This document shows, in pieces, positions 1 to 64,000 of a stretch of DNA of 64,000 nt. The stretch lies in the NCBI GenBank assembly GCA_029012365.1, contig JAQXLY010000063.1, positions 5,139 through 69,138 of the forward strand, in the 5' to 3' direction. The translations under genes were made by a program, and so were the position numbers. Below the pieces are notes generated by a model. That model did no database searches and had not been told where the DNA came from. It saw only the letters and a program-made list of their open reading frames with translations. The stretch is from Lachnospiraceae bacterium. Lineage in GTDB: Bacteria; Bacillota; Clostridia; Lachnospirales; Lachnospiraceae. Every line of letters begins with the position of its first letter. Positions within the stretch are counted from its first letter, which is position 1.

Positions 1-1
1 T

Positions 2-871
2 TTGAAGAAAATCTGCCTTTGGTTTGTTTTTGTTGTTGTAATGGTTGTTACGGGGACAAGAGCGGTGTCGTTTTTACGAAACGGAACCGTGTTACTTTCC
101 GAAGCCATTGAAAGGCTGTGTATTACGGCACATCGCGGGGCATCGGGGGCGGCACCGGAAAATACAATGGCAGCAATCGAACTGGCTGTGGAGGAAGGGG
201 CGGACTATACCGAAATTGATGTCCGGCTGACCGCGGACGGAGTACCGGTGCTTCTTCATGATAAGGCGTTGTTTCGTACTACCAGAGTTTTAAAAAATGT
301 GGATGAGGTGACTTACGAGGAGCTTTCCGGGTATGATGCGGGATATGGTTATTCGGCGGAATATGCCGGAGAAAGAGTACCGGCACTTAGGGATGTATTT
401 GAACGGTTCGGCGGAAAAATCGGTTTTAATATCGAGTTAAAGAATAATAACGATAAGGTGTTGGTGCAGACAGTGACGGAGCTGATAGAAGAATACGGTT
501 TGGAAGAAAGCTGTATTATTACCTCTGCATCGTATATACAGCTTATATGGGTAAAGGAAATTAACCGAGAGCTGAAAACCGGCTATATTCTTTCGATGGT
601 ATATGGGGATTTCTATGAGAGTGAGGCAGCCGATTTTTTCAGTATTCATTCGGGCTATGTTTCGGAACAGGTAGTAAAGCAGGCACATTCTCTCGGAAAG
701 GAGATTCATGTATGGACCGTAAACCGGGAGAATGAACTTAAGCGGATGAAGGCAATCGGTGTGGACAATATCATTACGGATAATCCTGCATATGCCAGAG
801 AAATTGTGCAAAAAAGCGATTTGGCAGAAACATTGGGAGAATGGATTATGCTTCTGACATCAAAAAAGTAG
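2..871 (+). CDS. glycerophosphodiester phosphodiesterase (GDPD) family protein, membrane-anchored; the 5' end may lie outside the window
   Basis: 289-aa ORF starting at the window edge with TTG. N-terminal hydrophobic helix, then the GDPD signature HRGASGAAPENT...EIDVRLTADGVPVLLHD and a late HVWTVN motif. Confidence 0.8.
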   Translation: MKKICLWFVFVVVMVVTGTRAVSFLRNGTVLLSEAIERLCITAHRGASGAAPENTMAAIELAVEEGADYTEIDVRLTADGVPVLLHDKALFRTTRVLKNVDEVTYEELSGYDAGYGYSAEYAGERVPALRDVFERFGGKIGFNIELKNNNDKVLVQTVTELIEEYGLEESCIITSASYIQLIWVKEINRELKTGYILSMVYGDFYESEAADFFSIHSGYVSEQVVKQAHSLGKEIHVWTVNRENELKRMKAIGVDNIITDNPAYAREIVQKSDLAETLGEWIMLLTSKK

Positions 872-937
872 GGATAGGGTGCAACATTATCCGTTTTCGT
901 CGTATTATATAGGTAGAATGCGAAAACGGAGGTTTGT

Positions 938-1729
938 ATGGCAGTAAGAATAGCATTGGATGCCGGACACGGAGGATATGACGGTGGGGCTGTACATGAA
1001 GGCAGAAAAGAAAAGGACGATAACCTTGCACTGACGCTTGCAGTGGGAGAAATCTTACAGAACAACGGCGTAGATGTAGTATACACAAGAACGGAGGATA
1101 TATACGACTCTCCTGTACGGAAGGCGCAGATTGCAAATGAGTCCGGAGCAGACTATTTTATTTCTTTTCACCGGAATTCCAGTCCGATGGATAACCAGTA
1201 TTCCGGAGTGGAAACATTGCTCTATGATGAGAACGGAATAAAAGCAGAGCTGGCGGAAGCAATTAATGCCGAATTGGAAATGGTGGGCTTTAATAATCTC
1301 GGAATCAATATCCGCAGGGATCTGGCGGTACTTCGGCGTACTCAGATGCCGGCATTGTTAGTAGAAGTCGGATTTATAAATACGGATGCTGATAATGCAT
1401 TATTTGATTCACGTTTTGATGATGTAGCCCAGGCAATCGCAAACGGAGTATTACAGACATTATCCGGCGAAATCAATACCGGGGATGATACCGGGACGGG
1501 AACTACGGAGAGTGATGTTTATGCAGTACAGGTGGGACTGTTCCGCAATCCGGAGAATGCGGATAATCTTTACCGGGAGCTGGTGGCACTTGGTATTCCT
1601 TCGGATATTGCAAGAAGCGGTAACTTTTTTGCGGTGCGTGCCGGAAGAACCGGGAGTCTGAATGAGGCAGTTGCCCTGCAGCAGGAGCTGCAACAGCTTG
1701 GATATGATACGCTTGTAGTGACTCTGTAG
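938..1729 (+). CDS. N-acetylmuramoyl-L-alanine amidase (Amidase_3) with a C-terminal SPOR-like domain
   Basis: N-terminus IALDAGHGGYDGGAV...ISFHRNS...LLVEVGFINT is typical of Amidase_3. The C-terminal ~70 aa (VYAVQVGLFRNPENADNLYREL...FAVRAGRTGSLNEA) resemble a SPOR repeat. GGAGG lies upstream of the ATG. Confidence 0.85.
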   Translation: MAVRIALDAGHGGYDGGAVHEGRKEKDDNLALTLAVGEILQNNGVDVVYTRTEDIYDSPVRKAQIANESGADYFISFHRNSSPMDNQYSGVETLLYDENGIKAELAEAINAELEMVGFNNLGINIRRDLAVLRRTQMPALLVEVGFINTDADNALFDSRFDDVAQAIANGVLQTLSGEINTGDDTGTGTTESDVYAVQVGLFRNPENADNLYRELVALGIPSDIARSGNFFAVRAGRTGSLNEAVALQQELQQLGYDTLVVTL

Positions 1730-2146
1730 TTATTTTTTGCACAAAATCCGTTCATACAGCAGTCCTGCCGCAGCCCAGCATGGTGCATAGTCCAGACGGA
1801 TGAGTCCCTTATAGTTCAGCTTTGCCTTGCTGTAATCCCATGGGCAGGCATTGTGTCGTTTTAATATAGTTCCGCTGGCATATTCGCAGCCAAGGATGGC
1901 GGAAGCATAGACAAATCCACGGAAAAGAGCAGACTTTGTCTTTATCAGCTTATAAACGGACGGGATAAAGGCTGCAAGTCCGTAAATCGGAAACATCCAG
2001 ACAGAGGTATGGCAAAGCAGACGTTTGTCCTTTGTATGTTCCCGCAAAGAAGAAAGACCTGTCCAAAAGCATTCGATACACCAGCCGATGAGACCGCAGC
2101 GGAAGAAATCAAGGCCGAAGCGGCGGAAAGGGCGAAACAGACGCAT
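1730..2146 (-). CDS. small multi-pass membrane protein of the 'putative ABC-transporter type IV' (PF06541-like) family
   Basis: Hydrophobic ORF with the CPWDYS...LNYKGLIRLDY motif. Start moved to the internal ATG at 2146, which has GGAGG 8 nt upstream. A paralogous domain occurs at 31920-32400. Confidence 0.6.
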   Translation of the reverse strand: MRLFRPFRRFGLDFFRCGLIGWCIECFWTGLSSLREHTKDKRLLCHTSVWMFPIYGLAAFIPSVYKLIKTKSALFRGFVYASAILGCEYASGTILKRHNACPWDYSKAKLNYKGLIRLDYAPCWAAAGLLYERILCKK

Positions 2147-2227
2147 AAATAAACCTCCTGAAGTGTTCATTTGCCATAGTATTTGCACTTGGCAGATGAA
2201 CTATTCGGGAGGTTTTGAACTTGTTAT

Positions 2228-3319
2228 TTAACGATATACGGAAAAACGGTTTTCTGACAGAAGAGTATAGGCACGTTCAAGAGAATCTCTGTCATAGAAC
2301 TCAATGCGAAGGGCACCCTGCTCATAATCACGGTTGTGTACGATGCCGATGTTTTTCATACTGATTCCGTGGCTTGCCAAAATGGTTGCAAAGGTTGCAA
2401 TGGCACCGGCCTCATCCCTAAGATCCGCATGAAGAACAAAGGCTTCGGGGAGAACACCTTTTCGCTCCTGTAAAGAGCTTCGGAATTCTCCGGCTTCGGA
2501 AAAAAGTGAGCGGATGGTATCCCTGTCGGAGGAGGAGAGTGCATTTTCCGCTTCGGTCAGAAGGGAAATATAACGGCGCAATACAGGGAGAACAAATTCG
2601 GTATTAGCGGATAAAATACTTTCCCAAAGAGACGGAGAGGAAGAAGCGATTCTGGTAATGTCTTTAAATCCTCCGGCTGCCAGCATACGCATGGTATCTG
2701 CATCTTCTGAGGTACGGACCAGATTTACAAGCTGTGCGGCAATCAGATGCGGGACATGGCTGATTGCTGCAACCGCATCATCATGTTCCCTCGGAGAAAG
2801 CAGTACGGGAATCGCTTTCATCTCCTTTACCAGAGAAAGAAAGCGTTGAAAACGTTCCTTAGGAAAATCGTCTGTCAGGGTTATGGCATAATAAGCATTT
2901 TCCAGAAGAAGTGCATTGCTGTTTGAAAAGCCGGTACGTTCCGAGCCTGTCATAGGATGCCCTCCGATAAAATTAGCGGAAAGCCCCAGAGTTTCGGCGG
3001 CAGTATGGATTCCGGATTTTACGCTGCCTACGTCTGTAATCACAGTATCTTCGGAAATGATAGCTTTTAGCTTCGGAAGATAGGTAATGTTACAATCTAC
3101 CGGTGCGCATAAAAAGATATAATTGCAGGCGGATAATTCCTCCAGAGAAAAAACAGCGTGATTCACTACGCCTGCGTTTATGGCATCGCGGATATCGCCC
3201 GAAAGCTCAGGCTTTCTTGAATAGGCGAAAATACGGCAGGAAGGATGAATTTCACGTAAAGCGCGTGCAATAGATCCGCCGATTAGCCCAAGACCGATAA
3301 AACCAAACTGTATATTCAT
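2228..3319 (-). CDS. tyrA: prephenate dehydrogenase with a C-terminal ACT domain
   Basis: Rossmann motif FGFIGLGLIGGSIA, central GGHPMTGSE motif and an ACT-like tail. Lies directly downstream of the DAHP synthase gene. Confidence 0.85.
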   Translation of the reverse strand: MNIQFGFIGLGLIGGSIARALREIHPSCRIFAYSRKPELSGDIRDAINAGVVNHAVFSLEELSACNYIFLCAPVDCNITYLPKLKAIISEDTVITDVGSVKSGIHTAAETLGLSANFIGGHPMTGSERTGFSNSNALLLENAYYAITLTDDFPKERFQRFLSLVKEMKAIPVLLSPREHDDAVAAISHVPHLIAAQLVNLVRTSEDADTMRMLAAGGFKDITRIASSSPSLWESILSANTEFVLPVLRRYISLLTEAENALSSSDRDTIRSLFSEAGEFRSSLQERKGVLPEAFVLHADLRDEAGAIATFATILASHGISMKNIGIVHNRDYEQGALRIEFYDRDSLERAYTLLSENRFSVYR

Positions 3320-3331
3320 GGTGTTGCTCCT

Positions 3332-4348
3332 TTATGCCAGTGTTTTTCCCATCAGGGAGGCAAGAGGGCGGAGCTTGTCGCAAAGCTCTTCAAACTGACT
3401 GAATGTAAGTGACTGAGGGCCGTCGGAAAGGGCTTTCTCAGGACAAGGGTGAGTTTCAATCATAAGTCCGTCCGCTCCTGCGGCAACTCCTGCCATTGCT
3501 AACGGCTCTACATAGTCTCTGACACCGGTGGCATGGCTTGGGTCTACAATAATCGGTAAATGACTCTTTGCACGAATAACAGGGACAGCACTCAGGTCAA
3601 GTGTATTGCGGGTTGCGGTCTCGAAGGTACGGATGCCGCGTTCGCAAAGTACAACATTCGGATTCCCTTCGGCAAGAATGTACTCGGCGGCATTCAGCCA
3701 TTCGTCGATTGTGGCGGAAAGTCCGCGCTTTAATAAAACCGGAAGACCGGTTTTGCCTACTTCCTTTAACAGAAAAAAGTTCTGCATATTTCTGGCACCG
3801 ATTTGCAGCATGTCAACATATTTTACTGCTGCTTCCACGGCAGACTGGCTTGTGACCTCACACACAACCGGAAGACCAGTGGCATCCTTAGCCTCTTTCA
3901 TCAGTCTGAGGCCGTCTTCCTCCATTCCCTGAAAGGAATACGGAGAGGTACGCGGCTTATATGCTCCGCCTCGTAAAATCCGGGCACCGGCTTTTTTTAT
4001 CGCAATGGCGGTTTCCAGTACCTGCTCTGCCGATTCAACGGCACAAGGACCGGACATGATTACAAGATTGTCTCCGCCGATAGCGGTGTTTCCGACCTTG
4101 ACAACGGTTGGTTCCGGGTGGAATTTTTTATTTGCCAGTTTATAGCTTTCCGTAACTGACACAATACGGTCAACTCCTTCGGCAATTTCAAGGTTCTTAT
4201 CCGCGAGGACGGTTTTGTCACCTACCACACCGATAATGGTGACTTCATGTCCGTGGGAAAGGTGGGTGTCGAGCCCCTGTTCGCGTACAATCGAAACTAC
4301 ATTGTTAATTGCTTCCGTGGAAGCATCCGGTTTCATAATAATAATCAT
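3332..4348 (-). CDS. aroF: 3-deoxy-7-phosphoheptulonate (DAHP) synthase, type I-beta, with an N-terminal regulatory domain
   Basis: 338 aa with KPRTSPYSFQG, GARNMQN and IVDPSH motifs. The N-terminal ~70-aa ferredoxin-like extension matches Thermotoga/Clostridia-type enzymes. GGAGAT RBS. Confidence 0.9.
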   Translation of the reverse strand: MIIIMKPDASTEAINNVVSIVREQGLDTHLSHGHEVTIIGVVGDKTVLADKNLEIAEGVDRIVSVTESYKLANKKFHPEPTVVKVGNTAIGGDNLVIMSGPCAVESAEQVLETAIAIKKAGARILRGGAYKPRTSPYSFQGMEEDGLRLMKEAKDATGLPVVCEVTSQSAVEAAVKYVDMLQIGARNMQNFFLLKEVGKTGLPVLLKRGLSATIDEWLNAAEYILAEGNPNVVLCERGIRTFETATRNTLDLSAVPVIRAKSHLPIIVDPSHATGVRDYVEPLAMAGVAAGADGLMIETHPCPEKALSDGPQSLTFSQFEELCDKLRPLASLMGKTLA

Positions 4349-4393
4349 TTGCGTATCTCCTCTATGGTAACGTGTATTTTTTTCTTCAAGTGT

Positions 4394-4422
4394 ATTGTAA
4401 CTCCGGTTTTTTTATTTGTCAA
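4394..4422 (-). promoter_or_regulatory. sigma-A-type promoter for aroF-tyrA
   Basis: On the minus strand: TTGACA, 17 nt, TACAAT, about 45 nt upstream of the aroF ATG. Confidence 0.5.
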
Positions 4423-4585
4423 CGCTTTTTTACTTTAAAGCGCAACGGTTTAAAGTGGAAATTTGAAAAACAGTGAAAAAACGTTAAGAAAATTGTAAGA
4501 AGCGTTGAAAAATAAGAGAGTTTGTTATAAAATGAAGAGCAGAGCAGTTTAGTAACGGATGTCAGGGAAAGACGGGGAAGACAGG

Positions 4586-6493
4586 ATGAAGGATTTTTTG
4601 CCTATCTGCAGGGCTGATATGGAGCGGCGTGGCTGGGAACAATGTGACTTTGTATATATTATCGGGGATGCATATGTGGACCATACTTCATTTGGTCCGG
4701 CCATTATCAGCAGAGTTTTGGAGAGCCACGGATATAAGGTGGGTATTATATCACAGCCGGACTGGAAGGATGAAAAAAGTGTACAGGTTCTCGGCGAACC
4801 GAGGCTCGGCTTTCTTGTTTCCGCCGGAAACATGGATACAATGGTAAATCATTATACTGTAGCAAAAAAGCGACGTTCACAGGACGCATATACGCCGGGA
4901 GGTGTTATCGGCAAACGTCCGGACAGGGCAACCATCGTATATTGTAACCTGCTTCGTCGTGTATATAAAAGAAAGCCGATTATTATTGGAGGAATCGAAG
5001 CTTCCCTGCGGCGTTTGGCGCATTATGACTATTGGTCGGATACAGTGAAGCGTTCCATACTTCTGGATTCCGGTGCGGATTTGCTCTCCTACGGTATGGG
5101 AGAGCATTCCGTTGTGGAAATCGCAGATGCCCTTGCTTCGGGAATTGCGGTAAAGGATATTACATTTGTAAACGGAACGGTCTTTCGTGCTTCTTCTCTG
5201 GATGCGGTGTATGATGCAACTATGCTTCCGTCCTATTCGGAAATCAAAGAAGATAAGCGGATGTTTGCAAAGAGCTTTTACACGCAGTACTGTAATACAG
5301 ACCCGTTTTCGGGGAAACGGCTGGTGGAACAGTATAGCGAAAAAGAATATGTAGTACAGAATACGCCGGCAGCTCCGTTAACACAGGCGGAGATGGATCG
5401 GGTATATTCTCTGCCGTATATGCGGAATTATCATCCGTCTTACGAGGAACAGGGAGGAATCCCGATTATTAATGAACTGAAGTTCAGTCTGGTAAGCAAT
5501 CGCGGGTGCTTCGGAGGCTGCAGCTTCTGTGCGCTGACATTTCATCAGGGACGTATCATTCAGACGAGAAGTCATGAGTCTATATTAGAAGAAGCGAGAC
5601 TTATGACATGGGATTCGGATTTTAAAGGATATATTAATGATGTAGGAGGACCTACGGCAAATTTTCGTGCTCCTGCCTGTGAAAAGCAGCTGACAAAGGG
5701 TGTTTGTCCGAATAAGCAGTGTCTGTTCCCATCCCCTTGCAAAAATCTGAAGGTAGACCACGCGGATTATCTGGCGCTGTTAAGAAAGCTGAGAGAGCTG
5801 CCGAAGGTTAAAAAGGTATTTATCCGTTCGGGGATACGGTTTGATTATCTGATTTATGAGAAAGACAAAACATTTTTGAGAGAGCTGTGCGAGCATCATG
5901 TCAGCGGACAATTAAAGGTGGCACCGGAGCATGTTTGCGATGAAGTATTAAAACGGATGGGAAAGCCGAGCCGTGCGGTTTATGACGAATTTATCCGGGA
6001 GTACAGGAGAATGAATGAAAGACTTGGAAAAGAGCAGTACGTTGTGCCTTACCTGATGTCCTCTCATCCTGGCTCGACTCTGAAAGAAGCAGTGGAGCTT
6101 GCGGAGTATCTGCGGGATCTCGGCTATATGCCGGAGCAGGTGCAGGATTTTTACCCGACACCGTCCACCATATCAACCTGTATGTACTATACGGGGTTGG
6201 ATCCACGTACAATGGAGCCGGTGTATGTGCCGAAATCGCCTCATGAAAAGGCAATGCAGAGGGCATTGATTCAATACCGCAATCCGAAAAACTATGAGCT
6301 GGTGGAGGAAGCACTACACCTTGCACACAGAGAGGACTTAATCGGATATGACAAAAAGTGTCTGATCAGACCGAGAGGGCACAGACGGCAGGAGGAAGGC
6401 CGGAGTGCTTTACCGGGGACTGGGGGAGGAAAGAAAAACGGAAGCCGGAAAAAGACTATTAGAAATGTACACAGCAAAAAGAATAATAAGTAA
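4586..6493 (+). CDS. YgiQ family (UPF0313) radical SAM protein
   Basis: N-terminus MKDFLPICRADMERRGWEQCDFVYIIGDAYVDHTSFG is characteristic of YgiQ. It has a CFGGCSFC cluster motif and a basic C-terminal tail. Start placed at the second in-frame ATG, which has a purine-rich RBS. Confidence 0.85.
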   Translation: MKDFLPICRADMERRGWEQCDFVYIIGDAYVDHTSFGPAIISRVLESHGYKVGIISQPDWKDEKSVQVLGEPRLGFLVSAGNMDTMVNHYTVAKKRRSQDAYTPGGVIGKRPDRATIVYCNLLRRVYKRKPIIIGGIEASLRRLAHYDYWSDTVKRSILLDSGADLLSYGMGEHSVVEIADALASGIAVKDITFVNGTVFRASSLDAVYDATMLPSYSEIKEDKRMFAKSFYTQYCNTDPFSGKRLVEQYSEKEYVVQNTPAAPLTQAEMDRVYSLPYMRNYHPSYEEQGGIPIINELKFSLVSNRGCFGGCSFCALTFHQGRIIQTRSHESILEEARLMTWDSDFKGYINDVGGPTANFRAPACEKQLTKGVCPNKQCLFPSPCKNLKVDHADYLALLRKLRELPKVKKVFIRSGIRFDYLIYEKDKTFLRELCEHHVSGQLKVAPEHVCDEVLKRMGKPSRAVYDEFIREYRRMNERLGKEQYVVPYLMSSHPGSTLKEAVELAEYLRDLGYMPEQVQDFYPTPSTISTCMYYTGLDPRTMEPVYVPKSPHEKAMQRALIQYRNPKNYELVEEALHLAHREDLIGYDKKCLIRPRGHRRQEEGRSALPGTGGGKKNGSRKKTIRNVHSKKNNK

Positions 6494-6530
6494 ACCGGTT
6501 ACAGGATATAGTTGAATTGGAGGTAGAGTG

Positions 6531-7043
6531 ATGTTTTCAAAGTTTTATCCGGATGAGTACTGGGAGTCTGCATATACACAGGAATATGAGCGTTTATATG
6601 AAGCCGGATTCAGAGGAATTATTTTTGATATTGACAACACACTGGTGGAACACGGAGATGATGTGGACGAGCATGCGATTGCACTGGTGGAGCGGCTGCG
6701 CAGAATGGGGTTTGCGGTTTGCTTTCTTTCCAATAATGCTGAGCCGAGAGTCAGGAGTTTTTGTAAGCCTTTTGATGCCGCATATATTTATAAGGGAGGA
6801 AAACCGGGAACAAAAGGTTACGAAGCGGTAATGAAGCTAATCGGAACGACAAAGGAACAGACGGTTTCTGTCGGAGACCAGATTTTTACGGATGTTTGGG
6901 GAGCGAAACGTACAGGCATTTATACGGTTTTGGTAAAGCCGATTGGAAAAAGAGAAGAAATTCAGATTGTATTAAAACGGTATCTGGAAAAGATTGTTTT
7001 ACATTTTTACAAAAAAAAATTAAAGAAGAGGCAGCAACAATAA
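6531..7043 (+). CDS. YqeG-family HAD-IIIA phosphatase
   Basis: GIIFDIDNTL (motif I), LSNN and GDQIFTDVWGA motifs in ~170 aa. GGAGG lies upstream; a GTG at 6528 is an alternative start. Confidence 0.8.
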   Translation: MFSKFYPDEYWESAYTQEYERLYEAGFRGIIFDIDNTLVEHGDDVDEHAIALVERLRRMGFAVCFLSNNAEPRVRSFCKPFDAAYIYKGGKPGTKGYEAVMKLIGTTKEQTVSVGDQIFTDVWGAKRTGIYTVLVKPIGKREEIQIVLKRYLEKIVLHFYKKKLKKRQQQ

Positions 7044-7044
7044 G

Positions 7045-7569
7045 ATGAAAAAGAATAATATCATATTAATCGGATTTATGGGATGCGGAAAAAGTACGGT
7101 AGGCAAAAAGCTTGCCGGTTCGCTTCATTACGAGTTTATGGATACCGACACCGTAATTGAGGAAACCTATGGGAAGAAGATATCCCGGATATTTGAAGAG
7201 GATGGAGAAGAGGCATTTCGTAAGGCCGAAACAAGGCTTTTGGAAAGACTGGAAAAGGAAGCGGACGGTGTGGTAATCGCTACCGGAGGCGGAATGCCGA
7301 TGCGGGAGGAAAATGTACGCTATCTGCATAAAATCGGCACGGTTATTTTTTTAAAGGCAAAGATAGAGACGCTGCTAGAGCGGCTGCAAAATGATACGGA
7401 ACGGCCGCTTGCAGCCGGAGAGGATAGAGAACAGAGGCTCAGGACTCTTTATGAAAAGCGTCTGCCGATATATGAAAAAGCGGCAGAGGTATGTCTGGAT
7501 ACGGACGGAAAGTCCTTTTACGGTATTATTGAAGAAATAGAGCGTTATACCGGAAAAGGCAAGAATTAA
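7045..7569 (+). CDS. aroK: shikimate kinase
   Basis: Walker A GFMGCGKSTVGK, then DTD and GGG motifs, 174 aa. Confidence 0.9.
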   Translation: MKKNNIILIGFMGCGKSTVGKKLAGSLHYEFMDTDTVIEETYGKKISRIFEEDGEEAFRKAETRLLERLEKEADGVVIATGGGMPMREENVRYLHKIGTVIFLKAKIETLLERLQNDTERPLAAGEDREQRLRTLYEKRLPIYEKAAEVCLDTDGKSFYGIIEEIERYTGKGKN

Positions 7570-7586
7570 AATAAAGGAGAACGAAA

Positions 7587-8018
7587 ATGAAAATACTGGT
7601 AATTAACGGGCCGAATTTAAATTTTCTGGGAATTCGCGAGCCGGCACAATACGGAACGGAGAATTATGCCTCTCTTTGTGAAAAGCTGCAGAAGGCTGCA
7701 GCCAAGAAGGGAGACGAGCTTTCTGTTTTCCAGAATAACAGCGAAGGTGCAATTATTGACAGGCTTCAGGAGGCGTACAGCGACGGTACGGAAGGAATTA
7801 TTATTAATCCGGGTGCGTATACTCATTACAGTTACGCAATCAGGGACGCGCTTGCATCAATTACCGTACCGAAGATTGAGGTTCATATTTCCAACATTCA
7901 TAAGCGGGAAGAATTTCGTCATACATCGGTGACGGCGCCGGTCTGTGACGGTCAGATTGTCGGTCTCGGAATTAAGGGATATCTCCTTGCAATCGAGGCA
8001 CTGCATATGGAAAAATAG
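7587..8018 (+). CDS. aroQ: type II 3-dehydroquinate dehydratase
   Basis: MKILVINGPNLNFLGIREPAQYG...NPGAYTHYSYAIRDA...EVHISNIHKREEFR is the canonical AroQ sequence. Confidence 0.9.
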   Translation: MKILVINGPNLNFLGIREPAQYGTENYASLCEKLQKAAAKKGDELSVFQNNSEGAIIDRLQEAYSDGTEGIIINPGAYTHYSYAIRDALASITVPKIEVHISNIHKREEFRHTSVTAPVCDGQIVGLGIKGYLLAIEALHMEK

Positions 8019-8092
8019 CAGACTTCGGGCTTTTTCACGGAAAAACCGGGAAAATATGATGAAACAAATTTATTTTTTTGAAAAAATAGTAT

Positions 8093-8121
8093 TGAAAAAA
8101 ATGTCAGAGTGCGATAAACTA
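8093..8121 (+). promoter_or_regulatory. possible promoter for efp
   Basis: TTGAAA, 17 nt, TAAACT, about 30 nt upstream of efp. Confidence 0.35.
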
Positions 8122-8151
8122 AGTAGTAGTGAATTCTAAGGAGGATTATTT

Positions 8152-8709
8152 ATGATTTCTGCAGGCGATTTTAGAAACGGTATTACGCTTGAGATTGAGG
8201 GTAATGTTTACCAGATTGTTGAATTTCAGCATGTAAAGCCGGGAAAAGGCGCTGCGTTCGTCAGAACGAAGTTAAAGAATATTAAGAGTAGCGGTGTTGT
8301 CGAGAAAACCTTCCGTCCGACGGAAAAGTTCCCGGCTGCACATATTGAGAGAGCGGACATGCAGTATTTGTATTCTGATGGAGAGATGTATCACTTCATG
8401 GATGTGGAAACTTTTGACCAGATTGCCATGACGGAGGATCAGGTTGGTGATTCCTTAAAGTTTGTTAAGGAAAATGAGATGGTAAAGATGCTTTCTCATA
8501 ACAAGCAGGTATTTGCGATTGAGCCGCCGTTGTTTGTAGAGCTTGTGGTTACGGATACAGAGCCGGGCTTCAAGGGAGATACGGCAACCGGAGCTTCCAA
8601 GCCGGCTGTAGTTGAGACCGGAGCAACTGTTTATGTACCGTTATTTGTTGAGCAGGGTGAGACTATCCAGATTGACACCAGAACCGGCGAGTACATGAAG
8701 AGAGTATAA
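8152..8709 (+). CDS. efp: elongation factor P
   Basis: [43 protein letters not shown], 185 aa, AGGAGG RBS. Confidence 0.95.
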
Positions 8710-8732
8710 CTTCTTATAGACAAATGAGTATG

Positions 8733-8772
8733 AAACAGGCATTGGGAATATGTTCCGCGATGCCTGTTTTTT
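8733..8772 (+). terminator. rho-independent terminator of efp
   Basis: 10-bp perfect stem aaacaggcat/atgcctgttt followed by a T-run. Confidence 0.8.
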
Positions 8773-8930
8773 AACGAATAGGAAAGTGCGTCCCATTTGA
8801 TAAAAAAGCTCCGCGAGGATGAGTGTCGGTATAAATTATCGGAAAAGCCTTCCATGTATAAGCGGGAAGTCATGCGGAATACTAAAAACGCAACTTAATA
8901 TAAGCATGATGCGTAAGTAAGGAGGCTTTT

Positions 8931-9395
8931 ATGAAAAGAAAATCAGTATGCCTTATGGCAATGTGCTGTTTGATGTCACTTTTTCTGATGGCGTGTGCTT
9001 GCGGAGAAAATTCCCAGAACAATGACGGAGCTTCTCCAAGCCCGGCAGGGACACAGCAACCGAACAATAATACCGGAACGCCGTCTCCGTCAACTGCACC
9101 GAATAACAACAATAATAACAATTCCGGGATGAACGGTACCGGAAATAACGGAACAACGGATTTGAACGGTGCCGGAGATACGAACGGTAATGATGGCGTT
9201 ATTAATGATATCGGCAATGGCGTTGGTGATGTAATTGATGGTGTCGGTAATGGCGTAAATGATGTGATTGACGGTGTCGGAAACGCAGTAGATGACGTAA
9301 CCGGCGGAAATGCGGGGAACGGTGCTGCCGGAAATAACGCAGGCGGAACAGCAGGCGGAACAGCAGGCGGAGCTGCCGGTGGTGCGGCAAGATAA
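8931..9395 (+). CDS. secreted lipoprotein, Asn/Gly-rich and low complexity
   Basis: Signal peptide with lipobox LMAC. The rest is N/G/T/P-rich with 11-aa tandem repeats. AGGAGG RBS. Confidence 0.6.
   Translation: MKRKSVCLMAMCCLMSLFLMACACGENSQNNDGASPSPAGTQQPNNNTGTPSPSTAPNNNNNNNSGMNGTGNNGTTDLNGAGDTNGNDGVINDIGNGVGDVIDGVGNGVNDVIDGVGNAVDDVTGGNAGNGAAGNNAGGTAGGTAGGAAGGAAR
9213..9311 (+). repeat. three tandem ~33-nt coding repeats (GNGVGDVIDGV / GNGVNDVIDGV / GNAVDDVTGG)
   Basis: Seen directly in the DNA and the translation. A short GGTAGG/GGAAGG-type repeat follows at the 3' end of the gene. Confidence 0.7.
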
Positions 9396-9408
9396 ACGGA
9401 AAGAGTGA

Positions 9409-9445
9409 AAGATGTCTCGACTTTTACGGTCGGGGCATCTTTTAC
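9409..9445 (+). terminator. terminator hairpin between convergent genes
   Basis: 13-bp stem aagatgtctcgac/gtcggggcatctt, with two G-U pairs that work only on the plus strand, followed by a T-rich tract. Confidence 0.6.
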
Positions 9446-9446
9446 T

Positions 9447-10316
9447 TTATATCGTTAAGCAGATTGTATAGAGAAAGAGCCTGCCTGTGTCATCAGTCGT
9501 GTAGTGATAGGGAAATCCGCATTGGTTCAGTACCCTTTGTGAAGCGGTGTTGTCTGTTTTTACTTTCGCGGAAATGGTTGTATAGCCCAAGTCCTTTGCA
9601 TAAGCAAGGAGTGTGGGAATACACTCTTTTGCATAACCCCGTTTACGATACGGAACATCAATCAGGTATCCGAGAGAAAATGCTCCGTTTTCATCCTCCG
9701 GTAAAGAAAAGCCGGCCCGGCCGATTAAGGTACCGGTATTCTTTTCAAAGACACCCCAAAGTGCAAGGTCAAAAATCGGGTAAATGTTAGAAAGATAGGA
9801 AAGATGCTTTTCCTGTTCCGTTTCATAATCGGCGGGTGTCTCCTCCATAAACGATGCTGTTTCCGGATTGCTGCACATAGGATAGAGGAAAGGAAAATCT
9901 TCTTTTGAAAACTCCCGTATGAGGAGACGCTTTGTAGTCAGAATCTCGGCAGGATAAGACATGGCATGTGCGTGGGTGCGGTGCAGATACGCTGCATCAA
10001 CCGAAGCAAAGCTTTCTAATAAGGCATACGCACGGGAGAGGTTTTCTTTCCCGGAAGCCGGATTGATAAAACCGATACACGGAATACCGGCTGCCTTTGC
10101 GGCTATGGTTCCTTTTTCCGAGTCTGTAATAACCAGACATTCCTCCGGCAAGATACCAAGCTCCTTTGCGGCCGTTAAAAAGAGGTTCGGTGCCGGCTTC
10201 GGATTTGCAAGAGAAGAGGCAGTGGTGAGTTTTAATCCCACAGTCTTCAAATGATAAAAAATCGGTTCCGTACCGGTTATAACTCCGTCTATGTCAATAA
10301 TAACACCTTTTAGCAT
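9447..10316 (-). CDS. fusion protein: reduced (cap-less) HAD-like domain plus a GNAT (RimJ/RimL-type) N-acetyltransferase
   Basis: N-terminus IIDIDGV (HAD motif I), KPAPNLF and ITDSEKGTIAAKAAG (motifs III/IV). C-terminal ~175 aa are GNAT-like (LLIREFSKEDF...RKRGYAKE...NTASQRVLNQCGF). Start set at the ATG at 10316, which has an AAGGAG RBS. Confidence 0.7.
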   Translation of the reverse strand: MLKGVIIDIDGVITGTEPIFYHLKTVGLKLTTASSLANPKPAPNLFLTAAKELGILPEECLVITDSEKGTIAAKAAGIPCIGFINPASGKENLSRAYALLESFASVDAAYLHRTHAHAMSYPAEILTTKRLLIREFSKEDFPFLYPMCSNPETASFMEETPADYETEQEKHLSYLSNIYPIFDLALWGVFEKNTGTLIGRAGFSLPEDENGAFSLGYLIDVPYRKRGYAKECIPTLLAYAKDLGYTTISAKVKTDNTASQRVLNQCGFPYHYTTDDTGRLFLYTICLTI

Positions 10317-10554
10317 AAGCAAGTCTCCTTTGGTTGTTATCAAGAAGAAAACACTGAGTATTCAGCACTTCCCTAAGTTTAGCACATAAGCTATGGTTCG
10401 TAAAGAAAAACAGCAAAAACGAAAAAAAACAAAAAAATGAAAAAAAGACTTGATTATCTTCGCGTTTTGTGTTTTCCTATTAGTATGGATTTTGCTCAAA
10501 CGAATGCGAGCATATTCCGGTTCCATATAAACTGAAAGGCTGGTAGGAAGTATT

Positions 10555-11874
10555 ATGAAAAAAGTTGTAAAGTTTGGCGGAAGTTCTCTGGCAAGCGCAG
10601 AACAGTTTAAGAAGGTAGGAGACATCATACGTGCGGATGAGAGTCGTAAGTATGTCGTGCCGTCTGCACCGGGAAAGCGTCATTCGAAAGATACGAAGGT
10701 AACGGATATGCTGTACGGCTGTTATGCACTGGCAGAGGCAGACAAGGATTTTTCTGCCGAACTGGCTGCTATTGAGGCACGTTATAATGAGATTATTAAT
10801 GGTCTGGGCTTAAAGCTGTCCTTAATGGAGGAATTCGAGGTAATCGAGAAGAACTTTAAGTTAAAAGCCGGCAGTGATTATGCAGCATCCCGCGGTGAGT
10901 ATTTAAACGGCCGTATTATGGCATCTTATCTCGGATATGAGTTCATTGATGCGGCAGAGGTTATTTTCTTCCACAGTGACGGTTCTTTTGATGCGGAAAA
11001 GACGGACACTGTACTTAGTAAGCGTCTTGCAAAGGCGGAGCGTGCGGTAATTCCGGGCTTTTACGGTGCTAAGAAGGGCGGAGAGGTAAAGACCTTTTCC
11101 CGTGGTGGTTCCGATATTACCGGTTCTATTGTTGCAAGAGCAGCAAAGGCGGATTTGTATGAGAACTGGACAGATACTTCCGGGTTCCTTGTAACTGACC
11201 CGCGTATTGTTGAGAACCCGAAGCCGATTACCACAATTACATATAAAGAGCTTCGTGAGCTTTCATACATGGGAGCAAGCGTATTCCATGAGGATGCAAT
11301 CTTCCCGGTAAGAAAGGCCGGTATTCCGATTAATATCCGTAATACCAATGCCCCGGAGGATGAGGGCACCATGATTGTAGAGAGCACTTGCCGTACACCG
11401 GAATACACTATTACTGGCATTGCCGGTAAGAAGGGCTTTGTGGCAATTAATATTGAAAAGGATATGATGAACTCAGAAATCGGTTTTGGCAGAAAGGTTC
11501 TTCAGGCGTTTGAAGAAAATGGTATTTCCTTTGAGCATGTACCGTCAGGTATTGATACTATGACTGTTTTTGTACATCAGCCGGAATTTGAAGGAAAAGA
11601 GCAGAATGTTTTAAGTGCGATTCACCGTCTGGCCGCTCCGGATTCCATAGATTTAGAGGCAAATCTCGCGCTGATTGCTGTCGTGGGTCGCGGAATGAAG
11701 TCTAATCGTGGTACTGCAGCAAGAATTTTTGCAGCACTTGCCCATAACAACATCAACATCAAAATGATTGATCAGGGCTCCAGTGAGCTGAATATTATTA
11801 TCGGTGTACGTAACGAGGACTTTGATCTTGCAATTAAGGCTATCTACGATATTTTTGTATCGTCGGTGCTTTAA
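10555..11874 (+). CDS. aspartate kinase
   Basis: VVKFGGSSLA...GGSDITGS... with C-terminal ACT repeats (ALIAVVGRGM...INIKMIDQGSSELNI), 439 aa. Confidence 0.9.
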   Translation: MKKVVKFGGSSLASAEQFKKVGDIIRADESRKYVVPSAPGKRHSKDTKVTDMLYGCYALAEADKDFSAELAAIEARYNEIINGLGLKLSLMEEFEVIEKNFKLKAGSDYAASRGEYLNGRIMASYLGYEFIDAAEVIFFHSDGSFDAEKTDTVLSKRLAKAERAVIPGFYGAKKGGEVKTFSRGGSDITGSIVARAAKADLYENWTDTSGFLVTDPRIVENPKPITTITYKELRELSYMGASVFHEDAIFPVRKAGIPINIRNTNAPEDEGTMIVESTCRTPEYTITGIAGKKGFVAINIEKDMMNSEIGFGRKVLQAFEENGISFEHVPSGIDTMTVFVHQPEFEGKEQNVLSAIHRLAAPDSIDLEANLALIAVVGRGMKSNRGTAARIFAALAHNNINIKMIDQGSSELNIIIGVRNEDFDLAIKAIYDIFVSSVL

Positions 11875-11916
11875 TACATAAAGTTAAGCATATTAAAGAG
11901 AAAGTGGGGTATTTCA

Positions 11917-12531
11917 ATGAAAATTCAAAACGTAACAGACAAGGCATTTAAGAAGTACGGTAAGGTTGTAACCGGAATCGATTTTTCCGATATGCTTGCA
12001 GTAATGAAGCAGAAGGAAATTCCGGCAGATGTTGTTTATGAGCCGGGTCTTCCGGAGCTTGAGGCATGTGCTTCCGCAAAGGATTTGTGCGAGAGCGTGT
12101 ACGGCGGTATGCCGATTCAGGTAGGTCATTGCAGCGGTAACAATAACAAGTTAAACGCAGTGGAGTATCACAGAGATTCAGAGGTAAATATTTCCGTTGA
12201 CGGTATGATTTTACTTCTCGGCAAGGAAGAGGATATTGAGGATGACTATACCTATGATACCGCTAATATTGAGGCATTTTTAGTACCGGCAGGCGTTGCG
12301 GTAGAGCTTTATGCTACGACACTTCACTATGCTCCTTGTAATTCCGAAAAGAGCGGTTTCCGCGGTATTGTAGTGCTTCCGAAGGGAACGAACTATGAAC
12401 TTACAAAGAAGCCTTCTAAGACCCCGGAGGATAAGCTGATTACCCATGTAAATAAATGGCTTATCGCACACGAGGATGCGAAGATTGCAGGTGCATTTAA
12501 CGGCTTAAAGGGCGAGAATATTACACTGTAA
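11917..12531 (+). CDS. DUF4867-like protein (cupin / ureidoglycolate-lyase-like fold), function unknown
   Basis: 204-aa ORF with a good RBS. The N-terminus MKIQNVTDKAFKKYGKVV resembles DUF4867 family members as I recall them; assignment is from memory only. Confidence 0.5.
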   Translation: MKIQNVTDKAFKKYGKVVTGIDFSDMLAVMKQKEIPADVVYEPGLPELEACASAKDLCESVYGGMPIQVGHCSGNNNKLNAVEYHRDSEVNISVDGMILLLGKEEDIEDDYTYDTANIEAFLVPAGVAVELYATTLHYAPCNSEKSGFRGIVVLPKGTNYELTKKPSKTPEDKLITHVNKWLIAHEDAKIAGAFNGLKGENITL

Positions 12532-12545
12532 AGAGAAGAATAATA

Positions 12546-12583
12546 AAATGGGGCTGTTGCATTCATATGTATCAGCCCCATTT
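12546..12583. terminator. bidirectional terminator hairpin
   Basis: Stem aaatggggctg/cagccccattt, flanked by A-rich and T-rich runs, between convergent genes. Confidence 0.7.
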
Positions 12584-12634
12584 GCTATGTGCGCCCGGCG
12601 GTCTGCCGAGGCAAGTTCTTTTTTCATCGGATAG

Positions 12635-13483
12635 TTATATCAATAAAGATAACAGGTATAGTACAAGTAAGTGTGCCGGATAAAAGATGTAAAAGAAATA
12701 TTTACATTTTTTGGAGCGGAGCAGTATGCCGTTGTACATGCCAATCGGGATGAAGGCAAGCAAAGAGGCAACATTGATTCCAAGGAATAAGATGCAGCCT
12801 AAAATGACCTGCATTTTCCTTGAGCCACGGAAATAGTAGAACACGGCAATTAAAAGAATGCCGATGTAGCTATAATCCGTCCGGAGCAGGATAGCAAGAA
12901 GACAGGCAAGCATGACACTGAAAAACTGTCCGAGTAACTGTTTTACTGCGCCTCGCGGATTTGTCTGCGACGTTTCAAAATGCTTCATGGCGCATAGCAT
13001 GAGAAGAGCCAGAAATAAGGTGAATACCGTGTTCTGGTATTGCGGACAGAAGACGGAAGCGGTTACGTTTTGTATTTTCAGAGCGGGAGCCGCCGTGGTA
13101 ACGACCAAATTAAACGGTATCTCGGCAACAAGCGCGCAAAGCCCCACCCGGAACAGGTAACGCTTTATGTCGGAGGTATGAAGAAAGCCTTCAACCAATA
13201 AAAAGGCATAAAGCGGAAATGCAATCCGGCCTACAAGACGCATTACGGTATACATGGAGTAAATACTTAAGTAATTTGCGGGAATTGCAGCAATTTCTTC
13301 TGCTGCAGCCTCTGCGGAAAAGATGATATCACGGTATTCCGGAAATTCGGAAAGCTTTGCGTAAACCAGAGTCAGTGCTGCATGGTCAATTAACATGGTA
13401 AGTGCGGCAAATATCTTCAGAAAATTTGCCGGAAAGCCCTTGAGCGGTTGTGTGTTGTTTACAATAGTTGTTTGATTCGTCAT
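12635..13483 (-). CDS. TraX family membrane protein
   Basis: Polytopic membrane ORF with the FLKIFAALTMLIDHAA motif typical of TraX. Confidence 0.8.
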   Translation of the reverse strand: MTNQTTIVNNTQPLKGFPANFLKIFAALTMLIDHAALTLVYAKLSEFPEYRDIIFSAEAAAEEIAAIPANYLSIYSMYTVMRLVGRIAFPLYAFLLVEGFLHTSDIKRYLFRVGLCALVAEIPFNLVVTTAAPALKIQNVTASVFCPQYQNTVFTLFLALLMLCAMKHFETSQTNPRGAVKQLLGQFFSVMLACLLAILLRTDYSYIGILLIAVFYYFRGSRKMQVILGCILFLGINVASLLAFIPIGMYNGILLRSKKCKYFFYIFYPAHLLVLYLLSLLI

Positions 13484-13577
13484 TGAAGTTTCCTCCTCTT
13501 TATGTTATGATTATATAGAAATACGGAAAGAATTTCAAGTAAGGATTTTCCTTTCGTAGGTGGGAAGGAGGAATGAA

Positions 13578-14795
13578 ATGGGAAGAAGACGGTTTTGGAG
13601 TATTTTCTTTGCGGCAGCCGGTTTGATTGTGCTTTATTGTCTGCTTCAGAAGCTTTCGGTTGTCGGGGCGGGAATCCGCTGGGTGTTTGGCATTTTTTCA
13701 CCGATTTTTGTGGGTTTTATTATTGCATTTGTTCTGAATCTGCCGATGCGCGGTCTGGAAAAAATGTGGGATAAATGTGAAGCGGGTATAAGTAATCTTT
13801 CCGCAAAGAGAAGAAGAAAGAAAAAAGTACCGTATCTACCGGGCGGCAACGGTACGGGGAAAGCAGGCTTAAGTAAAGTGAGTCGTTTGCTTCGGCGTCC
13901 GGTATGTCTTTTGATGTCGATTCTTATTATTTTGGCGATATTATCTGCCGTGGTAGCAGTGATTTTGCCGGAGATAGGAAATGCTGTAATGCTGATTGTC
14001 AATGGTGTGCCGGGCTGGTTAGATAATGTAAAAGCATGGTGTGTGGAATATGCTGAGGAGTATCCGTTCATCAGTGAGGTGATTTCGAAGCTTAATATCG
14101 ACTGGGAAGCAACTGCGAAAAGTCTTTTAAGTCTGATAGGTACGGGTACAATCGGTGTGGTCGGAAGCACATTTGCAAGTATCATCAATACCTTCGGCGG
14201 GATTGTGGATTTTTTCATTGCATTGATTTTCGGCATTTACGTGCTTCTGAATAAGGAAACGCTTGCAAGGCAGATAAAAAGGCTTCTTCTGGCATTTTTA
14301 CCGGAGCGGATACAGGAGCGGATACTGCATGTAGCATCAACCGCTCACGGGATATTTTGTGCTTTTGTAACGGGACAGTGCATTGAAGCCGTGATTTTAG
14401 GTAGTCTTTGTGCGGTAGGCATGCTTATTTTCCGTTTCCCTTATGCGGCAATGATTGGTGTGCTGGTAGGAGTGACGGCATTGATTCCGGTGGTAGGAGC
14501 GTTTATCGGAGCCGGTGTGGGTGCATTTCTGATTATGATGAATGACCCGTTTCAGGCGTTGATGTTTATCATCTACATTGTTGTTCTTCAACAGATAGAG
14601 GGAAATATTATTTATCCGAAGGTAGTGGGCAGCTCTGTGGGACTCCCTGCGATGTGGGTGCTTGCATCGGTTACGGTGGGAGCAGGTATCGGCGGTGTTG
14701 TCGGTATGCTGTTTGCGGTGCCTACTGCTTCCGTATTGTACACACTGCTTCGTGAAATGACCGAAAGGCGTCTGGAAAAGAAAAAGGTTATATGA
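13578..14795 (+). CDS. AI-2E family transporter (PerM/YhhT-like)
   Basis: Polytopic membrane protein with LQQIEGNIIYPKVVG. Start moved to the ATG at 13578, behind GGAAGGAGG. Confidence 0.85.
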   Translation: MGRRRFWSIFFAAAGLIVLYCLLQKLSVVGAGIRWVFGIFSPIFVGFIIAFVLNLPMRGLEKMWDKCEAGISNLSAKRRRKKKVPYLPGGNGTGKAGLSKVSRLLRRPVCLLMSILIILAILSAVVAVILPEIGNAVMLIVNGVPGWLDNVKAWCVEYAEEYPFISEVISKLNIDWEATAKSLLSLIGTGTIGVVGSTFASIINTFGGIVDFFIALIFGIYVLLNKETLARQIKRLLLAFLPERIQERILHVASTAHGIFCAFVTGQCIEAVILGSLCAVGMLIFRFPYAAMIGVLVGVTALIPVVGAFIGAGVGAFLIMMNDPFQALMFIIYIVVLQQIEGNIIYPKVVGSSVGLPAMWVLASVTVGAGIGGVVGMLFAVPTASVLYTLLREMTERRLEKKKVI

Positions 14796-14829
14796 GTAAA
14801 AGTAAAAACAGGATAAACAGGAGATTCGT

Positions 14830-15375
14830 ATGACAAAGAAGAGAGCGGTAATAAAAGAGATTATCAGTTGGGCAGTTGTATTGGTGCTTGCTTTTATAAT
14901 AGGGAATTGTCTGAATAAATATGTTTTGCTGAAGGCGGAGATTCCGTCCGGTTCTATGGAAAACACCCTGAAGGTCGGGGATCGTGTATTTGGATTTCGA
15001 CTTGCATATTTGTTTTCAAAGCCTGAGAGAGGAGATATTGTAATGTTTGACTTTCCGGATGATGAGAGTACGCTGTATGTAAAGCGAATCATCGGGCTGC
15101 CGGGAGAAACAGTGGAAATCGTAGATGGAAAAGTTTATGTCTGGAATGACGGAAACGGCGAGAGTAAGACGCTGCTGGAGGAGGATTATTTAAAAGAAAC
15201 TCCGGTAGGGTCATACGGACCTTACGAAGTTCCGGAGGGGTGTTATTTTATGATGGGAGATAACCGGAATAGTTCATGGGATTCCAGAAAGTGGCAGAAC
15301 AAATATGTTTCGGAAGAAAAAATCAAATGCAAGGTGTGGTTCCGTTACAAGCCGACTTTCGGATTCATCCGGTAG
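14830..15375 (+). CDS. lepB: signal peptidase I
   Basis: SGSMENTL (catalytic Ser), VKRIIGLPGE (Lys box) and GDNRNSSWDSR motifs. Confidence 0.9.
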   Translation: MTKKRAVIKEIISWAVVLVLAFIIGNCLNKYVLLKAEIPSGSMENTLKVGDRVFGFRLAYLFSKPERGDIVMFDFPDDESTLYVKRIIGLPGETVEIVDGKVYVWNDGNGESKTLLEEDYLKETPVGSYGPYEVPEGCYFMMGDNRNSSWDSRKWQNKYVSEEKIKCKVWFRYKPTFGFIR

Positions 15376-15380
15376 GATAA

Positions 15381-15647
15381 TCAGTGATGGGGATGTTTAC
15401 TGATAACAGCATGTGCCTGTGTGATTTCTGCCATAATGGAGGCTTTAAACTGGGCATCGAATTCACAAAGACGTGACATTAATTCTCCTTGTGTCGTAGC
15501 AACATATTTCGGTTTTACCCGGTTTAAGGTATAAGAGGCAATATCCAGACGGCAGCGTTCACATTTACATCCGTCCAGATTTGCTAACATTTCGTCAAGA
15601 GTTAGTATAACATATTCTTCCATGATATTTCGTAAAATAAGTTCCAT
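15381..15647 (-). CDS. ComFB family protein
   Basis: NIMEEYV...CKCERCRLDIASYTLNRVKPKY is typical of late-competence ComFB. Start set at the ATG at 15647, which has a GGAGG RBS. Confidence 0.75.
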   Translation of the reverse strand: MELILRNIMEEYVILTLDEMLANLDGCKCERCRLDIASYTLNRVKPKYVATTQGELMSRLCEFDAQFKASIMAEITQAHAVISKHPHH

Positions 15648-15765
15648 AGCGAAACCTCCGTTCATTTGTATAGCTTTATGGTAACATGTTTTGGGAGGAA
15701 TGTAAAGAAAAACATAAGAGGTAGTTTAGAAAATATATAATATGAAATAGTTTTGGAGGAATCGT

Positions 15766-16728
15766 ATGAATATCGTTGTTTTGGAACGAAACAGTGTTGG
15801 ACCGGATATTCCGGTGGATTGCTTTGAAGAATTGGGAAATGTGACGTATTACAGAAACACGGTGACACTGGAAGAGGTAAAAGAGCGTGTGAAGGATGCG
15901 GATATCATTGTGGCAAATAAGTCCCCGATGTGTGAGGAAAGCTTAAAGGATGCGCCGAACGTAAAGATGATTTGTGAGTTTGCCACCGGCTATGACAACT
16001 GTGATTTGGATTATTGTAAATCCAGAGACATCCGCGTGACCAACGTGGTGGATTATTGTACCGCAATGGTGGCACAGCATACGTTCACGCTTGCACTGGC
16101 ACTGTCCCAGAAGCTGTTTCATTACGACAATTATGTAAAATCCGGTGCCTATAGTGCACAGGACCGTTTCTCTAATTTTGATTTGCCGTTTTATGAGCTT
16201 GACGGAAAGACATGGGGAATTGTCGGTATGGGAAATATCGGGAGGCGCGTGGCAAGGATTGCGACTGCTTTCGGCTGCAGGGTAGTTTTTTATTCCGTAA
16301 CCGGACAGAGTACCTGTACGGATTGGCAGAGGGTGGATAAGGACACTTTATTGAAAGAAAGTGATTTTCTTTCCCTGCATTGCCCGCTTAGCAACCTGAC
16401 GAGGAATTTTATTGATAAGGACGCTTTGCGGAAGATGAAATCTACGGCAATTCTTATCAATGTAGCAAGAGGTCAGGTGGTGAATAATACTGATCTTTAT
16501 GATGCTTTAGAGCAGGGAGAAATTGCAGGGGCAGGGCTGGATGTACTGGAAAAAGAACCGCTTTCATTGTCGAATCCTTTAAGTAAAATAAAGGACAGTA
16601 ATAAACTCATTATCACACCACATCTGGCGTGGGGCAGTGTAGAGGCCCGTACCAGATGCGTAGAAGGTGTGTATGAAAATATCCGGGCATTTAAACAGGG
16701 AGAGGACAGGAACGTGGTCAGCCCGTAG
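15766..16728 (+). CDS. D-isomer-specific 2-hydroxyacid dehydrogenase (glycerate dehydrogenase-like)
   Basis: NAD-binding GIVGMGNIGRRVA, plus INVARG and ITPHLAW motifs. Confidence 0.85.
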   Translation: MNIVVLERNSVGPDIPVDCFEELGNVTYYRNTVTLEEVKERVKDADIIVANKSPMCEESLKDAPNVKMICEFATGYDNCDLDYCKSRDIRVTNVVDYCTAMVAQHTFTLALALSQKLFHYDNYVKSGAYSAQDRFSNFDLPFYELDGKTWGIVGMGNIGRRVARIATAFGCRVVFYSVTGQSTCTDWQRVDKDTLLKESDFLSLHCPLSNLTRNFIDKDALRKMKSTAILINVARGQVVNNTDLYDALEQGEIAGAGLDVLEKEPLSLSNPLSKIKDSNKLIITPHLAWGSVEARTRCVEGVYENIRAFKQGEDRNVVSP

Positions 16729-16738
16729 TAATACCGAA

Positions 16739-17017
16739 TCAGCACTGTAACAGACGAATATAATGCTTTGCTTCACGGAGAATATGTTCGATTAAAAGTG
16801 GGTAGTTCATTGTAAACATATCACAAGACAGAACCTTTTCCAATATAGTCTCCTTAAATGAAATTAATCCGTTCAGTAATTGCAAAGCCCGGCGATTGAG
16901 CTGCTGTACCTGACACAGCATTCTTGAAGTATCAATACACCGACAGCCGCGTCCGCTTAAACGAAGTGTCCTTTCTGTGATTTCTTTGTTGATGGAGATG
17001 CCGGTAAAGCGGTCCGT
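16739..17017 (-). pseudogene. 3' remnant of a DUF2935 (hemerythrin-like) gene
   Basis: The open frame encodes only ~92 aa, ending ...YPLLIEHILREAKHYIRLLQC. This matches the conserved C-terminus of ~270-aa DUF2935 proteins. The frame is closed by a stop at 17018-17020 and the only start codon leaves 60 aa. Confidence 0.5.
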
Positions 17018-17049
17018 CTAAGAGTGGGAGAGGTTCCGATTTAGTGAAA

Positions 17050-17538
17050 TCAGCTTTTAGGAGAGATATGAATCTGTTTCCATTCGTTTATGAGACGTTC
17101 TGCCGACCATGCCGCGTTGGCGGGAGAAGTGGAGGGGAGGCAGACTGCCTTGCGACCGATGGAGTCCATAATGTATTTCTTATAATATTTTTCTGCTGTC
17201 TTTCCGTTTACAAAGATGGTTTTAATATCAGCATGTTCCAAAATCCGTGTTAAGTCATTCGGAACCACATTTTTGATGGAGCTGTCAGAGCTTCCTTCTA
17301 TATCACAGGAGGCAATGACATCCCAGAGCGCAATGCCGTGGGAGAGTAGAAAGGAGCGCTTTTCTTCCATGGTATGCGGCTCCGGTGCATTAAAAACGGC
17401 AGAAGTAACCTTCCAGAAGCGGTTTTGCGGATGACCGTAGAAAAACTGCACTTCTCTGGATTTTACAGAAGGGAAGCTTCCGAGAATAAGGAGTTTTGAA
17501 TTGCTGTCAAAGACAGGGGGAATGGGGTGGATAATCAT
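17050..17538 (-). CDS. DNA-deoxyinosine glycosylase (uracil-DNA glycosylase superfamily)
   Basis: MIIHPIPPVFDSNSKLLILGSFPSVKSREVQFFYGHPQNRFW. Start set at the ATG at 17538, which has a GGAGG RBS; the upstream 27 codons have no support. Confidence 0.8.
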   Translation of the reverse strand: MIIHPIPPVFDSNSKLLILGSFPSVKSREVQFFYGHPQNRFWKVTSAVFNAPEPHTMEEKRSFLLSHGIALWDVIASCDIEGSSDSSIKNVVPNDLTRILEHADIKTIFVNGKTAEKYYKKYIMDSIGRKAVCLPSTSPANAAWSAERLINEWKQIHISPKS

Positions 17539-17637
17539 GTGCGCCTCCTTTCGGAAGGGTAAGTTATACGCAAGGCAGGTTCCTTGTAGTCCATGAGGGG
17601 CTTTTGACCCCAACATCATCCTATTAGATAAAAAAAT

Positions 17638-17666
17638 TGTGAAACCGCTGTATCAGCGATTTCACA
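17638..17666 (-). terminator. terminator downstream of tRNA-Leu
   Basis: Hairpin tgtgaaaccgctg/cagcgatttcaca flanked by A7/T7 runs; on the minus strand it is followed by TTTTTTT. Confidence 0.6.
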
Positions 17667-17679
17667 GATAAAAAAAGAA

Positions 17680-17762
17680 TGCGGATGGCGGGACTTGAAC
17701 CCGCACGAGCGTGAACCCGGCAGATTTTGAGTCTGCTGCGTCTGCCATTCCGCCACATCCGC
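17680..17762 (-). tRNA. tRNA-Leu (anticodon CAA), class II with a long variable arm, no encoded CCA
   Basis: The reverse complement reads GCGGATG-TG-GCGGAATGGCAGACGC...GCAGA-CTCAAAA-TCTGC...GCGGGTTCAAGTCCCGC-CATCCGC-A. Acceptor, anticodon and T arms all pair. Confidence 0.9.
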
Positions 17763-17795
17763 ATATCAGCGATATTGCTTCGCCGAACAGAAGAT

Positions 17796-17824
17796 AGTTT
17801 ACCATATTTTTTTGCGTTTGGCAA
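17796..17824 (-). promoter_or_regulatory. promoter for tRNA-Leu
   Basis: On the minus strand: TTGCCA, 17 nt, TAAACT with a TGg extended -10, about 30 nt upstream of the tRNA 5' end. Confidence 0.5.
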
Positions 17825-17857
17825 GATGTATTTTAAAATTTCATGAACTTATTCGGT

Positions 17858-19687
17858 TTATTCGATTTCGGTTTCTTCGTTTAAATCTACCTTAAAGAAA
17901 TCCTCTATGTATTGTGTCATATATACCGGACGCTGCTTTGCAAAGGAGCGGATGCGTTCAATGTGCTGTGCGGTACGCTCCGGATTTGAATAGATTTCTT
18001 CTGTGTCTTTTAACGTAGTTAAGTATGCAAAATAGTATGTCAACTCCGTATCGCGTTCCGCACACATCTCATCTAACACATGGCACACATTATCGTAGGA
18101 AAGGGCGCCGTTCATATACTCGAGCAGTTTAGAAATAAAGTATTGTTTGCAGTCCTCACGCTTCAGCAGTGCGGCAAGAAGCGGGGCATAGCGACTGCTG
18201 TTCGGAGAACCGAGAACCTGTTCCAAATCATTCCGGATAGCGCCGGAATCCGGTGTTGACTGGTATGTACCGAAACCTGTGTCCGCATCATGCAGCAGGA
18301 AACGCCAGCGGCCGTCCATCTCGCCGGAACTATAGGCTTCGTCTTCTGCGGCATAATAGCGGAAGCAGCGGTAATTGCCGTTTGGCCAGTCGTAGTTTGC
18401 CACATACATATTAAATGCCATGTACTCCATGTAGTTTTCTACATCAAGCCTTTCACAAAGCTCGGCGTAGACAGCATCCACAGTTAAATCCGCATAGGCG
18501 TATTTCTTATAAAGCGCGTTATATTCCTTTGCGGCTGCTGCCTCCATGGCATCATCGGTGATGGACTTTTTTGTTTCGGTCCCTTCCAGAACTACATATT
18601 CGCCGGCACTTTTTCCGTTACGGCTCTGGAAGTATTTATCACAGTAGGATTCATGCAGCCAGTAGAACCCGTAATAGGAACCGTTAATATAGGCAACGGC
18701 GGGAACTACAGCTTCGTAAGCGGCAAAGCCTGCGGTACCTGCCAGGCGTTGTACCAGTTCGTCACGAAGAAAGGCACTCTGGAAATCATCACCGGAGTTG
18801 CGGAGTACCAGTTTGTCGTACTTTATAATCGGTTTCGAGCCGTCTATGGTCATAGAACCGAAAAGTGTGGTATTAAATGACCCCTTTCCCTTTTCATATT
18901 CTTTTCTGGCAAAAAGCTTCAGAGATTTTACGGCATGTTCTCTGGAAGAACCACCGAACACTCTGGCACCCGCAAATTGTTCAAATAAAAGGGAGCCGTC
19001 GGAGGAGATGGCTTCTATGTGAACCTTACGTTCGGAAGCACGTCCCTTTGACTTATAATTTTCCCCGTATAAAATGCCGTCTGGTCCGTCGGTCAGTTCT
19101 GCCGGATTACCGTTTATGGAAAAGACTATGGTCGTGTAACGCCCGTCAATGGCTTCGTTTAAGAAGTAGGTGTGGACATAAGTGTCCGAAACGGTGCCGT
19201 CATCATACCAGATTTTAGCACGAATCGAGTAGACGTTTGGAAAGTCTCCGGTATTTGTGACAAGCAGAATCGGCTCGGTGTAGAGGGTATCGGTTGCGGT
19301 CGGCTCCGAACCGTCTAAGGTATAGGTAATATAGCCGCTCTTTGCCGGAGAGGCAACGGACAACTCTATCCGGGTATCCTTGGAAAAGAAATACCCTGCC
19401 TCGGAAAAGCAAACCTCACCCGGCGTTCCGGTCGGAGTCGGAAGCGGAACAGGAGTGGAGGTAGGGGAAGGAGCAGATGTGGCAGGGAGAGTAACCTCCG
19501 GCATCTCATGTACGTCTGAGGAGGATGTCGGGGCGGGGGTGTGGGAAGCTGCCGACGGAGTTACAGAGCCCGGTACAGACAACGGGTTCTGAGAGGATAC
19601 AGAATTGCAGCCCGTAAGGAAAAATAAAAACGGCAAAAACAGAATAAAATAATAAGTACTTGCTTTTTTGAATAAAAATGATTTCAT
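17858..19687 (-). CDS. CotH kinase family protein; predicted lipoprotein with a P/T/S-rich linker and an Fn3-like/chitobiase C-terminal-like module
   Basis: Lipobox LTGC. GYITYTLDGSEPT module. CotH-like core (YYGFYWLHESY..., NYDWPNGNYRCFRY, LLHDADTGFG). Confidence 0.8.
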   Translation of the reverse strand: MKSFLFKKASTYYFILFLPFLFFLTGCNSVSSQNPLSVPGSVTPSAASHTPAPTSSSDVHEMPEVTLPATSAPSPTSTPVPLPTPTGTPGEVCFSEAGYFFSKDTRIELSVASPAKSGYITYTLDGSEPTATDTLYTEPILLVTNTGDFPNVYSIRAKIWYDDGTVSDTYVHTYFLNEAIDGRYTTIVFSINGNPAELTDGPDGILYGENYKSKGRASERKVHIEAISSDGSLLFEQFAGARVFGGSSREHAVKSLKLFARKEYEKGKGSFNTTLFGSMTIDGSKPIIKYDKLVLRNSGDDFQSAFLRDELVQRLAGTAGFAAYEAVVPAVAYINGSYYGFYWLHESYCDKYFQSRNGKSAGEYVVLEGTETKKSITDDAMEAAAAKEYNALYKKYAYADLTVDAVYAELCERLDVENYMEYMAFNMYVANYDWPNGNYRCFRYYAAEDEAYSSGEMDGRWRFLLHDADTGFGTYQSTPDSGAIRNDLEQVLGSPNSSRYAPLLAALLKREDCKQYFISKLLEYMNGALSYDNVCHVLDEMCAERDTELTYYFAYLTTLKDTEEIYSNPERTAQHIERIRSFAKQRPVYMTQYIEDFFKVDLNEETEIE

Positions 19688-19748
19688 GACATCACGCTTT
19701 CTTTTAAGTATTTTAGATAATGCTGATATAGTTCGTGTTTTGTTAGAG

Positions 19749-21188
19749 TTACTTTTTCCATGTAGCCGGATGGAACAGTACCATCATCGGAATAATTTCC
19801 AAACGTCCAGCAAGCATATCAAACATCAGTACAAATTTTGACAAAGCGGAAAACTCTGAAAAGTTTCCGGTCGGACCGATAACATTCAGTCCCGGACCGA
19901 TGTTGTTTAATGTAGCTGCAATGGATGTAAAGCTTGTTGTCATATCAAAGCCATCCAGACAGACTAACAATAAAGAAACAATAAAAATAACAATGTAGGT
20001 CATTAATAAGGTATTGCAGGAGTGAATGACGGAATGCTCCAGTGCTTTTCCGTCCATCTTTAAAACGCGGATACGCTTCGGATGAATCTGCTGCATCAGT
20101 TCCTTACGAACCTGCTTGATATAAATCATGATACGGGATACCTTGATTCCGCCGCCGGTAGAGCCGGCGCAGGCTCCGATAAACATCAGACACACCAGAA
20201 GGGCTTTGGCAAATTGCGGCCAGAGATTAAAGTCTGCGGTAGCATAGCCTGTGGTAGTCATAATAGAAGCTACCTGGAATGCCACAATACGAATGCTTTC
20301 TCCGAGAGCACCGCCTGCTGCTACGAGAGAAATGGTAATAAGTACAACCGCACCGAGAAAAATGAGGAAGTACCAGCGAACCTCTTCCATACGAAAGGCA
20401 TCCTTTATTCTGCGGACTAAAATGTAATAGTAGAACGTAAAGTTCACACCGAACAGGAACATAAATACCGTAATAACGTTTTGCAGATAAACGGAGTAAC
20501 CCGCGATACTGTCATTTTTAATACCAAAGCCCCCTGTACCCGCAGTGCCGAATGCGTGGCATACGGAGTCAAACAACGGCATGCCGCCGGCTAACAGCAG
20601 AAGGATTTCCACAACGGTCATTGCCAGATAAATCGCATAGAGCAGGAATGCGGTCCGCTGCATTTTCGGAACCAGCTTACCTACAGACGGTCCCGGACTT
20701 TCCGCTTTCATCAGATTCATGGTAGAACCTCCGGTCATCGGAAGGATGGCAAGAATAAATACAAGCACTCCCATACCGCCAATCCAGTGACTGAAGCTTC
20801 TCCAAAGGAGATTTGCGTGGGAGAGTGCTTCTACATTGTTTAAAATGCTGGAACCGGTCGTGGTAAAGCCGGAAATGATTTCAAATAATGCATCAATGTA
20901 GGATGGAATATCACCGGTAAGTACAAACGGAACGGCACCGATGACACTCATAATAATCCAGCTTAAGGCAACGGCAACAAAGCCTTCCTTTGCATAGAAG
21001 GTTGTTTTGGAGCTTTTATGCAGACGTATCAGTCCGCCCAAAAGAATGCCGGAAGCACCGAGTATCATATAAATAAGAGCATCATATTGTTCACCGAAGA
21101 AAAGACCGGTGATGGCGGGTGGCAGGAAAAAAATGCCTTCTAACTGGATAACCCAGCCGATAATTTTTAAAATAATAGAATAATTCAT
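19749..21188 (-). CDS. trkH: TrkH family potassium uptake protein
   Basis: 479-aa polytopic protein with repeated TTTG/GTGG-type selectivity loops (SGFTTTGSS, TAGTGGFG, MTTTGYA, GSTGGGIK). Confidence 0.9.
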   Translation of the reverse strand: MNYSIILKIIGWVIQLEGIFFLPPAITGLFFGEQYDALIYMILGASGILLGGLIRLHKSSKTTFYAKEGFVAVALSWIIMSVIGAVPFVLTGDIPSYIDALFEIISGFTTTGSSILNNVEALSHANLLWRSFSHWIGGMGVLVFILAILPMTGGSTMNLMKAESPGPSVGKLVPKMQRTAFLLYAIYLAMTVVEILLLLAGGMPLFDSVCHAFGTAGTGGFGIKNDSIAGYSVYLQNVITVFMFLFGVNFTFYYYILVRRIKDAFRMEEVRWYFLIFLGAVVLITISLVAAGGALGESIRIVAFQVASIMTTTGYATADFNLWPQFAKALLVCLMFIGACAGSTGGGIKVSRIMIYIKQVRKELMQQIHPKRIRVLKMDGKALEHSVIHSCNTLLMTYIVIFIVSLLLVCLDGFDMTTSFTSIAATLNNIGPGLNVIGPTGNFSEFSALSKFVLMFDMLAGRLEIIPMMVLFHPATWKK

Positions 21189-21199
21189 GGCAGCTGCTC

Positions 21200-22573
21200 C
21201 TATTTTAAAGGGTCGTCCATAATATCGGAAATGTCCTGTAGTCCCTTGTTTGTGGTTACGACGATAACTTTATCGTTTTTGCGGATGAAGTCACGACCGG
21301 TCGGTGTGATTACTTTACCGTTTCGAACAATACAGCATATTAAAAGATTTTTCTTTAAATTCAAATTTATAAACGGTATATCCGTTACCGCACAGTCATC
21401 TTTTACCAGAAACTCCAAAGCTTCTACCTGATTATCCATCAGGCGGTAGAGAGCTTCCACGTTGCTCCCGTAAGAATTGCTCTGGGAACGTACATATTGG
21501 AGAATGTATTCGGTTGTAATGTTTTTCGGCGAAATAATACTTCCTATCGGCAGGTCATTGATGATTTCATCAAGTGCAAGGCGGTTTACCTTTGTTATCT
21601 TTTTGCAGGTTATATTCATTTTGTTTGCATAAAGAGAGAGGAAAATGTTTTCTTCATCTAATGCGGTTAAGGAAACAAAGGCATCGGTTTTTTCAAGCCC
21701 CTCCTCCAGTAAAAGCTCATGATCCGTGGCATCGGAATGGATAATGGTTGCCTTCGGAAGGGCATCGCTTAAAAAGTCGCAACGATCGCGGTTTTTTTCA
21801 ATTATTTTTACCTCGATGCCGGAACGAAGCAGTGCCTTTGCAAGATAATACGAAATCATGCCTCCGCCCGCAAGCATAACATCATGAATTTCACGAATGG
21901 CGGCAAGCCTGCTCAGACGATAGAAGCTGTTAATCTTTTCTCTGGGCAGGATAATGGATATGGTATCGCCTGCACTTAATACGGAATGTCCGTTCGGAAT
22001 GCAGACCTGATGGTCATGTACCAGAATACAAATAAGGATTTCGTGATTAAACTTGTTGGAAAAATCCTGTACCTTCATGTTGTGGAGAGGGGAATCTTCT
22101 GTAATAACCACCTGCATCAAATCTACTTTACCTTTTGCAAAGGAGTCGATTTCCATTGCATCCGGCACCTGAATCAGCTGTGCTATTTCGGTTGCGGCAG
22201 CAAACTCAGGATTTATAATCATAGAAATGTCCATGCATTCCTTTAAATAATTGATTTCCCTGAAATATTCCGGATTTCTTACTCTTGCGATGGTACGGCA
22301 ACGGCTTGCCTTTTTTGCAATCAGACAGGATATGAGATTAATTTCGTCCTGATTGGTGACAGCAATTAATAAGTCGGCCTGTCCGATACCGGCTTCCTGT
22401 AAGGTGAAAAAGCTGGAAGCATTACCTACCACACCCTGTAAATCCAGATTCGAGAGTGCCGGCTGTAAACGTTCCGCTGAATTATCGATTAATGTAAGCT
22501 CATGTCCCTCGTCATTTAACTGCTGGGCAAGAGCATAGCCAACCCTGCCGCAGCCCGCAATGATGATTTTCAT
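21200..22573 (-). CDS. trkA: Trk system potassium uptake protein TrkA (two RCK/NAD-binding repeats)
   Basis: MKIIIAGCGRVGYALA and a second MLAGGGMISYYLA Rossmann repeat. Start set at the ATG at 22573, behind GAAGGAG; the 33-codon upstream extension would overlap the SDR gene. Confidence 0.9.
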   Translation of the reverse strand: MKIIIAGCGRVGYALAQQLNDEGHELTLIDNSAERLQPALSNLDLQGVVGNASSFFTLQEAGIGQADLLIAVTNQDEINLISCLIAKKASRCRTIARVRNPEYFREINYLKECMDISMIINPEFAAATEIAQLIQVPDAMEIDSFAKGKVDLMQVVITEDSPLHNMKVQDFSNKFNHEILICILVHDHQVCIPNGHSVLSAGDTISIILPREKINSFYRLSRLAAIREIHDVMLAGGGMISYYLAKALLRSGIEVKIIEKNRDRCDFLSDALPKATIIHSDATDHELLLEEGLEKTDAFVSLTALDEENIFLSLYANKMNITCKKITKVNRLALDEIINDLPIGSIISPKNITTEYILQYVRSQSNSYGSNVEALYRLMDNQVEALEFLVKDDCAVTDIPFINLNLKKNLLICCIVRNGKVITPTGRDFIRKNDKVIVVTTNKGLQDISDIMDDPLK

Positions 22574-22640
22574 AGGAAAACTCCTTCCGTTTGCAAAATA
22601 TCTTTCCACATCAGTGTACCATGAGAATCGGAAAATGTCA

Positions 22641-23420
22641 CTAGGAATCTTGGGAGCTTTTCGGGAATACATTTTTTTTAACGTGTTCTAAACGATGCCT
22701 TTGCGGCTGCATGGTAAGCTCCGTGAGGTTGAGTCCTTCCCTTGCGGTAAGTGCAAATAATGCATATTCCGCCACCTCTTCCGGGGTAAGAGAGGCATCA
22801 TATTCCTCCGACGCTTCAAAAGAAGCATTTCGGTATAAATCCGTCCGGGTCATATCCGGAGCAAGTACCGTGACACGAACACCATACTTTCGTACTTCTT
22901 CAAACAGGCTTTTAGCAAAGCTTGACAGACCCGCCTTGGTGGCTCCGTAGGCACAACCGTGGGTATTGTTCGTTTTTGCGGCGGTTACGGAGGAAATAAA
23001 GAGCAGCTGACCGCGGTTTTTCTTTAAATCCCGTAAAAACAGATTCGCAAGTAATAACGGTGCGGTAAAGTTAACTGCGGCAAGCTCCGTAATATGTTTG
23101 ACAGAAAGCTCTTCATGAGGACCGTAAAATCCTACACCGGCGTTCAGAATCAGAATATCCGGGGAAAGCTTTCGGCTGTGTAAGGCTTTGGCAAGCCTTT
23201 CTATCTCCGAGGCATCTCGTAAATCACAGACATGAAGCTCAATCGTTTGTAATTGCTTTACCGATAAGGAGGATGATAGCTCGGTCAGTAAGGCTTCTTT
23301 ACGCACAGGTGTTTTAACGATACCGTGAATAAGGCAGCCCTTCCCCGACAGGGCAAGTAAAAGACTTTTTCCGATACCGGAGGACACCCCTGTGATTAAA
23401 ACGGTTTTATTATTCAGCAT
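22641..23420 (-). CDS. SDR family oxidoreductase
   Basis: TGVSSGIGK cofactor motif, NAGVG, and YGATKAGL (catalytic YxxxK). Overlaps the upstream radical SAM gene by 11 nt. Confidence 0.85.
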   Translation of the reverse strand: MLNNKTVLITGVSSGIGKSLLLALSGKGCLIHGIVKTPVRKEALLTELSSSLSVKQLQTIELHVCDLRDASEIERLAKALHSRKLSPDILILNAGVGFYGPHEELSVKHITELAAVNFTAPLLLANLFLRDLKKNRGQLLFISSVTAAKTNNTHGCAYGATKAGLSSFAKSLFEEVRKYGVRVTVLAPDMTRTDLYRNASFEASEEYDASLTPEEVAEYALFALTAREGLNLTELTMQPQRHRLEHVKKNVFPKSSQDS

Positions 23421-25341
23421 TACTTTCTCCTTTCACGGACTCCTCGGGAGTCCAGATAAAAATTTTATCGTCCGGTATACCGTGACGGTGCAGGGCATTC
23501 CGAACGGTGTCAAGAAGCACGTCACAACGTTCGGAACGGTAATGGCAGACACCGTCCGTTAATTCGTAAGGATAATGGGAAACGGCACAGGACGGTTTTG
23601 CCCTGCGCAGCTGTTTCAAATAATCTTTGGATATCCGGAAAACGCCGAGACTGATATCTGTAATTTCTTCCGGTGTCAGTACGGAAAACGATTCTTCTAC
23701 AAGTGTAGTATATAGTAGCTCAGCGTTCGGAACATCCAGAATCGGGTCAAAGCATAACCGTAAGGAGAAGCCTTTGTATGCTGCTTCTTTTGCGGCAGTA
23801 AGCCTTGCATGCAGGGACGGAGTGTAGTGTTCGTAGCGTGTAATAAGCTCCTGCGGCGACAAGGTAAAAGCCATTATAATATTTTTTGCCGCAGGTATTT
23901 TTTTTATGAAAGGCAGGGCGGCACTTTTGGTCCGAAGTTCAAGGCGCAGGTCAGGGTGACTCAAAGCGTACCGGCAAAATTCTTCCGCATGCGGAAATAA
24001 ACCGTTCAATGCGGTTAAGTCGGAATCGTAAGAACAACAAAGGTAAACCGGGTGTTTTTTCAGCAGCTTATCCAGCTCGGCAAAATAATCCTCCAAATTA
24101 ACAAATACAACGATGTTTCCGCCGGGATACATTCCCTGCAGATAACAATAGTCACAATCGTAAATACAGTTCATGATACAGGAGGTGTACATAAAGTGTT
24201 CCTCCCCGAAGCTCTGGCATACAGGCGCGCCGGGATAAAAATAAGACCCCCGGTTGGCTGCGAGGATAAGAGCCGGTTCGGTTTCTTCGGCGTGTAAATC
24301 CTGTCGACTCCGGTTAAATATATCTTTGTAGTGTTCCACCGGAACTACGGAAGCATTCGGAAACTGTTCCAGAATACGTTCGGTAACCGGATGACGGAAA
24401 ACCTTACGTTCTATATAAATATGCCGGAACGGATGAAGCGTTTCTTTTGCGGGCTGATGGTAGCTTTTTGTTCCGGTAGTACCTTCGGGCTGTAATACAG
24501 AATCCTCCAATGCCTGTAACAATGCCAGTGCTTCTTTCTTTTTATGCGGGGTACCGCATTTTTTCGGTAATGCCCGTAAAATGTATTCTTTTTCAAAACC
24601 GGCATAGGCGGCATAGGTGAGGAGCCCGTTCAGTTTATATTTCATAGTGGCGGAAAACGGGTATTCCGAGGTCAGCTGTTCCGCCTGTGAAGCGATTCTT
24701 GATTTTTCGTCGTTCTGCCATGTTACGTGACAGAGGAGCTGCTGTTCGGTTTTTCTCAGAAAATTTAACAGCTTCTCAAGATGTGCACGTAATAAGGCGG
24801 TAACGGTCTTCGGTGTAGGAAAGGCTCCGTCACATGTATCCGAAACGATTTTATAAAAGAAGCAGTGGGACGGCATTATTCTGCGAAAGAGCGCAGTGGC
24901 AATTCCGTATGCCTCCATATCAAAGATAACCGGAAGATTCCCTTCCTTTTCAAAAGCAGGGGGAGCATTCGTAACAGGGACATCCGAGGTAAATAGCCGT
25001 GCCTCCGGAAAAGGGTGGGTATATAGCTCCGGATACAGGGTTCTTCCTGTTGTGAGCTCTGAAACGGCGGCACAAAAAAAGCCGTCACCGACGGAGGTAG
25101 CTTCTGAACCACCGCAAATGCCGAGGTTACAGAAAACATCCTGTTCGGAAAAGGAATAGCTTGTCAGATATTCCGTGACCGCCATGGCAGCATTTAATTT
25201 GCCGGAGCCGGTGACAAGAAGGCGCAGCGGAAGCTGTTCAGACTCATAGAGAGAGAACGTTCCGTGCGCGGACTTTTTCATCGGATATTCGGAACGTATT
25301 GCGTCTGCTTCCGGTGAAATTGCGGTAATCAGGATAATCAT
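23410..25341 (-). CDS. fusion protein: N-terminal nucleoside phosphorylase / MTA-SAH nucleosidase-like domain plus a C-terminal spore-photoproduct-lyase (SPL) family radical SAM domain
   Basis: The N-terminal ~185 aa carry VTGSGKLNAAMAV and FDMEAYGIA (PNP_UDP_1-like). The C-terminal half carries CIYDCDYCYL (CX3CX2C) and SPL/COG1533-like features. Confidence 0.7.
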   Translation of the reverse strand: MIILITAISPEADAIRSEYPMKKSAHGTFSLYESEQLPLRLLVTGSGKLNAAMAVTEYLTSYSFSEQDVFCNLGICGGSEATSVGDGFFCAAVSELTTGRTLYPELYTHPFPEARLFTSDVPVTNAPPAFEKEGNLPVIFDMEAYGIATALFRRIMPSHCFFYKIVSDTCDGAFPTPKTVTALLRAHLEKLLNFLRKTEQQLLCHVTWQNDEKSRIASQAEQLTSEYPFSATMKYKLNGLLTYAAYAGFEKEYILRALPKKCGTPHKKKEALALLQALEDSVLQPEGTTGTKSYHQPAKETLHPFRHIYIERKVFRHPVTERILEQFPNASVVPVEHYKDIFNRSRQDLHAEETEPALILAANRGSYFYPGAPVCQSFGEEHFMYTSCIMNCIYDCDYCYLQGMYPGGNIVVFVNLEDYFAELDKLLKKHPVYLCCSYDSDLTALNGLFPHAEEFCRYALSHPDLRLELRTKSAALPFIKKIPAAKNIIMAFTLSPQELITRYEHYTPSLHARLTAAKEAAYKGFSLRLCFDPILDVPNAELLYTTLVEESFSVLTPEEITDISLGVFRISKDYLKQLRRAKPSCAVSHYPYELTDGVCHYRSERCDVLLDTVRNALHRHGIPDDKIFIWTPEESVKGESNAE

Positions 25342-25578
25342 AAATGCCTCCTTTAAAATAGTAGAGAAAGGACACGTAAGCTTTCGGCATCCTTATTTTC
25401 ATACGGCTCTATTATAGCCGAGACAGGAAGTGTTTACAAGAAAAAACCGATGAAATACATGGATTTTCTACTTTTTTCTAAAAACATACTTGAAAATTTT
25501 TGTAAAGTATGAGAAACTATGTAAGGATTTCAATAAAGATTGTTAAAAAATGTTCATAGAAAAGGAGATAGCAGTACG

Positions 25579-27078
25579 ATGAGTAAAAAGACAACGGTTC
25601 TGATGATTTTGGACGGTTACGGTATGGAAAGCAAGGTGGAAGGCAATGCAATCGCACAGGCAAAGAAGCCGGTCATGGACAAGCTTATGTCGATGTATCC
25701 GGTTGTTAAGGGTGAAGCAAGCGGTCTTGCTGTGGGTCTTCCGGACGGACAGATGGGAAATTCCGAGGTGGGTCACACCAATATCGGTGCCGGCAGAATT
25801 GTATATCAGATGCTTGTAAAGATTTCAAAGGCAATTAAAGACGGTGATTTCTTTGAAAATAAGGCACTTGTTGCCGCAATGGATAATTGTAAAAAGAACG
25901 GTTCCGCACTTCATCTGATGGGACTTCTGTCTCCGGGCGGTGTACACAGCCATATGGAGCATCTGTATGGTCTTGTAGAGATGGCAAAGCGTAACGGTCT
26001 GGAAAAGGTCTATGTTCATTGTTTCCTTGACGGACGTGACGTTCCGCCGTCTTCCGCAGCGGAATATATGGAAGAGGCAGCAGCGAAGTTAAAAGAAATC
26101 GGTGCAGGTAAGATTGCTACCATTGCAGGCCGTTTTTATGCAATGGACCGTGATAATGCATGGGACAGAGTAGAAAAGGCATATAATGCGCTGGTATTCG
26201 GTGATGGTGTTGAGGAAACATGTCCCGTACAGGCTGTGAAGAATTCTTATGCAAACGGGGTTACCGATGAGTTTATGCTTCCGACCGTAATCGAAAAGGA
26301 CGGTATGATTAAGGAAAATGACAGTGTAGTATTCTTCAATTTCCGTCCGGACCGTGCAAGACAGATTACGAGAGCTTTTGTGGACCCGGATTTTGCAGGC
26401 TTTACCAGAAGAAACGGCTTTTTCAATACTACGTTCGTATGTATGGCCCAGTATGATGCGGAGATGCCGAATGTTTTAGTTGCATTTCCGCCGGAAGAGC
26501 TTACCATGACATTCGGTGAGTATCTTGCTAAGAACGGCAAGACGCAGCTTCGTCTGGCTGAGACCCAGAAGTATGCGCATGTTACCTTCTTCTTTAACGG
26601 CGGTGAGGAAAAGCAGTTTGAGGGCGAGGATCGTATCCTTGTAAATTCTCCGAAGGTAGCAACCTTTGATATGCAGCCGGAAATGAGTGCTTACGAGGTT
26701 GCCGATAAGTTAGTTGAAGCAATCAATTCCGAAAAATATGATGTGATTGTTGTGAACTTTGCAAATCCGGATATGGTAGGTCATACCGGCATTATGGAGG
26801 CTGCCATAAAGGCAATCGAAGCAGTAGATGAGTGTGTCGGCAAGGCTTATGATGCACTGATGGCAAAGAACGGTCAGATGTTCATTTGTGCAGACCACGG
26901 TAATGCGGAAAAATTAATTGATGCCGACGGTACTCCGTTTACGGCACATACCACCAATCCTGTACCGTTTGTGCTTGTAAATTACGATGAGGCATATACG
27001 CTTCGTGAAGGCGGATGTCTTGCCGATATTGTTCCGACACTGATTGAGATGATGGAATGGAGCAGCCGAAGGAAATGA
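25579..27078 (+). CDS. gpmI: 2,3-bisphosphoglycerate-independent phosphoglycerate mutase, with an apparent frameshift in the last ~17 codons
   Basis: MSKKTTVLMILDGYG...GNSEVGH...DGRD...ADHGNAE. Start set at the ATG at 25579, behind AAGGAG. The conserved tail GMEQPKEMTGKSLLIKK is encoded in another frame at 27054-27107. Confidence 0.9.
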   Translation: MSKKTTVLMILDGYGMESKVEGNAIAQAKKPVMDKLMSMYPVVKGEASGLAVGLPDGQMGNSEVGHTNIGAGRIVYQMLVKISKAIKDGDFFENKALVAAMDNCKKNGSALHLMGLLSPGGVHSHMEHLYGLVEMAKRNGLEKVYVHCFLDGRDVPPSSAAEYMEEAAAKLKEIGAGKIATIAGRFYAMDRDNAWDRVEKAYNALVFGDGVEETCPVQAVKNSYANGVTDEFMLPTVIEKDGMIKENDSVVFFNFRPDRARQITRAFVDPDFAGFTRRNGFFNTTFVCMAQYDAEMPNVLVAFPPEELTMTFGEYLAKNGKTQLRLAETQKYAHVTFFFNGGEEKQFEGEDRILVNSPKVATFDMQPEMSAYEVADKLVEAINSEKYDVIVVNFANPDMVGHTGIMEAAIKAIEAVDECVGKAYDALMAKNGQMFICADHGNAEKLIDADGTPFTAHTTNPVPFVLVNYDEAYTLREGGCLADIVPTLIEMMEWSSRRK

Positions 27079-27116
27079 CCGGTAAGTCACTCCTGATTAA
27101 GAAATAAAAAAAGGTC

Positions 27117-27145
27117 TTTACAAAGAGGACAAAATATTTTATAAT
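27117..27145 (+). promoter_or_regulatory. promoter for secG
   Basis: TTTACA, 17 nt, TATAAT. Confidence 0.5.
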
Positions 27146-27200
27146 GAATGTTGCGTTATTCTTTGAAAAAAGGAAATACTCTGTATTGGAGGTGTAATAA

Positions 27201-27437
27201 GTGGAAACGTTGCGTATCATAGTAACAGCATTATATGTAGTGATTTGTATTGCATTGATAATTGTGGTGATTATGCAGGAAGGAAAATCTGCCGGTCTCG
27301 GTGCGATAAGCGGTATGGCAGATACTTACTGGGGAAAGAATAAAGGCCGTTCCATTGAGGGTAAGCTGGAACTGTCAACCAAAATTCTTGCAGCTTTATT
27401 CATTGTGATTTCAGTTGTATTAAATATGAATTGGTAA
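27201..27437 (+). CDS. secG: preprotein translocase subunit SecG
   Basis: 78 aa with two TM helices, IIVVIMQEGKSAGLGAISG motif, GTG start behind GGAGG. Confidence 0.85.
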   Translation: METLRIIVTALYVVICIALIIVVIMQEGKSAGLGAISGMADTYWGKNKGRSIEGKLELSTKILAALFIVISVVLNMNW

Positions 27438-27448
27438 TACAAACGGAG

Positions 27449-27496
27449 AATACCCGAAGAGCACTGCATCAAAAGCTGTTCTTCGGGTATTTTTTA
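27449..27496 (+). terminator. rho-independent terminator of secG
   Basis: 12-bp stem aatacccgaaga/tcttcgggtatt followed by TTTT. Confidence 0.8.
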
Positions 27497-27564
27497 CGTG
27501 CGTGGGGAAACGCAAAGCGCGGAGCCTGCACGCAAAGGAGGCGTGTGGAAAGCTGGGGTATATT

Positions 27565-29709
27565 ATGACGGAGAAGGATTTAAAAAAGAGAAAAGAGCAG
27601 ATTTTAAAGTTTATGAAAGAGCCGGGGTATGTTCCCATGCGCAAACGGGACATAGCTTCTATTTTCAGAGTACCGGCAGAAGCAAGAGAGGAGCTTGCTT
27701 ATGTGCTGGAGTTACTCCTTCAGGACGGGAGCATCACGATGGATACAAGAGGGCGTTATCATGTTGAGGATGTGACGGTTTTACAGGGAGAGTATCGTGG
27801 AACTACCAGAGACTTTGGCTTTATGTCACCGGAGGATAACAGTCCGGATGTTTATATCGAGGCAGGGTCAACTCTCGGTGCATTGAACGGAGATATTGTA
27901 CAGGCTGTTATATTTGAGGATGAGTCCGGAAAATCCGGAAGAAGCCGTGTGGGAAGAATTGTAAAAATTGTAAAGCGGGCAAATGAAACCGTAGTAGGAA
28001 CTTTTTTCCGAAAAAAGGAATACGGTTTTGTCGTGGCGGATGACAAGCGTTTCGGAAGCGATATTTTTATTGACGGAAAATATACAAAGGGAGCGGTAAG
28101 CGGTCATAAGGTGGCAGTTCAGATTACAGATTTTGGAAACGGAAAACAAAATCCAATGGGGAAGGTAACGGAAATTCTCGGACATATCAATGATCCCGGT
28201 AGTGATATCGTCACAATTTTAAGAGCATTCGGTATTCCGGAGACATTTCCTGAGGAGGTTTTGAAGGAGACGGAACAGGTGCCGGAAACAATTTCGGAAA
28301 AGGAATGTATGGGACGGCTGGATTTGCGTGACGAAGTCATGATTACGATCGACGGAGAGGATGCAAAGGATCTGGATGATGCGGTTTCATTAAGGAAAAC
28401 AGAAAACGGGTATCTTTTAGGAGTGCATATTGCGGATGTGACGGAATATGTCAGAGAAGGAAGTGCGTTAGATACGGAGGCAAAAAATCGTGGGACAAGT
28501 GTGTATTTGATCAACCGTGTTGTGCCGATGCTGCCGCACCGTCTTTCAAACGGAATCTGTTCTCTAAATGCCGGGGAAGACCGACTGGCGTTAAGCTGTC
28601 TGATGGAGCTGGCAGAGGACGGAGCGATTGTCGGACATCGTCTGGCGGAGACCGTTATTCATGTAAACCGCAGAACTTCATATACGGAGGTTGCAGGGAT
28701 TCTTTCTGCCGGAGAGGAGAGCAAAGCGGGCTCGGAAGCGGAGTACGGAGAGATTTACCCGATGATTCTTCTTATGGCGCGTGTGTCAGGCCTGCTTCGT
28801 CAGAGACGGAAGCTGCGCGGTGCGATAGATTTTGACTTTCCGGAAAGTAAAATCAGTCTGGATGAGACAGGAAAGCCAACAGAGATAAAACCGTATGAGA
28901 GAAACGATGCAACAAGAATGATAGAGGATTTTATGCTTGCGGCAAACGAAACGGTGGCAGAGGATTTTTTCTGGCAGGAACTCCCGTTTGTTTATCGTAT
29001 ACATGAAAGTCCGGATGAAGAGAAAATTAAGCAGCTCGGAGTTTTGATTCAAAATTTTGGGTATCATCTGCGCGGTTCCAAAACCGCTCCTCATCCGAAG
29101 GCATTGCAGAGTCTTTTGGAAAAGTCGGACGGAAGTCCGGAGGAAGCATTGATTGCAAGGCTTACGCTGCGTTCCATGAAGCAGGCAAAGTACAGTACCG
29201 ATTGTGAAGGACATTTCGGTCTGGCAACGAAATATTACTGTCATTTTACCTCCCCGATTCGCCGTTATCCCGATTTGCAGATTCACCGTATTATTAAGGA
29301 AAATCTGAGAGGGTGCTTAAATGAGAGCAGACGTGTTCATTACAAAAACAGTTTGCCGGAAGTGGCACAGCATTCTTCAAAAGCCGAGAGAAGAGCAGAT
29401 GAGGCGGAACGTGAATTGGAAAAGATGAAAAAGTGTGAGTACGCCGAAGAACGAATCGGTACCGTAGATGAGGGGATTGTTTCCGGAATCACGAATTACG
29501 GGCTTTATGTAGAGCTTCCGAATACTTTGGAAGGAATGGTGCGACTTTCGGATCTGACAGACGATTATTACTTTTTTGACGAGGAAAACTATTGTCTGAT
29601 AGGAGAAAGAACTCATAGGGTTTACAGAATGGGTCAGAGGCTTACGGTTAGGATTGACCGTGTTGATAAAATACTAAAGACTATTGATTTTTTGCCTGTT
29701 TCGCGGTAA
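27565..29709 (+). CDS. rnr: ribonuclease R
   Basis: RNB domain ([35 protein letters not shown]...[13 protein letters not shown]) plus a C-terminal S1 domain. Start set at the ATG at 27565. Confidence 0.9.
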
Positions 29710-29740
29710 ACTGAATGTAGTGAAGACAGGGGGGAAATGT

Positions 29741-30214
29741 ATGGCAGATAGAAAGCAGACGGTTAAACTGATTGCAAACAATAAGAAGGCATATTTTGAT
29801 TATTTTATAGAAGAAAAATACGAAGCGGGAATTGAATTGTTCGGGACGGAAGTAAAATCGCTGCGTATGGGAAAGTGCAGCCTGAAGGAGTCCTTTATAC
29901 GAATTGAGCGCGGAGAGGTTTTTGTTTACGGTATGCATATCAGTCCTTATGAGAAGGGAAATATTTTTAATAAAGACCCTTTACGTGCCCGCAGGCTGTT
30001 GATGCACAAACGGGAGATTATGAAGTTATCCGGTGAGCTAGCCCAGAAAGGGTATACCTTGGTTCCTCTTTCGATTTATTTCAAAGGCAGTCTTGTGAAG
30101 GTAGAGATTGGTCTGGCAAAGGGTAAGAAGCTTTATGATAAGAGGGAATCATTAGCAAAGAAGGACCAGAGGAGAGAAGCCGAGAAGGAATTTAAGATAA
30201 GAAATTTATCTTAG
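29741..30214 (+). CDS. smpB: SsrA-binding protein
   Basis: [30 protein letters not shown]...[10 protein letters not shown], the canonical SmpB sequence. Start set at the ATG at 29741. Confidence 0.95.
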
Positions 30215-30243
30215 AGGTGGGATACAACGGAGGAGGTAGTCTG

Positions 30244-31326
30244 GTGAAAAGAGTAAAAACAGCACTTTTGGTACCGGGAATGGTAATAGCTAAGGATGTT
30301 CATAACGCAAACAATATTCTTGTTATAGGAAAGAATACGGTTCTGACGGACGAATATATTACAAAGCTGACCTTTCACAGCATTTATTCTGTGTACATTA
30401 AGGAGGAAGTTGTACAGGAGCAGAAGAAGCCGGAAAACGAAAAAAGTTTTGCCCACTCAAGAGTGAAGGATTCGGCAGAGTTTAAAGCATTCAGGGAAAG
30501 CTATGAAAAAGCGGTAGTAAAGCTGGAGGCTACATTTCAGGATATTATCTCAATGCAGTCCCAGAAAATCGGTATTTCCGAGCTATGCAGACAGGCTACC
30601 GATATGTTGGATGATACACGTGGAGGAATTCATGTGTTTGATATTTTGCATAACATGAGGGATTATGACGACAGTACCTTTAATCACTCTATGAATGTGG
30701 CTTTGATTTGTAACGTATTTGCGGACTGGATGCATATGTCTGACATGGAAAAGGAGATTGCTACTGTTTGCGGTCTTTTACATGATATCGGCAAGCTCAG
30801 AATACCGGATCGTATTGTAAAGAAAACGGCTCGTTTGACAGACGAGGAATATGAGCTTATTAAAACCCATCCTATGGAGGGATATAATATATTGTTTGAG
30901 TCACGTTTTATTTCCAGTGTTCAGAATGCTGCATTAATGCATCATGAACGTAGTGACGGTTCGGGGTATCCGCTGGGATTAAAGGGAAATCAAATCGATA
31001 AGTTTGCAAAGATGGTTGCGATTGCGGATGTTTATGATGCGATGACTGCTGCGAGGGTTTATCGTGGCGCGTTATGTCCGTTTAAAGTAATTGAAATGTT
31101 TGAAAAAGAAGGATTCACTATGTTTGATCCTGAGTATATGCTCGTTTTTCTTGAGAATATTGTTCAGACTTATTTAAGAAACTGGGCCAGACTGAGTAAC
31201 GGTCGTGAAGGAGAGATAGTAATGCTAAATAAGCAAAAGCTTTCCAGACCGGTTATTTTATGCGGAAGCGAGTTTATTAATCTCGGAGAGCATCCGGAGA
31301 TTACAATTGAAGAGATATTAATCTGA
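30244..31326 (+). CDS. HD-GYP domain protein (putative cyclic-di-GMP phosphodiesterase)
   Basis: HSMNVA...LLHDIGKLRIP...HHERSDGSGYP motifs. GTG start at 30244, 7 nt after GGAGGAGG. Confidence 0.85.
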   Translation: MKRVKTALLVPGMVIAKDVHNANNILVIGKNTVLTDEYITKLTFHSIYSVYIKEEVVQEQKKPENEKSFAHSRVKDSAEFKAFRESYEKAVVKLEATFQDIISMQSQKIGISELCRQATDMLDDTRGGIHVFDILHNMRDYDDSTFNHSMNVALICNVFADWMHMSDMEKEIATVCGLLHDIGKLRIPDRIVKKTARLTDEEYELIKTHPMEGYNILFESRFISSVQNAALMHHERSDGSGYPLGLKGNQIDKFAKMVAIADVYDAMTAARVYRGALCPFKVIEMFEKEGFTMFDPEYMLVFLENIVQTYLRNWARLSNGREGEIVMLNKQKLSRPVILCGSEFINLGEHPEITIEEILI

Positions 31327-31396
31327 GGATATCCGGGCATATATTGTGGGTGGGACAAAAGCACGAAAAAAGTTTCTTCTTTTTTTAGCAAAGTAC

Positions 31397-31425
31397 TTTA
31401 CTTTTAAGCATGGATGTGTTATATT
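31397..31425 (+). promoter_or_regulatory. promoter for rpsO
   Basis: TTTACT, 17 nt, TATATT with a TGt extended -10. A ~90-nt 5' UTR follows. Confidence 0.5.
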
Positions 31426-31518
31426 AAATAAGCTTGTAGGCAAGCCGCCGCTCAGAAGACGGATACTCCAGCCTCTTACTTAGTGGCAGGCGATTATAAT
31501 GATTAGGAGGTTGCTATT

Positions 31519-31785
31519 ATGATTAGCAAGGAAAAGAAGGCAGAAATTATTGCAGCATACGGAAGAAATGCAAACGATACCGGTTCTCCGGAGGTTCAGA
31601 TTGCCATTCTTACTGCAAGAATTAATGAGCTCACTGAGCATTTAAAGGTGAATCAGAAGGATCATCATTCCCGTCGCGGTCTTTTAAAGATGGTTGGTCA
31701 GAGACGTGGTATGTTAGAGTACTTAAAGAAGAACGATCTGGAAGGATATCGTTCCTTGATTGAGCGTTTGGGCTTAAGAAAGTAA
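31519..31785 (+). CDS. rpsO: 30S ribosomal protein S15
   Basis: 88 aa with [42 protein letters not shown]. Confidence 0.95.
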
Positions 31786-31805
31786 TTGAACTGCAAGACC
31801 GGTCA

Positions 31806-31843
31806 GGGGCGTTTCCGAAACGGAAGCGTCCCTTTTTCTTTTT
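31806..31843 (+). terminator. rho-independent terminator of rpsO
   Basis: Stem ggggcgtttccg/cggaagcgtccc (two G-U pairs valid on the plus strand) followed by TTTTTCTTTTT. Confidence 0.75.
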
Positions 31844-31919
31844 ATGGTTTACAATAGATGTTGGTTTGTAATTGCTTCGGATGTGTTACATGCATGGCAG
31901 AAGCAGGAAGGAGAAATCT

Positions 31920-33317
31920 GTGTACAGCTATTCAGCTACGCAATGGTTGTGTTTTTTTTATTTATATTGTTTTGTCGGGTGGTGCTTTGAGAGCACCTAT
32001 GTTTCGATTCGAAAGCATAAACCGGTGAACCGGGGCTTTATGCGAGGCCCGTATCTTCCGCTCTATGGTTCGGGGGCAATTGTGATGCTGTTTGTATCTT
32101 TGCCGTTCCGGAACAGCCTTATCCTTACCTTTCTTGCAGGAAGTATCGGGGCAACAATACTGGAATATGTAACAGGTGTAGTAATGGAGGCTTTGTTTAA
32201 GGTACGGTATTGGGATTATTCGGATCAGAAGTTAAATTTTCAAGGACATATTTGTCTGTCATCCTCTATTGCGTGGGGTGTTCTGACCATATTTTTAACA
32301 CGTGTATTACATAAACCTGTGGAAAAGCTGGTGACAGCAATTCCCGAACAGGTGCTGACGCCCTGCACGTATCTGGTTACAGTCATTGTTGCGGTAGATT
32401 TTGCCTTATCCGTGAAGGCTGCTCTTGATTTGAGGGATGTTTTACTCAAACTCGAAAAGGCAAAACGGGATATGGAGCTGTTACAAAAACGTCTGGATGT
32501 TATGATTGCATTTGCAGAGGACGCGATAGAGAAGAAGCGGCAGGAGCGTAGTATACGTTCCGGAGAATTAATCGGTATCATTGAGGAACGCTTTGAGAAG
32601 CTTCGCGAGGTTCGTGGAAAGGATATGCTAAATGGTGAGCTGGCAGAATTAAGGGAGCGCTTTGTTGAACTTAAAAGTAAAAGAGAACAGCTTCGTACCG
32701 TAGAAAACGGATATAGAAAGCATTTGCTGATTCATAATCCTTCCATGCATTCGGAACGGTTCAGGGAGGCTTTGGATGTACTTAAGCAGTCTGCCGAGGA
32801 GCATGATAAGAGAAGAGGAAAAATACGGCGTGTGACGAAAAATACAGAGGATATGTTTTTTTCATTGGCAGGAGAATACCTTCCTGATAGTGACATGGAT
32901 AAGATGAAGCTTCGTGAAAAGCAGTATCCTAAGACGTTTTTGGTATGCATGTGCGGTAGAAAAGTAGTGGGAGTGGCTTACGGTTGGCCACGGGCACTGG
33001 ATGCACCGGAGGATACTTCCTTTGTTCTGGATGGGATTGCAGTGGAAGAAGGTTTTCAAAAGAAAGGATATGGAACGAAACTTCTCCGTGCGTTTGAAAA
33101 AAATGCCCGCAGATACGGGTTTTCTAGTGTTTCTTTAGGCTCGGCAGGCGGGAAAACAGAAAAGTTCTACCTTAAAAACGGCTATATTCCTACAGAGTAT
33201 AAGGTTATTGCAGAAGATGGGACGCATCCGGTGAAAGCCTTTGAGGGAATAGAGGATTATGAATGCTACGAACGCCCGCAGGAAGACGGTTTTGTAGTAA
33301 TGGAAAAAAGGATATAG
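31920..33317 (+). CDS. fusion protein: PF06541-like membrane domain, coiled-coil linker and a C-terminal GNAT acetyltransferase domain
   Basis: N-terminus: 4-5 TM helices with YWDYSDQKLNFQGHICL. Middle ~170 aa: charged, heptad-like (KAKRDMELLQKRLD...ELRERFVELKSKREQL). C-terminus: GIAVEEGFQKKGYGTKLLRAFE. GTG start at 31920 behind GGAAGGAG. Confidence 0.6.
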   Translation: MYSYSATQWLCFFYLYCFVGWCFESTYVSIRKHKPVNRGFMRGPYLPLYGSGAIVMLFVSLPFRNSLILTFLAGSIGATILEYVTGVVMEALFKVRYWDYSDQKLNFQGHICLSSSIAWGVLTIFLTRVLHKPVEKLVTAIPEQVLTPCTYLVTVIVAVDFALSVKAALDLRDVLLKLEKAKRDMELLQKRLDVMIAFAEDAIEKKRQERSIRSGELIGIIEERFEKLREVRGKDMLNGELAELRERFVELKSKREQLRTVENGYRKHLLIHNPSMHSERFREALDVLKQSAEEHDKRRGKIRRVTKNTEDMFFSLAGEYLPDSDMDKMKLREKQYPKTFLVCMCGRKVVGVAYGWPRALDAPEDTSFVLDGIAVEEGFQKKGYGTKLLRAFEKNARRYGFSSVSLGSAGGKTEKFYLKNGYIPTEYKVIAEDGTHPVKAFEGIEDYECYERPQEDGFVVMEKRI

Positions 33318-33334
33318 AGAATCGTCTATAAAGA

Positions 33335-33373
33335 AAAGGAGCAGTCACATTTCATTTATGCGACAGCTCCTTT
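33335..33373. terminator. bidirectional terminator hairpin
   Basis: 12-bp stem aaaggagcagtc/gacagctccttt (one mismatch) between convergent genes. Confidence 0.6.
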
Positions 33374-33384
33374 ATTACTCGATT

Positions 33385-33810
33385 TTATTCCTTTGAAAAT
33401 TTCTGTTCGCAGTATTCACAGCGATAGATTGCACGGGTACGGTCTGTTAATTTGAAACGGTGAGGAAGCTCCTGTTCAATGGAGGTAATACAACGCGGAT
33501 TTTTGCAACGGATGATATTGGTTACACGTTCCGGCAAATTCAGTTTCCTCTTCTCCACAATTACTCCGTCCTTTATTATATTAATCGTAATATTTGGGTC
33601 AAGCACTCCGAGAATATCAAAGTCGATATCAATCGCTCCTTCAATCTTGATAATGTCTTTCTTACCCATGGCGTTACTTTTCGCATTTTTTATAATTGCC
33701 ACGCAGGCATCGCTTTTTTCAAGCTCCAGATAGCGGTAGATGTCCATAGAGCCTCCGGCTACAATGTGGTCCATAACAACACCGTCTTTAATTCCTCCGA
33801 TATTTAACAT
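33385..33810 (-). CDS. pyrI: aspartate carbamoyltransferase regulatory subunit
   Basis: 141 aa with a C-terminal zinc motif CKNPRCIT...YRCEYC. Lies directly downstream of pyrB. Confidence 0.9.
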   Translation of the reverse strand: MLNIGGIKDGVVMDHIVAGGSMDIYRYLELEKSDACVAIIKNAKSNAMGKKDIIKIEGAIDIDFDILGVLDPNITINIIKDGVIVEKRKLNLPERVTNIIRCKNPRCITSIEQELPHRFKLTDRTRAIYRCEYCEQKFSKE

Positions 33811-33834
33811 AGTCCGTCTCCTTTTTGTGTGGGT

Positions 33835-34758
33835 TTAGTTATTTACAGTGATTCCGAGCAGTGTCATAATCAGTGCCATCCGGACATAGACACCATAATT
33901 CGCCTGCTTAAAATATACGGCACGCGGGTCATCATCCACATCCGTTGATATCTCATTTACCCGTGGAAGCGGATGAAGAATCAGCATATCATCCTTTGCA
34001 TACTGAAGCTTTTGCTTATCGAGAATAAAGGTATCTTTCAGACGAATGTAATCCTCCTCATTAAAGAATCGTTCCTTCTGTACTCTGGTCATATAAAGAA
34101 TATCAAGCTTTGGCAACGCTGCCTCCAGGTTGTTTGTTTCCTCATACGGAATTTGCATCGGATTCAGGGTTTCTTCCTTTAAGTAGGTCGGAATCTTCAG
34201 TTCTTCCGGAGAAATCAGAATAAAGCGCGTATTCGGATAACGAACCATTGCGTTAATGAGAGAGTGTACGGTTCTGCCGAATTTTAAGTCGCCGCAGAAG
34301 CCTATGGTCAGACCGTCTAAGTGTCCCTTTAAGCTTTTGATGGTAAGTAAATCGGTTAAGGTCTGTGTCGGGTGGTTGTGACCGCCGTCGCCTGCATTAA
34401 TGACCGGAATGGAAGAGTGCATGGAAGCTACGAGCGGAGCACCCTCCTTCGGATGACGCATTGCACAGATATCAGCATAAAACGAAATAACACGAATCGT
34501 ATCTGCCACACTCTCGCCTTTTGCTGCGGAGGAAGAATCGGCAGAAGAAAAACCAAGAACACTACCGCCGAGATTTAACATTGCAGCTTCAAAACTGAGA
34601 CGGGTACGTGTGCTTGGTTCATAAAATAAAGTCGCTAATTTTTTGCCCTGACAACAATGGGAATACTTCTCCGGTGAGGAATAAATATCCTCGGCAAGTG
34701 CGAGCAAATCGGAAAGCTCGTCCGGTGATAAATCTAACGGGCTGATTAAGTGTTTCAT
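33835..34758 (-). CDS. pyrB: aspartate carbamoyltransferase catalytic subunit
   Basis: [13 protein letters not shown] and HPLPR motifs, 307 aa. Confidence 0.95.
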
Positions 34759-34804
34759 AGATACCTCCCTGAATAGTTATAAATGTGAAGTAACATTTTC
34801 AACT

Positions 34805-34833
34805 ATTATACAGTATATCGGGTAGGTTGGCAA
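34805..34833 (-). promoter_or_regulatory. promoter for pyrBI
   Basis: On the minus strand: TTGCCA, 17 nt, TATAAT, about 45 nt upstream of the pyrB ATG. Confidence 0.55.
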
Positions 34834-34866
34834 GACCTAAAAATTTTCAATATGTCCGGAAAATGA

Positions 34867-34902
34867 AAAAATAGCTGCCGCATAAATCTGGGCAGCTATT
34901 TT
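34867..34902 (-). terminator. rho-independent terminator of uxaC
   Basis: Stem aatagctgcc/ggcagctatt; on the minus strand it is followed by a T-run. Confidence 0.7.
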
Positions 34903-34915
34903 CGAGAGGAGGGAT

Positions 34916-36325
34916 TTATCTATCGATAAATTTGAAATAGCGCATTGTGTTGTTGTAGGAAATATCCTGTACCATTTTGCCTAAGAACTCCATGTCTGCC
35001 GGATACTCACCGTTTTCCACCCAGGTGCCGATGAGGTTACACAGGATACGTCGGAAGTATTCATGTCGTGTATAGGAAAGGAAGCTTCTGGAGTCGGTTA
35101 ACATTCCGATAAAGTTAGCCAGAAGTCCGAGGTTTGCGAGAGAGGTCATCTGCTCGGCCATACCGGTTTTGTTGTCGTTGAACCACCATGCGGAGCCGTG
35201 CTGAATCTTTCCGACGGCGGAAGAATCCTGAAAACAGCCGATAATCGTATCGATGGCTGCATTGTCAATCGGGTTGATGGAGTACAATACGGTACGAGGG
35301 AGCTCGTCGGTCTGTGCCAGCGCATCTAAAAAAGCGGCAAGCTCTGCGGAACAGTTGACGGAATTGATACAGTCAAAGCCGGTATCCGGTCCTACGGCAT
35401 TAAAAAGCTTTGTATTATTATCGCGGCGGACACCGTAGTGAAGCTGCATTGCCCAGTCAAGGCGGTGATATTCCCTGCCCATAAATAACAGGAAAGCATA
35501 CTTAAATGCAGTCTGCTCCGCGAGAGACGGCATTTCGCCGGAAAGACGTTTCTTAAAGATTGCGGAAATCTCTTCCTCGGAAGCAGGAGCGTACATTACA
35601 TATTCCAGACCATGGTCGGAAATTTTACAGCCCATGGATGCAAAGAAATCAAGTCGTATACGAAGTGCTTCCTTTAAATCCGCAAATGATTCAATTTTAA
35701 CGCCGCTGACAGCGGACAGCTTGGTCAGATAGTCAAGGTAATCAGGCTTTTCAAGATTCATCGCCTTGTCGGGACGCCATGCCGGAAGCACCCTGACATC
35801 AAAGGAATCATCGGCTGCAATCATTTTGTGCCAGCTAAGAGAGTCGGCAGGATCATCTGTGGTGCAGATAACAGTAACATTAGACCTTTTTATGAGGTTA
35901 CGGGCGCTGAAATCCGCTTCCGCAAGCTTTTTATTACAAAGATTCCAGACCTCATCGGCTGTTTCAGGGGAGAGAGTGCCCTCATATCCGAAATATCGCT
36001 TAAGCTCCAGATGACTCCAATGATAGAGGGGGTTGCCGATTGCTTTCTGTAAAGTACCGGCCCATGCAACAAATTTTTCATAATCGCTTGCATCACCGGT
36101 GATGTATTTTTCTTCCACACCGTTCGAACGCATCTGGCGCCACTTATAATGGTCACCGCCAAGCCATACCTGCGTGATATTTTCAAACCTGCGGTCTTCG
36201 GCAATTTCCTGCGGATTAATGTGGCAGTGGTAGTCGACAACCGGCATTTTTGCGGCATAGTCGTGATAAAGTGTTTTTGCGGTTTCAGTGGAGAGTAAAA
36301 AATCTTTTCCCATAAACGGTATCAT
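34916..36325 (-). CDS. uxaC: glucuronate isomerase
   Basis: DYHCHINPQEI...WLGGDHYKWR...HYGVRRDNN, typical UxaC. Start set at the ATG at 36325 (MIPFMGKDFLL); the longer track ORF would overlap the LacI-family gene. Confidence 0.9.
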   Translation of the reverse strand: MIPFMGKDFLLSTETAKTLYHDYAAKMPVVDYHCHINPQEIAEDRRFENITQVWLGGDHYKWRQMRSNGVEEKYITGDASDYEKFVAWAGTLQKAIGNPLYHWSHLELKRYFGYEGTLSPETADEVWNLCNKKLAEADFSARNLIKRSNVTVICTTDDPADSLSWHKMIAADDSFDVRVLPAWRPDKAMNLEKPDYLDYLTKLSAVSGVKIESFADLKEALRIRLDFFASMGCKISDHGLEYVMYAPASEEEISAIFKKRLSGEMPSLAEQTAFKYAFLLFMGREYHRLDWAMQLHYGVRRDNNTKLFNAVGPDTGFDCINSVNCSAELAAFLDALAQTDELPRTVLYSINPIDNAAIDTIIGCFQDSSAVGKIQHGSAWWFNDNKTGMAEQMTSLANLGLLANFIGMLTDSRSFLSYTRHEYFRRILCNLIGTWVENGEYPADMEFLGKMVQDISYNNTMRYFKFIDR

Positions 36326-36413
36326 AGTATAACCTTCTTTCTTATAATTTCGTGCAAAATATGTTTTTTCATCCGGCACGGCACCGGTGGAATACGTAAA
36401 TAATCGGTAGCTT

Positions 36414-37412
36414 TTAATAAGCGGTTCCGCGGGCAATAAAGTCGTTTGAAATCGTAGTTTTGTTCGGAACGTCTGCACCTTTTAGTATCCGCATCAGGGT
36501 ATTGACCGTAGTGATGCTTAAGGTTTCGACATGATTATCCAGTGTGGACAGTTCCGGCTCGGTACAGATACCGAGAAGGGAATTATTGTATCCGACGATT
36601 TCGAGGTCCTCCGGGATACGGATGCCGGACGCTCCCGCAAATTTGACGGCTCCTACCGCAAGTACATCCTCGGCAGTTAAAATAGCATCGAAGATATGTC
36701 CTTCTTTATAAAGAGAGAGGAGAAAGTCCTTTGTGGCAATGATGTCATTAGAGCAAAGACACACGGTATCCTCGGAGAACGGAAGACCGGCCGCTGTCAT
36801 ACCGTCCTTAAATCCTTTGATTTTACTGCGACTGCTGCTACTGTCTGAACGGTACAGGAATAGAAAGTTCTTCTTTCCGTGTGAGACAAGCCGTATTACG
36901 GCATCATAGACAGCCTGATAATCATCGCAGAGGGTGCAGAAAATATTCGGGTGGTTCAGATATCCGTTAATCATCATGACAGGAACCTTTTCGGCCGCTG
37001 ATAAAATGTAATCATTATCCGATTTGTTGGCTTCCAGATAATGAGAACCGACCAGAATAACCGCATCGACACGTTTGGAAAGCAGAAGATGAAGATACTT
37101 TTTCTTGTTTTCCAATTCATATCCGGTGCAGCAGAGAAAGGATTCGTAACCGTTTTTACGAAGCGCCTGTTCTATATAGTAAACTGCATTTGCCAGAAAG
37201 GTATCCGAGGAATCGGAGCAGAGAATACCGATGGTGTGCATGGTATTTAAGCCGAGTCCTCTGGCAAATACATTCGGTGTATAGCCGAGCTCATCCATAA
37301 CAGAGAGAACCTTGTCCTTTGTTTTTTCGCTGACGTTCGGATTTCCGTTTAATACGCGGGAAACCGTTGCAATGGAAACGCCTGCCTTTTTTGAAACATC
37401 GTAAATATTCAT
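36414..37412 (-). CDS. LacI family transcriptional regulator
   Basis: N-terminal HTH MNIYDVSKKAGVSIATVSRVLNG plus a periplasmic-binding-protein-like core. Confidence 0.9.
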   Translation of the reverse strand: MNIYDVSKKAGVSIATVSRVLNGNPNVSEKTKDKVLSVMDELGYTPNVFARGLGLNTMHTIGILCSDSSDTFLANAVYYIEQALRKNGYESFLCCTGYELENKKKYLHLLLSKRVDAVILVGSHYLEANKSDNDYILSAAEKVPVMMINGYLNHPNIFCTLCDDYQAVYDAVIRLVSHGKKNFLFLYRSDSSSSRSKIKGFKDGMTAAGLPFSEDTVCLCSNDIIATKDFLLSLYKEGHIFDAILTAEDVLAVGAVKFAGASGIRIPEDLEIVGYNNSLLGICTEPELSTLDNHVETLSITTVNTLMRILKGADVPNKTTISNDFIARGTAY

Positions 37413-37547
37413 AATGAAAGCCCTTACAAAAAGTAGTAAAATAAAACGCTTAAAGCAGCGCTTTTATAAATTAATTATACACTAGGCAAAGAACTATCGC
37501 AAGTATATTTTTAAGAAAAAAGTGTGAGAATATCAGTGAAAAATTGA

Positions 37548-37576
37548 TTGACAGTTTTAGGTAAAATGTGTACAAT
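37548..37576 (+). promoter_or_regulatory. promoter for the sugar kinase gene
   Basis: TTGACA, 17 nt, TACAAT. Confidence 0.55.
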
Positions 37577-37581
37577 AGGCA

Positions 37582-37595
37582 TGTAAACGCTTACA
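37582..37595. promoter_or_regulatory. LacI-family / cre-like operator
   Basis: TGTAAACGCTTACA fits the TGNAANCGNTNNCA pattern and lies 6 nt downstream of the -10 element. Confidence 0.5.
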
Positions 37596-37636
37596 AACGT
37601 AATGCGACAATTTGCAGTATAAAGGAGAGTAAAACA

Positions 37637-38668
37637 ATGTCAAAGGTTGTAACCATGGGTGAGATTATGTTAAGACTTTCTACACCGGGAAATGAGAAGT
37701 TTATTCAGGCAGATGAGTTTGATGTATGCTACGGCGGCGGCGAAGCAAACGTAGCAGTTTCTCTGGCAAATTACGGACATGATGCGCAGTATGTTACCAA
37801 GGTACCGAAGAATCCGATCGGTGAGTGTGCGGTGGCTGCACTTCGTAAAATGAACGTAGGCACCGAGCATATTGCCTACGGCGGAGAGCGTCTCGGTATC
37901 TATTTCTTAGAAACCGGTGCCGCAATGCGTGCTTCCAATGTGGTTTACGACAGAGCCCATTCATCAATTTCTACCGCTACGGCAGCAGATTTTGATTTTG
38001 ATAAGATTTTTGACGGTGTGGACTGGTTCCATTTTACCGGTATTACTCCGGCGGTTTCTGATGCGGCAGCCGAGCTTACCGAGATTGCCTGCAAGGCAGC
38101 AAAGAAGGCGGGCGTAAAGGTTTCCTGCGACCTGAACTTCCGGAAAAAGCTCTGGTCCTCCGAAAAAGCGCAGAAGGTGATGAGCAATCTCATGCAGTAC
38201 GTTGACGTTTGTATCGGTAACGAAGAGGATGCCGAGAAGGTACTGGGCTTCAAGCCGGGCAATACCGACGTAACAAACGGTGATTTGGAGCTTGCGGGCT
38301 ACAAGAGCATGTTCTTGCAGATGTTTGAGAAGTTTAATGTTGAGTATGTCATCAGCTCTCTGCGCGTCAGTCATTCCGCATCCGATAACGGCTGGTCCGC
38401 ATGTATTTATTCCAGAGATACGAAGGAGTTCTATCACTCCAGAGAGTACAGAATCGCTCCGATTGTAGACCGTGTAGGCGGCGGTGATTCCTTTGCGGGC
38501 GGTGTCATCTGTGGCTTCCTTGACGGAAAGAATTTCAAGGATGCTCTTGAATTCGGTGTAGCGGCATCCGCATTAAAGCACACGATTCCGGGCGACTTCA
38601 ACCTCGTATCCAGAGCAGACGTAGACAATCTGGTCGGCGGCGACGGAAGCGGAAGAGTACAAAGATAG
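37637..38668 (+). CDS. kdgK: PfkB-family sugar kinase, probably 2-dehydro-3-deoxygluconokinase
   Basis: VVTMGEIMLRLSTPG...GGGEANVA...DRVGGGDSFAGG. Sits next to uxaC and the LacI regulator. Start set at the ATG at 37637 behind AAGGAG. Confidence 0.8.
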   Translation: MSKVVTMGEIMLRLSTPGNEKFIQADEFDVCYGGGEANVAVSLANYGHDAQYVTKVPKNPIGECAVAALRKMNVGTEHIAYGGERLGIYFLETGAAMRASNVVYDRAHSSISTATAADFDFDKIFDGVDWFHFTGITPAVSDAAAELTEIACKAAKKAGVKVSCDLNFRKKLWSSEKAQKVMSNLMQYVDVCIGNEEDAEKVLGFKPGNTDVTNGDLELAGYKSMFLQMFEKFNVEYVISSLRVSHSASDNGWSACIYSRDTKEFYHSREYRIAPIVDRVGGGDSFAGGVICGFLDGKNFKDALEFGVAASALKHTIPGDFNLVSRADVDNLVGGDGSGRVQR

Positions 38669-38683
38669 TTTTAAAAAAAAGGA

Positions 38684-38712
38684 TTGACAAAAAGAAGCCT
38701 TCGCTGTATTCT
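38684..38712 (+). promoter_or_regulatory. possible promoter for the ABC transporter operon
   Basis: TTGACA, 17 nt, TATTCT. Confidence 0.4.
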
Positions 38713-38739
38713 TGTATTAAGTAATTAGTACAAGAATAC
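38706..38739. promoter_or_regulatory. 34-bp inverted repeat overlapping the -10 region (putative operator or 5' UTR hairpin)
   Basis: GTATTCTTGTA-N12-TACAAGAATAC, with perfect 11-bp arms. Confidence 0.45.
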
Positions 38740-38756
38740 AACGGAGGTTTTATTTT

Positions 38757-39470
38757 ATGCTTAAAATTGAGGGATTTACCAAGCGCTACGGGGAAAAGGT
38801 GGCGGTAAACAATCTGAATCTACATATCGCCCCGGGTGAGATTTATGGCTTTATCGGTCATAACGGTGCCGGAAAGACAACAACGCTGAAAGCCTGCTGC
38901 GGTTTGCTGCAGATTACGGAAGGGAAAATTTTAATTAACGGAAAGTCAATCAAGGATGAGCCGATTGCCTGTAAAAAGGAGATGGCATATATTCCGGATA
39001 ACCCGGACTTGTATGACTTCCTGACCGGATATGATTACCTGAATTTTGTGGCGGATGTATACGGTGTACCGAAAACGGAGCGGAATGAGCGCATTGATAC
39101 ATACGGGGAAATGCTTGGCATTACCGACGCACTCGCACTTTCGATTTCGGAGTATTCACACGGCATGAAGCAGAAGGTTGCAATTATCTCCGCACTTGTT
39201 CATTCACCAAAGCTGATTTTGATGGATGAGCCGTTTGTGGGCCTTGACCCGTCCGCATCCCACCAGTTAAAGCAGTTAATGAAGAAGCACTGTGAAGAGG
39301 GCGGCGCTATTTTCTTTTCTACCCATGTGCTCGAGGTGGCAGAGAAGCTTTGTCATAAGGTAGCAATTATTAAAGGCGGTAACTTAGTGGCATCCGGTAC
39401 GATGGATGAGGTAAGGGGGAATTCCTCTCTGGAAGAAGTGTTCCTGGAATTGGAGGTTTCACAGGCATGA
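38757..39470 (+). CDS. ABC transporter ATP-binding protein
   Basis: Walker A GHNGAGKTT, signature YSHGMKQK, Walker B LILMDEPFVGLD. Confidence 0.9.
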   Translation: MLKIEGFTKRYGEKVAVNNLNLHIAPGEIYGFIGHNGAGKTTTLKACCGLLQITEGKILINGKSIKDEPIACKKEMAYIPDNPDLYDFLTGYDYLNFVADVYGVPKTERNERIDTYGEMLGITDALALSISEYSHGMKQKVAIISALVHSPKLILMDEPFVGLDPSASHQLKQLMKKHCEEGGAIFFSTHVLEVAEKLCHKVAIIKGGNLVASGTMDEVRGNSSLEEVFLELEVSQA

Positions 39471-41062
39471 AGCTATTAATCGGTATTCGTTTGAAGTCTT
39501 TATTCTATAACATGAAAAAGTCGTTCGGCGGAAAGAAAAAAGGGATGGGGGCACTGGTTGCCGTTATAATGCTGTTTCTTTTGTTTTCCGTAGAGATGAT
39601 GCTGTTCGGCGGCTGGGATATGTTATCTGCTTATTTAGAAACGGATTTTGCATGGCTGTATTTTGCATTGGCAGGACTTCTTGCCTTTGCGTTAGGTATT
39701 TTCGGTACGGTGTTTACGACCCAGAGCCAGATGTATCAGGCAAAGGATAATGAATTGCTGCTCGCCATGCCGATAAAGCCGGGAAATATTGTGGGCAGCC
39801 GTGTCATTGTACTGTATTTGATGACATTTGTTTTCATTGCGGTTGTAATGCTGCCGGCCGGGGTGGTGTATTGCCTGAAATTCGGTGTGTCGGTATCGTT
39901 TTTGGCTGTTTTCCTGATGATGATGGTGTTAATTAGTCTGCTTACTCAGGCGGTGACCTGCCTGCTTGGCTGGGTGCTGCACTTTTTACTTGCCGGATTC
40001 CGTCACAAGGCGATTATTGCAACAATATTTATGACAGCGGTTATGATTTTGTATTTTGTCGGCATTAATAAGGTTGAGACGTTGATGATATTACTGGTGG
40101 AAAACGGTGGTAAGATAGCTTCGGCAATTCAGAGCTTTGCATGGCCTTTTTATGCGATTGGCGTTTCATGTCTCGGAGACTGGGGACAGTTTATTTTACT
40201 GGTGCTTCTTTGCATCGGTGCATTCGGAATCGTAACGGTGATACTAAATGCAACCTTTGTAAAGGCGATGCTTGCAGGCGGGAAGTCGAAGCGTGCGGTA
40301 AAACAGAAGCGTGACAGCAGGGTTCGCTCTGCGGAAGGAACGATTTGTAAGAAAGAAGCAAAGCGTTTTTTTACAAGTACGACCTATCTTGTGAATATCG
40401 GTATGGGACTTTTTATGATTGTAGCCTTTGTGGGAGCGGGAATTATGTTAAAGGAAAAGCTGCTTTCGGTAATGACTCAGATATTTGCCGAAGAAACACA
40501 GAAATTTGTGCCGGTATTTTTGATTGGCGGTATGGGGCTTTTAGCTGCCATGACACCGATTTCGGCACCGTCTGTCTCACTGGAGGGAAAACATATCTGG
40601 ATTTTACGCTCGATGCCGGTCAGTGGGGTACAGGTACTGAAGGCGAAGTTTAGGTTTCATTGCGTGGCAACGGTGCCGCTTAGTGCTATCGGTACGATTG
40701 TGTTAGGCTTTGTATATGGGCTCACGGTGCCTGAAATTGTTGCCGCAACGATAGGTACAGTCTTGCTGTTTGTTTTATGCGGCGTTTTGGGACTTGTTTT
40801 CAATATGTGTTTTCCTCGTCTTGACTGGCCTAATGAGGCAACAGCGTGCAAACAGTCCATGGCTGTTTTCTTTGCCATTTTTGGAATGATGTTTGTCAGT
40901 CTTGCTTATGTACTGCTTTATTTTGCAGGCTCAGAACTGCTTGGCGGAACGGCAGAGGGTGTATGGGCAATTCTGCTGGTAGATGTTCTTTTTGCAATTA
41001 TTACTTACCTGTGCTATCTTTTAATGACGAAGTGGGGCGGCAAAAAGTTTGAGACGCTGTAA
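39467..41062 (+). CDS. ABC transporter permease (large polytopic, ABC-2-like exporter component)
   Basis: 531-aa ORF with ~12 hydrophobic segments. Its ATGA start overlaps the ATPase gene's stop. Confidence 0.7.
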   Translation: MKLLIGIRLKSLFYNMKKSFGGKKKGMGALVAVIMLFLLFSVEMMLFGGWDMLSAYLETDFAWLYFALAGLLAFALGIFGTVFTTQSQMYQAKDNELLLAMPIKPGNIVGSRVIVLYLMTFVFIAVVMLPAGVVYCLKFGVSVSFLAVFLMMMVLISLLTQAVTCLLGWVLHFLLAGFRHKAIIATIFMTAVMILYFVGINKVETLMILLVENGGKIASAIQSFAWPFYAIGVSCLGDWGQFILLVLLCIGAFGIVTVILNATFVKAMLAGGKSKRAVKQKRDSRVRSAEGTICKKEAKRFFTSTTYLVNIGMGLFMIVAFVGAGIMLKEKLLSVMTQIFAEETQKFVPVFLIGGMGLLAAMTPISAPSVSLEGKHIWILRSMPVSGVQVLKAKFRFHCVATVPLSAIGTIVLGFVYGLTVPEIVAATIGTVLLFVLCGVLGLVFNMCFPRLDWPNEATACKQSMAVFFAIFGMMFVSLAYVLLYFAGSELLGGTAEGVWAILLVDVLFAIITYLCYLLMTKWGGKKFETL

Positions 41063-41121
41063 AATATAATAACAAAATTTGTAACGTTTTGCGTTTACGT
41101 GTATCTAACTGTCAAAAGGAC

Positions 41122-41347
41122 ATGAAGCAGTGGAGATACAAATCGGTAAACGCAAAGCGTTTTTTTGTAATGTGAAAGTGATATTGTTGTATCTGGTCAT
41201 CTATGGTCATTTATTTCATAGAACCGAGAATAAACGACAGCGCATTGTTATTATGGCAGTAACGGTTGATTTATGCAGTACATATGCCATTGTTTGCTTT
41301 TGTTTCGGGAATGTTTTTAAAGACAAGAGGATCCATTGAGATATAAG
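41122..41347 (+). pseudogene. frameshifted 5' remnant of an acyltransferase-3 family gene
   Basis: Three frames carry consecutive pieces: MKQWRYKS..., then FFCNVKVILLYLVIYGHLF, then HMPLFAFVSGMFLK followed by a stop. Full-length family members are ~330-380 aa. Confidence 0.55.
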
Positions 41348-41396
41348 GAAATACGCTTACAGCAAATAGAGTTGTCAATAGTTTAGCAATAAAAAC

Positions 41397-41432
41397 CTTC
41401 CCTGTGCTTTGACGAGAAAGGGAAGTTTTTTT
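41397..41432 (+). terminator. rho-independent terminator
   Basis: Stem cttccct/agggaag with a 15-nt loop, followed by TTTTTTT. Confidence 0.7.
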
Positions 41433-41652
41433 CTATTGTCTAAGGTCAACCACTCTGTGGCGAGTGCCAAAAGTTCATATCGAACGGTAGAATTGTGCTA
41501 TTTCGAAAAAAGTGCTTTTCTTTTTCCATAGGTTGTGGTATCATATATATTTAGCGGAGATATATTCCGAGACTACTGAAAAGCATGACGGAAAACGGCG
41601 TGTTTTTCAGTTGTTTCGGCCATCTCCGCAAAACGACAAAAGGAGATTTAAA

Positions 41653-43740
41653 ATGGCGTACAAGAGTTTTTCAATGGAACTTGCAGGCAGAACTCTGACT
41701 GTAGATATCGGCAGAGTTGCCGCACAGGCAAACGGTGCAGCTTTCATGCATTATGGTGACACAACGGTGCTTTCCACCGCTACGGCTTCCGAGAAGCCGC
41801 GTGATGGGATTGATTTCTTCCCGTTAAGCGTAGAATACGAGGAAAAGTTATACGCAGTCGGTAAGATTCCGGGGGGGTTCAACCGCAGAGAGGGTAAGGC
41901 TTCTGAAAATGCTATCCTTACTTCCCGTGTCATTGATCGTCCGATGCGTCCGTTATTCCCGAAGGATTACAGAAACGATGTAACCTTAAACAACATGGTA
42001 ATGTCCGTAGACCCGGAGTGCAGCCCGGAGTTAACCGCCATGCTCGGTTCCGCAATCGCAGTAGCAATTTCCGATATTCCGTTTGATGGTCCGTGTGCTA
42101 CTACACAGGTCGGACTGATTGACGGAGAGTTTGTTTTTAATCCGAATTCCACACAGAATAAGGTTTCCGACTTGAAGCTTACCGTGGCTTCTACAAGAGA
42201 CAAGGTTATTATGATTGAAGCCGGTGCAAACGAAGTACCGGAGGCAAAGATGATTGAGGCTATTTATGCTGCTCACGAGATTAACCAGCAGGTAATTGCG
42301 TTTATCGATAAAATTGTTGCGGAGTGCGGTAAGGCAAAGCATGAGTATACCAGCTGTGCGGTTCCGGAGGAGTTGTTCGCGGCAATTAAGGAGCTTGTTC
42401 CGCCGGCAGAGATGGAAGAGGCAGTGTTTACCGACGAGAAGCAGAAGCGCGAGGAGAATATCCGTCAGATTACGGCAAGATTGGAAGAGGCTTTTGCGGA
42501 GAACGAAGAGTGGCTTGCAGTGCTCGGAGAAGCAATCTACCAGTATCAGAAGAAGACCGTTCGTAAGATGATTTTGAAGGATCACAAGCGTCCGGACGGC
42601 AGAGAGCTTACCCAGATTCGTAAGCTGGCTGCAGAGGTTGATATTATTCCGCGTGTACACGGTTCTGCTATGTTTACCAGAGGTCAGACACAGATTTGTA
42701 ATGTATGTACGTTAGCTCCGCTTTCCGATGCACAGAAGTTAGATGGACTTGATGAGAACGAAGTTTCCAAGCGTTATATGCACCACTACAATTTCCCGGC
42801 TTACTCTGTAGGTGAGACAAAGGTTTCCAGAGGTCCGGGACGTCGTGAAATCGGTCACGGTGCACTTGCTGAGAGAGCACTTCTTCCGGTACTTCCTCCG
42901 GAGGATGTTTTCCCGTACGCAATCCGTACCGTATCCGAGACCTTTGAGTCCAACGGTTCTACCTCTATGGCTTCTACCTGTGCGTCCTGTATGTCTCTAA
43001 TGGCAGCAGGTGTTCCGATTCGTAAGATGGTTGCGGGTATTTCCTGTGGTCTTGTGACCGGTGAGACCGATGATGATTATGTATTGTTAACTGATATTCA
43101 GGGTCTTGAGGACTTCTTTGGTGATATGGACTTTAAGGTGACCGGTACAGATGCAGGTATTACCGCTATTCAGATGGATATTAAGATTCACGGTCTGACC
43201 AGAGCGATTGTGGAAGGTGCGATTGCAAGATGCCGCGAAGCAAGAATGTACATTATGGAAAATTGCATGAAGCCGGCAATCGCTGAACCGAGAGCTGAGG
43301 TGAGCAAGTATGCACCGAAGATAATCCAGATTCAGATTGACCCGGCAAAGATCGGTGATGTAGTTGGTCAGAGAGGTAAGACTATCAATGCGATTATCGA
43401 AGAGACCGGCGTTAAGATTGATATTACCGATGACGGTGCTGTTTCCATCTGTGGTACCGATCCGGCAGGTATGCAGCGTGCAGTTGACCTGATTCAGATT
43501 ATTGTGACCGATTTTGAGGAAGGTCAGGTACTTGAGGGTAAGGTTGTCAGCATTAAAGAGTTTGGTGCTTTTCTTGAGTTTGCACCGGGCAAGGAGGCAA
43601 TGGTTCACATCTCTAAGATTTCTAAGGAGCGTATCAATCACGTAGAAGATGTTCTTACTCTTGGTGATGTGGTAAAGGCAGTATGTCTCGGTAAGGACAA
43701 GATGGGAAGAATCAGCTTCAGCATTAAGGATGTAAAATAA
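41653..43740 (+). CDS. pnp: polyribonucleotide nucleotidyltransferase (PNPase)
   Basis: Two RNase PH domains, a KH domain (GDVVGQRGKTINAI) and an S1 domain (GKVVSIKEFGAFLEF). Start set at the ATG at 41653 behind AAAGGAG; the 47-codon upstream extension is unsupported. Confidence 0.95.
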   Translation: MAYKSFSMELAGRTLTVDIGRVAAQANGAAFMHYGDTTVLSTATASEKPRDGIDFFPLSVEYEEKLYAVGKIPGGFNRREGKASENAILTSRVIDRPMRPLFPKDYRNDVTLNNMVMSVDPECSPELTAMLGSAIAVAISDIPFDGPCATTQVGLIDGEFVFNPNSTQNKVSDLKLTVASTRDKVIMIEAGANEVPEAKMIEAIYAAHEINQQVIAFIDKIVAECGKAKHEYTSCAVPEELFAAIKELVPPAEMEEAVFTDEKQKREENIRQITARLEEAFAENEEWLAVLGEAIYQYQKKTVRKMILKDHKRPDGRELTQIRKLAAEVDIIPRVHGSAMFTRGQTQICNVCTLAPLSDAQKLDGLDENEVSKRYMHHYNFPAYSVGETKVSRGPGRREIGHGALAERALLPVLPPEDVFPYAIRTVSETFESNGSTSMASTCASCMSLMAAGVPIRKMVAGISCGLVTGETDDDYVLLTDIQGLEDFFGDMDFKVTGTDAGITAIQMDIKIHGLTRAIVEGAIARCREARMYIMENCMKPAIAEPRAEVSKYAPKIIQIQIDPAKIGDVVGQRGKTINAIIEETGVKIDITDDGAVSICGTDPAGMQRAVDLIQIIVTDFEEGQVLEGKVVSIKEFGAFLEFAPGKEAMVHISKISKERINHVEDVLTLGDVVKAVCLGKDKMGRISFSIKDVK

Positions 43741-43746
43741 AGGACC

Positions 43747-43839
43747 GCTCTTTCGCACAAGAGGGCTTTTAACTGGTCGGAAAATGAAAAGAAACATTTC
43801 ATTTTCCGACTTTTGTTTCGCCCTTATGTGCGAAAGAGC
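43747..43839 (+). terminator. nested double hairpin containing the pnp terminator
   Basis: Inner 14-bp perfect stem gtcggaaaatgaaa/tttcattttccgac (43776-43810), followed by TTTTGTTT. It is enclosed by a 20-nt outer stem gctctttcgcacaagagggc/gcccttatgtgcgaaagagc, paired at 19 of 20 positions. Confidence 0.7.
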
Positions 43840-43939
43840 CGGTGTGAATACAAGGTAGGAAATTTGCTACAATGAGGTCGGTGGTGAATTAGAATTTATA
43901 AGAACAGTTAGAGAAACTTGAATTTGACGGAGGGTAAGT

Positions 43940-44338
43940 ATGATTTTCTATGATATAACAGAAGAAGATAAAGCATTGATAGAAATTGCATTATCCAAAA
44001 TAGACAAATATTTTGATAGTCAAAAGTATAACCATACAGTAGGAGCAGCAATTAGATGTAAAAACGGCAACATATATTCAGGTGTGAATTGTGATGGGAT
44101 ACATGGTTCTTGCGCGGAATATATCACTATGGGTATTGCAATTTCCGAAGGTGAACGAGATTTCGACACTATTGTAGCGGTCCATAAAGATTTTCCCAAT
44201 AAAGTAATTGCACCATGTGGAAATTGTAGACAAATGCTAATAGAGTATTGCCCAGATATTAAGGTTATTCTTAATGATTATGAAAATAATTTAGTTAAAG
44301 TTGGCATCAAGGACTTATTGCCATTTGCGTGTTTATAG
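43940..44338 (+). CDS. cytidine-deaminase-fold protein, blasticidin-S deaminase (Bsr/BSD)-like
   Basis: 132 aa with HTVGAAIRCKNGNIYSGVN...CAE...DFDTIVAV...PCGNCRQ. Zinc ligands and spacing match what I recall of Bsr/BSD. GGAGGG RBS. Confidence 0.75.
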   Translation: MIFYDITEEDKALIEIALSKIDKYFDSQKYNHTVGAAIRCKNGNIYSGVNCDGIHGSCAEYITMGIAISEGERDFDTIVAVHKDFPNKVIAPCGNCRQMLIEYCPDIKVILNDYENNLVKVGIKDLLPFACL

Positions 44339-44442
44339 TATTGTCAAATGTGAAGTTGTCGCATAGAAAATATATTTCATAGGTCTGGGTGCGATGCAGG
44401 TATTGCTGGTTTGCAGGTATTATAGAAATTATACAAAATAGG

Positions 44443-44472
44443 TTGTATTTATCCTAGAAAAAGTGATATACT
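44443..44472 (+). promoter_or_regulatory. possible promoter for phd-doc (and perhaps the downstream cassette)
   Basis: TTGTAT, 18 nt, TATACT with a TGa extended -10. Confidence 0.4.
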
Positions 44473-44500
44473 ATCCATATAAGATTATGGAGGTGTTCAC

Positions 44501-44743
44501 ATGACAATAGATACAAATACAATGGTTTCGATTACGGAAGCAAATCAGAACTTTTCAAAAGTTGCAAGATTAGTAGATGAGCTCGGCTCAGTTGTTATAC
44601 TTAAGAATAATGCACCAAGATATTTGGTAATCGATTTTAGCAAAGCAGATGAAAGCGCTGTGGCCAAGAATGAAGATGTGCTCGAGATTTCAAGGAGATT
44701 ACTTGCACAGAATAAAGAAGCTTACGAGGTGCTTGCTGAATGA
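44501..44743 (+). CDS. type II toxin-antitoxin system Phd/YefM family antitoxin
   Basis: 80 aa. MVSITEANQNFSKVARLVDELGSVVILKNNAPRYLVI is typical of Phd/YefM. Its ATGA overlaps the downstream doc. Confidence 0.8.
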   Translation: MTIDTNTMVSITEANQNFSKVARLVDELGSVVILKNNAPRYLVIDFSKADESAVAKNEDVLEISRRLLAQNKEAYEVLAE

Positions 44744-44988
44744 AAAGATTGAGTAAAGAGCAAATTTTGATGCTCCATTCACAGCTCATAGAACAAACTG
44801 GCGGAACCCTTGGGGTAAGAGACTTCAATTTGTTGGAGTCGGCTATTGAGACACCGTTTCAAGTGTTTGATGGAGAAGAGTTATATCCAACGATACAAGC
44901 GAAAGGTACGCGTCTTGGCTATGGATTAATAAAAAATCATTGTATGTTGGATGGTAATAAACGAATAGGAACACAGGTGATTATTTGA
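44740..44988 (+). CDS. Doc/Fic family toxin, C-terminally truncated (82 aa; likely inactive remnant)
   Basis: The Doc-type Fic motif HCMLDGNKR is present, but the ORF stops 8 codons later. Doc proteins are normally ~120-135 aa. Confidence 0.7.
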   Translation: MKRLSKEQILMLHSQLIEQTGGTLGVRDFNLLESAIETPFQVFDGEELYPTIQAKGTRLGYGLIKNHCMLDGNKRIGTQVII

Positions 44989-45037
44989 ATTTACAGAATT
45001 GTTAAATTCCAATTTTTCGTGCAAAGGAGATGATGAA

Positions 45038-45733
45038 GTGCAATATACATCAATTGAAATAAATGAAATGTGTAAAAAAGCACTAGAGAGTATCGAAACA
45101 TTTTATCAACAAGATTTTATAAATTATAGAGGAAGAACGGCAGACACCAATCGGTTTTATACAGAAGTTGTTGCAGATTATGTTCTCAATAATATTGATT
45201 CATTTTTAAATAATATTCCCAGAATTACGCGGATGAAAGATTATGACCAGAAACACGATGGTTCATATCGTGAAGGCACAGGAAGAGATGAAGAAATCAT
45301 TGCTATAAAAATGTTCAGAAAAAGCCAGATGGATAATTGCACATATCCGTACATAGGAAAAATAATCGACTATCAGACTCCTTTGAAATTGAAAAGAACT
45401 GATGTGGCAGGTAAGATTGATTTACTATCATATGATGGGAAGGTACTAAGGATTCTAGAATTAAAGAAACCATCGAGTACGGAGTCGATGTTACGGTGTG
45501 TTTTAGAAGGATACACTTATTTAAAAACGGTTGATGAAAAGAAGTTGATTACTGATTTTGGTTTGCCATCAGAGACTATTGTGGAGGCAGCACCTTTTGT
45601 GTTTTGGAAAGCAAATCAGTGGATAGAATGGCAGGAAGATAGACCTGCATTGCATTCTCTTTGTCGAATACTAGGAATAAAACCTTATTTCATCAAAGAA
45701 GAGAATGACAGCTATACAATATTGGAGGGTTAG
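45038..45733 (+). CDS. hypothetical protein with a PD-(D/E)xK-like nuclease motif
   Basis: 231 aa from the GTG at 45038, 8 nt after AAGGAG. The core GKIDLLSYDGKVLRILELKKP fits a D...ExK arrangement, preceded by the acidic EEIIAIK. I recognise no family. Confidence 0.5.
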   Translation: MQYTSIEINEMCKKALESIETFYQQDFINYRGRTADTNRFYTEVVADYVLNNIDSFLNNIPRITRMKDYDQKHDGSYREGTGRDEEIIAIKMFRKSQMDNCTYPYIGKIIDYQTPLKLKRTDVAGKIDLLSYDGKVLRILELKKPSSTESMLRCVLEGYTYLKTVDEKKLITDFGLPSETIVEAAPFVFWKANQWIEWQEDRPALHSLCRILGIKPYFIKEENDSYTILEG

Positions 45734-45735
45734 TG

Positions 45736-46377
45736 ATGGAAAAGAATAAACTTGACAAAGAAATAATTTTAGGTGCTATTTTTGGAATAATTGCTATTAT
45801 AGCAATAATATGTGAGATGTCGCTTGGAGGTTTTTCAAAAGAGGCTATTGCCGGAGGAGTAAAAGATATTTCTGGAACGATAGTAGCTGTTCTTGTATTT
45901 ATCATTGCTGCAAGCGGAATTAGGAAGAAAAATGTAAAAGGGTTTGGTAATGTCTTTCGTACTGAAATGGATAAAGTAATTGCAAAATATGACCCGGCAA
46001 TTGTTGAAAACAAAGATGACAAAAAAGACAGCTTTTATCGTTGTGATATAGCATCAAAATTAGATTGTATTGGTGGTAATGCTTCGGGTGCATATCATTT
46101 GTTCTTTAGAGTAGATAATGAAAAAGAAGTAAAATCTATATCATTTAAGGTTACACAGACAGTATTTGGAGATTTTAAGGGAGAAGTTGCAGAATCAGTT
46201 ATTGCAAAGCTGCTTCTTATATACAGGGATTATATAGAGAAATCTTTTGTCAAAGGTGATGAAGTTGTAGTAGAGTTTAGCAAATCATTAAGTAGTGATG
46301 AGGAGGCTATTCTTTTGGCTAATATAGTTGACTGTGTATTGCTTGTATGCGTTGCAAAATACGGGGCAAAGAAATAA
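45736..46377 (+). CDS. hypothetical membrane protein (2 N-terminal TM helices plus a ~140-aa soluble domain)
   Basis: The ATG lies 3 nt after the upstream stop (a GTG at 45733 overlaps it). GGAGGG RBS sits inside the upstream gene. TM helices IILGAIFGIIAIIAIIC and GTIVAVLVFIIAASGI. Confidence 0.6.
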   Translation: MEKNKLDKEIILGAIFGIIAIIAIICEMSLGGFSKEAIAGGVKDISGTIVAVLVFIIAASGIRKKNVKGFGNVFRTEMDKVIAKYDPAIVENKDDKKDSFYRCDIASKLDCIGGNASGAYHLFFRVDNEKEVKSISFKVTQTVFGDFKGEVAESVIAKLLLIYRDYIEKSFVKGDEVVVEFSKSLSSDEEAILLANIVDCVLLVCVAKYGAKK

Positions 46378-47567
46378 TGAAGATTACTGTTCATAGAGGT
46401 CAAAACCAAATAGGTGGTTCTATTATAGAGGTTTCAACAGAATCAACTAGAGTGGTTTTTGATGTAGGTATTAATTTAGATGAACCAGAATGTGTGAAAA
46501 TTCCGGCTATCGAAGGATTGTTTCAAGGGGATCCGCTATATGATGCCGTTATAATATCACACTATCATTCTGACCATATTGGATTGCTTAACTATCTGCT
46601 TGGTGGAATTCCGATATATATTGGCAAACAAGCATTCTCTGTTGTTCAGGCAGCAAGTAGTTATACCAACCGTGAAATTATGTACGAGCCTCATTTGTTT
46701 GAGGAAAATGAAAGTATTGCGATTGGGGACTTGGCTATTTATCCGTATAGATGCGACCACAGTGCTTTGGATTCCTATATGTTCTTGATAACAGATGGGC
46801 AGAAAACAATTCTTTATACGGGGGATTTTAGAGCAAATGGTAGAATGGACTACCAGGAACTCTTGAATAAGTTACCTGCTGTAGATGCATTGATTGTCGA
46901 AGGAACTACACTAACAAGAGAGACTTATAAAAACAACATTGAGGAAGAAGAACTAGAAAATATTGCAATGTCTAAAATTAGAGATTATCCAGGACCTGTA
47001 TTTTTTATGACATCAGCAATGAATGTGGAGCGTATGGTTACTGCTTATAATATTGCACATAGAGATCATCGTTTGTTTTTGGAAGACCTTTATTCCGCAG
47101 AGATATTAAATGCTGTTGGTTTTAATACAGAAGAACGAAATGATATTAGAGTTTTTATGACTGGCGGGGATATGCAATATGAAATGCTACAAAAATATCC
47201 ATCAAGTAAAATTGGCAAGAAAGAAATATCTAAAACAAGATTTCTTATGTGTATAAGACCATCAATGAAAAATTATATAAGTAAGCTGAATGAATTAATG
47301 TCATTTGAGAATGGTATTTTGTTTTACAGTATGTGGAGAGGATATCAAGAGAAGGATGATATAAAGAATTTTTTAGATTATATGACTTCTTTAGGAGTTA
47401 GGATTCATGTATTACATACGAGTGGGCATGCAGATGTTGATACAATTGATAGGCTTATTAGGAAGGTATCTCCGGGGATGATTATTCCAGTTCATACGGA
47501 GAATCCAGGCTGGTATGAAAAGTATGATATTCCAGTTGAGTTGCATAATAATACGATAAACTTATAA
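46377..47567 (+). CDS. metallo-beta-lactamase fold hydrolase of the beta-CASP (RNase J / CPSF / SNM1-like) type
   Basis: TAATG start/stop overlap. Motifs in order: VFDVG, HYHSDH (HxHxDH), CDHS, TGDF, VEGT, HTSGHA and PVHTE, as in beta-CASP nucleases. Confidence 0.7.
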   Translation: MKITVHRGQNQIGGSIIEVSTESTRVVFDVGINLDEPECVKIPAIEGLFQGDPLYDAVIISHYHSDHIGLLNYLLGGIPIYIGKQAFSVVQAASSYTNREIMYEPHLFEENESIAIGDLAIYPYRCDHSALDSYMFLITDGQKTILYTGDFRANGRMDYQELLNKLPAVDALIVEGTTLTRETYKNNIEEEELENIAMSKIRDYPGPVFFMTSAMNVERMVTAYNIAHRDHRLFLEDLYSAEILNAVGFNTEERNDIRVFMTGGDMQYEMLQKYPSSKIGKKEISKTRFLMCIRPSMKNYISKLNELMSFENGILFYSMWRGYQEKDDIKNFLDYMTSLGVRIHVLHTSGHADVDTIDRLIRKVSPGMIIPVHTENPGWYEKYDIPVELHNNTINL

Positions 47568-47579
47568 AGGGGTGGCGTT

Positions 47580-47981
47580 GTGAAGGGAATGATAATAGTT
47601 GCACTTGTGATTATTGGCGTTATTGTGAGTGCGATATATACCTATTTGTTTCAACAAGTTTATACAGAGCGTTATGGCAGAAGAGGGTTGTCTTATGTTT
47701 TGGCAGCTATCTTGGCGACCGGTATAATGTGGTTCTCACTTGAATATGAAGTGCCAAGTGGATGGGAATATAAAGTGTCTTTAGCAATAATTATAGTATC
47801 GGCTCTGTTAAATCTGATCTGGATAATAAGAGGATTGCTTAAGCCGGATGTTCCTGTTGGAATGAAAATAAATGCTGCAGTTTCACAGATATTGTTGGTA
47901 ATAGGAATTGCAGGAATAATTTTTATAGCACTATTAGCTTTGTATGCTTTTGGTGGTGGGGGCAAGAGGAGGAAACGATAG
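47580..47981 (+). CDS. hypothetical small membrane protein (4 TM helices, basic GGGGKRRKR tail)
   Basis: GTG start 12 nt after the MBL gene's stop, with AAGGGGTGG upstream. Four clear hydrophobic segments. Confidence 0.6.
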   Translation: MKGMIIVALVIIGVIVSAIYTYLFQQVYTERYGRRGLSYVLAAILATGIMWFSLEYEVPSGWEYKVSLAIIIVSALLNLIWIIRGLLKPDVPVGMKINAAVSQILLVIGIAGIIFIALLALYAFGGGGKRRKR

Positions 47982-48088
47982 TGCTAGCCCGTTAAATTGT
48001 TATTTTATCGTTACAAAGGCAACAACAAATTTCAGTAAGCCGGAGAGTTTAACTGAGAGATGAATTTGAATTTGTATTGGAGAATCAG

Positions 48089-48619
48089 ATGAATAAATAT
48101 GTTGCGCTTTTAAGAGGAATTAATATCAGCGGAAAAAATAGAATAGATATGTCGGAATTGAAATCAGAACTTGAGGCAACAGGTTTTAGGGAGGTATCTG
48201 CTTATTTGAATAGCGGAAACATCGTGTTTGTTTCTGAAATGACTAATTGTAAACCGGTAATAGAGAACATTATTTTGCAAAAATTCAAGTTGGATATTCC
48301 TGTTTATCTAATTGAAATGGAAGAACTAAAAGATATACTGGCGCATTCGCCGATATGGTGGGATTCCGGGAGCAAAGATAAATACGATAATCTGATTTTT
48401 ATTTTGTCTTCCGATTCTGCCGAAGATATATCTGCTATTATCGGAAATCCATCTGACAATCTTGAAAGGGTTGAAATATACAAAAGTGTTATTTTCTGGA
48501 CATTTGAACGAAGTACATACCAAAAGTGTCACTGGTGGAAGAAGACTGCTGAAAACGGTATTGCTGAAAGACTCACTATTAGAACGGCAAATACCGTTAA
48601 GAAGATATTACAAAGATAA
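48089..48619 (+). CDS. DUF1697 domain-containing protein
   Basis: MNKYVALLRGINISGKNRIDMSELKSELEATGFREVSAYLNSGNIVF is typical of DUF1697. ATG at 48089 behind GGAGAA. Confidence 0.8.
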   Translation: MNKYVALLRGINISGKNRIDMSELKSELEATGFREVSAYLNSGNIVFVSEMTNCKPVIENIILQKFKLDIPVYLIEMEELKDILAHSPIWWDSGSKDKYDNLIFILSSDSAEDISAIIGNPSDNLERVEIYKSVIFWTFERSTYQKCHWWKKTAENGIAERLTIRTANTVKKILQR

Positions 48620-48709
48620 CTTTCAGTCTCAAAGCGAGATTGAAAGCGCGCGCTTATTTGAAATTTCACATTTGTTATAGATAAAATAGTTCAGAAAGGT
48701 TTTGTTTGT

Positions 48710-50092
48710 ATGGATCGAATTGAGTTAATCAGTCTACCCAACGGCATCCGGGTGGTATTAGAGCCTATGCCGTATGTAAAAACGGCAGCGTTTGGCGTTT
48801 TTGTAGGTGTCGGCTCCGTTTGTGAGACAAAAGAAAATAACGGTATCTCTCATATGATTGAACATATGCTTTTTAAGGGGACGGAAGACAGGAGTGCCAA
48901 GGAACTGGCAGATATTACGGCAAGGCTCGGTGATACGGTAAATGCCTATACCGGCAAGGAGTATACTGCATATTACGGAGTGACTATTGCTGAGGAACTG
49001 CCACGACTTATCGAAGTTCTTGCCGATATGTTGCAGCATTCCGTGTTTGACAGTAGAGCTCTTTCCAAGGAAAAGGGAGTTATCTGCGAAGAGATTGATA
49101 TGTATAATAATTCTCCGGATGATCTGGTTCACGAACTGGCACAGAAACGGGCATGGCAGGGGCATCCGCTCAGCTTTCAGATTTCCGGTACAAAGGGCGT
49201 GGTACGGGCAATGACAAGGGAAAAGATTCTGACCTACTACCGGAAGGAATACCGGCCGGAGCGGATGGTGCTTTCCGTCGCGGGAGCGTTTGATAAAAAC
49301 GAGATAATGGAGAGTCTGGAAAAGACGTTCTGCCCGGCAGGACAAAGTGTTTCGGCAAGCTTGAAAAAAGAAGGTCTTATGCCGGATGGCCGCTATCAAA
49401 AGTATTACGGCAATCAGGCAAAGAAGAGAGCCGGGCAGGAGGGTGTGCCGGTACAGGACAGGCAGCCGGCAGAGTATACGAGAAGCTTTTCCAAATCCGT
49501 GCAGGATACATCCCAGCTCCACATGAATCTGGTATTTCCGGGGATTTCCTATATGGATGAAAAACGGCATATAGCTACTGTATTCCAGTCGATATTCGGT
49601 GGCAGCAACAATTCTTTATTGTTTCAAAAGATTCGTGAGGAAGAAGGACTTGCTTACGCAGTATATTCCTATGGATGTCCGTATGCAAGGGAAGGACTGG
49701 TACATATTGATGCGGTAAGTGCTCCGAACCAGGCAGAAGCAGTATTTGACTACACTATGGAGGTATGTGAAAGTCTTCGGGAAACGGTAGTTTCGGAAGA
49801 AACTCTGGCAACTCATAAGGCGCTGATTCGTACCGAAGCGATTTTGTCAAAGGAAAGTGTGCAAAGCCGTATGGAAGGCAACGGAAGAAGCGTGCTTCTT
49901 CGCGGCAGGGTGATTCCTCAGGAGGAAGAACTGGTACGTATCGAGGCGGTAACGGCAGAGGAGGTAAAACAGTTTGCAAGACAGGTGCTTTGCACAGAAA
50001 AAATGAGTATTTGCCTGGTAGGTGAGATGGGAAGTGCCGGAAGGAGACTTCGGAGGAAGTTTGAACGTCTGGGAGGAAGAGCTATAAAATAA
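48710..50092 (+). CDS. M16 family (pitrilysin/insulinase-like) metallopeptidase
   Basis: Inverted zincin motif HMIEHMLFKGT, downstream E in VICEEI, two-domain length of 460 aa. Confidence 0.85.
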   Translation: MDRIELISLPNGIRVVLEPMPYVKTAAFGVFVGVGSVCETKENNGISHMIEHMLFKGTEDRSAKELADITARLGDTVNAYTGKEYTAYYGVTIAEELPRLIEVLADMLQHSVFDSRALSKEKGVICEEIDMYNNSPDDLVHELAQKRAWQGHPLSFQISGTKGVVRAMTREKILTYYRKEYRPERMVLSVAGAFDKNEIMESLEKTFCPAGQSVSASLKKEGLMPDGRYQKYYGNQAKKRAGQEGVPVQDRQPAEYTRSFSKSVQDTSQLHMNLVFPGISYMDEKRHIATVFQSIFGGSNNSLLFQKIREEEGLAYAVYSYGCPYAREGLVHIDAVSAPNQAEAVFDYTMEVCESLRETVVSEETLATHKALIRTEAILSKESVQSRMEGNGRSVLLRGRVIPQEEELVRIEAVTAEEVKQFARQVLCTEKMSICLVGEMGSAGRRLRRKFERLGGRAIK

Positions 50093-50223
50093 GGAAATTC
50101 TTTACATAAATATAAAAACATGCTAAAATATGCGTTGGAATAATGACGGAACCTTTGATAAGGAAGGAAAGACGGATGAGGGACGAATGCACAAAGGAAC
50201 CGTTTAAATGAAAGGAGATTTTT

Positions 50224-51501
50224 ATGAATTCTAATATCGAAACAAAATGTATCCATGAGGGCTGGAAGCCGAGTCAGGGTGAGCCGAGACAGCTTCCGAT
50301 TTATCAGAGCACTACCTTTAAGTATGATACCAGTGATGCTATGGGAAAGCTGTTTGACTTAGAGGCTGACGGATATTTTTACACAAGACTTCAGAACCCG
50401 ACCAATGATGCGGTTGCGGCGAAGATTTGCTCCATGGAGGGCGGTGTGGGCGCAATGCTTACATCCTCCGGTCAGGCTGCAAATTTCTTTGCAATTTTTA
50501 ATATTTGTGAAGCCGGAGACCACTTTATTGCGTCTTCTTCCATTTACGGCGGTACCTACAACTTGTTCGGTGTTACGATGAAGAAGATGGGAATTGAGTG
50601 TACCTTTGTGGACCAGGAACTTCCGGCAGAGGAACTGGAGAAATATTTCCGCCCGAATACAAAGGCGGTATTCGGTGAGACCATCACTAACCCGACGGTT
50701 TCGGTATTTGATTTCGAGAAGTTTGCAAAGCTGGCGCATGATCATGGTGTGCCGCTGATTGTAGACAATACCTTTGCTACTCCGGTAAATTGCAGACCGT
50801 TTGAGTGGGGAGCGGATATTGTAACCCATTCTACCACAAAATATATGGACGGACATGCAGTTTGTGTCGGCGGCTGTATCGTAGACAGCGGTAATTTTGA
50901 CTGGATGGCACATGCGGAGAAGTTTCCGGGACTTACCACTCCGGATGAGTCTTACCACGGTATTACGTATGCGGAACGCTTCGGTAAGGGAGCTTATATC
51001 ACAAAGGCAACCGTGCAGCTTATGAGAGACCTTGGTTCCATTCAGTCTCCGCAGAACGCATTCTATTTAAATCTCGGTCTTGAGTCCCTGCATCTTCGTA
51101 TGGAACGTCACTGCCAGAATGCACTTGCGGTTGCAAAGTTTTTACAGTCTCAGGAAAAGGTGGCATGGGTTCGCTTTGCAGACCTTGAGAACGACCCGTA
51201 TCACGACCTTGCAAAGAAGTACCTTCCGAAGGGTACCTGCGGTGTTCTTGCATTCGGTATTAAGGGCGGAAGAGAGAAGTCCATTAAGTTTATGGATTCT
51301 CTAAAATTTGCTTCTATTGTAACCCATGTAGCGGATGCAAAGACCTGTCTGCTCCACCCGGCAAGCCATACGCACCGTCAGATGACCGATGAGCAGCTGG
51401 CAGAGGCAGGTGTGGCAACGGATTTGATTCGTCTCTCCGTCGGTATCGAAAATGTAGAGGATTTGATTGCGGATCTTAAGCAGGCGTTGGATAAGATTTG
51501 A
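50224..51501 (+). CDS. metY: O-acetylhomoserine aminocarboxypropyltransferase / cysteine synthase (PLP-dependent)
   Basis: TRLQNPT, SSGQAA, and HSTTKYMDGH (PLP lysine), 425 aa. Confidence 0.9.
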   Translation: MNSNIETKCIHEGWKPSQGEPRQLPIYQSTTFKYDTSDAMGKLFDLEADGYFYTRLQNPTNDAVAAKICSMEGGVGAMLTSSGQAANFFAIFNICEAGDHFIASSSIYGGTYNLFGVTMKKMGIECTFVDQELPAEELEKYFRPNTKAVFGETITNPTVSVFDFEKFAKLAHDHGVPLIVDNTFATPVNCRPFEWGADIVTHSTTKYMDGHAVCVGGCIVDSGNFDWMAHAEKFPGLTTPDESYHGITYAERFGKGAYITKATVQLMRDLGSIQSPQNAFYLNLGLESLHLRMERHCQNALAVAKFLQSQEKVAWVRFADLENDPYHDLAKKYLPKGTCGVLAFGIKGGREKSIKFMDSLKFASIVTHVADAKTCLLHPASHTHRQMTDEQLAEAGVATDLIRLSVGIENVEDLIADLKQALDKI

Positions 51502-51547
51502 TGAAAAGAATTTTTTGATTCTGAAAGTAATGTAATGTTTATTCGTG

Positions 51548-51586
51548 AAGGTGCTGTGCATGAATGGAATGCGACAGCACCTTTTT
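51548..51586 (+). terminator. rho-independent terminator of metY
   Basis: Stem aaggtgctgt/acagcacctt followed by a T-run. Confidence 0.7.
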
Positions 51587-51598
51587 ACATAAAACACA

Positions 51599-51627
51599 TT
51601 GACAATCATTTATATGTGATATATAAA
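51599..51627 (+). promoter_or_regulatory. promoter for the ClpP-like gene
   Basis: TTGACA, 17 nt, TATAAA. Confidence 0.5.
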
Positions 51628-51703
51628 CTACTGCGGAAAACGGCTGATTAAGTCATTTTAAATCGGGGTATACTGTTAAAAAAAGAAGGGAAACAATAAC
51701 AGT

Positions 51704-52483
51704 ATGGAACAAAATGAAGAGAACAACATGAATCAGGCTTCGGGAGACAATAATAACGTAAATAAAGAGGAAAACAAATCTGCTGATGAGCAGAAGGAAA
51801 AGAGGGAATCCGATAAGCAAAGAGATGAGAAAATATCCGAGTACGGTCAGACCGTTTTGAATACCGAGGAACCGGGCAAGCGGATTCACCTGCTTTCAAT
51901 TATTGGGGAAATCGAGGGACATGAATGCTTAGCACAGAACATGAAAACTACGAAGTATGAGCATGTACTTCCGCAGCTGGCGCAGATAGAGGATGACAAA
52001 AGCATCGGAGGCCTTTTGATTCTTCTGAATACGGTAGGCGGTGATGTGGAAAGCGGTCTTGCAATCGCGGAGATGATAGCATCCCTTAGTAAGCCGACGG
52101 TTTCACTTGTACTTGGCGGCGGACATTCCATCGGAGTACCGTTAGCCGTATCCACGGATTATTCTTTTATTGTGCCTACCGGCACTATGATTGTACACCC
52201 GGTACGTATGAGCGGTATGGTAATCGGGGCACCCCAGACCTATGATTATTTCAGAAGAATTCAGGACAGGATTACCGGATTTGTGGCATCGCACAGCAGG
52301 GTAAAGAAAGAGCGTATTGAGGAGATGATGCTAAAGGAAGGAGAACTGACGAAGGATTTGGGCACCATTTTGGTGGGAGAGGATGCAGTAAGAGAAGGTT
52401 TTATTGATGAAGTGGGCGGTATTTGTGCAGCTATGAAAAAGATAAAAGAGATGATGGAATTATTTACTGAATCAATTTATTGA
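51704..52483 (+). CDS. ClpP-fold serine protease family protein (TepA-like)
   Basis: After a charged N/E/K-rich N-terminus: LLSIIGEIEGH...LLNTVGGDVESGLAIAEMI...GGGHSIG, resembling B. subtilis TepA. Confidence 0.75.
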   Translation: MEQNEENNMNQASGDNNNVNKEENKSADEQKEKRESDKQRDEKISEYGQTVLNTEEPGKRIHLLSIIGEIEGHECLAQNMKTTKYEHVLPQLAQIEDDKSIGGLLILLNTVGGDVESGLAIAEMIASLSKPTVSLVLGGGHSIGVPLAVSTDYSFIVPTGTMIVHPVRMSGMVIGAPQTYDYFRRIQDRITGFVASHSRVKKERIEEMMLKEGELTKDLGTILVGEDAVREGFIDEVGGICAAMKKIKEMMELFTESIY

Positions 52484-52544
52484 CGAGGAGAATGGAATAG
52501 GATATAATTGTCAACGGAAATACAGTTTTCTTTAGAGAAAGGGA

Positions 52545-53669
52545 ATGGATATGAGAAGGTATTTAAAAAAAAGCGGATGTGTGGCAATGCTTGTCTTTTG
52601 CGGTGTGCTTTGTATTGCCGGCTGCGGAAAGAAGGATGAGACAATGTCAGAACCGACAAAGCAAGTAGAGGCTACCCCTGAACCTACAGCAGAACCGACA
52701 GTCACGCCGGAACCGACGGCTACTCCTGGGTCGACAGCAACGCCGGAACCGACAGCTACGCCGGAGCCTACACCTACACCGGTGCCTGAGTATGCAAAGG
52801 ATGCATGGTTTGGTTTTGGAAACGGAGCTGATATGGAGAGTGTTGCAAATGAGGTTGAGATAAAGGCTCCTGCTGCGTATCAGTATAAAAAGAAGGACGT
52901 TACGTATGGGGAAATTGTGAAGACCAAGTATTATTCTACAACCTGTGAAAGAGATAAAAATGTAATTGTCCTGCTTCCTGCCGGGTATACGGAAGAAAAG
53001 AAATACCCGGTTACTTACATATTACACGGCGTATTCGGCGATGAGAAGTCAATGATTGGAGACGGAAACAGTGGTATCCGTATTATGGTAGGAAATATGA
53101 TTGAAAAGGGGATAGCTGAGGATATGATTTTAGTATTTCCGTATATGTATTCCAGTAAAACGCAGCCTGCTTGTACGGCAATTGACCATGAGAATATGGC
53201 AGCCTATGACAATTTTGTAAATGATATGTCAGATGATTTGATGCCGTTTATTGAGGAAAATTATTCCGTTGCTACCGGACGTGAGAATACTGCAGTGGTA
53301 GGCTTTTCCATGGGAGGACGCGAGTCTCTTTGTATCGGCTTTTCTCGTCCGGATTTGTTCGGATATGTAGGAGCGATTGCTCCGGCGCCTGGTCTTACTC
53401 CGGGAAAAGATATGTACCTGGACCATATCGGGACATTTAAGGAGGAGGAGCTTGCATTTGCAAACGAGAGCCCGTATCTGCTTATGATTTGCAGCGGAGA
53501 TAAGGACAGTGTGGTTGGTGAATTTCCGAAGAGCTATCACAATATCTTAACGAAAAATGAGGTGAATCATATCTGGTGGGAGATTCCGGGTTCTGACCAC
53601 GGAGACCCTGCAATTTCAAGCGGAATTTATAATTTCTGTAAGTCAGTTTTTAAAAATTTACAGGAATAA
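52545..53669 (+). CDS. alpha/beta hydrolase ('putative esterase' / esterase-D-like) lipoprotein
   Basis: Lipobox IAGC, a T/P/E-rich repeat linker, and a catalytic nucleophile elbow GFSMGG. Confidence 0.75.
   Translation: MDMRRYLKKSGCVAMLVFCGVLCIAGCGKKDETMSEPTKQVEATPEPTAEPTVTPEPTATPGSTATPEPTATPEPTPTPVPEYAKDAWFGFGNGADMESVANEVEIKAPAAYQYKKKDVTYGEIVKTKYYSTTCERDKNVIVLLPAGYTEEKKYPVTYILHGVFGDEKSMIGDGNSGIRIMVGNMIEKGIAEDMILVFPYMYSSKTQPACTAIDHENMAAYDNFVNDMSDDLMPFIEENYSVATGRENTAVVGFSMGGRESLCIGFSRPDLFGYVGAIAPAPGLTPGKDMYLDHIGTFKEEELAFANESPYLLMICSGDKDSVVGEFPKSYHNILTKNEVNHIWWEIPGSDHGDPAISSGIYNFCKSVFKNLQE
52681..52800 (+). repeat. imperfect tandem coding repeats (TPEPTA-type linker)
   Basis: EATPEPTAEPTVTPEPTATPGSTATPEPTATPEPTPTPVPE, with repeated ccggaaccgac units in the DNA. 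Confidence 0.7.
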
Positions 53670-53701
53670 TGCAAATAATGCATAAAATGTGAAAAAAAGG
53701 A

Positions 53702-53730
53702 TTGACAACTTAAAATTGAGACGATATAAT
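53702..53730 (+). promoter_or_regulatory. strong sigma-A-type promoter upstream of the leader ORF and ABC exporter genes
   Basis: TTGACA, 17 nt, TATAAT; both hexamers match the consensus exactly. Confidence 0.65.
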
Positions 53731-53794
53731 ACAACTGTTACATAAAAACGAAATCGGTGGATTCCGAAATATAAAAGAAAGAGAGGTAAGAACT

Positions 53795-53896
53795 ATGATA
53801 AACAAAGTAACAAACATAATGCATGTAAAAATTGAATATGGTTATATGAGTTTTGTGCAGAGAACATATGGTATTACCTCATCTTACCCGCAATAG
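53795..53896 (+). CDS. 33-codon leader ORF (MINKVTNIMHVKIEYGYMSFVQRTYGITSSYPQ), not in the supplied ORF track
   Basis: ATG 7 nt after AGAGAGGTAAG. Lies between a consensus promoter and an intrinsic terminator, upstream of the ABC exporter pair. Confidence 0.45.
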   Translation: MINKVTNIMHVKIEYGYMSFVQRTYGITSSYPQ

Positions 53897-53931
53897 AATG
53901 TCGTTCGGACAGTAAAATATGCGTATAAATG

Positions 53932-53966
53932 AGAACCCGTAGTGTGATGTGCTACGGGTTCTTTTA
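53932..53966 (+). terminator. intrinsic terminator/attenuator between the leader ORF and the ABC exporter genes
   Basis: 11-bp stem agaacccgtag/ctacgggttct followed by TTT, ~65 nt upstream of the ABC gene's ATG. Confidence 0.65.
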
Positions 53967-54029
53967 CGTGCATGCAAAGCTCAAATGAATTCTGCTGTTA
54001 GGGGAAGATGAAGGTATTTAGGAGGAGTT

Positions 54030-55811
54030 ATGAAGAAGGTAAGTTTTTATTTAAGAAAGTATTGGTTTGCATATCTGATTGCATTTATTTGTCTGGTAGC
54101 ACAAATTGTAATCGACATGTTAAATCCGTTGGTAACGGTGCGGATTATCGATGATGTCATCGGGAAGGGAGAGCTTTGGATGCTAAAGTATTCTCTTCTG
54201 ATGCTTTTTGTGTTTGCTCTCGGAAGGGTAATATTCGGATATGCGAAGGAATATCTGTTTGACGTGACCAGTTTTAAAATCGGAGTGGATATCCGGAAAA
54301 ATTTATTCAGACATATCCAGAAGCTTTCGGTAAACTATTTTGATAAGAGTAATACCGGGGAAATCATGTCCAGAGTAAAGGATGATGTTGACCGGATTCA
54401 AAGCTCGTTCGGTTATATCGGAATGCTTATGATTATGGTTGTAATTCATATGACCATGGTAGTTTTTTGTATGGTGCGGATAAGCCTGAAGCTGTCTGTA
54501 ATTCCGTTGATTGCGATTCCGGTCTGTGCGTTTCTTGCAATTGTTCTGGAGAAAAAGTTAGATAAGGTATACGAGGATATCAGCGAAGAGAACGCAGAGA
54601 TGAATACGGTTGCGGAAGAAAATCTGGCAGGTGTGCGTACCGTAAAGGCATTTGCAAGAGAAAAACATGAGATTGCAAAGTTTTTGGTACATAACAGGAA
54701 GTACTATGATTTAAATATGCGTCAGTCAAAGCTGTGGATTCGGTATAATCCGTTCTTTCAGATGATTACGAAGGTATTACCGTTAAGTGCCGTTATGTTC
54801 GGAGGAATTATGGTAATGAACGGGGAAATGACACTTGGCAGACTGGGAGCGTTTATTGAATACTGTAACAATGTGGTATGGCCGCTTGAAATGCTAGGCT
54901 GGCTTTCCAATGAGCTTGCAGCGGCTTTCGCGTCTGCAAAAAAGATTAACAGGATTTATAATGAAACACCGATGATTCAGGAGACGGAAGCTCCTGCGCT
55001 TTTGGAACAGGTTAAGGGTGAGATTACCTTTGACCGGGTTTCTCTGGAGTTAGAGGGCAAGCAGATATTAAAGGATGTTTCGTTCAGCCTTCCGGCAGGA
55101 AATACGCTCGGAATTATCGGTGCTACCGGTTCCGGAAAGAGCTCTGTTATTAATCTGCTGCTTCGTATGTATGATGCAAACAGCGGAAGTATTTGTCTTG
55201 ATGGAGTAAATGTTAAGGAATTGTCTCTGGGACAGCTGCGTGAGAGCATTTCGGTAGTAATGCAGGATGTGTTTCTGTTTTCGGATACGGTGAGTGAAAA
55301 TGTGAAGCTCGGAAAGAAAAATATTCTTTCGGACGAGGAGGTCGGCAGTGCATTAGAAAGGTCTCAGGCTGCAGACTTTGTAGCCCGTCTTGAAGACGGA
55401 GATAAGACTGTTATCGGTGAACGGGGTGTCGGCCTTTCGGGCGGTCAGAAACAGCGAATCAGTATGGCAAGAGCGTTTGCTAAGAATACTCCGGTACTGG
55501 TTCTGGATGATTCTACTTCGGCACTGGATATGGAAACCGAGCGAATGATTCAAAAGACTTTGAACGATATTACGGGGATAACGAAGCTTATTATAGCGCA
55601 TCGAATCTCATCGGTACGACATGCGGATGAGATTATTGTACTGGAGGAAGGAAAAATCACTGAGAGGGGAACCCATGAGGAGCTGCTTGCCCAAAAAGGA
55701 TACTACTATAAGACCTATCAGGCACAGTATGGTGAGTATATGGGAGATTCCCAAAGGGATTCCGAGAGAGAAGAGAAGGGAACGTATGAGCCGGTTCCGG
55801 CGGAAGGATAG
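54030..55811 (+). CDS. ABC exporter half-transporter (TMD-NBD), subunit with a non-canonical Walker B
   Basis: Six TM helices plus an NBD: [17 protein letters not shown], and VLVLDDSTSALD (Asp where the catalytic Glu normally sits). Confidence 0.9.
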   Translation: MKKVSFYLRKYWFAYLIAFICLVAQIVIDMLNPLVTVRIIDDVIGKGELWMLKYSLLMLFVFALGRVIFGYAKEYLFDVTSFKIGVDIRKNLFRHIQKLSVNYFDKSNTGEIMSRVKDDVDRIQSSFGYIGMLMIMVVIHMTMVVFCMVRISLKLSVIPLIAIPVCAFLAIVLEKKLDKVYEDISEENAEMNTVAEENLAGVRTVKAFAREKHEIAKFLVHNRKYYDLNMRQSKLWIRYNPFFQMITKVLPLSAVMFGGIMVMNGEMTLGRLGAFIEYCNNVVWPLEMLGWLSNELAAAFASAKKINRIYNETPMIQETEAPALLEQVKGEITFDRVSLELEGKQILKDVSFSLPAGNTLGIIGATGSGKSSVINLLLRMYDANSGSICLDGVNVKELSLGQLRESISVVMQDVFLFSDTVSENVKLGKKNILSDEEVGSALERSQAADFVARLEDGDKTVIGERGVGLSGGQKQRISMARAFAKNTPVLVLDDSTSALDMETERMIQKTLNDITGITKLIIAHRISSVRHADEIIVLEEGKITERGTHEELLAQKGYYYKTYQAQYGEYMGDSQRDSEREEKGTYEPVPAEG

Positions 55812-55823
55812 AGGTGAGAAGCT

Positions 55824-57596
55824 ATGGCTAGAAATGCAACAAAACAGGATGAACAGATTGTGACAAAGACAAAACGGGAAACGTTAATTCGTTTGTTTCG
55901 GTATTTGTTTGCGTACAAAAAGACGATTGCGGTTGTTATGCTTTTGATGGCAGGAAGTACAACGATAGTATTACTGAATCCGTTGATTTTAGAACGTGCG
56001 ATTGATGTTCATATCAAGAATAAGGATGCGGAAGGGTTAATGAAGCTTTGTGGCTGCGGTATTCTTCTGAATGTAATTCTGATTCTTTTGATTAAACTCA
56101 GAATGTATCTGATGGCAAAGGTGTCGAATGATGTTCTGGTAAAGATACGTCAGGAATTATATGAACATATTCAGACACTCGGATTTCAGTTCTTTGACAG
56201 CAGACCGACAGGAAAGATTTTGGCACGTCTGATGGGGGATGTAAACTCTTTAAAGGATGTACTCGCGAACAGTGTGACGACGTTTATTCCGGATGCGGTG
56301 ACGTTACTTGCGGTAATCGTTATAATGATTGCAAAGAACGGAAAGCTGGGGCTGGCCTCTATGAGTGCCCTGCCGCTGATGGAAATCGGTGTATGGTTTG
56401 TACAGAGCAAGTCTCATAAGCGCTGGCAGGTTTTCCGAAAGAAAACCTCCAATCTGAATGCTTTTTTGCACGAGGATATTTCGGGAATCCGTGTGATTCA
56501 GAGCTTTCATGCGGAAGCAGAGACAGAGGGAACCTTTGATGATTTGTTAAAGCAGCATTATGATTCCTTTGACATGGCAGTGCGTTATGCGGATGCATTC
56601 AGCCCTGTAGTAGATATCTGTTGGGGAATTGCAGGAATCATGATGTACTGGGTCGGTGTGGCATTAATCGGAAAAGGGGAAGTGCAGGTAGGTGCACTGA
56701 TTGCCTTCGGCAGTTATATTGCCATGTTCTGGCAGCCTCTTATGAATCTCAGTAACTTTTACAATCAGCTTGTAACAAATATTACCGGAGCCGAGCGAAT
56801 TTTTGAGATTCTTGACACTAAGCCGGAAATAACGGATGCAGAGGATTCGATAGACCTTCCGACGGTACGGGGAGAGGTTTCTTTTTCCCATGTGTCTTTC
56901 CATTATGATGAGGACCCGGATGTATTGTCAGATGTGAGCTTTCATGTAAATCCGGGTGAAACCATTGCACTGGTCGGTCCGACCGGTGCAGGAAAGTCAA
57001 CCATTGTGAACCTGCTTTCCCGCTTTTATGACGTGCAGGAGGGCGAAATAAGAATCGACGGGTATGATATTAAGAAGGTTTCTGTTGAAAGTCTGCGCAG
57101 GCAGATGGGTATAATGACACAGGAAAACTTTTTGTTCTCCGGTACGATACGGGATAATATCCGTTACGGAAATCTGGAAGCCACGGATGAAGAGATTGAA
57201 GCTGCGGCAAAGGCAGTAAATGCCCATGACTTTATCATGAAGCTTGAGAACGGATACGATACAAAGATTAAGGAACGTGGGGCCGGGCTTTCCATCGGTC
57301 AAAGACAGTTACTTGCCTTTGCCAGAACCATGGTTTGTGCACCGCGTATCCTCATTCTGGATGAGGCTACTTCAAGTATTGATACGCATACAGAGCTTTT
57401 GGTACAACAGGGAATCGAAACTCTTTTAAAAGGACGCACCTCGTTTGTCGTTGCACATCGTCTATCTACCATTCAGAAGGCAGACCGTATTTTTGTGGTA
57501 GACCATGGCGGAATCATAGAAGAGGGAAGTGCGGCGGAACTTATGGAAAAAAGAGGAGAATATTATAAGCTGTATATGGCACAGTTTGAAAATTAA
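55824..57596 (+). CDS. ABC exporter half-transporter (TMD-NBD), subunit with canonical Walker B and a degenerate signature
   Basis: GPTGAGKST, LSIGQRQL (degenerate LSGGQ), ILILDEATSSID. Confidence 0.9.
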   Translation: MARNATKQDEQIVTKTKRETLIRLFRYLFAYKKTIAVVMLLMAGSTTIVLLNPLILERAIDVHIKNKDAEGLMKLCGCGILLNVILILLIKLRMYLMAKVSNDVLVKIRQELYEHIQTLGFQFFDSRPTGKILARLMGDVNSLKDVLANSVTTFIPDAVTLLAVIVIMIAKNGKLGLASMSALPLMEIGVWFVQSKSHKRWQVFRKKTSNLNAFLHEDISGIRVIQSFHAEAETEGTFDDLLKQHYDSFDMAVRYADAFSPVVDICWGIAGIMMYWVGVALIGKGEVQVGALIAFGSYIAMFWQPLMNLSNFYNQLVTNITGAERIFEILDTKPEITDAEDSIDLPTVRGEVSFSHVSFHYDEDPDVLSDVSFHVNPGETIALVGPTGAGKSTIVNLLSRFYDVQEGEIRIDGYDIKKVSVESLRRQMGIMTQENFLFSGTIRDNIRYGNLEATDEEIEAAAKAVNAHDFIMKLENGYDTKIKERGAGLSIGQRQLLAFARTMVCAPRILILDEATSSIDTHTELLVQQGIETLLKGRTSFVVAHRLSTIQKADRIFVVDHGGIIEEGSAAELMEKRGEYYKLYMAQFEN

Positions 57597-57656
57597 AATT
57601 ATGTCGCTTTTTAACGCAGACTATTTATCTCAGGGTGAAAAGTTTTGAATAGAGGG

Positions 57657-57685
57657 TTGAGTTTTTTGCTCCTATCTTATATAAT
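57657..57685 (+). promoter_or_regulatory. promoter for uppP
   Basis: TTGAGT, 17 nt, TATAAT. Confidence 0.5.
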
Positions 57686-57717
57686 AAAAGGATAAGATAG
57701 TAGAAAGAGGGATAGAA

Positions 57718-58578
57718 ATGGAGTTAATTAAAGCGATTGTCTTAGGGCTGATTCAGGGATTAGCAGAGTTTTTGCCAATCAGCAGTTCGGGACATCTGGC
57801 AATTTTTAAGCATGTGCTTGGGTTTGATACGGATACAGGGCTGCTGTTTGATGTTTTGTTACATTTAGGAACGCTTGCAGCAGTCTTTGTAGCGTTCCGG
57901 AAGGATATTTTTGAGTTGGTTAAGGAAGGTTTTGCTATTATCGGTCAGTTTTTCAAAAGTGTCTTTTTGAGTCTTTTTAAGAAGAAAAAATGGCAGCCGG
58001 TAGTGACAACACCGTACCGCCGTTTTGTTATGCTTGTGATTATTTCTACCATACCTACCGGCATATTGGGTGTTTTGCTCAGTGATGTTATTAATGCTGC
58101 ATCGGCAACGCTTATTGTGCCGGGGATTTTGCTTCTTATAAACGGTGTTCAGCTTCTGATTTCCGACCGGCTGCCGGACGGAAGACTTACGGAGGAGAAT
58201 GCCTCTTATACGAAGGCGGCAGTAGTCGGTGTAGCACAGGGCATTGCAACCTTTCCGGGAATTTCCCGTTCGGGAACAACAATTACGGCATGTCTTGCCT
58301 GTGGATTTTCACGTGAATTTGCGGTAAAATATTCCTTTATTATGTCGATTCCGGCGATTCTCGGAGCTCTTGTTCTGGAACTGCTTGATTTTACGCCGGA
58401 GCTTTTGTCCGCCTCGGATGCGGTGAATTATCTGGTTGGAACGGTAATTGCGGGAATTGTCGGGTATGTTTGTATTAAGACAATGCTTGTTGTTGTAAAG
58501 GGAAAGAAGTTTAAATATTTTGCTTATTATTGCTTCGCAATGGGAGCATTTGCAGTATTGTTCAGCTTTTTGATATAG
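57718..58578 (+). CDS. uppP: undecaprenyl-diphosphate phosphatase
   Basis: [18 protein letters not shown]...[10 protein letters not shown], the canonical BacA/UppP sequence. Confidence 0.9.
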
Positions 58579-58594
58579 GCGTAAGGAGGAAAAG

Positions 58595-61516
58595 ATGGCA
58601 TCCGGAAGTAAAGGAACAGGGGCAAGACGGAGTACCGGTACAGGTACCTCCCGCGTAAACTCCGGGAACGGTACAAAGCGTACTACGGGTACGAAAAAAG
58701 CAGGAAGTACCGGAAGCGGCACGAAACGCAGCTCATCCACGCAGAATCGTAAGAATCAGAGAAATACTGCGTCCATTGAGATTCAGAACGAAATAATTCT
58801 TATGATTACCCTTGTGGTTGCGGTATTGTTGTTTTTAAGTCATTTTAATCTCGGTGGGGCTGTCGGCAGCACAATCAACGGAATTATGTTTGGTTTGTTC
58901 GGAATCGTAGCATATTTGTTTCCGGTTATTCTGTTTTTCGGCATGGCTTTTTTCCTTGCAAACAGAGGCAGCCGTACCTTAACGTCGAAAATGTTATATG
59001 CTATCGGAATGTTGTTTATGCTTACCGCATTTATTCAGTTACTTACAACCTATCTGCCTGAGCAGTTAAGTGCGGTAAAGGCAGGGGAGGAAATTACGCC
59101 GGGACAGTATTTTGCATTAGCGAGGGCTTATAAAAAGGGTGGCGGTATTTTCGGAGGACTGATATGCTATTTGTTTGAACCTCTTTTCGGAAAAGTCGGT
59201 TCTTATGTTGTAGTAACAGCACTGTTTTTGGTATTTTTTATGCTGTTTTCCAGAAAGGCTATTTTTGCGTGGATTGCAAAGCGCAGCAATGAGCGTTATG
59301 CATTACATAAAGTGCATGCTATGGAACGAAGAGAGTCTTATGAAGAACGTCAGGCAGAAAGAGCACGTCTTATAGAAGAAAAGCGCAAAGAGCTTGGAGA
59401 ACGAAGAGCGAAGACCTTTTTATTATCGGAAGAAGAGAAGGCAAAGATGGAGTCTGCAGTCGGGACTACAACTGTAGCACAGACACCCGTACAGGATAAT
59501 TCACTATCGGTACGTGCAAAGAAAGAAAAACGGAATTTCTTTGGCGGCAAGACACCGACAGGGAATTTTACCATTGATTTGAATAATCAGTATACCTTGC
59601 CGGAGCAGACGATTTCCGAAGTGAATGCGCTGTATGGAGAGGAAAGAAAGGCACAGAAGGCAGGACTTCGTATGACGGAAATATCTCCGGAAACGGGTGA
59701 ATACAAAAATACTACATATGTAGAACGTGAGATGATAACAGAGCCTGCGAGTACGGAGGAGAATCTATCCGTTACGGAAAGCGGTTCTTTGCATAGGATG
59801 AATACTCCACGGAAGGGTCCTACGGTGGCAGAGCAGCTTGAAGCCATGGGGGATGACGGGATGCGGCAGACCTCCGGCGGACAGAGGTTTCGTGCGGCTG
59901 CTTCCGCGGATGATGAGAAGAGCGTGAAGAATGTGCCGCAGGAGAATGCAGGCAATATAAATAATACCGGTAAATCCGATAGTTCTCAAAATGCTAGTGC
60001 GGCCGAGCCGTTGATAATTGAGGAGAGTGAACTGATAAAAAGGTACGAGTTTCCGCCGATTGATTTACTCACAAAGCCAAAGGGGACAAAAGGTGTCTCC
60101 GAGCGGGATTTACAGGAAACGGCAATGAAGCTGCAGCATACACTGGATAGCTTCGGAGTACGTGTTATTGTCACGAATGTAAGCTGCGGTCCTGCGGTTA
60201 CACGGTATGAGCTTCAGCCGGAGCAGGGTGTGAAGGTCAGTAAGATTACAAGTCTTGCGGATGATATTAAGCTGAATCTGGCTGCGGCGGATGTGCGTAT
60301 CGAAGCGCCGATTCCGGGAAAAGCGGCTGTGGGTATCGAAGTGCCGAATAAAGAAAATTCCACGGTACTGTTACGTGAGCTGCTGGAGTCCTCCGAATTT
60401 ACCGGACACGCCTCCAATGTGGCTTTTGCGGTCGGCAAGGATATCGGCGGTCAGACTGTGGTAACGGATATTGCAAAGATGCCTCACCTTTTGATTGCGG
60501 GAGCTACCGGTTCCGGTAAGTCGGTATGTATCAATACGCTTATTATGAGTATTTTATATAAAGCAGACCCGTCGGAGGTAAAGCTGATTATGGTTGACCC
60601 GAAGGTGGTAGAGCTTTCGGTGTACAACGGTATTCCTCATCTGATGATTCCGGTAGTAACCGACCCGAAGAAGGCGAGTGCCGCGCTGAACTGGGCGGTC
60701 ATTGAGATGACCGAGCGTTACCAGAAGTTTGCGGAGCTCGGAGTACGTGATTTAAAGGGATATAACGAGCGTGTGGACGAGGCTGCAAAGCAGGGGATGG
60801 AAGAAGAGAAGTACAAGCACCTTCCTCAGATTGTCATTATTGTGGACGAGCTTGCGGACCTTATGATGGTGGCACCGGGCGAAGTCGAGGATTCGATTTG
60901 CCGTCTGGCACAGCTTGCACGTGCGGCAGGCTTACATCTGGTGATTGCGACACAGCGTCCTTCGGTAAATGTCATTACAGGACTCATTAAGGCAAATATT
61001 CCGTCCCGTATTGCGTTTGCGGTATCTTCGGCGATTGATTCCAGAACCATCCTTGACGGTGCGGGGGCGGAAAAGCTTCTCGGCAAGGGAGATATGTTAT
61101 TCTTCCCATCGGGCTATTCGAAGCCTGTGCGTGTACAGGGTGCCTTTGTTTCCGACAAAGAAGTGAGTGCGGTGGTAGATTTCTTGAAAGCAAATAATGA
61201 AGGCGGTGCCTATAACGCAGAGGTATCCGAGAAGATTACCAGTATGCCGGCCGGTGGTGCGGATACAGCCGGGGCTTCCGGTAACTCAAGCGGTTACGAT
61301 GAGTATTTTGCAGACGCGGGTAAGCTGATTATCGAAAAGGATAAGGCATCCATCGGTATGCTGCAGCGTGCTTATAAAATCGGGTTTAACCGTGCGGCAC
61401 GGATTATGGACCAGCTTGCGGAGGCAGGTGTAGTAGGTCCGGAAGAGGGCACAAAGCCGCGCAAGGTGCTGATGACAGCGGAGGAGTTTGAGCAGTATAT
61501 CGGGGACTATGTATAA
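58595..61516 (+). CDS. ftsK: DNA translocase FtsK/SpoIIIE
   Basis: N-terminal TM helices, long linker, motor domain ([27 protein letters not shown]), and C-terminal gamma winged helix ([24 protein letters not shown]). Confidence 0.9.
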
Positions 61517-61558
61517 GTATTTGTAAGCAGACTGCAGGAAAACTAAGGAGGACTTTAT

Positions 61559-61924
61559 ATGGAAATATTGGAACTGATGCATATGCTCATGGAGAATCTG
61601 GTGGAGGTTGCCATTCTTATTTTTGAGTTTATCGGAGTGGGCGTCATTATTTGGTCCGGCATCAAAGGATTTGTGTATTATATAACAAAAAATCCGAATG
61701 TGAAGCTGACATTGGCACAGGGACTTGCAATCGGTCTTGAGTTTAAGCTCGGCAGTGAGATTTTAAAGACCGTTGTCGTCAGAGAATGGCAGGAAATTGT
61801 AACTGTCGGTGCAATTATAGCGCTCAGAGCGGCTCTTACGTTTCTGATTCACTGGGAAATCAAGGAAGAGCATAAAGATAAGCTGGAGGCCGCACAAGAG
61901 AGTCTGAAGAATGAAGAAAAATAA
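61559..61924 (+). CDS. DUF1622 domain-containing membrane protein
   Basis: 121 aa with the [16 protein letters not shown] motif, as in DUF1622. Confidence 0.65.
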
Positions 61925-61977
61925 TAATCGGAGTGCCAGTCATTGACACTACCGTAAAAATAAGGAGGAACGGTAAG

Positions 61978-63648
61978 ATGAAGACAGATATTGAAATCGC
62001 ACAGGAGTCGGAGCTGCAGCCGATAAAAGAGGTTGCACTGCAGCTTGGAATTACGGAGGATGAGCTTGATTTTTACGGAAAGTACAAGGCAAAGTTTACG
62101 GATGAGCTTTGGGACAGAGTAAAGGATAATCCGGACGGTAAACTGGTACTTGTAACCGCAATTAATCCGACCCCGGCTGGAGAAGGAAAGACGACGACTA
62201 CCGTGGGCTTAGGTCAGGCCTTCGGAAAGCTTGGAAAGAAGGCTGTGATTGCACTTCGTGAGCCTTCCCTCGGACCGTGCTTTGGTATTAAGGGCGGAGC
62301 GGCAGGCGGCGGCTATGCGCAGGTTGTTCCGATGGAGGATTTAAATCTCCATTTTACTGGTGATTTCCATGCGATTACTTCCGCAAACAATCTGCTTGCG
62401 GCGCTGCTTGATAACCATATCCAGCAGGGCAATGCGCTTCGTATCGACACTAAGCAGGTGATTTGGAAACGTTGTCTTGACATGAATGACCGTGCCCTTC
62501 GTAATATCGTAATCGGTATGGGCAAGAAGGCAGACGGTGTGGTGAGAGAGGATCATTTTATCATCACGGTTGCTTCCGAGATTATGGCAATTCTCTGTCT
62601 TGCCGAAAATATGGAGGATTTAAAGAAACGCCTTGGACGTATTATTGTTGCATATGATTATGACGGCAATCCGGTAACGGCAGAGCAGTTAAAGGCTGTG
62701 GGGGCAATGGCGGCTCTCTTAAAGGATGCCATCCGTCCGAATTTAATCCAGACCTTAGAGCATACGCCTGCCATTGTTCACGGCGGACCGTTTGCCAATA
62801 TTGCACACGGCTGCAACAGTGTCCGTGCTACAAAAACCGCATTAAAGCTTGCTGATTATGTGATTACAGAGGCCGGCTTCGGCGCGGATCTTGGTGCCGA
62901 GAAGTTCCTTGATATCAAGTGCCGTATGGCAGGGTTAAAGCCTGATGCGGTGGTACTTGTTGCAACGGTACGTGCACTTAAGTATAACGGCGGCGTGGCT
63001 AAGGCTGACCTTAGTGCCGAAAATGTTGAGGCATTGAAGAAGGGCATTGTAAATCTTGAAAAGCATATCGAGAATTTACAGAAGTATAAGGTGCCGGTAG
63101 TGGTAACTCTGAACCGTTTCATTACCGATTCTCCGGCAGAGCTCGCTTTTGTAAAGGAGTTCTGTGAAGCAAGAGGTGCAGAGTTTGCACTTTCCGACGT
63201 ATGGGAAAAGGGCGGCGAAGGCGGTATCGAGCTTGCAAATAAGGTACTTTCTACTCTCGAAACAAAGGAAAGTCATTTTGAGCCACTTTATAAGGATGAG
63301 CTTTCTATCTGTGAGAAGATTGAAACCATTGCAAAGGAAATCTACGGTGCAGGTAGTGTAACCTATGACCCGGCCGCAAAGAAGGCGATTGCGAAGATTG
63401 AGGCAATGGGCTTTGGAAATGTGCCGGTATGTATGGCAAAGAACCAGTATTCCTTATCCGATGACCAGACAAAGCTCGGTCGTCCGGAGGGCTTTAACAT
63501 TAATATCCGTGAGGCGTATATTTCCGCAGGTGCAGGCTTTGTGGTTGCGATTACCGGTACGATTATGACCATGCCGGGACTTCCGAAGACACCGGCTGCG
63601 GAGCGCATTGATGTGGATGAAGCAGGAAAAATCACGGGACTGTTCTAA
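61978..63648 (+). CDS. fhs: formate--tetrahydrofolate ligase
   Basis: [20 protein letters not shown]...[15 protein letters not shown]. Start set at the ATG at 61978 behind AAGGAGG. Confidence 0.95.
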
Positions 63649-63655
63649 GAGGGAC

Positions 63656-63851
63656 GTATCATTCCGTTTCTATTGAAATTTGCAAGCCCCAAAGCAGAGT
63701 TTTCCTACGAGAACGCGCTCTCGCTCATGCGGAGACGTAGCGGGTACTAGGTTCGAAAGAACCTCACCAAGTACCGACGTCTCCTTATGGTTCTCTTAAG
63801 GAAAATCTGCTTATGAGGCTTGTGGTATTTTAAAGAGGGGTGGAATGATAC
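63656..63851 (+). ncRNA. candidate structured RNA: ~196-nt irregular hairpin capped by a GAAA tetraloop (6S-RNA-like architecture or an unclassified element)
   Basis: Closing stem gtatcattcc/ggaatgatac. Successive helices: gcaagcc/ggcttgt, aagcaga-ttttcct/aggaaaa-tctgctt, gagaac/gttctc, ggagacgt/acgtctcc, ggtact/agtacc, aggttc-GAAA-gaacct. An 11-nt 5' bulge is present. Several G-U pairs work only on the plus strand. Confidence 0.45.
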
Positions 63852-64000
63852 TGTGTACAGGGTAAGTAACCTGCCCCTCCGGGTTGTCCCTTCTTTGCGC
63901 ATCAATCAGGAGGGGCTCAAATCGTCCGGAGGACGATTGCTCTGAGCCAACCGAAATGGAGTGGTCTTCTTCTGCTATTGAGCTGAGGCGGTACTATGAG
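63852..64000 (+). other. additional structured non-coding sequence, truncated by the window end
   Basis: 8-bp helix gcccctcc (63873-63880) / ggaggggc (63909-63916) and 8-bp hairpin aatcgtcc-gga-ggacgatt (63920-63938). No credible ORF. Confidence 0.3.

What the first reader, a model, noticed from the sequence alone, without database searches (positions are those of the whole stretch)
43860..48700. AT-rich ~4.8-kb accessory island between pnp and the M16 peptidase gene
Spot G+C counts on single 60-nt lines give 30% at 45001-45060 and 20% at 47221-47280. The flanks give 48% at 42601-42660 (pnp) and 53% at 49201-49260 (M16 peptidase). In Bacillus-type gene order, rpsO-pnp is followed within a gene or two by an M16 processing peptidase (mlpA/ymxG), with tepA and spoIIIE/ftsK further on; that backbone order is kept here. 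The eight AT-rich genes between them (Bsr-like deaminase, phd, truncated doc, four-gene cassette, DUF1697) therefore look horizontally acquired. I see no integrase, transposase or convincing flanking direct repeats, so the insertion mechanism is unclear.
Basis: partly seen in the sequence, partly recalled or inferred. Interest (0 to 1): 0.7.

Follow-up and report, generated by a model that had tools for sequence, protein, structure and literature searches.

The report
Mosaic AT-rich accessory gene hotspot
The AT-rich stretch between pnp and the M16 peptidase gene is a real, horizontally acquired patchwork of gene modules that differs even between close strains of an uncultured gut Lachnospiraceae bacterium, and its largest module is a recently mobile, uncharacterised four-gene cassette with two predicted nucleases that may be a new anti-phage defence system.

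Summary
The pnp-to-M16 interval (43741-48709) is 35.0% G+C against 44.9% for the rest of the window, about 8 SD below any other 5-kb stretch. GC3 of its genes is 21-33%, against 40-54% elsewhere.

- The interval is an integrase-less hotspot. In 15 related species it is empty (110-190 bp) or holds at least eight unrelated AT-rich cargo sets.
- It was not built by one insertion. There are at least four modules: a blasticidin-S-deaminase-like cda, phd plus a truncated doc, a four-gene cassette, and a DUF1697 gene.
- Conspecific metagenome contigs carry pnp-cda-M16 or pnp-doc'-methyltransferase-M16.
- Cargo is 99-100% identical between lineages whose pnp differs by about 7%. The break lies inside the pnp terminator hairpin.
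- The 3.0-kb cassette is 99.2% identical to cargo on integrase/relaxase-bearing elements elsewhere.

The cassette encodes a predicted PD-(D/E)xK-like nuclease, a 2-TM protein, a beta-CASP MBL nuclease and a 4-TM protein. Its nuclease pair is conserved (66 of 86 loci; one fusion protein). It has no PADLOC match, apart from a marginal Cas4 hit to A, and no literature match was found. A defence role is plausible but untested.

As an island this is ordinary. The cassette and a recurring boundary motif are the interesting parts.

The parts
41653..43740 (+). pnp (polynucleotide phosphorylase), the conserved left flank of the hotspot
   Evidence: 695 aa, 94-99% identical in close relatives. The exact protein is NCBI MDD6037003.1, 'MAG: Lachnospiraceae bacterium'. 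G+C 47.7%.
43744..43843 (+). Two-tier hairpin with a T-run: the pnp intrinsic terminator and the left recombination boundary of the island
   Evidence: Inverted repeats I3 and I10 and terminator-like sites. RNA fold -58.8 kcal/mol, z = -10.2. Conserved in the clade with filled intervals. Divergence from L169, L040 and L170 stops at 43796-43820, inside it.
43821..44437 (+). Module 1 (cda module), identical across diverged lineages
   Evidence: 0 mismatches in 617 nt against L169. One mismatch over 43797-44585 against L170 and L174. The last 400 nt of pnp differ at about 7%. Absent from L040.
43940..44338 (+). cda: 132-aa tetrameric-type cytidine deaminase, closest to blasticidin-S deaminase
   Evidence: PF00383, E 7.7e-9. 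NCBIfam cytidine deaminase models, all below cut-off. Best PDB sequence hit is blasticidin-S deaminase 1wn5, E 4.8e-17. No PADLOC hit.
44501..44743 (+). phd/yefM-type antitoxin gene (80 aa), apparently intact
   Evidence: PF02604, E 2e-5, below the gathering score. phrog_2194, E 1.4e-24. 75% identical to the Phd of the full-length phd-doc pair in L013. Overlaps doc by 4 nt.
44740..44988 (+). doc': truncated Fic/Doc toxin gene (82 of about 125 codons); probably an inactive remnant
   Evidence: PF02661, E 4e-14, covering profile positions 2-86 of 93. The full-length 125-aa Doc is in L013. The same truncated copy, 98.8% identical, survives in L040 without phd. NCBI has only seven protein accession numbers between pnp and M16 for eight ORFs.
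44985..48005 (+). Module 3: the 3.0-kb mobile unit carrying the A-B-C-D operon
   Evidence: 45004-48005 is 99.2-99.3% identical to L178-L181. The leader 44985-45022 matches L178 5931-5968. L167 is 100% identical to 44708-48030. An 8-nt GTTAAATT sits at both ends (45000-45007 and 47994-48001), read directly from the sequence.
45038..45733 (+). A: 231-aa soluble protein with a PD-(D/E)xK-like nuclease core; no Pfam family
   Evidence: 2783 homologs, all unnamed. Invariant E43, D128 (GKIDLL), E141-x-K143 and MLRCVLEGYTY. AF2 model pLDDT 94.8. Foldseek gives only weak hits, mostly PD-(D/E)xK nucleases. PADLOC Cas4 hit at E 0.006.
45733..46377 (+). B: 214-aa protein with an N-terminal 2-TM hairpin and a fast-evolving cytoplasmic alpha/beta domain
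   Evidence: Only 20 homologs found. The TM hairpin is conserved and the C-terminal domain is variable. AF2 pLDDT is above 90 for most of residues 71-210. No structural match at E<=1e-3. Hydropathy. Its start overlaps the stop of A.
46377..47567 (+). C: 396-aa beta-CASP metallo-beta-lactamase-fold nuclease
   Evidence: Lactamase_B and Lactamase_B_2 plus RMMBL. RNase J and aCPSF1 NCBIfam models, below cut-off. PDB hits: EF2904 (2az4), RNase J, CPSF73, IntS11. HxHxDH, DHS, TGDF, HTSGHA and PVHTE align with RNase J1.
47580..47981 (+). D: 133-aa protein with four TM segments and a polybasic C-terminus
   Evidence: Hydropathy. Weak homology to the 131-aa gene following the MBL in L081, E 1e-6. No family hit.
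48089..48619 (+). Module 4: DUF1697 gene (176 aa from the ATG; the mechanical ORF starts at TTG 48077)
   Evidence: PF08002, E 1.7e-34. PDB 2hiy, hypothetical protein, E 2.5e-18. Never next to the cassette elsewhere. Independent contigs L182 and L183 confirm D-DUF1697-M16.
48618..48709 (+). Conserved right flank (M16 leader and ribosome-binding site); the common right junction of all island variants
   Evidence: Homology with L040 and with L169-L173 resumes at 48618. In more distant relatives only the last 25 nt or so before the M16 ATG are conserved.
48710..50092 (+). M16 (pitrilysin-family) peptidase gene, the conserved right flank
   Evidence: PF00675 and PF05193. NCBI MDD6037011.1. 76-90% identical in close relatives.
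44981..45004 (+). Left copy of an imperfect 24-nt direct repeat (20/24) at the doc'/cassette junction. Its partner is at 48654-48677 in the right flank.
   Evidence: Family D5. Both copies lie at or within about 40 nt of junctions defined independently by comparison with L040. My rough estimate of the chance of such placement is about 0.02.
48654..48677 (+). Right copy of the 24-nt direct repeat, inside the conserved M16 leader
43918..43928 (+). Boundary/leader motif TTGAATTTGAC before cda. Other copies are at 44985 (creating the doc' stop codon) and 48066 (before DUF1697). A related TTGAAATTTCAC is at 48657.
   Evidence: The same motif precedes unrelated cargo genes in L040, L005 and L178.

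Best explanation
The trough is a strain-variable, horizontally acquired, mosaic accessory-gene array in an integrase-less hotspot. The hotspot lies between the pnp terminator hairpin and the M16 peptidase leader, in an uncultured gut Lachnospiraceae bacterium.

Shown:
- The flanks are conserved core genes.
- The interval is empty or holds unrelated AT-rich cargo in related species.
- Within the species complex at least three arrangements coexist.
- Cargo segments are 99-100% identical between lineages whose core genes differ by 7-15%.

Inferred history:
- Modules entered one at a time next to the M16 leader: cda, then phd-doc, then a cassette that cut off the 3' end of doc.
- They were then exchanged between lineages by homologous recombination anchored in the flanks. 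The left crossover is in the pnp terminator.
- They were eroded by deletions.

The latest and largest module is a 3.0-kb unit, probably captured from an integrative mobilisable element. It encodes a translationally coupled operon: A (PD-(D/E)xK-like nuclease), B (2-TM protein with a variable cytoplasmic domain), C (beta-CASP MBL nuclease) and D (4-TM protein).

Inferred function, about 0.4 confidence: a membrane-associated defence system. The variable membrane partners, or a KAP NTPase in other versions, would sense invasion and license the A-C nuclease pair to degrade foreign nucleic acid.

The other genes are unrelated passengers: cda is probably a nucleoside or nucleoside-antibiotic deaminase, phd-doc' is a dead toxin-antitoxin remnant, and DUF1697 is of unknown function.
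For: Composition: 35.0% against 44.9% G+C, about 8 sd; GC3 21-33% against 40-54%.

Hotspot:
- Of the 15 relatives with 76-90% identical M16 whose contig spans the interval, four have an empty interval.
- The other eleven carry at least eight different cargo sets at 33-39% G+C.
- None shares the window's cda, A-D or DUF1697.

Strain-level states:
- L169 and L171-L173 are pnp-cda-M16, with a roughly 90-nt remnant of the L040 methyltransferase 3' end.
- L040 is pnp-doc'-methyltransferase-M16.
- L167, L170, L174, L182 and L183 reproduce every junction of the window's arrangement from independent assemblies.

Recent exchange:
- 0 mismatches in 617 nt (43821-44437) against L169, compared with about 7% in the adjacent pnp 3' end.
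- The last mismatch lies inside the hairpin.

Donor:
- 45004-48005 is 99.2-99.3% identical to L178-L181.
- There it lies beside two tyrosine integrases, MobA/MobL, Y2_Tnp and TnpV.

The cassette is a unit:
- 66 of 86 loci with an A homolog have the MBL gene adjacent. Most of the rest are cut by contig ends.
- P0151 is an A-C fusion protein.
- The genes overlap or abut.
- Catalytic motifs are intact in A and C.

Defence-like traits:
- Neighbours include Wadjet plus BrxC, type I HsdR plus a HEC-05-like protein, McrBC, mad3, nSTAND3, and an integrase/primase/capsid element.
- B is swapped for a KAP NTPase in some versions.
- B and D evolve fast while A and C stay 55-60% identical.
- The cassette is AT-richer than its flanks in 22 of 25 loci.
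Against: - No recombinase, tRNA or clean att duplication is present in the window. The junction repeats are short and imperfect: 20/24 nt and 8 nt. The insertion chemistry is therefore not established.
- The window itself and most of the comparison sequences are MAG or metagenome contigs.
- The order of events (gain versus loss) is inferred from only three arrangements.
- The defence role has no experimental support and no match to PADLOC 2.0 beyond a marginal Cas4 hit to A (E 0.006).
- Several cassette loci sit between housekeeping genes: after a tRNA-U5 methyltransferase gene in three genomes, and between a peptidase and alr/valS in one.
- A homologs are essentially absent from phage and plasmid collections.
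- The relatives' cargo at this hotspot is not defence-like.
Confidence: 0.85

Rival explanations
1. A classical genomic island: one integrase-mediated insertion of a single 4.8-kb element, whose integrase was later lost.
For: All eight genes are co-directional and uniformly AT-rich. The same cassette sits next to integrases in L178-L181. An imperfect 24-nt direct repeat brackets the cassette plus DUF1697.
Against: Modules have different distributions and different divergence: cda is 100% identical, doc' 98%, and the cassette is absent from the L169 and L040 lineages. Homology to the integrase-borne copy stops exactly at 45004/48005 and excludes cda, phd, doc and DUF1697. There is no integrase, tRNA or island-wide att repeat.
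Confidence: 0.04
2. Vertical inheritance with differential loss: the array is ancestral to the clade and relatives simply lost it. The AT-richness would reflect gene function, not foreign origin.
For: Deletions clearly occurred. L169 keeps a methyltransferase 3' remnant and L040 lost cda plus phd.
Against: Cargo is identical between lineages with about 7% pnp divergence. The cassette is 99.2% identical in an unrelated mobile context. Relatives hold unrelated cargo rather than remnants. GC3 is 15-25 points below every other gene in the window.
Confidence: 0.04
3. Assembly or binning artefact: foreign AT-rich reads were chimerically joined between pnp and M16 in a MAG.
For: The source is a MAG contig. 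AT-rich repeats can mis-join.
Against: Independent assemblies from other samples cover every junction: pnp-cda-phd (L170, L174), phd-doc'-A-B-C-D (L167), and D-DUF1697-M16 (L182, L183).
Confidence: 0.02
4. The A-B-C-D cassette is not a defence system. It is an accessory nucleic-acid-processing or repair/uptake module, for example membrane-associated RNA or DNA turnover, that happens to be mobile.
For: C is closest to RNase J/CPSF-type enzymes and carries the RMMBL 'RNA specificity' domain. Some relatives of C are fused to PHP/DnaE fragments. Several loci are in housekeeping neighbourhoods, three of them directly after a TRAM/tRNA-U5 methyltransferase gene. There is no PADLOC hit.
Against: It shows strain-level presence/absence, carriage on integrase/relaxase elements, repeated adjacency to RM, Wadjet, McrBC and MADS genes, partner swapping (B against KAP NTPase), and fast-evolving membrane components.
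Confidence: 0.35
5. The interval is an integron-like cassette array. Cassettes would be inserted and excised at a short core (TGAATTTGAC/TTGAAATTTCAC) by a site-specific recombinase encoded elsewhere.
For: The motif lies at the 5' edge of unrelated cargo genes: cda, the A unit, DUF1697, the L040 methyltransferase, an L005 ORF, and two sites in L178. A related copy is in the M16 leader. I estimate about 0.04 such hits expected in these leaders against 4-5 seen. All cassettes are co-directional. A different 19-nt repeat, AAATTCCRATTTTCGGTGC, delimits sub-cassettes next to an integrase in L178.
Against: There is no IntI-type gene, and no attC-like imperfect palindromes were noticed in the intergenic regions; the repeat finder reported none, and no dedicated attC model was available. 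The motif could simply be a shared translation leader from a common donor pool. It is not enriched upstream of divergent A homologs (2 of 69). Several junctions (44437, 43910) are plain deletions without the motif.
Confidence: 0.1

Closest known systems
Integrase-less horizontal-transfer hotspots between conserved core genes (Oliveira, Touchon and Rocha 2017, from my own knowledge; the E. coli defence-island hotspots of PMC10121019, listed)
   Same: Conserved flanking core genes, variable gene content among relatives, compositionally deviant cargo, no mobility genes in the interval, and signs of recombination in the flanks.
   Different: This locus, pnp terminator to M16 leader in Lachnospiraceae, did not turn up as a described hotspot in the one literature search aimed at it. 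The cargo is mostly not recognisable defence genes.
phd-doc type II toxin-antitoxin module of phage P1
   Same: Phd/YefM-type antitoxin gene overlapping a Fic/Doc gene by 4 nt. The Fic motif region (HxxxDGNKR) is retained.
   Different: Doc lacks its last 43 residues or so. An almost identical doc' persists in L040 without phd, so it is probably non-toxic.
Blasticidin-S deaminase (BSD/Bsr) and tetrameric cytidine deaminases
   Same: 132 aa, zinc-binding CDA fold. The best solved relative by sequence is BSD (E 4.8e-17).
   Different: The substrate is untested. The protein scores below the cut-off of every NCBIfam cytidine deaminase equivalog.
Beta-CASP MBL nucleases: RNase J, CPSF73/IntS11, the type VII CRISPR nuclease Cas14, and the structural-genomics protein EF2904 (2az4)
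   Same: MBL motifs 1-4, beta-CASP motifs B and C, and the RMMBL domain.
   Different: About 400 aa with no extra C-terminal domain. Obligately paired with a PD-(D/E)xK-like protein, which is not known for any of these. No CRISPR context.
Trypsin-MBL effector module of Hachiman, AVAST and Lamassu (HamM; PMC12799240)
   Same: An MBL-fold nuclease used as a defence effector, with modular association to different sensors.
   Different: HamM is ComEC-like rather than beta-CASP, and is activated by a fused trypsin-like protease. There is no protease here. The partner is a second nuclease plus membrane proteins.
Membrane-anchored sensor plus nuclease defence systems (Kiwa, Zorya) and KAP-NTPase systems (Tmn); from my own knowledge
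   Same: Small multi-TM proteins encoded with soluble nucleic-acid-targeting effectors. KAP NTPase appears as an alternative partner.
   Different: No sequence similarity to any of them (no PADLOC hits). The analogy is functional only.
Integron cassette arrays and CALINs
   Same: Co-directional, compact, mostly promoterless cargo genes with a short recurring motif at cassette boundaries, next to a fixed site.
   Different: No IntI and no attC structures. To my knowledge integrons are not known in Firmicutes.

Membership tests
Integrase-less HGT hotspot / variable accessory region | Flanking genes are conserved, syntenic core genes | tested here: met
   pnp and M16 flank the interval in the 15 close relatives whose contig spans it and in many of the 80 loci overall.
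Integrase-less HGT hotspot / variable accessory region | Gene content of the interval differs among related genomes, including empty sites | tested here: met
   Four empty and eleven filled, with at least eight cargo sets. Three arrangements within the species complex.
Integrase-less HGT hotspot / variable accessory region | Cargo is compositionally atypical for the host | tested here: met
   35.0% against 44.9% G+C; GC3 21-33% against 40-54%. Relatives' cargo is 33-39% against 47-50%.
Integrase-less HGT hotspot / variable accessory region | Evidence of recombinational exchange through the flanks | tested here: met
   Abrupt step from about 7% to 0% divergence at 43796-43820. Mosaic identity along the region.
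Classical integrative genomic island / prophage / ICE | Integrase or other recombinase within the island | tested here: not met
   No such ORF on either strand. No integrase or transposase family among the eight proteins.
Classical integrative genomic island / prophage / ICE | Insertion next to a tRNA/tmRNA gene, with flanking att direct repeats | tested here: not met
   The only tRNA is at 17680-17762. There is only a 20/24-nt imperfect repeat, and it brackets part of the island.
Defence island | Several recognised defence systems clustered together | tested here: not met
   PADLOC hits only for the doc fragment (PDC-S23/M59B) and a marginal Cas4 hit for A. Relatives' cargo has none apart from a methyltransferase resembling mad2. 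PADLOC 2.0 dates from 2023, so newer systems were not tested.
Type II toxin-antitoxin phd-doc | Antitoxin gene immediately upstream of, and overlapping, the toxin gene | tested here: met
   phd 44501-44743 and doc' 44740-44988, with an ATGA overlap.
Type II toxin-antitoxin phd-doc | Full-length Doc (about 125 aa) with a complete Fic fold | tested here: not met
   82 aa; the Pfam match covers positions 2-86 of 93. The L013 homolog is 125 aa.
Beta-CASP metallo-beta-lactamase nucleases | MBL motifs (D, HxHxDH, H, D) plus beta-CASP motifs A-C | tested here: met
   HYHSDH, CDHS, YTGDF, HTSGHA and PVHTE align with RNase J1 and EF2904. RMMBL domain present. Motif A (IVEGT) was assigned by eye only.
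RNase J (equivalog) | Score above the NCBIfam cut-off; about 555 aa with a C-terminal dimerisation domain | tested here: not met
   72.8 bits against a cut-off of 400 (TIGR00649). 396 aa.
PD-(D/E)xK nuclease superfamily (protein A) | Conserved D...(D/E)xK catalytic triad on the alpha-beta-beta-beta-alpha-beta core | tested here: inconclusive
   Invariant D128 and E141-L-K143 on consecutive strands of a confident model. Foldseek hits are mostly PD-(D/E)xK nucleases, but only one reaches E<=1e-3 (Bacillus phage G Gp54, uncharacterised; E 8.7e-4). No Pfam or PDB sequence hit.
Known anti-phage defence systems (PADLOC 2.0) for the A-B-C-D cassette | Significant match of the component proteins to models of a named or candidate system | tested here: not met
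   No hits for B, C or D; A matches Cas4 at E 0.006 only. Full-text searches found no description of such a pair.
Trypsin-MBL defence effector module | ComEC-like MBL nuclease encoded upstream of a trypsin-like protease fusion | tested here: not met
   No protease in or next to the cassette. C is beta-CASP type. Module features taken from PMC12799240.
Integron / CALIN | IntI integrase and attC recombination sites | tested here: not met
   No integrase. No attC-like imperfect palindromes were noticed in the intergenic regions by the repeat finder. No dedicated attC model was available.

The most novel reading that the evidence does not exclude
The core pair A (PD-(D/E)xK-like) plus C (beta-CASP MBL nuclease) defines a new, widespread family of membrane-associated anti-phage/anti-plasmid defence systems. 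It comes with an interchangeable partner (a 2-TM protein or a KAP NTPase) and a small 4-TM protein. I found about 2,800 A homologs, mainly in gut Clostridia. The window would then show a freshly captured copy. A bolder add-on, which I put at roughly 0.1 on its own, is that the cassettes of this hotspot are shuffled at a short conserved core (TGAATTTGAC-like) by a recombinase acting in trans. That would be an integron-like cassette system in Firmicutes.
Probability: 0.35. Interest if true: 0.7.

Novelty: new member of a known kind. Interest (0 to 1): 0.5.

Why it matters
As an island it is a textbook case: an AT-rich, strain-variable hotspot. It is documented unusually cleanly from metagenomes alone, with empty sites, alternative cargo, deletion derivatives, a sharp divergence step that places one crossover in the pnp terminator, and a named donor context.

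The added value lies in the cargo. The A-C nuclease pair is a large protein family with no annotation. A, B and D have no Pfam family. The pair behaves like a mobile defence module yet is missing from PADLOC 2.0 (2023), the only defence catalogue I could test it against. If it protects against phages or plasmids, it adds a beta-CASP/PD-(D/E)xK two-nuclease architecture to bacterial immunity in gut Firmicutes, which are under-sampled by the mostly E. coli-centred screens.

The recurring boundary motif, if it is a recombination core, would point to an unrecognised cassette-exchange mechanism.

Tried and rejected
- **Rfam.** Nothing in the island or the pnp 3' element at gathering threshold over the whole window. 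The insert-bearing version in L001 gave only a chance-level hit.
- **Sequence searches of A and B.** The A profile found nothing in PDB. Foldseek of the B model found nothing at E<=1e-3.
- **Phage and plasmid origin of A.** One distant hit (34% to the query, 37% to L083's A) in IMG/VR, none in GenBank phages, and one partial hit on a Butyrivibrio megaplasmid. A phage-borne origin is not supported.
- **Literature.** No description found of a beta-CASP/MBL plus PD-(D/E)xK or KAP defence pair, nor of a pnp-adjacent hotspot. The known trypsin-MBL module is a different MBL clade.
- **Integron core sites.** I rejected reading GTTAAAT at the cassette ends as an integron core site (GTTRRRY). By my estimate that degenerate 7-mer is expected several times per 5 kb of AT-rich DNA, and there is no attC or IntI.
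- **Single-island model.** Rejected once the modules showed different distributions.
- **TTGAATTT motif.** Its count over the whole window equals chance (7 against 7.4). Only its placement at cassette boundaries is unusual. It is not enriched upstream of divergent A homologs.
- **DUF1697, cda, phd and doc.** None is ever linked to the cassette elsewhere.
- **Not done.** I did not use the third homologous-protein search, and I did not model C.

Full report
**1. Observation**

A proper profile shows one continuous trough. Every 500-nt window from 43750 to 48750 is 32-38% G+C, while the flanks are 45-50%. It is the lowest 2-kb stretch of the whole 64 kb.

The interval from the pnp stop to the M16 start (43741-48709) is 35.0% G+C, against 44.9% for the rest. 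The 982 other windows of the same length have mean 44.6%, sd 1.2 and minimum 41.8%. Third-codon-position G+C of the island ORFs is 21-33%. It is 40-54% for every other ORF of at least 100 aa. The trough is real and far beyond chance.

**2. Gene content**

All genes are on the + strand:

| Gene | Coordinates | Identification |
|---|---|---|
| pnp | 41653-43740 | Polynucleotide phosphorylase |
| Terminator | 43744-43843 | Two-tier hairpin, -58.8 kcal/mol, z = -10 |
| cda | 43940-44338 | Best solved relative is blasticidin-S deaminase, E 4.8e-17 |
| phd | 44501-44743 | Phd/YefM-type antitoxin |
| doc' | 44740-44988 | Doc cut at 82 of about 125 residues; full-length homolog in L013 |
| A | 45038-45733 | PD-(D/E)xK-like, no Pfam family |
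| B | 45733-46377 | 2-TM protein |
| C | 46377-47567 | Beta-CASP MBL nuclease |
| D | 47580-47981 | 4-TM protein |
| DUF1697 | 48089-48619 | Unknown function |
| M16 peptidase | 48710-50092 | Pitrilysin family |

Downstream, the backbone runs OAH sulfhydrylase, a ClpP/TepA-like gene, an esterase, two ABC exporters, BacA and FtsK/SpoIIIE.

There is no integrase, transposase or tRNA in or beside the interval.

The exact pnp, C and M16 proteins belong to an NCBI MAG labelled 'Lachnospiraceae bacterium' (MDD6037003.1, MDD6037008.1 and MDD6037011.1).

**3. The interval is a hotspot**

A scan of one genome per species with the M16 protein returned 80 loci. In 15 of the relatives with 76-90% identical M16 and 90-99% identical pnp the contig spans the interval, and its length ranges from 110 bp to 1.7 kb.

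- Four are empty and have normal G+C.
- The others hold unrelated cargo at 33-39% G+C:
  - a 187-aa protein;
  - a 91-93-aa protein alone, or with a GNAT acetyltransferase, or with an AAA_33 kinase;
  - a 106-aa protein;
  - a 4Fe-4S protein;
  - one or two membrane proteins;
  - a truncated doc plus a methyltransferase.
- None carries the window's cda, A-D or DUF1697.
- None of this cargo hits PADLOC, except that the methyltransferase resembles mad2.

So the site is a general accessory-gene hotspot, not a demonstrated defence island. Across the wider clade the conserved borders are the pnp terminator on the left and only about 25 nt of M16 leader on the right.

**4. The island is a mosaic, not one insertion**

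Exact-protein look-ups recovered conspecific or near-conspecific metagenome contigs.

- *Window-type arrangement.* L170 and L174 (pnp-cda-phd start), L167 (phd end through D, 100% identical), and L182 and L183 (D-DUF1697-M16) confirm every junction from independent assemblies. This rules out a chimera.
- *cda-only arrangement.* L169 and L171-L173 carry only pnp-cda-M16. Their homology to the window ends at 44437 and resumes at 48618. The 90 nt or so between are the 3' end of the methyltransferase gene seen in L040.
- *L040 arrangement.* L040 carries pnp-doc'-methyltransferase-M16. It lacks 43911-44721 (cda plus phd), shares 44722-44997 (doc', 98%), and rejoins at 48618.
- *Common ancestry.* L040 and L169 have the same pnp allele (identical mismatch pattern). 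They are therefore two different deletion derivatives of an array cda-phd-doc'-methyltransferase.
- *The window's state.* The window has A-B-C-D plus DUF1697 in place of the methyltransferase. All variants share the right junction at 48618.
- *Status of doc'.* L040 keeps doc' without phd, so the fragment is very probably non-toxic.

**5. Evidence for recent horizontal exchange**

Against L169 and L040, the last 400 nt of pnp differ at about 7%, mostly at third codon positions. The last mismatch is at 43820. From 43821 to 44437 there are no mismatches in 617 nt.

Against L170 and L174 there is one mismatch in 789 nt after 43796. The step lies inside the terminator hairpin. On the right side, M16 is only 84-87% identical.

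Cargo that is identical between lineages with diverged core genes means recent transfer. The crossover in the left flank fits homologous recombination.

**6. A donor for the cassette**

A protein at least 90% identical to C led to contigs L178-L181. Window 45004-48005 (3002 bp) is 99.2-99.3% identical to them. The preceding 19 nt (44985-45003) are also found in L178.

There the unit sits among the following genes, which together look like an integrative mobilisable element:
- a 324-aa tyrosine integrase;
- a DUF1016/YhcG nuclease;
- a 432-aa integrase;
- HTH regulators;
- a MobA/MobL relaxase;
- Y2_Tnp and TnpV;
- arsenic-resistance genes.

Homology stops at the unit's ends and excludes doc', DUF1697 and the rest.

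In the window the unit is bracketed by GTTAAATT (45000-45007 and 47994-48001). The larger segment 44998-48617 is bracketed by an imperfect 24-nt repeat (44981-45004 and 48654-48677, 20/24). These are suggestive but too short to define a mechanism.

**7. What the cassette is**

*Protein A*
- It has 2783 unnamed homologs of about 230 aa.
- Invariant E43, D128 (GKIDLL), E141-L-K143 and MLRCVLEGYTY form a PD-(D/E)xK-type pattern.
- The AF2 model is confident (pLDDT 94.8).
- It has no close structural relative. The weak Foldseek hits are mostly PD-(D/E)xK nucleases such as Can2, XisH, AF1548, the Lassa endonuclease, Hjc and FokI.

*Protein C*
- It is a complete beta-CASP MBL nuclease. HxHxDH, DHS, TGDF, HTSGHA and PVHTE align with RNase J1.
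- Its closest solved relative is the uncharacterised EF2904.

*Proteins B and D*
- B has a conserved 2-TM hairpin and a divergent, confidently modelled cytoplasmic domain with no structural match.
- D has four TM segments and a polybasic tail.

*Linkage of A and C*
- In 86 loci holding an A homolog, 66 have the MBL gene adjacent. Most exceptions are contig ends.
- The architectures are A-B-C(-D), KAP NTPase-A-C-D, A-KAP-C, C-A, and A-C with a short or a 1-kb spacer.
- One representative protein (P0151, 642 aa) is an A-C fusion.
- A and C stay 55-60% identical between versions, while B and D barely align.

*Genomic neighbourhoods of the cassette*
- Defence or mobile-element neighbours:
  - Wadjet plus BrxC;
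  - an integrase/D5-primase/capsid element;
  - type I HsdR plus a HEC-05-like protein;
  - McrBC, type I methyltransferases, nSTAND3, mad2/mad3 and DolB;
  - MobA/MobL.
- Plain housekeeping settings also occur.
- The cassette is AT-richer than its flanks in 22 of 25 loci.
- B, C and D have no PADLOC hit. I found no paper describing such a pair. The published MBL defence effectors are ComEC-like and protease-activated.

My reading, inferred and not shown, is a membrane-associated two-nuclease defence system. I put it at about 0.4 confidence, against about 0.35 for a non-defence nucleic-acid-processing role.

**8. Unexplained feature**

A motif (T/A)TGAATTT(G)AC sits at the 5' edge of unrelated cargo genes:
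- cda (43918);
- the A unit (44985, where its TGA makes the doc' stop codon);
- DUF1697 (48066);
- the L040 methyltransferase;
- an L005 ORF;
- two sites in L178.

A related TTGAAATTTCAC lies in the M16 leader. The window-wide count of TTGAATTT equals chance. Only the placement is unusual, and the motif is not a general property of A homologs. It may be a shared leader from a common donor pool, or a recombination core. I could not decide between these.

**9. Verdict**

The finding is correct, and its interpretation is supported with refinements. As an island it is a new example of a well-known kind. The interesting content is the recently mobile, uncharacterised A-C nuclease cassette and the boundary motif.

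Noticed in passing
window 43744-43843; L001 9100-9350 and the same region of L003, L005, L009 and L011: The pnp 3' hairpin is conserved across the clade. In several relatives the loop of the inner stem holds an extra structured-looking insert of about 110 nt (TAGTTTCACGGGAACCCG...). Rfam gives only a chance-level hit (STnc410, E 0.45).
   Followed up: partly
window 38757-41062: The ABC ATPase plus 531-aa permease pair between pfkB and pnp is present in L170 but absent from the L169/L171-L173 lineage. It is a second strain-variable segment, this one with normal G+C (45-47%).
   Followed up: partly
L001 11371-15584; L006 11386-18165; L002, L005, L007 and others: The M16-to-OAH-sulfhydrylase gap and the OAH-to-tepA gap are also variable in relatives (up to 4-7 kb), although both are short in the window (about 130 and 200 bp). 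The whole pnp-tepA stretch appears to contain several insertion hotspots.
   Followed up: no
L178 5931-8647 (also L179-L181): A 19-nt sequence AAATTCCRATTTTCGGTGC occurs three times in direct orientation: before a 324-aa tyrosine integrase, before a 168-aa gene, and before A. Relative to the window, integrase-DUF1016-168aa (2.7 kb) looks like an insertion into that site. This is a candidate att site for a small integrase-borne element.
   Followed up: partly
P0151, P0153, P0185, P0188, P0175 (representatives of the C family): Relatives of the MBL nuclease occur fused to A (P0151), to PHP/DNA-polymerase-III-alpha fragments (P0153, P0185, P0188), and to an AAA ATPase (P0175). Several others have unexplained N-terminal domains of about 200 aa.
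   Followed up: partly
L083 6615-8693; L175 7621-9693; L176 7493-9693: In three genomes the A-B-C cassette follows a TRAM/tRNA-(uracil-5)-methyltransferase gene directly, with a 4-nt overlap in L176. This may be another preferred insertion site or a functional link to RNA metabolism.
   Followed up: no
window 41000-41500, 37250-37750 and 53500-54000: Shorter G+C dips (35-38%) lie in intergenic or leader regions: upstream of pnp, upstream of pfkB, and between the esterase and the ABC exporter genes. They are much smaller than the island trough.
   Followed up: no
L013 17512-18128: A related species carries an intact phd-doc pair (80 and 125 aa; 75% and 62% identical to the window's copies) at a different locus, about 6 kb downstream of its M16-OAH genes.
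   Followed up: partly

Follow-up and report, generated by a model that had tools for sequence, protein, structure and literature searches.

A candidate defence cassette of gut and rumen Firmicutes that combines two predicted nucleases with a hypervariable membrane protein

Gene content and setting of the cassette

The stretch of DNA analyzed here, referred to as the window, comprises 64,000 nt of contig JAQXLY010000063.1 from a Lachnospiraceae bacterium (assembly GCA_029012365.1). By inspecting the sequence and its open reading frame list, four tightly packed genes on the same strand, here named g1 to g4, were found at positions 45038–47981 (Table 1). A ribosome-binding site, AAAGGAG, precedes g1 at 45023–45029, g2 and g3 are joined by a TAATG overlap at 46375–46379, and the 12 nt gap between g3 and g4 contains AAGGGGTGG. 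The coupled, same-strand arrangement put forward in the original prediction, which had been made from the sequence alone, was borne out, and every junction coordinate proved correct. For g2, an alternative GTG start at 45733 overlaps the stop codon of g1. A promoter scan of the cassette gave fewer matches than were obtained in shuffled sequence and revealed no clear promoter for it. In the NCBI annotation g3 is named an MBL fold metallo-hydrolase and the other three products are hypothetical; a Pfam scan assigned no family to g1, g2 or g4.

The cassette occupies an AT-rich island flanked by pnp and an M16 peptidase gene, where the GC content is 0.34–0.375 across 44–49 kb versus about 0.41–0.49 in the flanks. 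Both this island and the Phd gene with a Doc remnant beside the cassette are present as predicted. The Doc remnant matches the Fic family (PF02661, 4.3e-14) over profile positions 2–86 of 93 and aligns with the DOC_P1 model over positions 2–79 of 122. It appears that doc was truncated on arrival of the cassette, the homology breakpoint being at 44982. Phd/Doc was considered as a part of the system and rejected, because none of 85 other loci has a Phd or Doc homologue next to the system and Doc is cut at the cassette boundary. The cytidine-deaminase-like gene and DUF1697, two further neighbours in the window, were also rejected as components since neither recurs in other loci. An exact look-up with the M16 peptidase for an island-free pnp–peptidase junction returned one contig, which ends at DUF1697.

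Table 1. Features of the cassette and its upstream neighbours in the window
Feature	Coordinates	Strand	Description
phd	44501–44743		Upstream neighbour of truncated Doc/Fic
Truncated doc (Fic/Doc)	44740–44988	+	82 aa; neighbour outside the system; last codons inside the cassette left end
Cassette left end	44982–45037	+	Short conserved leader with ribosome-binding site; no convincing promoter of its own
g1	45038–45733	+	GTG 45038 to TAG 45731–45733; 231 aa; predicted PD-(D/E)xK-like nuclease, signature gene of the system
g2	45736–46377	+	ATG 45736 to TAA 46375–46377; 213 aa; N-terminal two-helix membrane hairpin and hypervariable alpha/beta domain
g3	46377–47567	+	ATG 46377 to TAA 47565–47567; 396 aa; beta-CASP-type metallo-beta-lactamase nuclease
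g4	47580–47981	+	GTG 47580 start; 133 aa; four TM helices, basic C-terminal tail
Cassette right end	47982–48008	+	Limit of blastn homology

The nucleases and their membrane partners

All 37 homologues of g1 retain D128 and E141-x-K143, together with E85, E86 and E157...Y161. D128 stands in the context GKIDLL and E141-L-K143 in ILELKK, and they map to consecutive predicted strands (126–132 and 136–142), as PD-(D/E)xK nucleases place an acidic residue on strand 2 and (D/E)xK on strand 3. The AF2 model (pLDDT 94) matched mostly PD-(D/E)xK nucleases in Foldseek, with lists dominated by restriction-type enzymes (Can2, BsmI, NucS, HincII and McrC); these matches are weak, the best E-values being 0.03 in PDB and 0.0017 in BFVD with TM-scores of about 0.3. 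HMM comparison gave no significant match to a curated family, neither Pfam nor NCBIfam holding a family for g1, and returned weak matches to Cas4 (0.0055 in PADLOC, 0.0019 for a relative) and NERD (5.8e-4); a profile search of PDB found nothing. A distinct and conserved helical domain of ~100 residues occupies the N-terminus, and the g1 family comprises 1415 representative clusters. From the motif and the weak Foldseek scores, by which the fold was assigned, g1 is predicted to be a PD-(D/E)xK-like nuclease whose catalytic residues are intact.

D29, H62xH64xD66H67, H128, D150, E175, H351 and H373 of g3 are invariant in 21 homologues, distant two-gene variants included; they comprise metallo-beta-lactamase (MBL) motifs 1–4 and beta-CASP motifs A (D/E), B (H) and C (H or V), with a His at motif C in g3. 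The D...ExK signature read in g1 and the ordered MBL/beta-CASP motifs read in g3 by the original prediction hold across homologues. Pfam matches above cut-offs were obtained for Lactamase_B_2 (4.8e-12), Lactamase_B and RMMBL. The nearest solved structure is Enterococcus faecalis EF2904 (PDB 2az4; phmmer 9.5e-16), followed by RNase J1 (7.6e-12). The function of EF2904 is not known. An assignment of g3 as RNase J proper was rejected: its scores of 72.9 bits for TIGR00649, the RNase J subfamily model (cut-off 400), and 67.8 for RnjA (cut-off 820) are far too low, the match covers only positions 3–247 of 546 of the RNase J model, and the domain architecture of RNase J is incomplete in g3.

Hydropathy analysis supported the two-TM and four-TM assignments made earlier for g2 and g4, the two helices of g2 being N-terminal. 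The hairpin of g2 carries conserved residues (E27, K43, D44 and T48), and its alpha/beta domain is predicted to be cytoplasmic; the AF2 model has a pLDDT of 81, and Foldseek and profile searches of PDB gave no fold or sequence relatives above noise. The C-domain of g2 has a median pairwise identity of 17%, compared with 56% for g1 and 50% for g3. The cassette in the window and that at locus L087 are 97.8%, 97.7% and 99.2% identical in g1, g3 and g4, respectively, whereas only 61 N-terminal residues of their g2 proteins are alignable, at 41% identity. A similar swap of g2 between near-identical systems was found in the pairs L013/L019 and L015/L016, and in general g2 can be wholly different even where the systems share 93–98% identity in g1 and g3. 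A KAP NTPase stands in for g2 in L058, L107 and L108. Predicted to be membrane-anchored, g2 changes and recombines at a much higher rate than g1 and g3 do, and it is a hypervariable, replaceable module that is sometimes absent.

No family match was found for g4 in scans of Pfam, PADLOC, NCBIfam and PHROGs. It lies downstream of g3 in L002–4, L007, L038, L039, L064 (as a fragment), L087–96 and L107–113, and upstream of g1 in L067; present in about 7 GTDB species loci and the closest metagenomic relatives, it is missing from most other loci. It is therefore an optional membrane partner, accessory to one subclade.

Recurrence, layouts and mobility across genomes

The survey of other genomes found the nuclease genes together across species, as a functional association had implied. 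A pattern-based scan of 185,579 GTDB species genomes yielded 154 matches, a lower bound; the distribution is patchy and the hosts are mainly gut and rumen Firmicutes. Among 75 informative GTDB species loci, 70 carry an adjacent nuclease partner following g1 on the same strand. This partner is the MBL in 59 of the 70 and a different, restriction-type D..EAK nuclease, alt3, in the remaining 11, and the layouts are g1-g2-MBL (46), g1-MBL (11), g1-X-MBL (2), arrangements with the alternative D..EAK nuclease (8) and g1::alt3 fusions (3). Chance does not account for the arrangement, for dozens of species share this gene order. Parts of the system are also found fused, as g1::g2 (P0327 and P0328), g1::g3 (P0401), g1::alt3 (P0326) and, with a further restriction-type nuclease, g1::REase-ARP (P0338 and P0400); for REase-ARP, nothing was found in the literature searched. 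In an iterated g1 HMM search a third-position protein of 300 aa came up as a g1 paralogue; it is the unrelated alt3 nuclease, drawn in through the g1::alt3 fusions. Taken together, the conserved core is g1, the invariant component, with almost always a second nuclease as its neighbour or fusion partner. Of the single four-gene unit that had been proposed, the co-occurrence of the nuclease genes stood, whereas the four-gene set is not obligate, g2 being replaceable or absent and g4 accessory.

The extent of the mobile segment was defined by blastn. Homology to copies elsewhere begins at 44982 (L097, L099 and L101) or 45002 (L087–92), and the homology to L087–92, at 98.4%, stops at 48008; in the junction alignment, divergence sets in 18 nt past the g4 stop. 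At least four other settings, unrelated to one another, hold the cassette at 95–98% DNA identity, copies in Dialister and Oscillospiraceae are 90–92% identical across the system only, and near-identical copies span bacterial classes. Two diverged copies were found in one MAG, and frameshifted, decaying copies at L011, L022, L029 and L041. These DNA comparisons indicate that the cassette (roughly 44982–48008, about 3 kb) is a horizontally mobile segment; by the promoter scan, it is also promoter-less. No g1 homologue was found in a scan of IMG/VR or by tblastn in GenBank phages, and tblastn with g1 against plasmids returned nothing except one weak partial match on a Butyrivibrio megaplasmid. 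This absence from phages and near-absence from plasmids fits a host-side gene.

Copies elsewhere often lie in loci rich in defence or mobile-element genes and share no single housekeeping context, in agreement with the variable setting originally suggested. One context holds an MmeI-type restriction-modification system, PilZ, AbiEii and an integrase/Rep_trans/FtsK integrative element. Neighbours in others include McrBC with AbiH, HNH, AAA_21/RloB with Thoeris, AAA_21/RloB with AbiTii, WYL, MNT-HEPN and a recombinase, HipA/Fic/SNF2/KAP, KAP with a helicase and patatin, Mokosh MkoA, and PDC candidates. In a survey of two genes on each side (148 proteins; PADLOC and Pfam, aggregated raw counts), the neighbourhood was heterogeneous, and recognisable defence genes in it were modest in number. 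Several copies (L001, L097 and L109) lie among ordinary metabolic genes, and about 9 directly follow a tRNA/rRNA uracil-5-methyltransferase gene. The mixed neighbourhood, the metabolic settings and the link to the methyltransferase gene weigh against a defence role.

Candidate role and relation to known systems

On balance, the cassette is best explained as an unnamed, modular multi-nuclease system, most likely one of anti-phage or anti-mobile-element defence. The defence role is read from context, modularity and mobility: like genomic defence systems as a class, the cassette shows a conserved operon, a patchy distribution, mobility and known defence genes nearby (as raw counts). In the mechanism we envisage, g1, g2 and g3 would form a complex that the g2 hairpin tethers to the cytoplasmic side of the membrane. 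The variable domain of g2 would set specificity, either by sensing an invader-derived cue or as the part that invaders try to inhibit. Once activated, g1 would cleave endonucleolytically and leave 5'-phosphate ends, from which g3 may then degrade, since its relatives act so. RNase J, CPSF73 and SNM1 are 5'-phosphate-dependent 5'-to-3' exo/endonucleases. The His at beta-CASP motif C together with RMMBL favours RNA or single-stranded substrates for g3. The outcome would be either destruction of the invader nucleic acid or abortive infection. More tentatively, the loci may represent a new class of immune systems in gut Firmicutes, in which g2 is a membrane-anchored specificity receptor with cassette-like alleles and g1 an adaptor-nuclease that licenses interchangeable effectors, among them a beta-CASP RNase J-type enzyme outside CRISPR type VII.

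An unlikely alternative is that the nucleases benefit the island or element that carries them, by post-segregational killing or exclusion of rivals, rather than the host. The 98%-identical copy travels as cargo beside the integrase/Rep_trans/FtsK element, toxin-antitoxin genes often lie nearby (Phd/Doc in the window; HipA/Fic, MNT-HEPN and MazE-HTH elsewhere), and the cassette, which encodes no recombinase, is transferred whole. Against such a module for stabilisation or inter-element competition, none of the components looks like an antitoxin or an immunity protein co-varying with a toxin, and a variable g2 beside two conserved nucleases is the opposite of toxin/immunity co-variation. Many copies are, moreover, far from recognisable mobile-element genes. 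The boundary between such a module and a defence system is blurred in any case.

It is also rather improbable that the system, functioning as proposed, has already been named in a newer resource, such as the current DefenseFinder models or a discovery screen of 2024–2026. The database compared was PADLOC-DB v2.0.0 (2023), in which, PDC candidates included, g2, g3, g4 and alt3 had no match and g1 had the weak Cas4 match alone; PHROGs gave no informative matches. In a CoCoNuT paper, the legend of Figure 8 counts 'MBL fold' and '4 TM domain' genes as ancillary members of defence superoperons, an entry that names no system. On the other hand, searches for MBL, beta-CASP or PDDEXK defence returned unrelated systems alone (type VII CRISPR Cas14, HamMAB and nuclease-protease pairs), and three of the four NCBI names are hypothetical, with no Pfam family for those three proteins. 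The original claim that no known system has this gene combination is upheld as far as convincing matches to PADLOC-DB v2.0.0 models and descriptions in the literature searched, which takes in few subscription journals, are concerned.

That the genes serve housekeeping or stress-related nucleic-acid processing, as an RNase J-like enzyme and an endonuclease in RNA decay, quality control or DNA repair with a physiological membrane location, is very unlikely. In its favour, the closest relatives of g3 are RNase J and CPSF-type RNA enzymes, with which it shares RMMBL and the motif C His, the position after the uracil-5 RNA methyltransferase gene might reflect a housekeeping tie to RNA and not a hotspot for insertion, and some contexts are purely metabolic. 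Against it, the system is patchy (at least 154 matches in 185,579 species genomes), has near-identical copies at unrelated positions across bacterial classes, exchanges its partner nuclease and varies its g2, interrupts doc within an AT-rich island in the window, and decays by frameshift at four loci.

If the defence role is true, the known immune systems of gut and rumen Clostridia would be extended by an unnamed one; these are organisms in which few defence systems have been tested and phage-host biology bears on microbiome engineering. The short beta-CASP branch of EF2904-like proteins would gain a function, as would the g1 family, with about 1,400 representative clusters and no Pfam model. 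Natural pairs with near-identical nucleases and unrelated g2 alleles would offer a handle on how specificity is encoded, and natural variants with an exchanged effector nuclease or fused parts a further one.

Compared with known enzymes, g1 has the E...D...ExK...ExxxY array, placed on a predicted alpha/beta core, in common with Cas4, RecB-like and NERD PD-(D/E)xK nucleases, whereas it has no significant match to them and carries its own N-terminal helical domain; the Fe-S cysteine cluster typical of Cas4 is absent. Similarly, g3 shares with RNase J and other beta-CASP nucleases the full MBL set, motifs A–C with His at C and the C-terminal RMMBL motif, but it is shorter than RNase J (396 versus about 555 aa), lacks its C-terminal domain and is encoded in a mobile operon beside a PD-(D/E)xK partner. 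As a defence effector with an MBL fold, g3 would resemble the hydrolases or nucleases of HamMAB, the MBL-protease pairs and type VII CRISPR Cas14. Those have a protease and helicase, or a Cascade complex, as partners that are missing from the cassette, and g3 scores 25 bits on the Cas14 model (cut-off 800). In concept, the cassette may be likened to Shield, whose ShdA joins a TM helix to an RmuC-like nuclease in defence islands. Kiwa and Zorya are further membrane-linked nuclease defence systems. The likeness to these three is an analogy, with no sequence or fold similarity detected; in the cassette, a hypervariable protein of its own provides the membrane part, and the nucleases are two.

Gene layout and the AT-rich island

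The ORF list and the sequence placed all four cassette genes (g1 to g4) on the same strand, upholding the original prediction of four coupled genes. The island that carries them (about 43.9-48.65 kb), bordered by pnp and an M16 peptidase gene, has a GC content of 35% against 41-49% in its flanks, and the AT-rich setting described at the outset was thus confirmed. Since the cytidine-deaminase-like and DUF1697 genes did not recur beside the system at other loci, the island seems to have arisen through several separate insertions into the stretch from pnp to the M16 peptidase gene. Proteins identical to g1-g4 have been recorded from a Lachnospiraceae metagenome-assembled genome (MAG; MDD6037006-09), where NCBI names them, in order, hypothetical, hypothetical, MBL fold metallo-hydrolase and hypothetical.

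Coordinates of the cassette and neighbouring genes in the window (g1 to g4 from the ORF list and sequence)
Feature	Coordinates	Strand	Remarks
pnp	end 43740		island border
Cytidine-deaminase-like gene	43940-44338		island gene; PRK06848, 2.4e-30, below the model cut-off
Phd	44501-44743		island gene
Doc/Fic	44740-44988		cut to 82 aa, ending directly past the HxxxDGNKR motif
g1	GTG 45038 to TAG 45733	+	231 aa; ribosome-binding site AAAGGAG at 45023-45029
g2	ATG 45736 to TAA 46377	+	213 aa
g3	ATG 46377 to TAA 47567	+	396 aa; TAATG overlap with g2
g4	GTG 47580 to 47981	+	133 aa; starts 12 nt past the g3 stop, preceded by AAGGGGTGG
DUF1697	48077-48619		island gene
M16 peptidase gene	48710-50092		island border

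The nucleases and the membrane proteins

No Pfam or NCBIfam family was found for g1. Alignment of 37 homologues revealed the invariant residues E85, E86, D128 (GKIDLL), E141-L-K143 (ILELKK) and E157...Y161, which bears out the D...ExK signature first noticed, and an AlphaFold2 model (pLDDT 94) positioned D128 and ExK on neighbouring strands. The best Foldseek E values, 0.03 in PDB and 0.0017 in BFVD, revealed no close structure; the lists, though weak, consisted mostly of PD-(D/E)xK nucleases, including Can2, BsmI, NucS, HincII, McrC, phage exonucleases and restriction enzymes. The alignment and the model support well a predicted PD-(D/E)xK-like nuclease with an intact active site, and membership of a named family was not accepted.

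The g3 protein exceeded the Pfam cut-offs for Lactamase_B_2, Lactamase_B and RMMBL, and all metallo-beta-lactamase (MBL) motifs and the three beta-CASP motifs were invariant among 21 homologues, as expected from its original reading as an HxHxDH/beta-CASP enzyme. It is RNase J-like, yet it scored only 72.9 bits against a family cut-off of 400, and its closest solved relatives were the uncharacterised EF2904 (2az4, 9.5e-16), then RNase J. Its beta-CASP motif C is a His, the residue typical of RNA-acting members (RNase J, CPSF73), with Val found in Artemis and SNM1.

The other two products were membrane proteins as predicted: g2 begins with a two-helix hairpin with conserved E27, K43, D44 and T48, and g4 has four transmembrane (TM) segments, a basic tail and no family match. 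For the alpha/beta domain following the g2 hairpin, no relative was detectable by sequence or fold. Over 903 pairs of complete systems, the median pairwise identities were 56% for g1, 50% for g3, 40% for the g2 hairpin and 17% for the g2 C-terminal domain, and the latter was often merely 12-20% identical where g1 and g3 were 90-98% identical. For example, the homologous loci L013 and L019 shared 96% (g1), 98% (g3) and 16% (g2 C-domain) identity, and L015 and L016 94%, 96% and 12%, with nucleotide homology lost across g2 in such near-identical pairs. Likewise, the window matched L087 at 97.8% in g1, 97.7% in g3 and 99.2% in g4, while g2 was alignable over 61 N-terminal residues alone, at 41%. 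These comparisons identify g2 as a hypervariable subunit swapped between systems. In L097, g1 (98.6%) and g2 (100%) matched the window, the final third of g3 was divergent and g4 was absent, suggesting joint movement of the g3 C-terminus with g4.

Partner exchange and mobility across genomes

Both g1 and g3 have >2,000 homologues at 90% clustering, and the g1 profile found 1,415 representative clusters at 50% identity. A GTDB scan with one genome per species yielded 154 relatives, from which 80 loci were kept; hosts were mostly Oscillospiraceae, Acutalibacteraceae, Lachnospiraceae and other Clostridia, with single relatives in Selenomonadaceae, Dialister, Bulleidia, Fusobacterium and a bin labelled Bacteroides. 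Layouts were counted by local HMM searches in the 75 loci with sufficient downstream sequence: g1-g2-MBL (46), g1 directly adjacent to MBL (11), g1-other gene-MBL (2), g1-g2-alt3 (7), g1-alt3 (1), g1::alt3 fusion (3), g1-g2 lacking a third gene (3) and g1 alone (2). Here alt3 is a different nuclease partner of 300 aa, with its own signature ANLDGF...FVEAKC (D..EAK) and no family assignment found. A nuclease partner thus follows g1 in 70/75 loci; g1 is the constant element and its partner nuclease is interchangeable.

Natural fusions of genes that are otherwise encoded side by side are a standard indication that their products are coupled physically and functionally, and the representative library contained g1::g2 (P0327, P0328), g1::g3 (P0401) and g1::alt3 (P0326) fusions, as well as g1 fused to REase-ARP/PDDEXK_13 nucleases (P0338, P0400), arguing at the sequence level that the components work together. 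Of the proposed four-gene unit, the g1-plus-nuclease core stands, while g2 is hypervariable and g4 optional, the latter found in the nearest metagenomic relatives, behind g3 in only ~7 GTDB loci and once upstream of g1. A KAP-family P-loop NTPase replaces g2 in L058 (5864-7633), L107 (5226-6959) and L108 (5162-6895), where it is flanked by g1 and the MBL gene or, in L107 and L108, precedes g1 and overlaps its start; this points to alternative sensor/adaptor modules. In some loci, g2 and g3 are separated by extra zinc-ribbon membrane or HTH_11 proteins. A conserved 128-aa gene (MRKYIEENFSEIYTHF...SVSMNEYFKVRTATYF), absent from the window and with no family match, lies directly upstream of g1 in ~22 loci (including L017, L020, L023, L024, L028, L035, L036, L039, L041, L042, L051, L053, L057, L062, L065, L074, L078 and L081), its stop often touching the g1 start, and may be a further accessory component. 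In L011, L022, L029 and L041, g1, g2 or g3 is broken into two ORFs; these copies appear frameshifted and decaying.

By blastn, the shared unit extends from 44982 or 45002 to 48008, and in junction alignments the shared sequence reached only ~35 nt ahead of the GTG and 18-27 nt past the g4 stop; a promoter scan found none convincing inside the cassette. As the left breakpoint (44982) lies inside the final doc codons, cassette arrival apparently truncated doc and inactivated the toxin of the Phd/Doc pair. The Phd/Doc remnant reported earlier does adjoin the cassette, but is unrelated to the system. Just within both ends (45001-45008 and 47991-47998) lies a directly repeated 8-mer, GTTAAATT; picked post hoc and present in 4 copies in the 64-kb window, no more than chance, it could be either coincidental or a site of recombination.

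Cassettes of 95-98% identity occupied different surroundings. In L087-96 the cassette was flanked by MmeI-type restriction-modification and PilZ genes at one end and at the other by an integrase/Rep_trans/FtsK integrative element, and AbiEii was close by; L099 had it downstream of McrBC and AbiH, and L101 downstream of an HNH gene; in L097 its neighbours were a uracil-5 methyltransferase gene on one side and arsC across from it. More diverged copies neighboured AAA_21/RloB plus Thoeris; AAA_21/RloB, AbiTii, WYL, MNT-HEPN and a serine recombinase; HipA/Fic/SNF2/KAP; or KAP, helicase and patatin, and some lay amid ordinary genes. One MAG held two diverged copies. Between L082 (Dialister) and L085 (Oscillospiraceae), whose hosts belong to different bacterial classes, 90-92% nucleotide identity (~9770-12200) spans only g1 and the MBL gene, between which L085 carries inserted zinc-ribbon membrane and HTH_11 genes. 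For roughly half of the loci, the two nearest genes per side were scanned, and these 148 proteins were very heterogeneous, including recombinases, integrases, HTH genes, nucleotidyltransferases, PDC candidates, two Mokosh MkoA genes and a recurrent uracil-5 methyltransferase; this shows variable context, not a measured enrichment. In ~9 loci belonging to several MAG lineages (L001, L006, L009, L010, L011, L022, L025, L097, L101), the gene immediately upstream of the system encodes a tRNA/rRNA uracil-5-methyltransferase, which could reflect a hotspot for insertion, common descent or a functional RNA link. Homologues were found neither in IMG/VR nor in GenBank phages, nor, with one weak exception, in plasmids.

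Interpretation and comparison with known systems

Taken together, the conserved operon and its exchangeable effector nucleases, a subunit that evolves fast and is swapped as a cassette, the sharply bounded mobile unit, its patchy occurrence, copies in decay and frequent defence or mobile-element neighbours are consistent with a host-side conflict system that is exchanged horizontally. An unnamed modular nuclease defence system is therefore ranked first, at slightly better than an even chance. The candidate defence status originally proposed survived on three testable counts, namely co-occurrence in other genomes, variable surroundings and the comparison with described systems, and the defence function is a predicted one. 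A module for island stabilisation or inter-element competition is unlikely. PADLOC v2.0.0 gave no convincing match for g1-g4 or alt3, the sole match being a weak one of g1 to Cas4 (E 0.0055). We consider it rather improbable that the system already bears a name in some other resource. A housekeeping pair for RNA or DNA processing, set beside the patchy and decaying copies, is very unlikely.

As a defence system, the cassette would operate with g2 as the membrane anchor of g1 and g3, the variable, predicted cytoplasmic domain of g2 determining specificity; g1 would cut first, leaving 5'-phosphate ends, from which g3 would next degrade its substrate, probably RNA or single-stranded nucleic acid, in the 5'-to-3' direction.

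A full-text literature search found MBL-fold proteins in defence in other settings only, namely type VII CRISPR Cas14, HamMAB and MBL-protease pairs, which share neither partners nor significant similarity with this system. Among the ancillary genes of RtcR-CoCoNuT defence superoperons, the legend of Figure 8 in PMC11090510 names both 'MBL fold' and '4 TM domain' proteins, which, going by that legend, may be a related pair seen but unnamed. Conceptually nearest, by analogy alone, are nuclease systems linked to the membrane, for example Shield.
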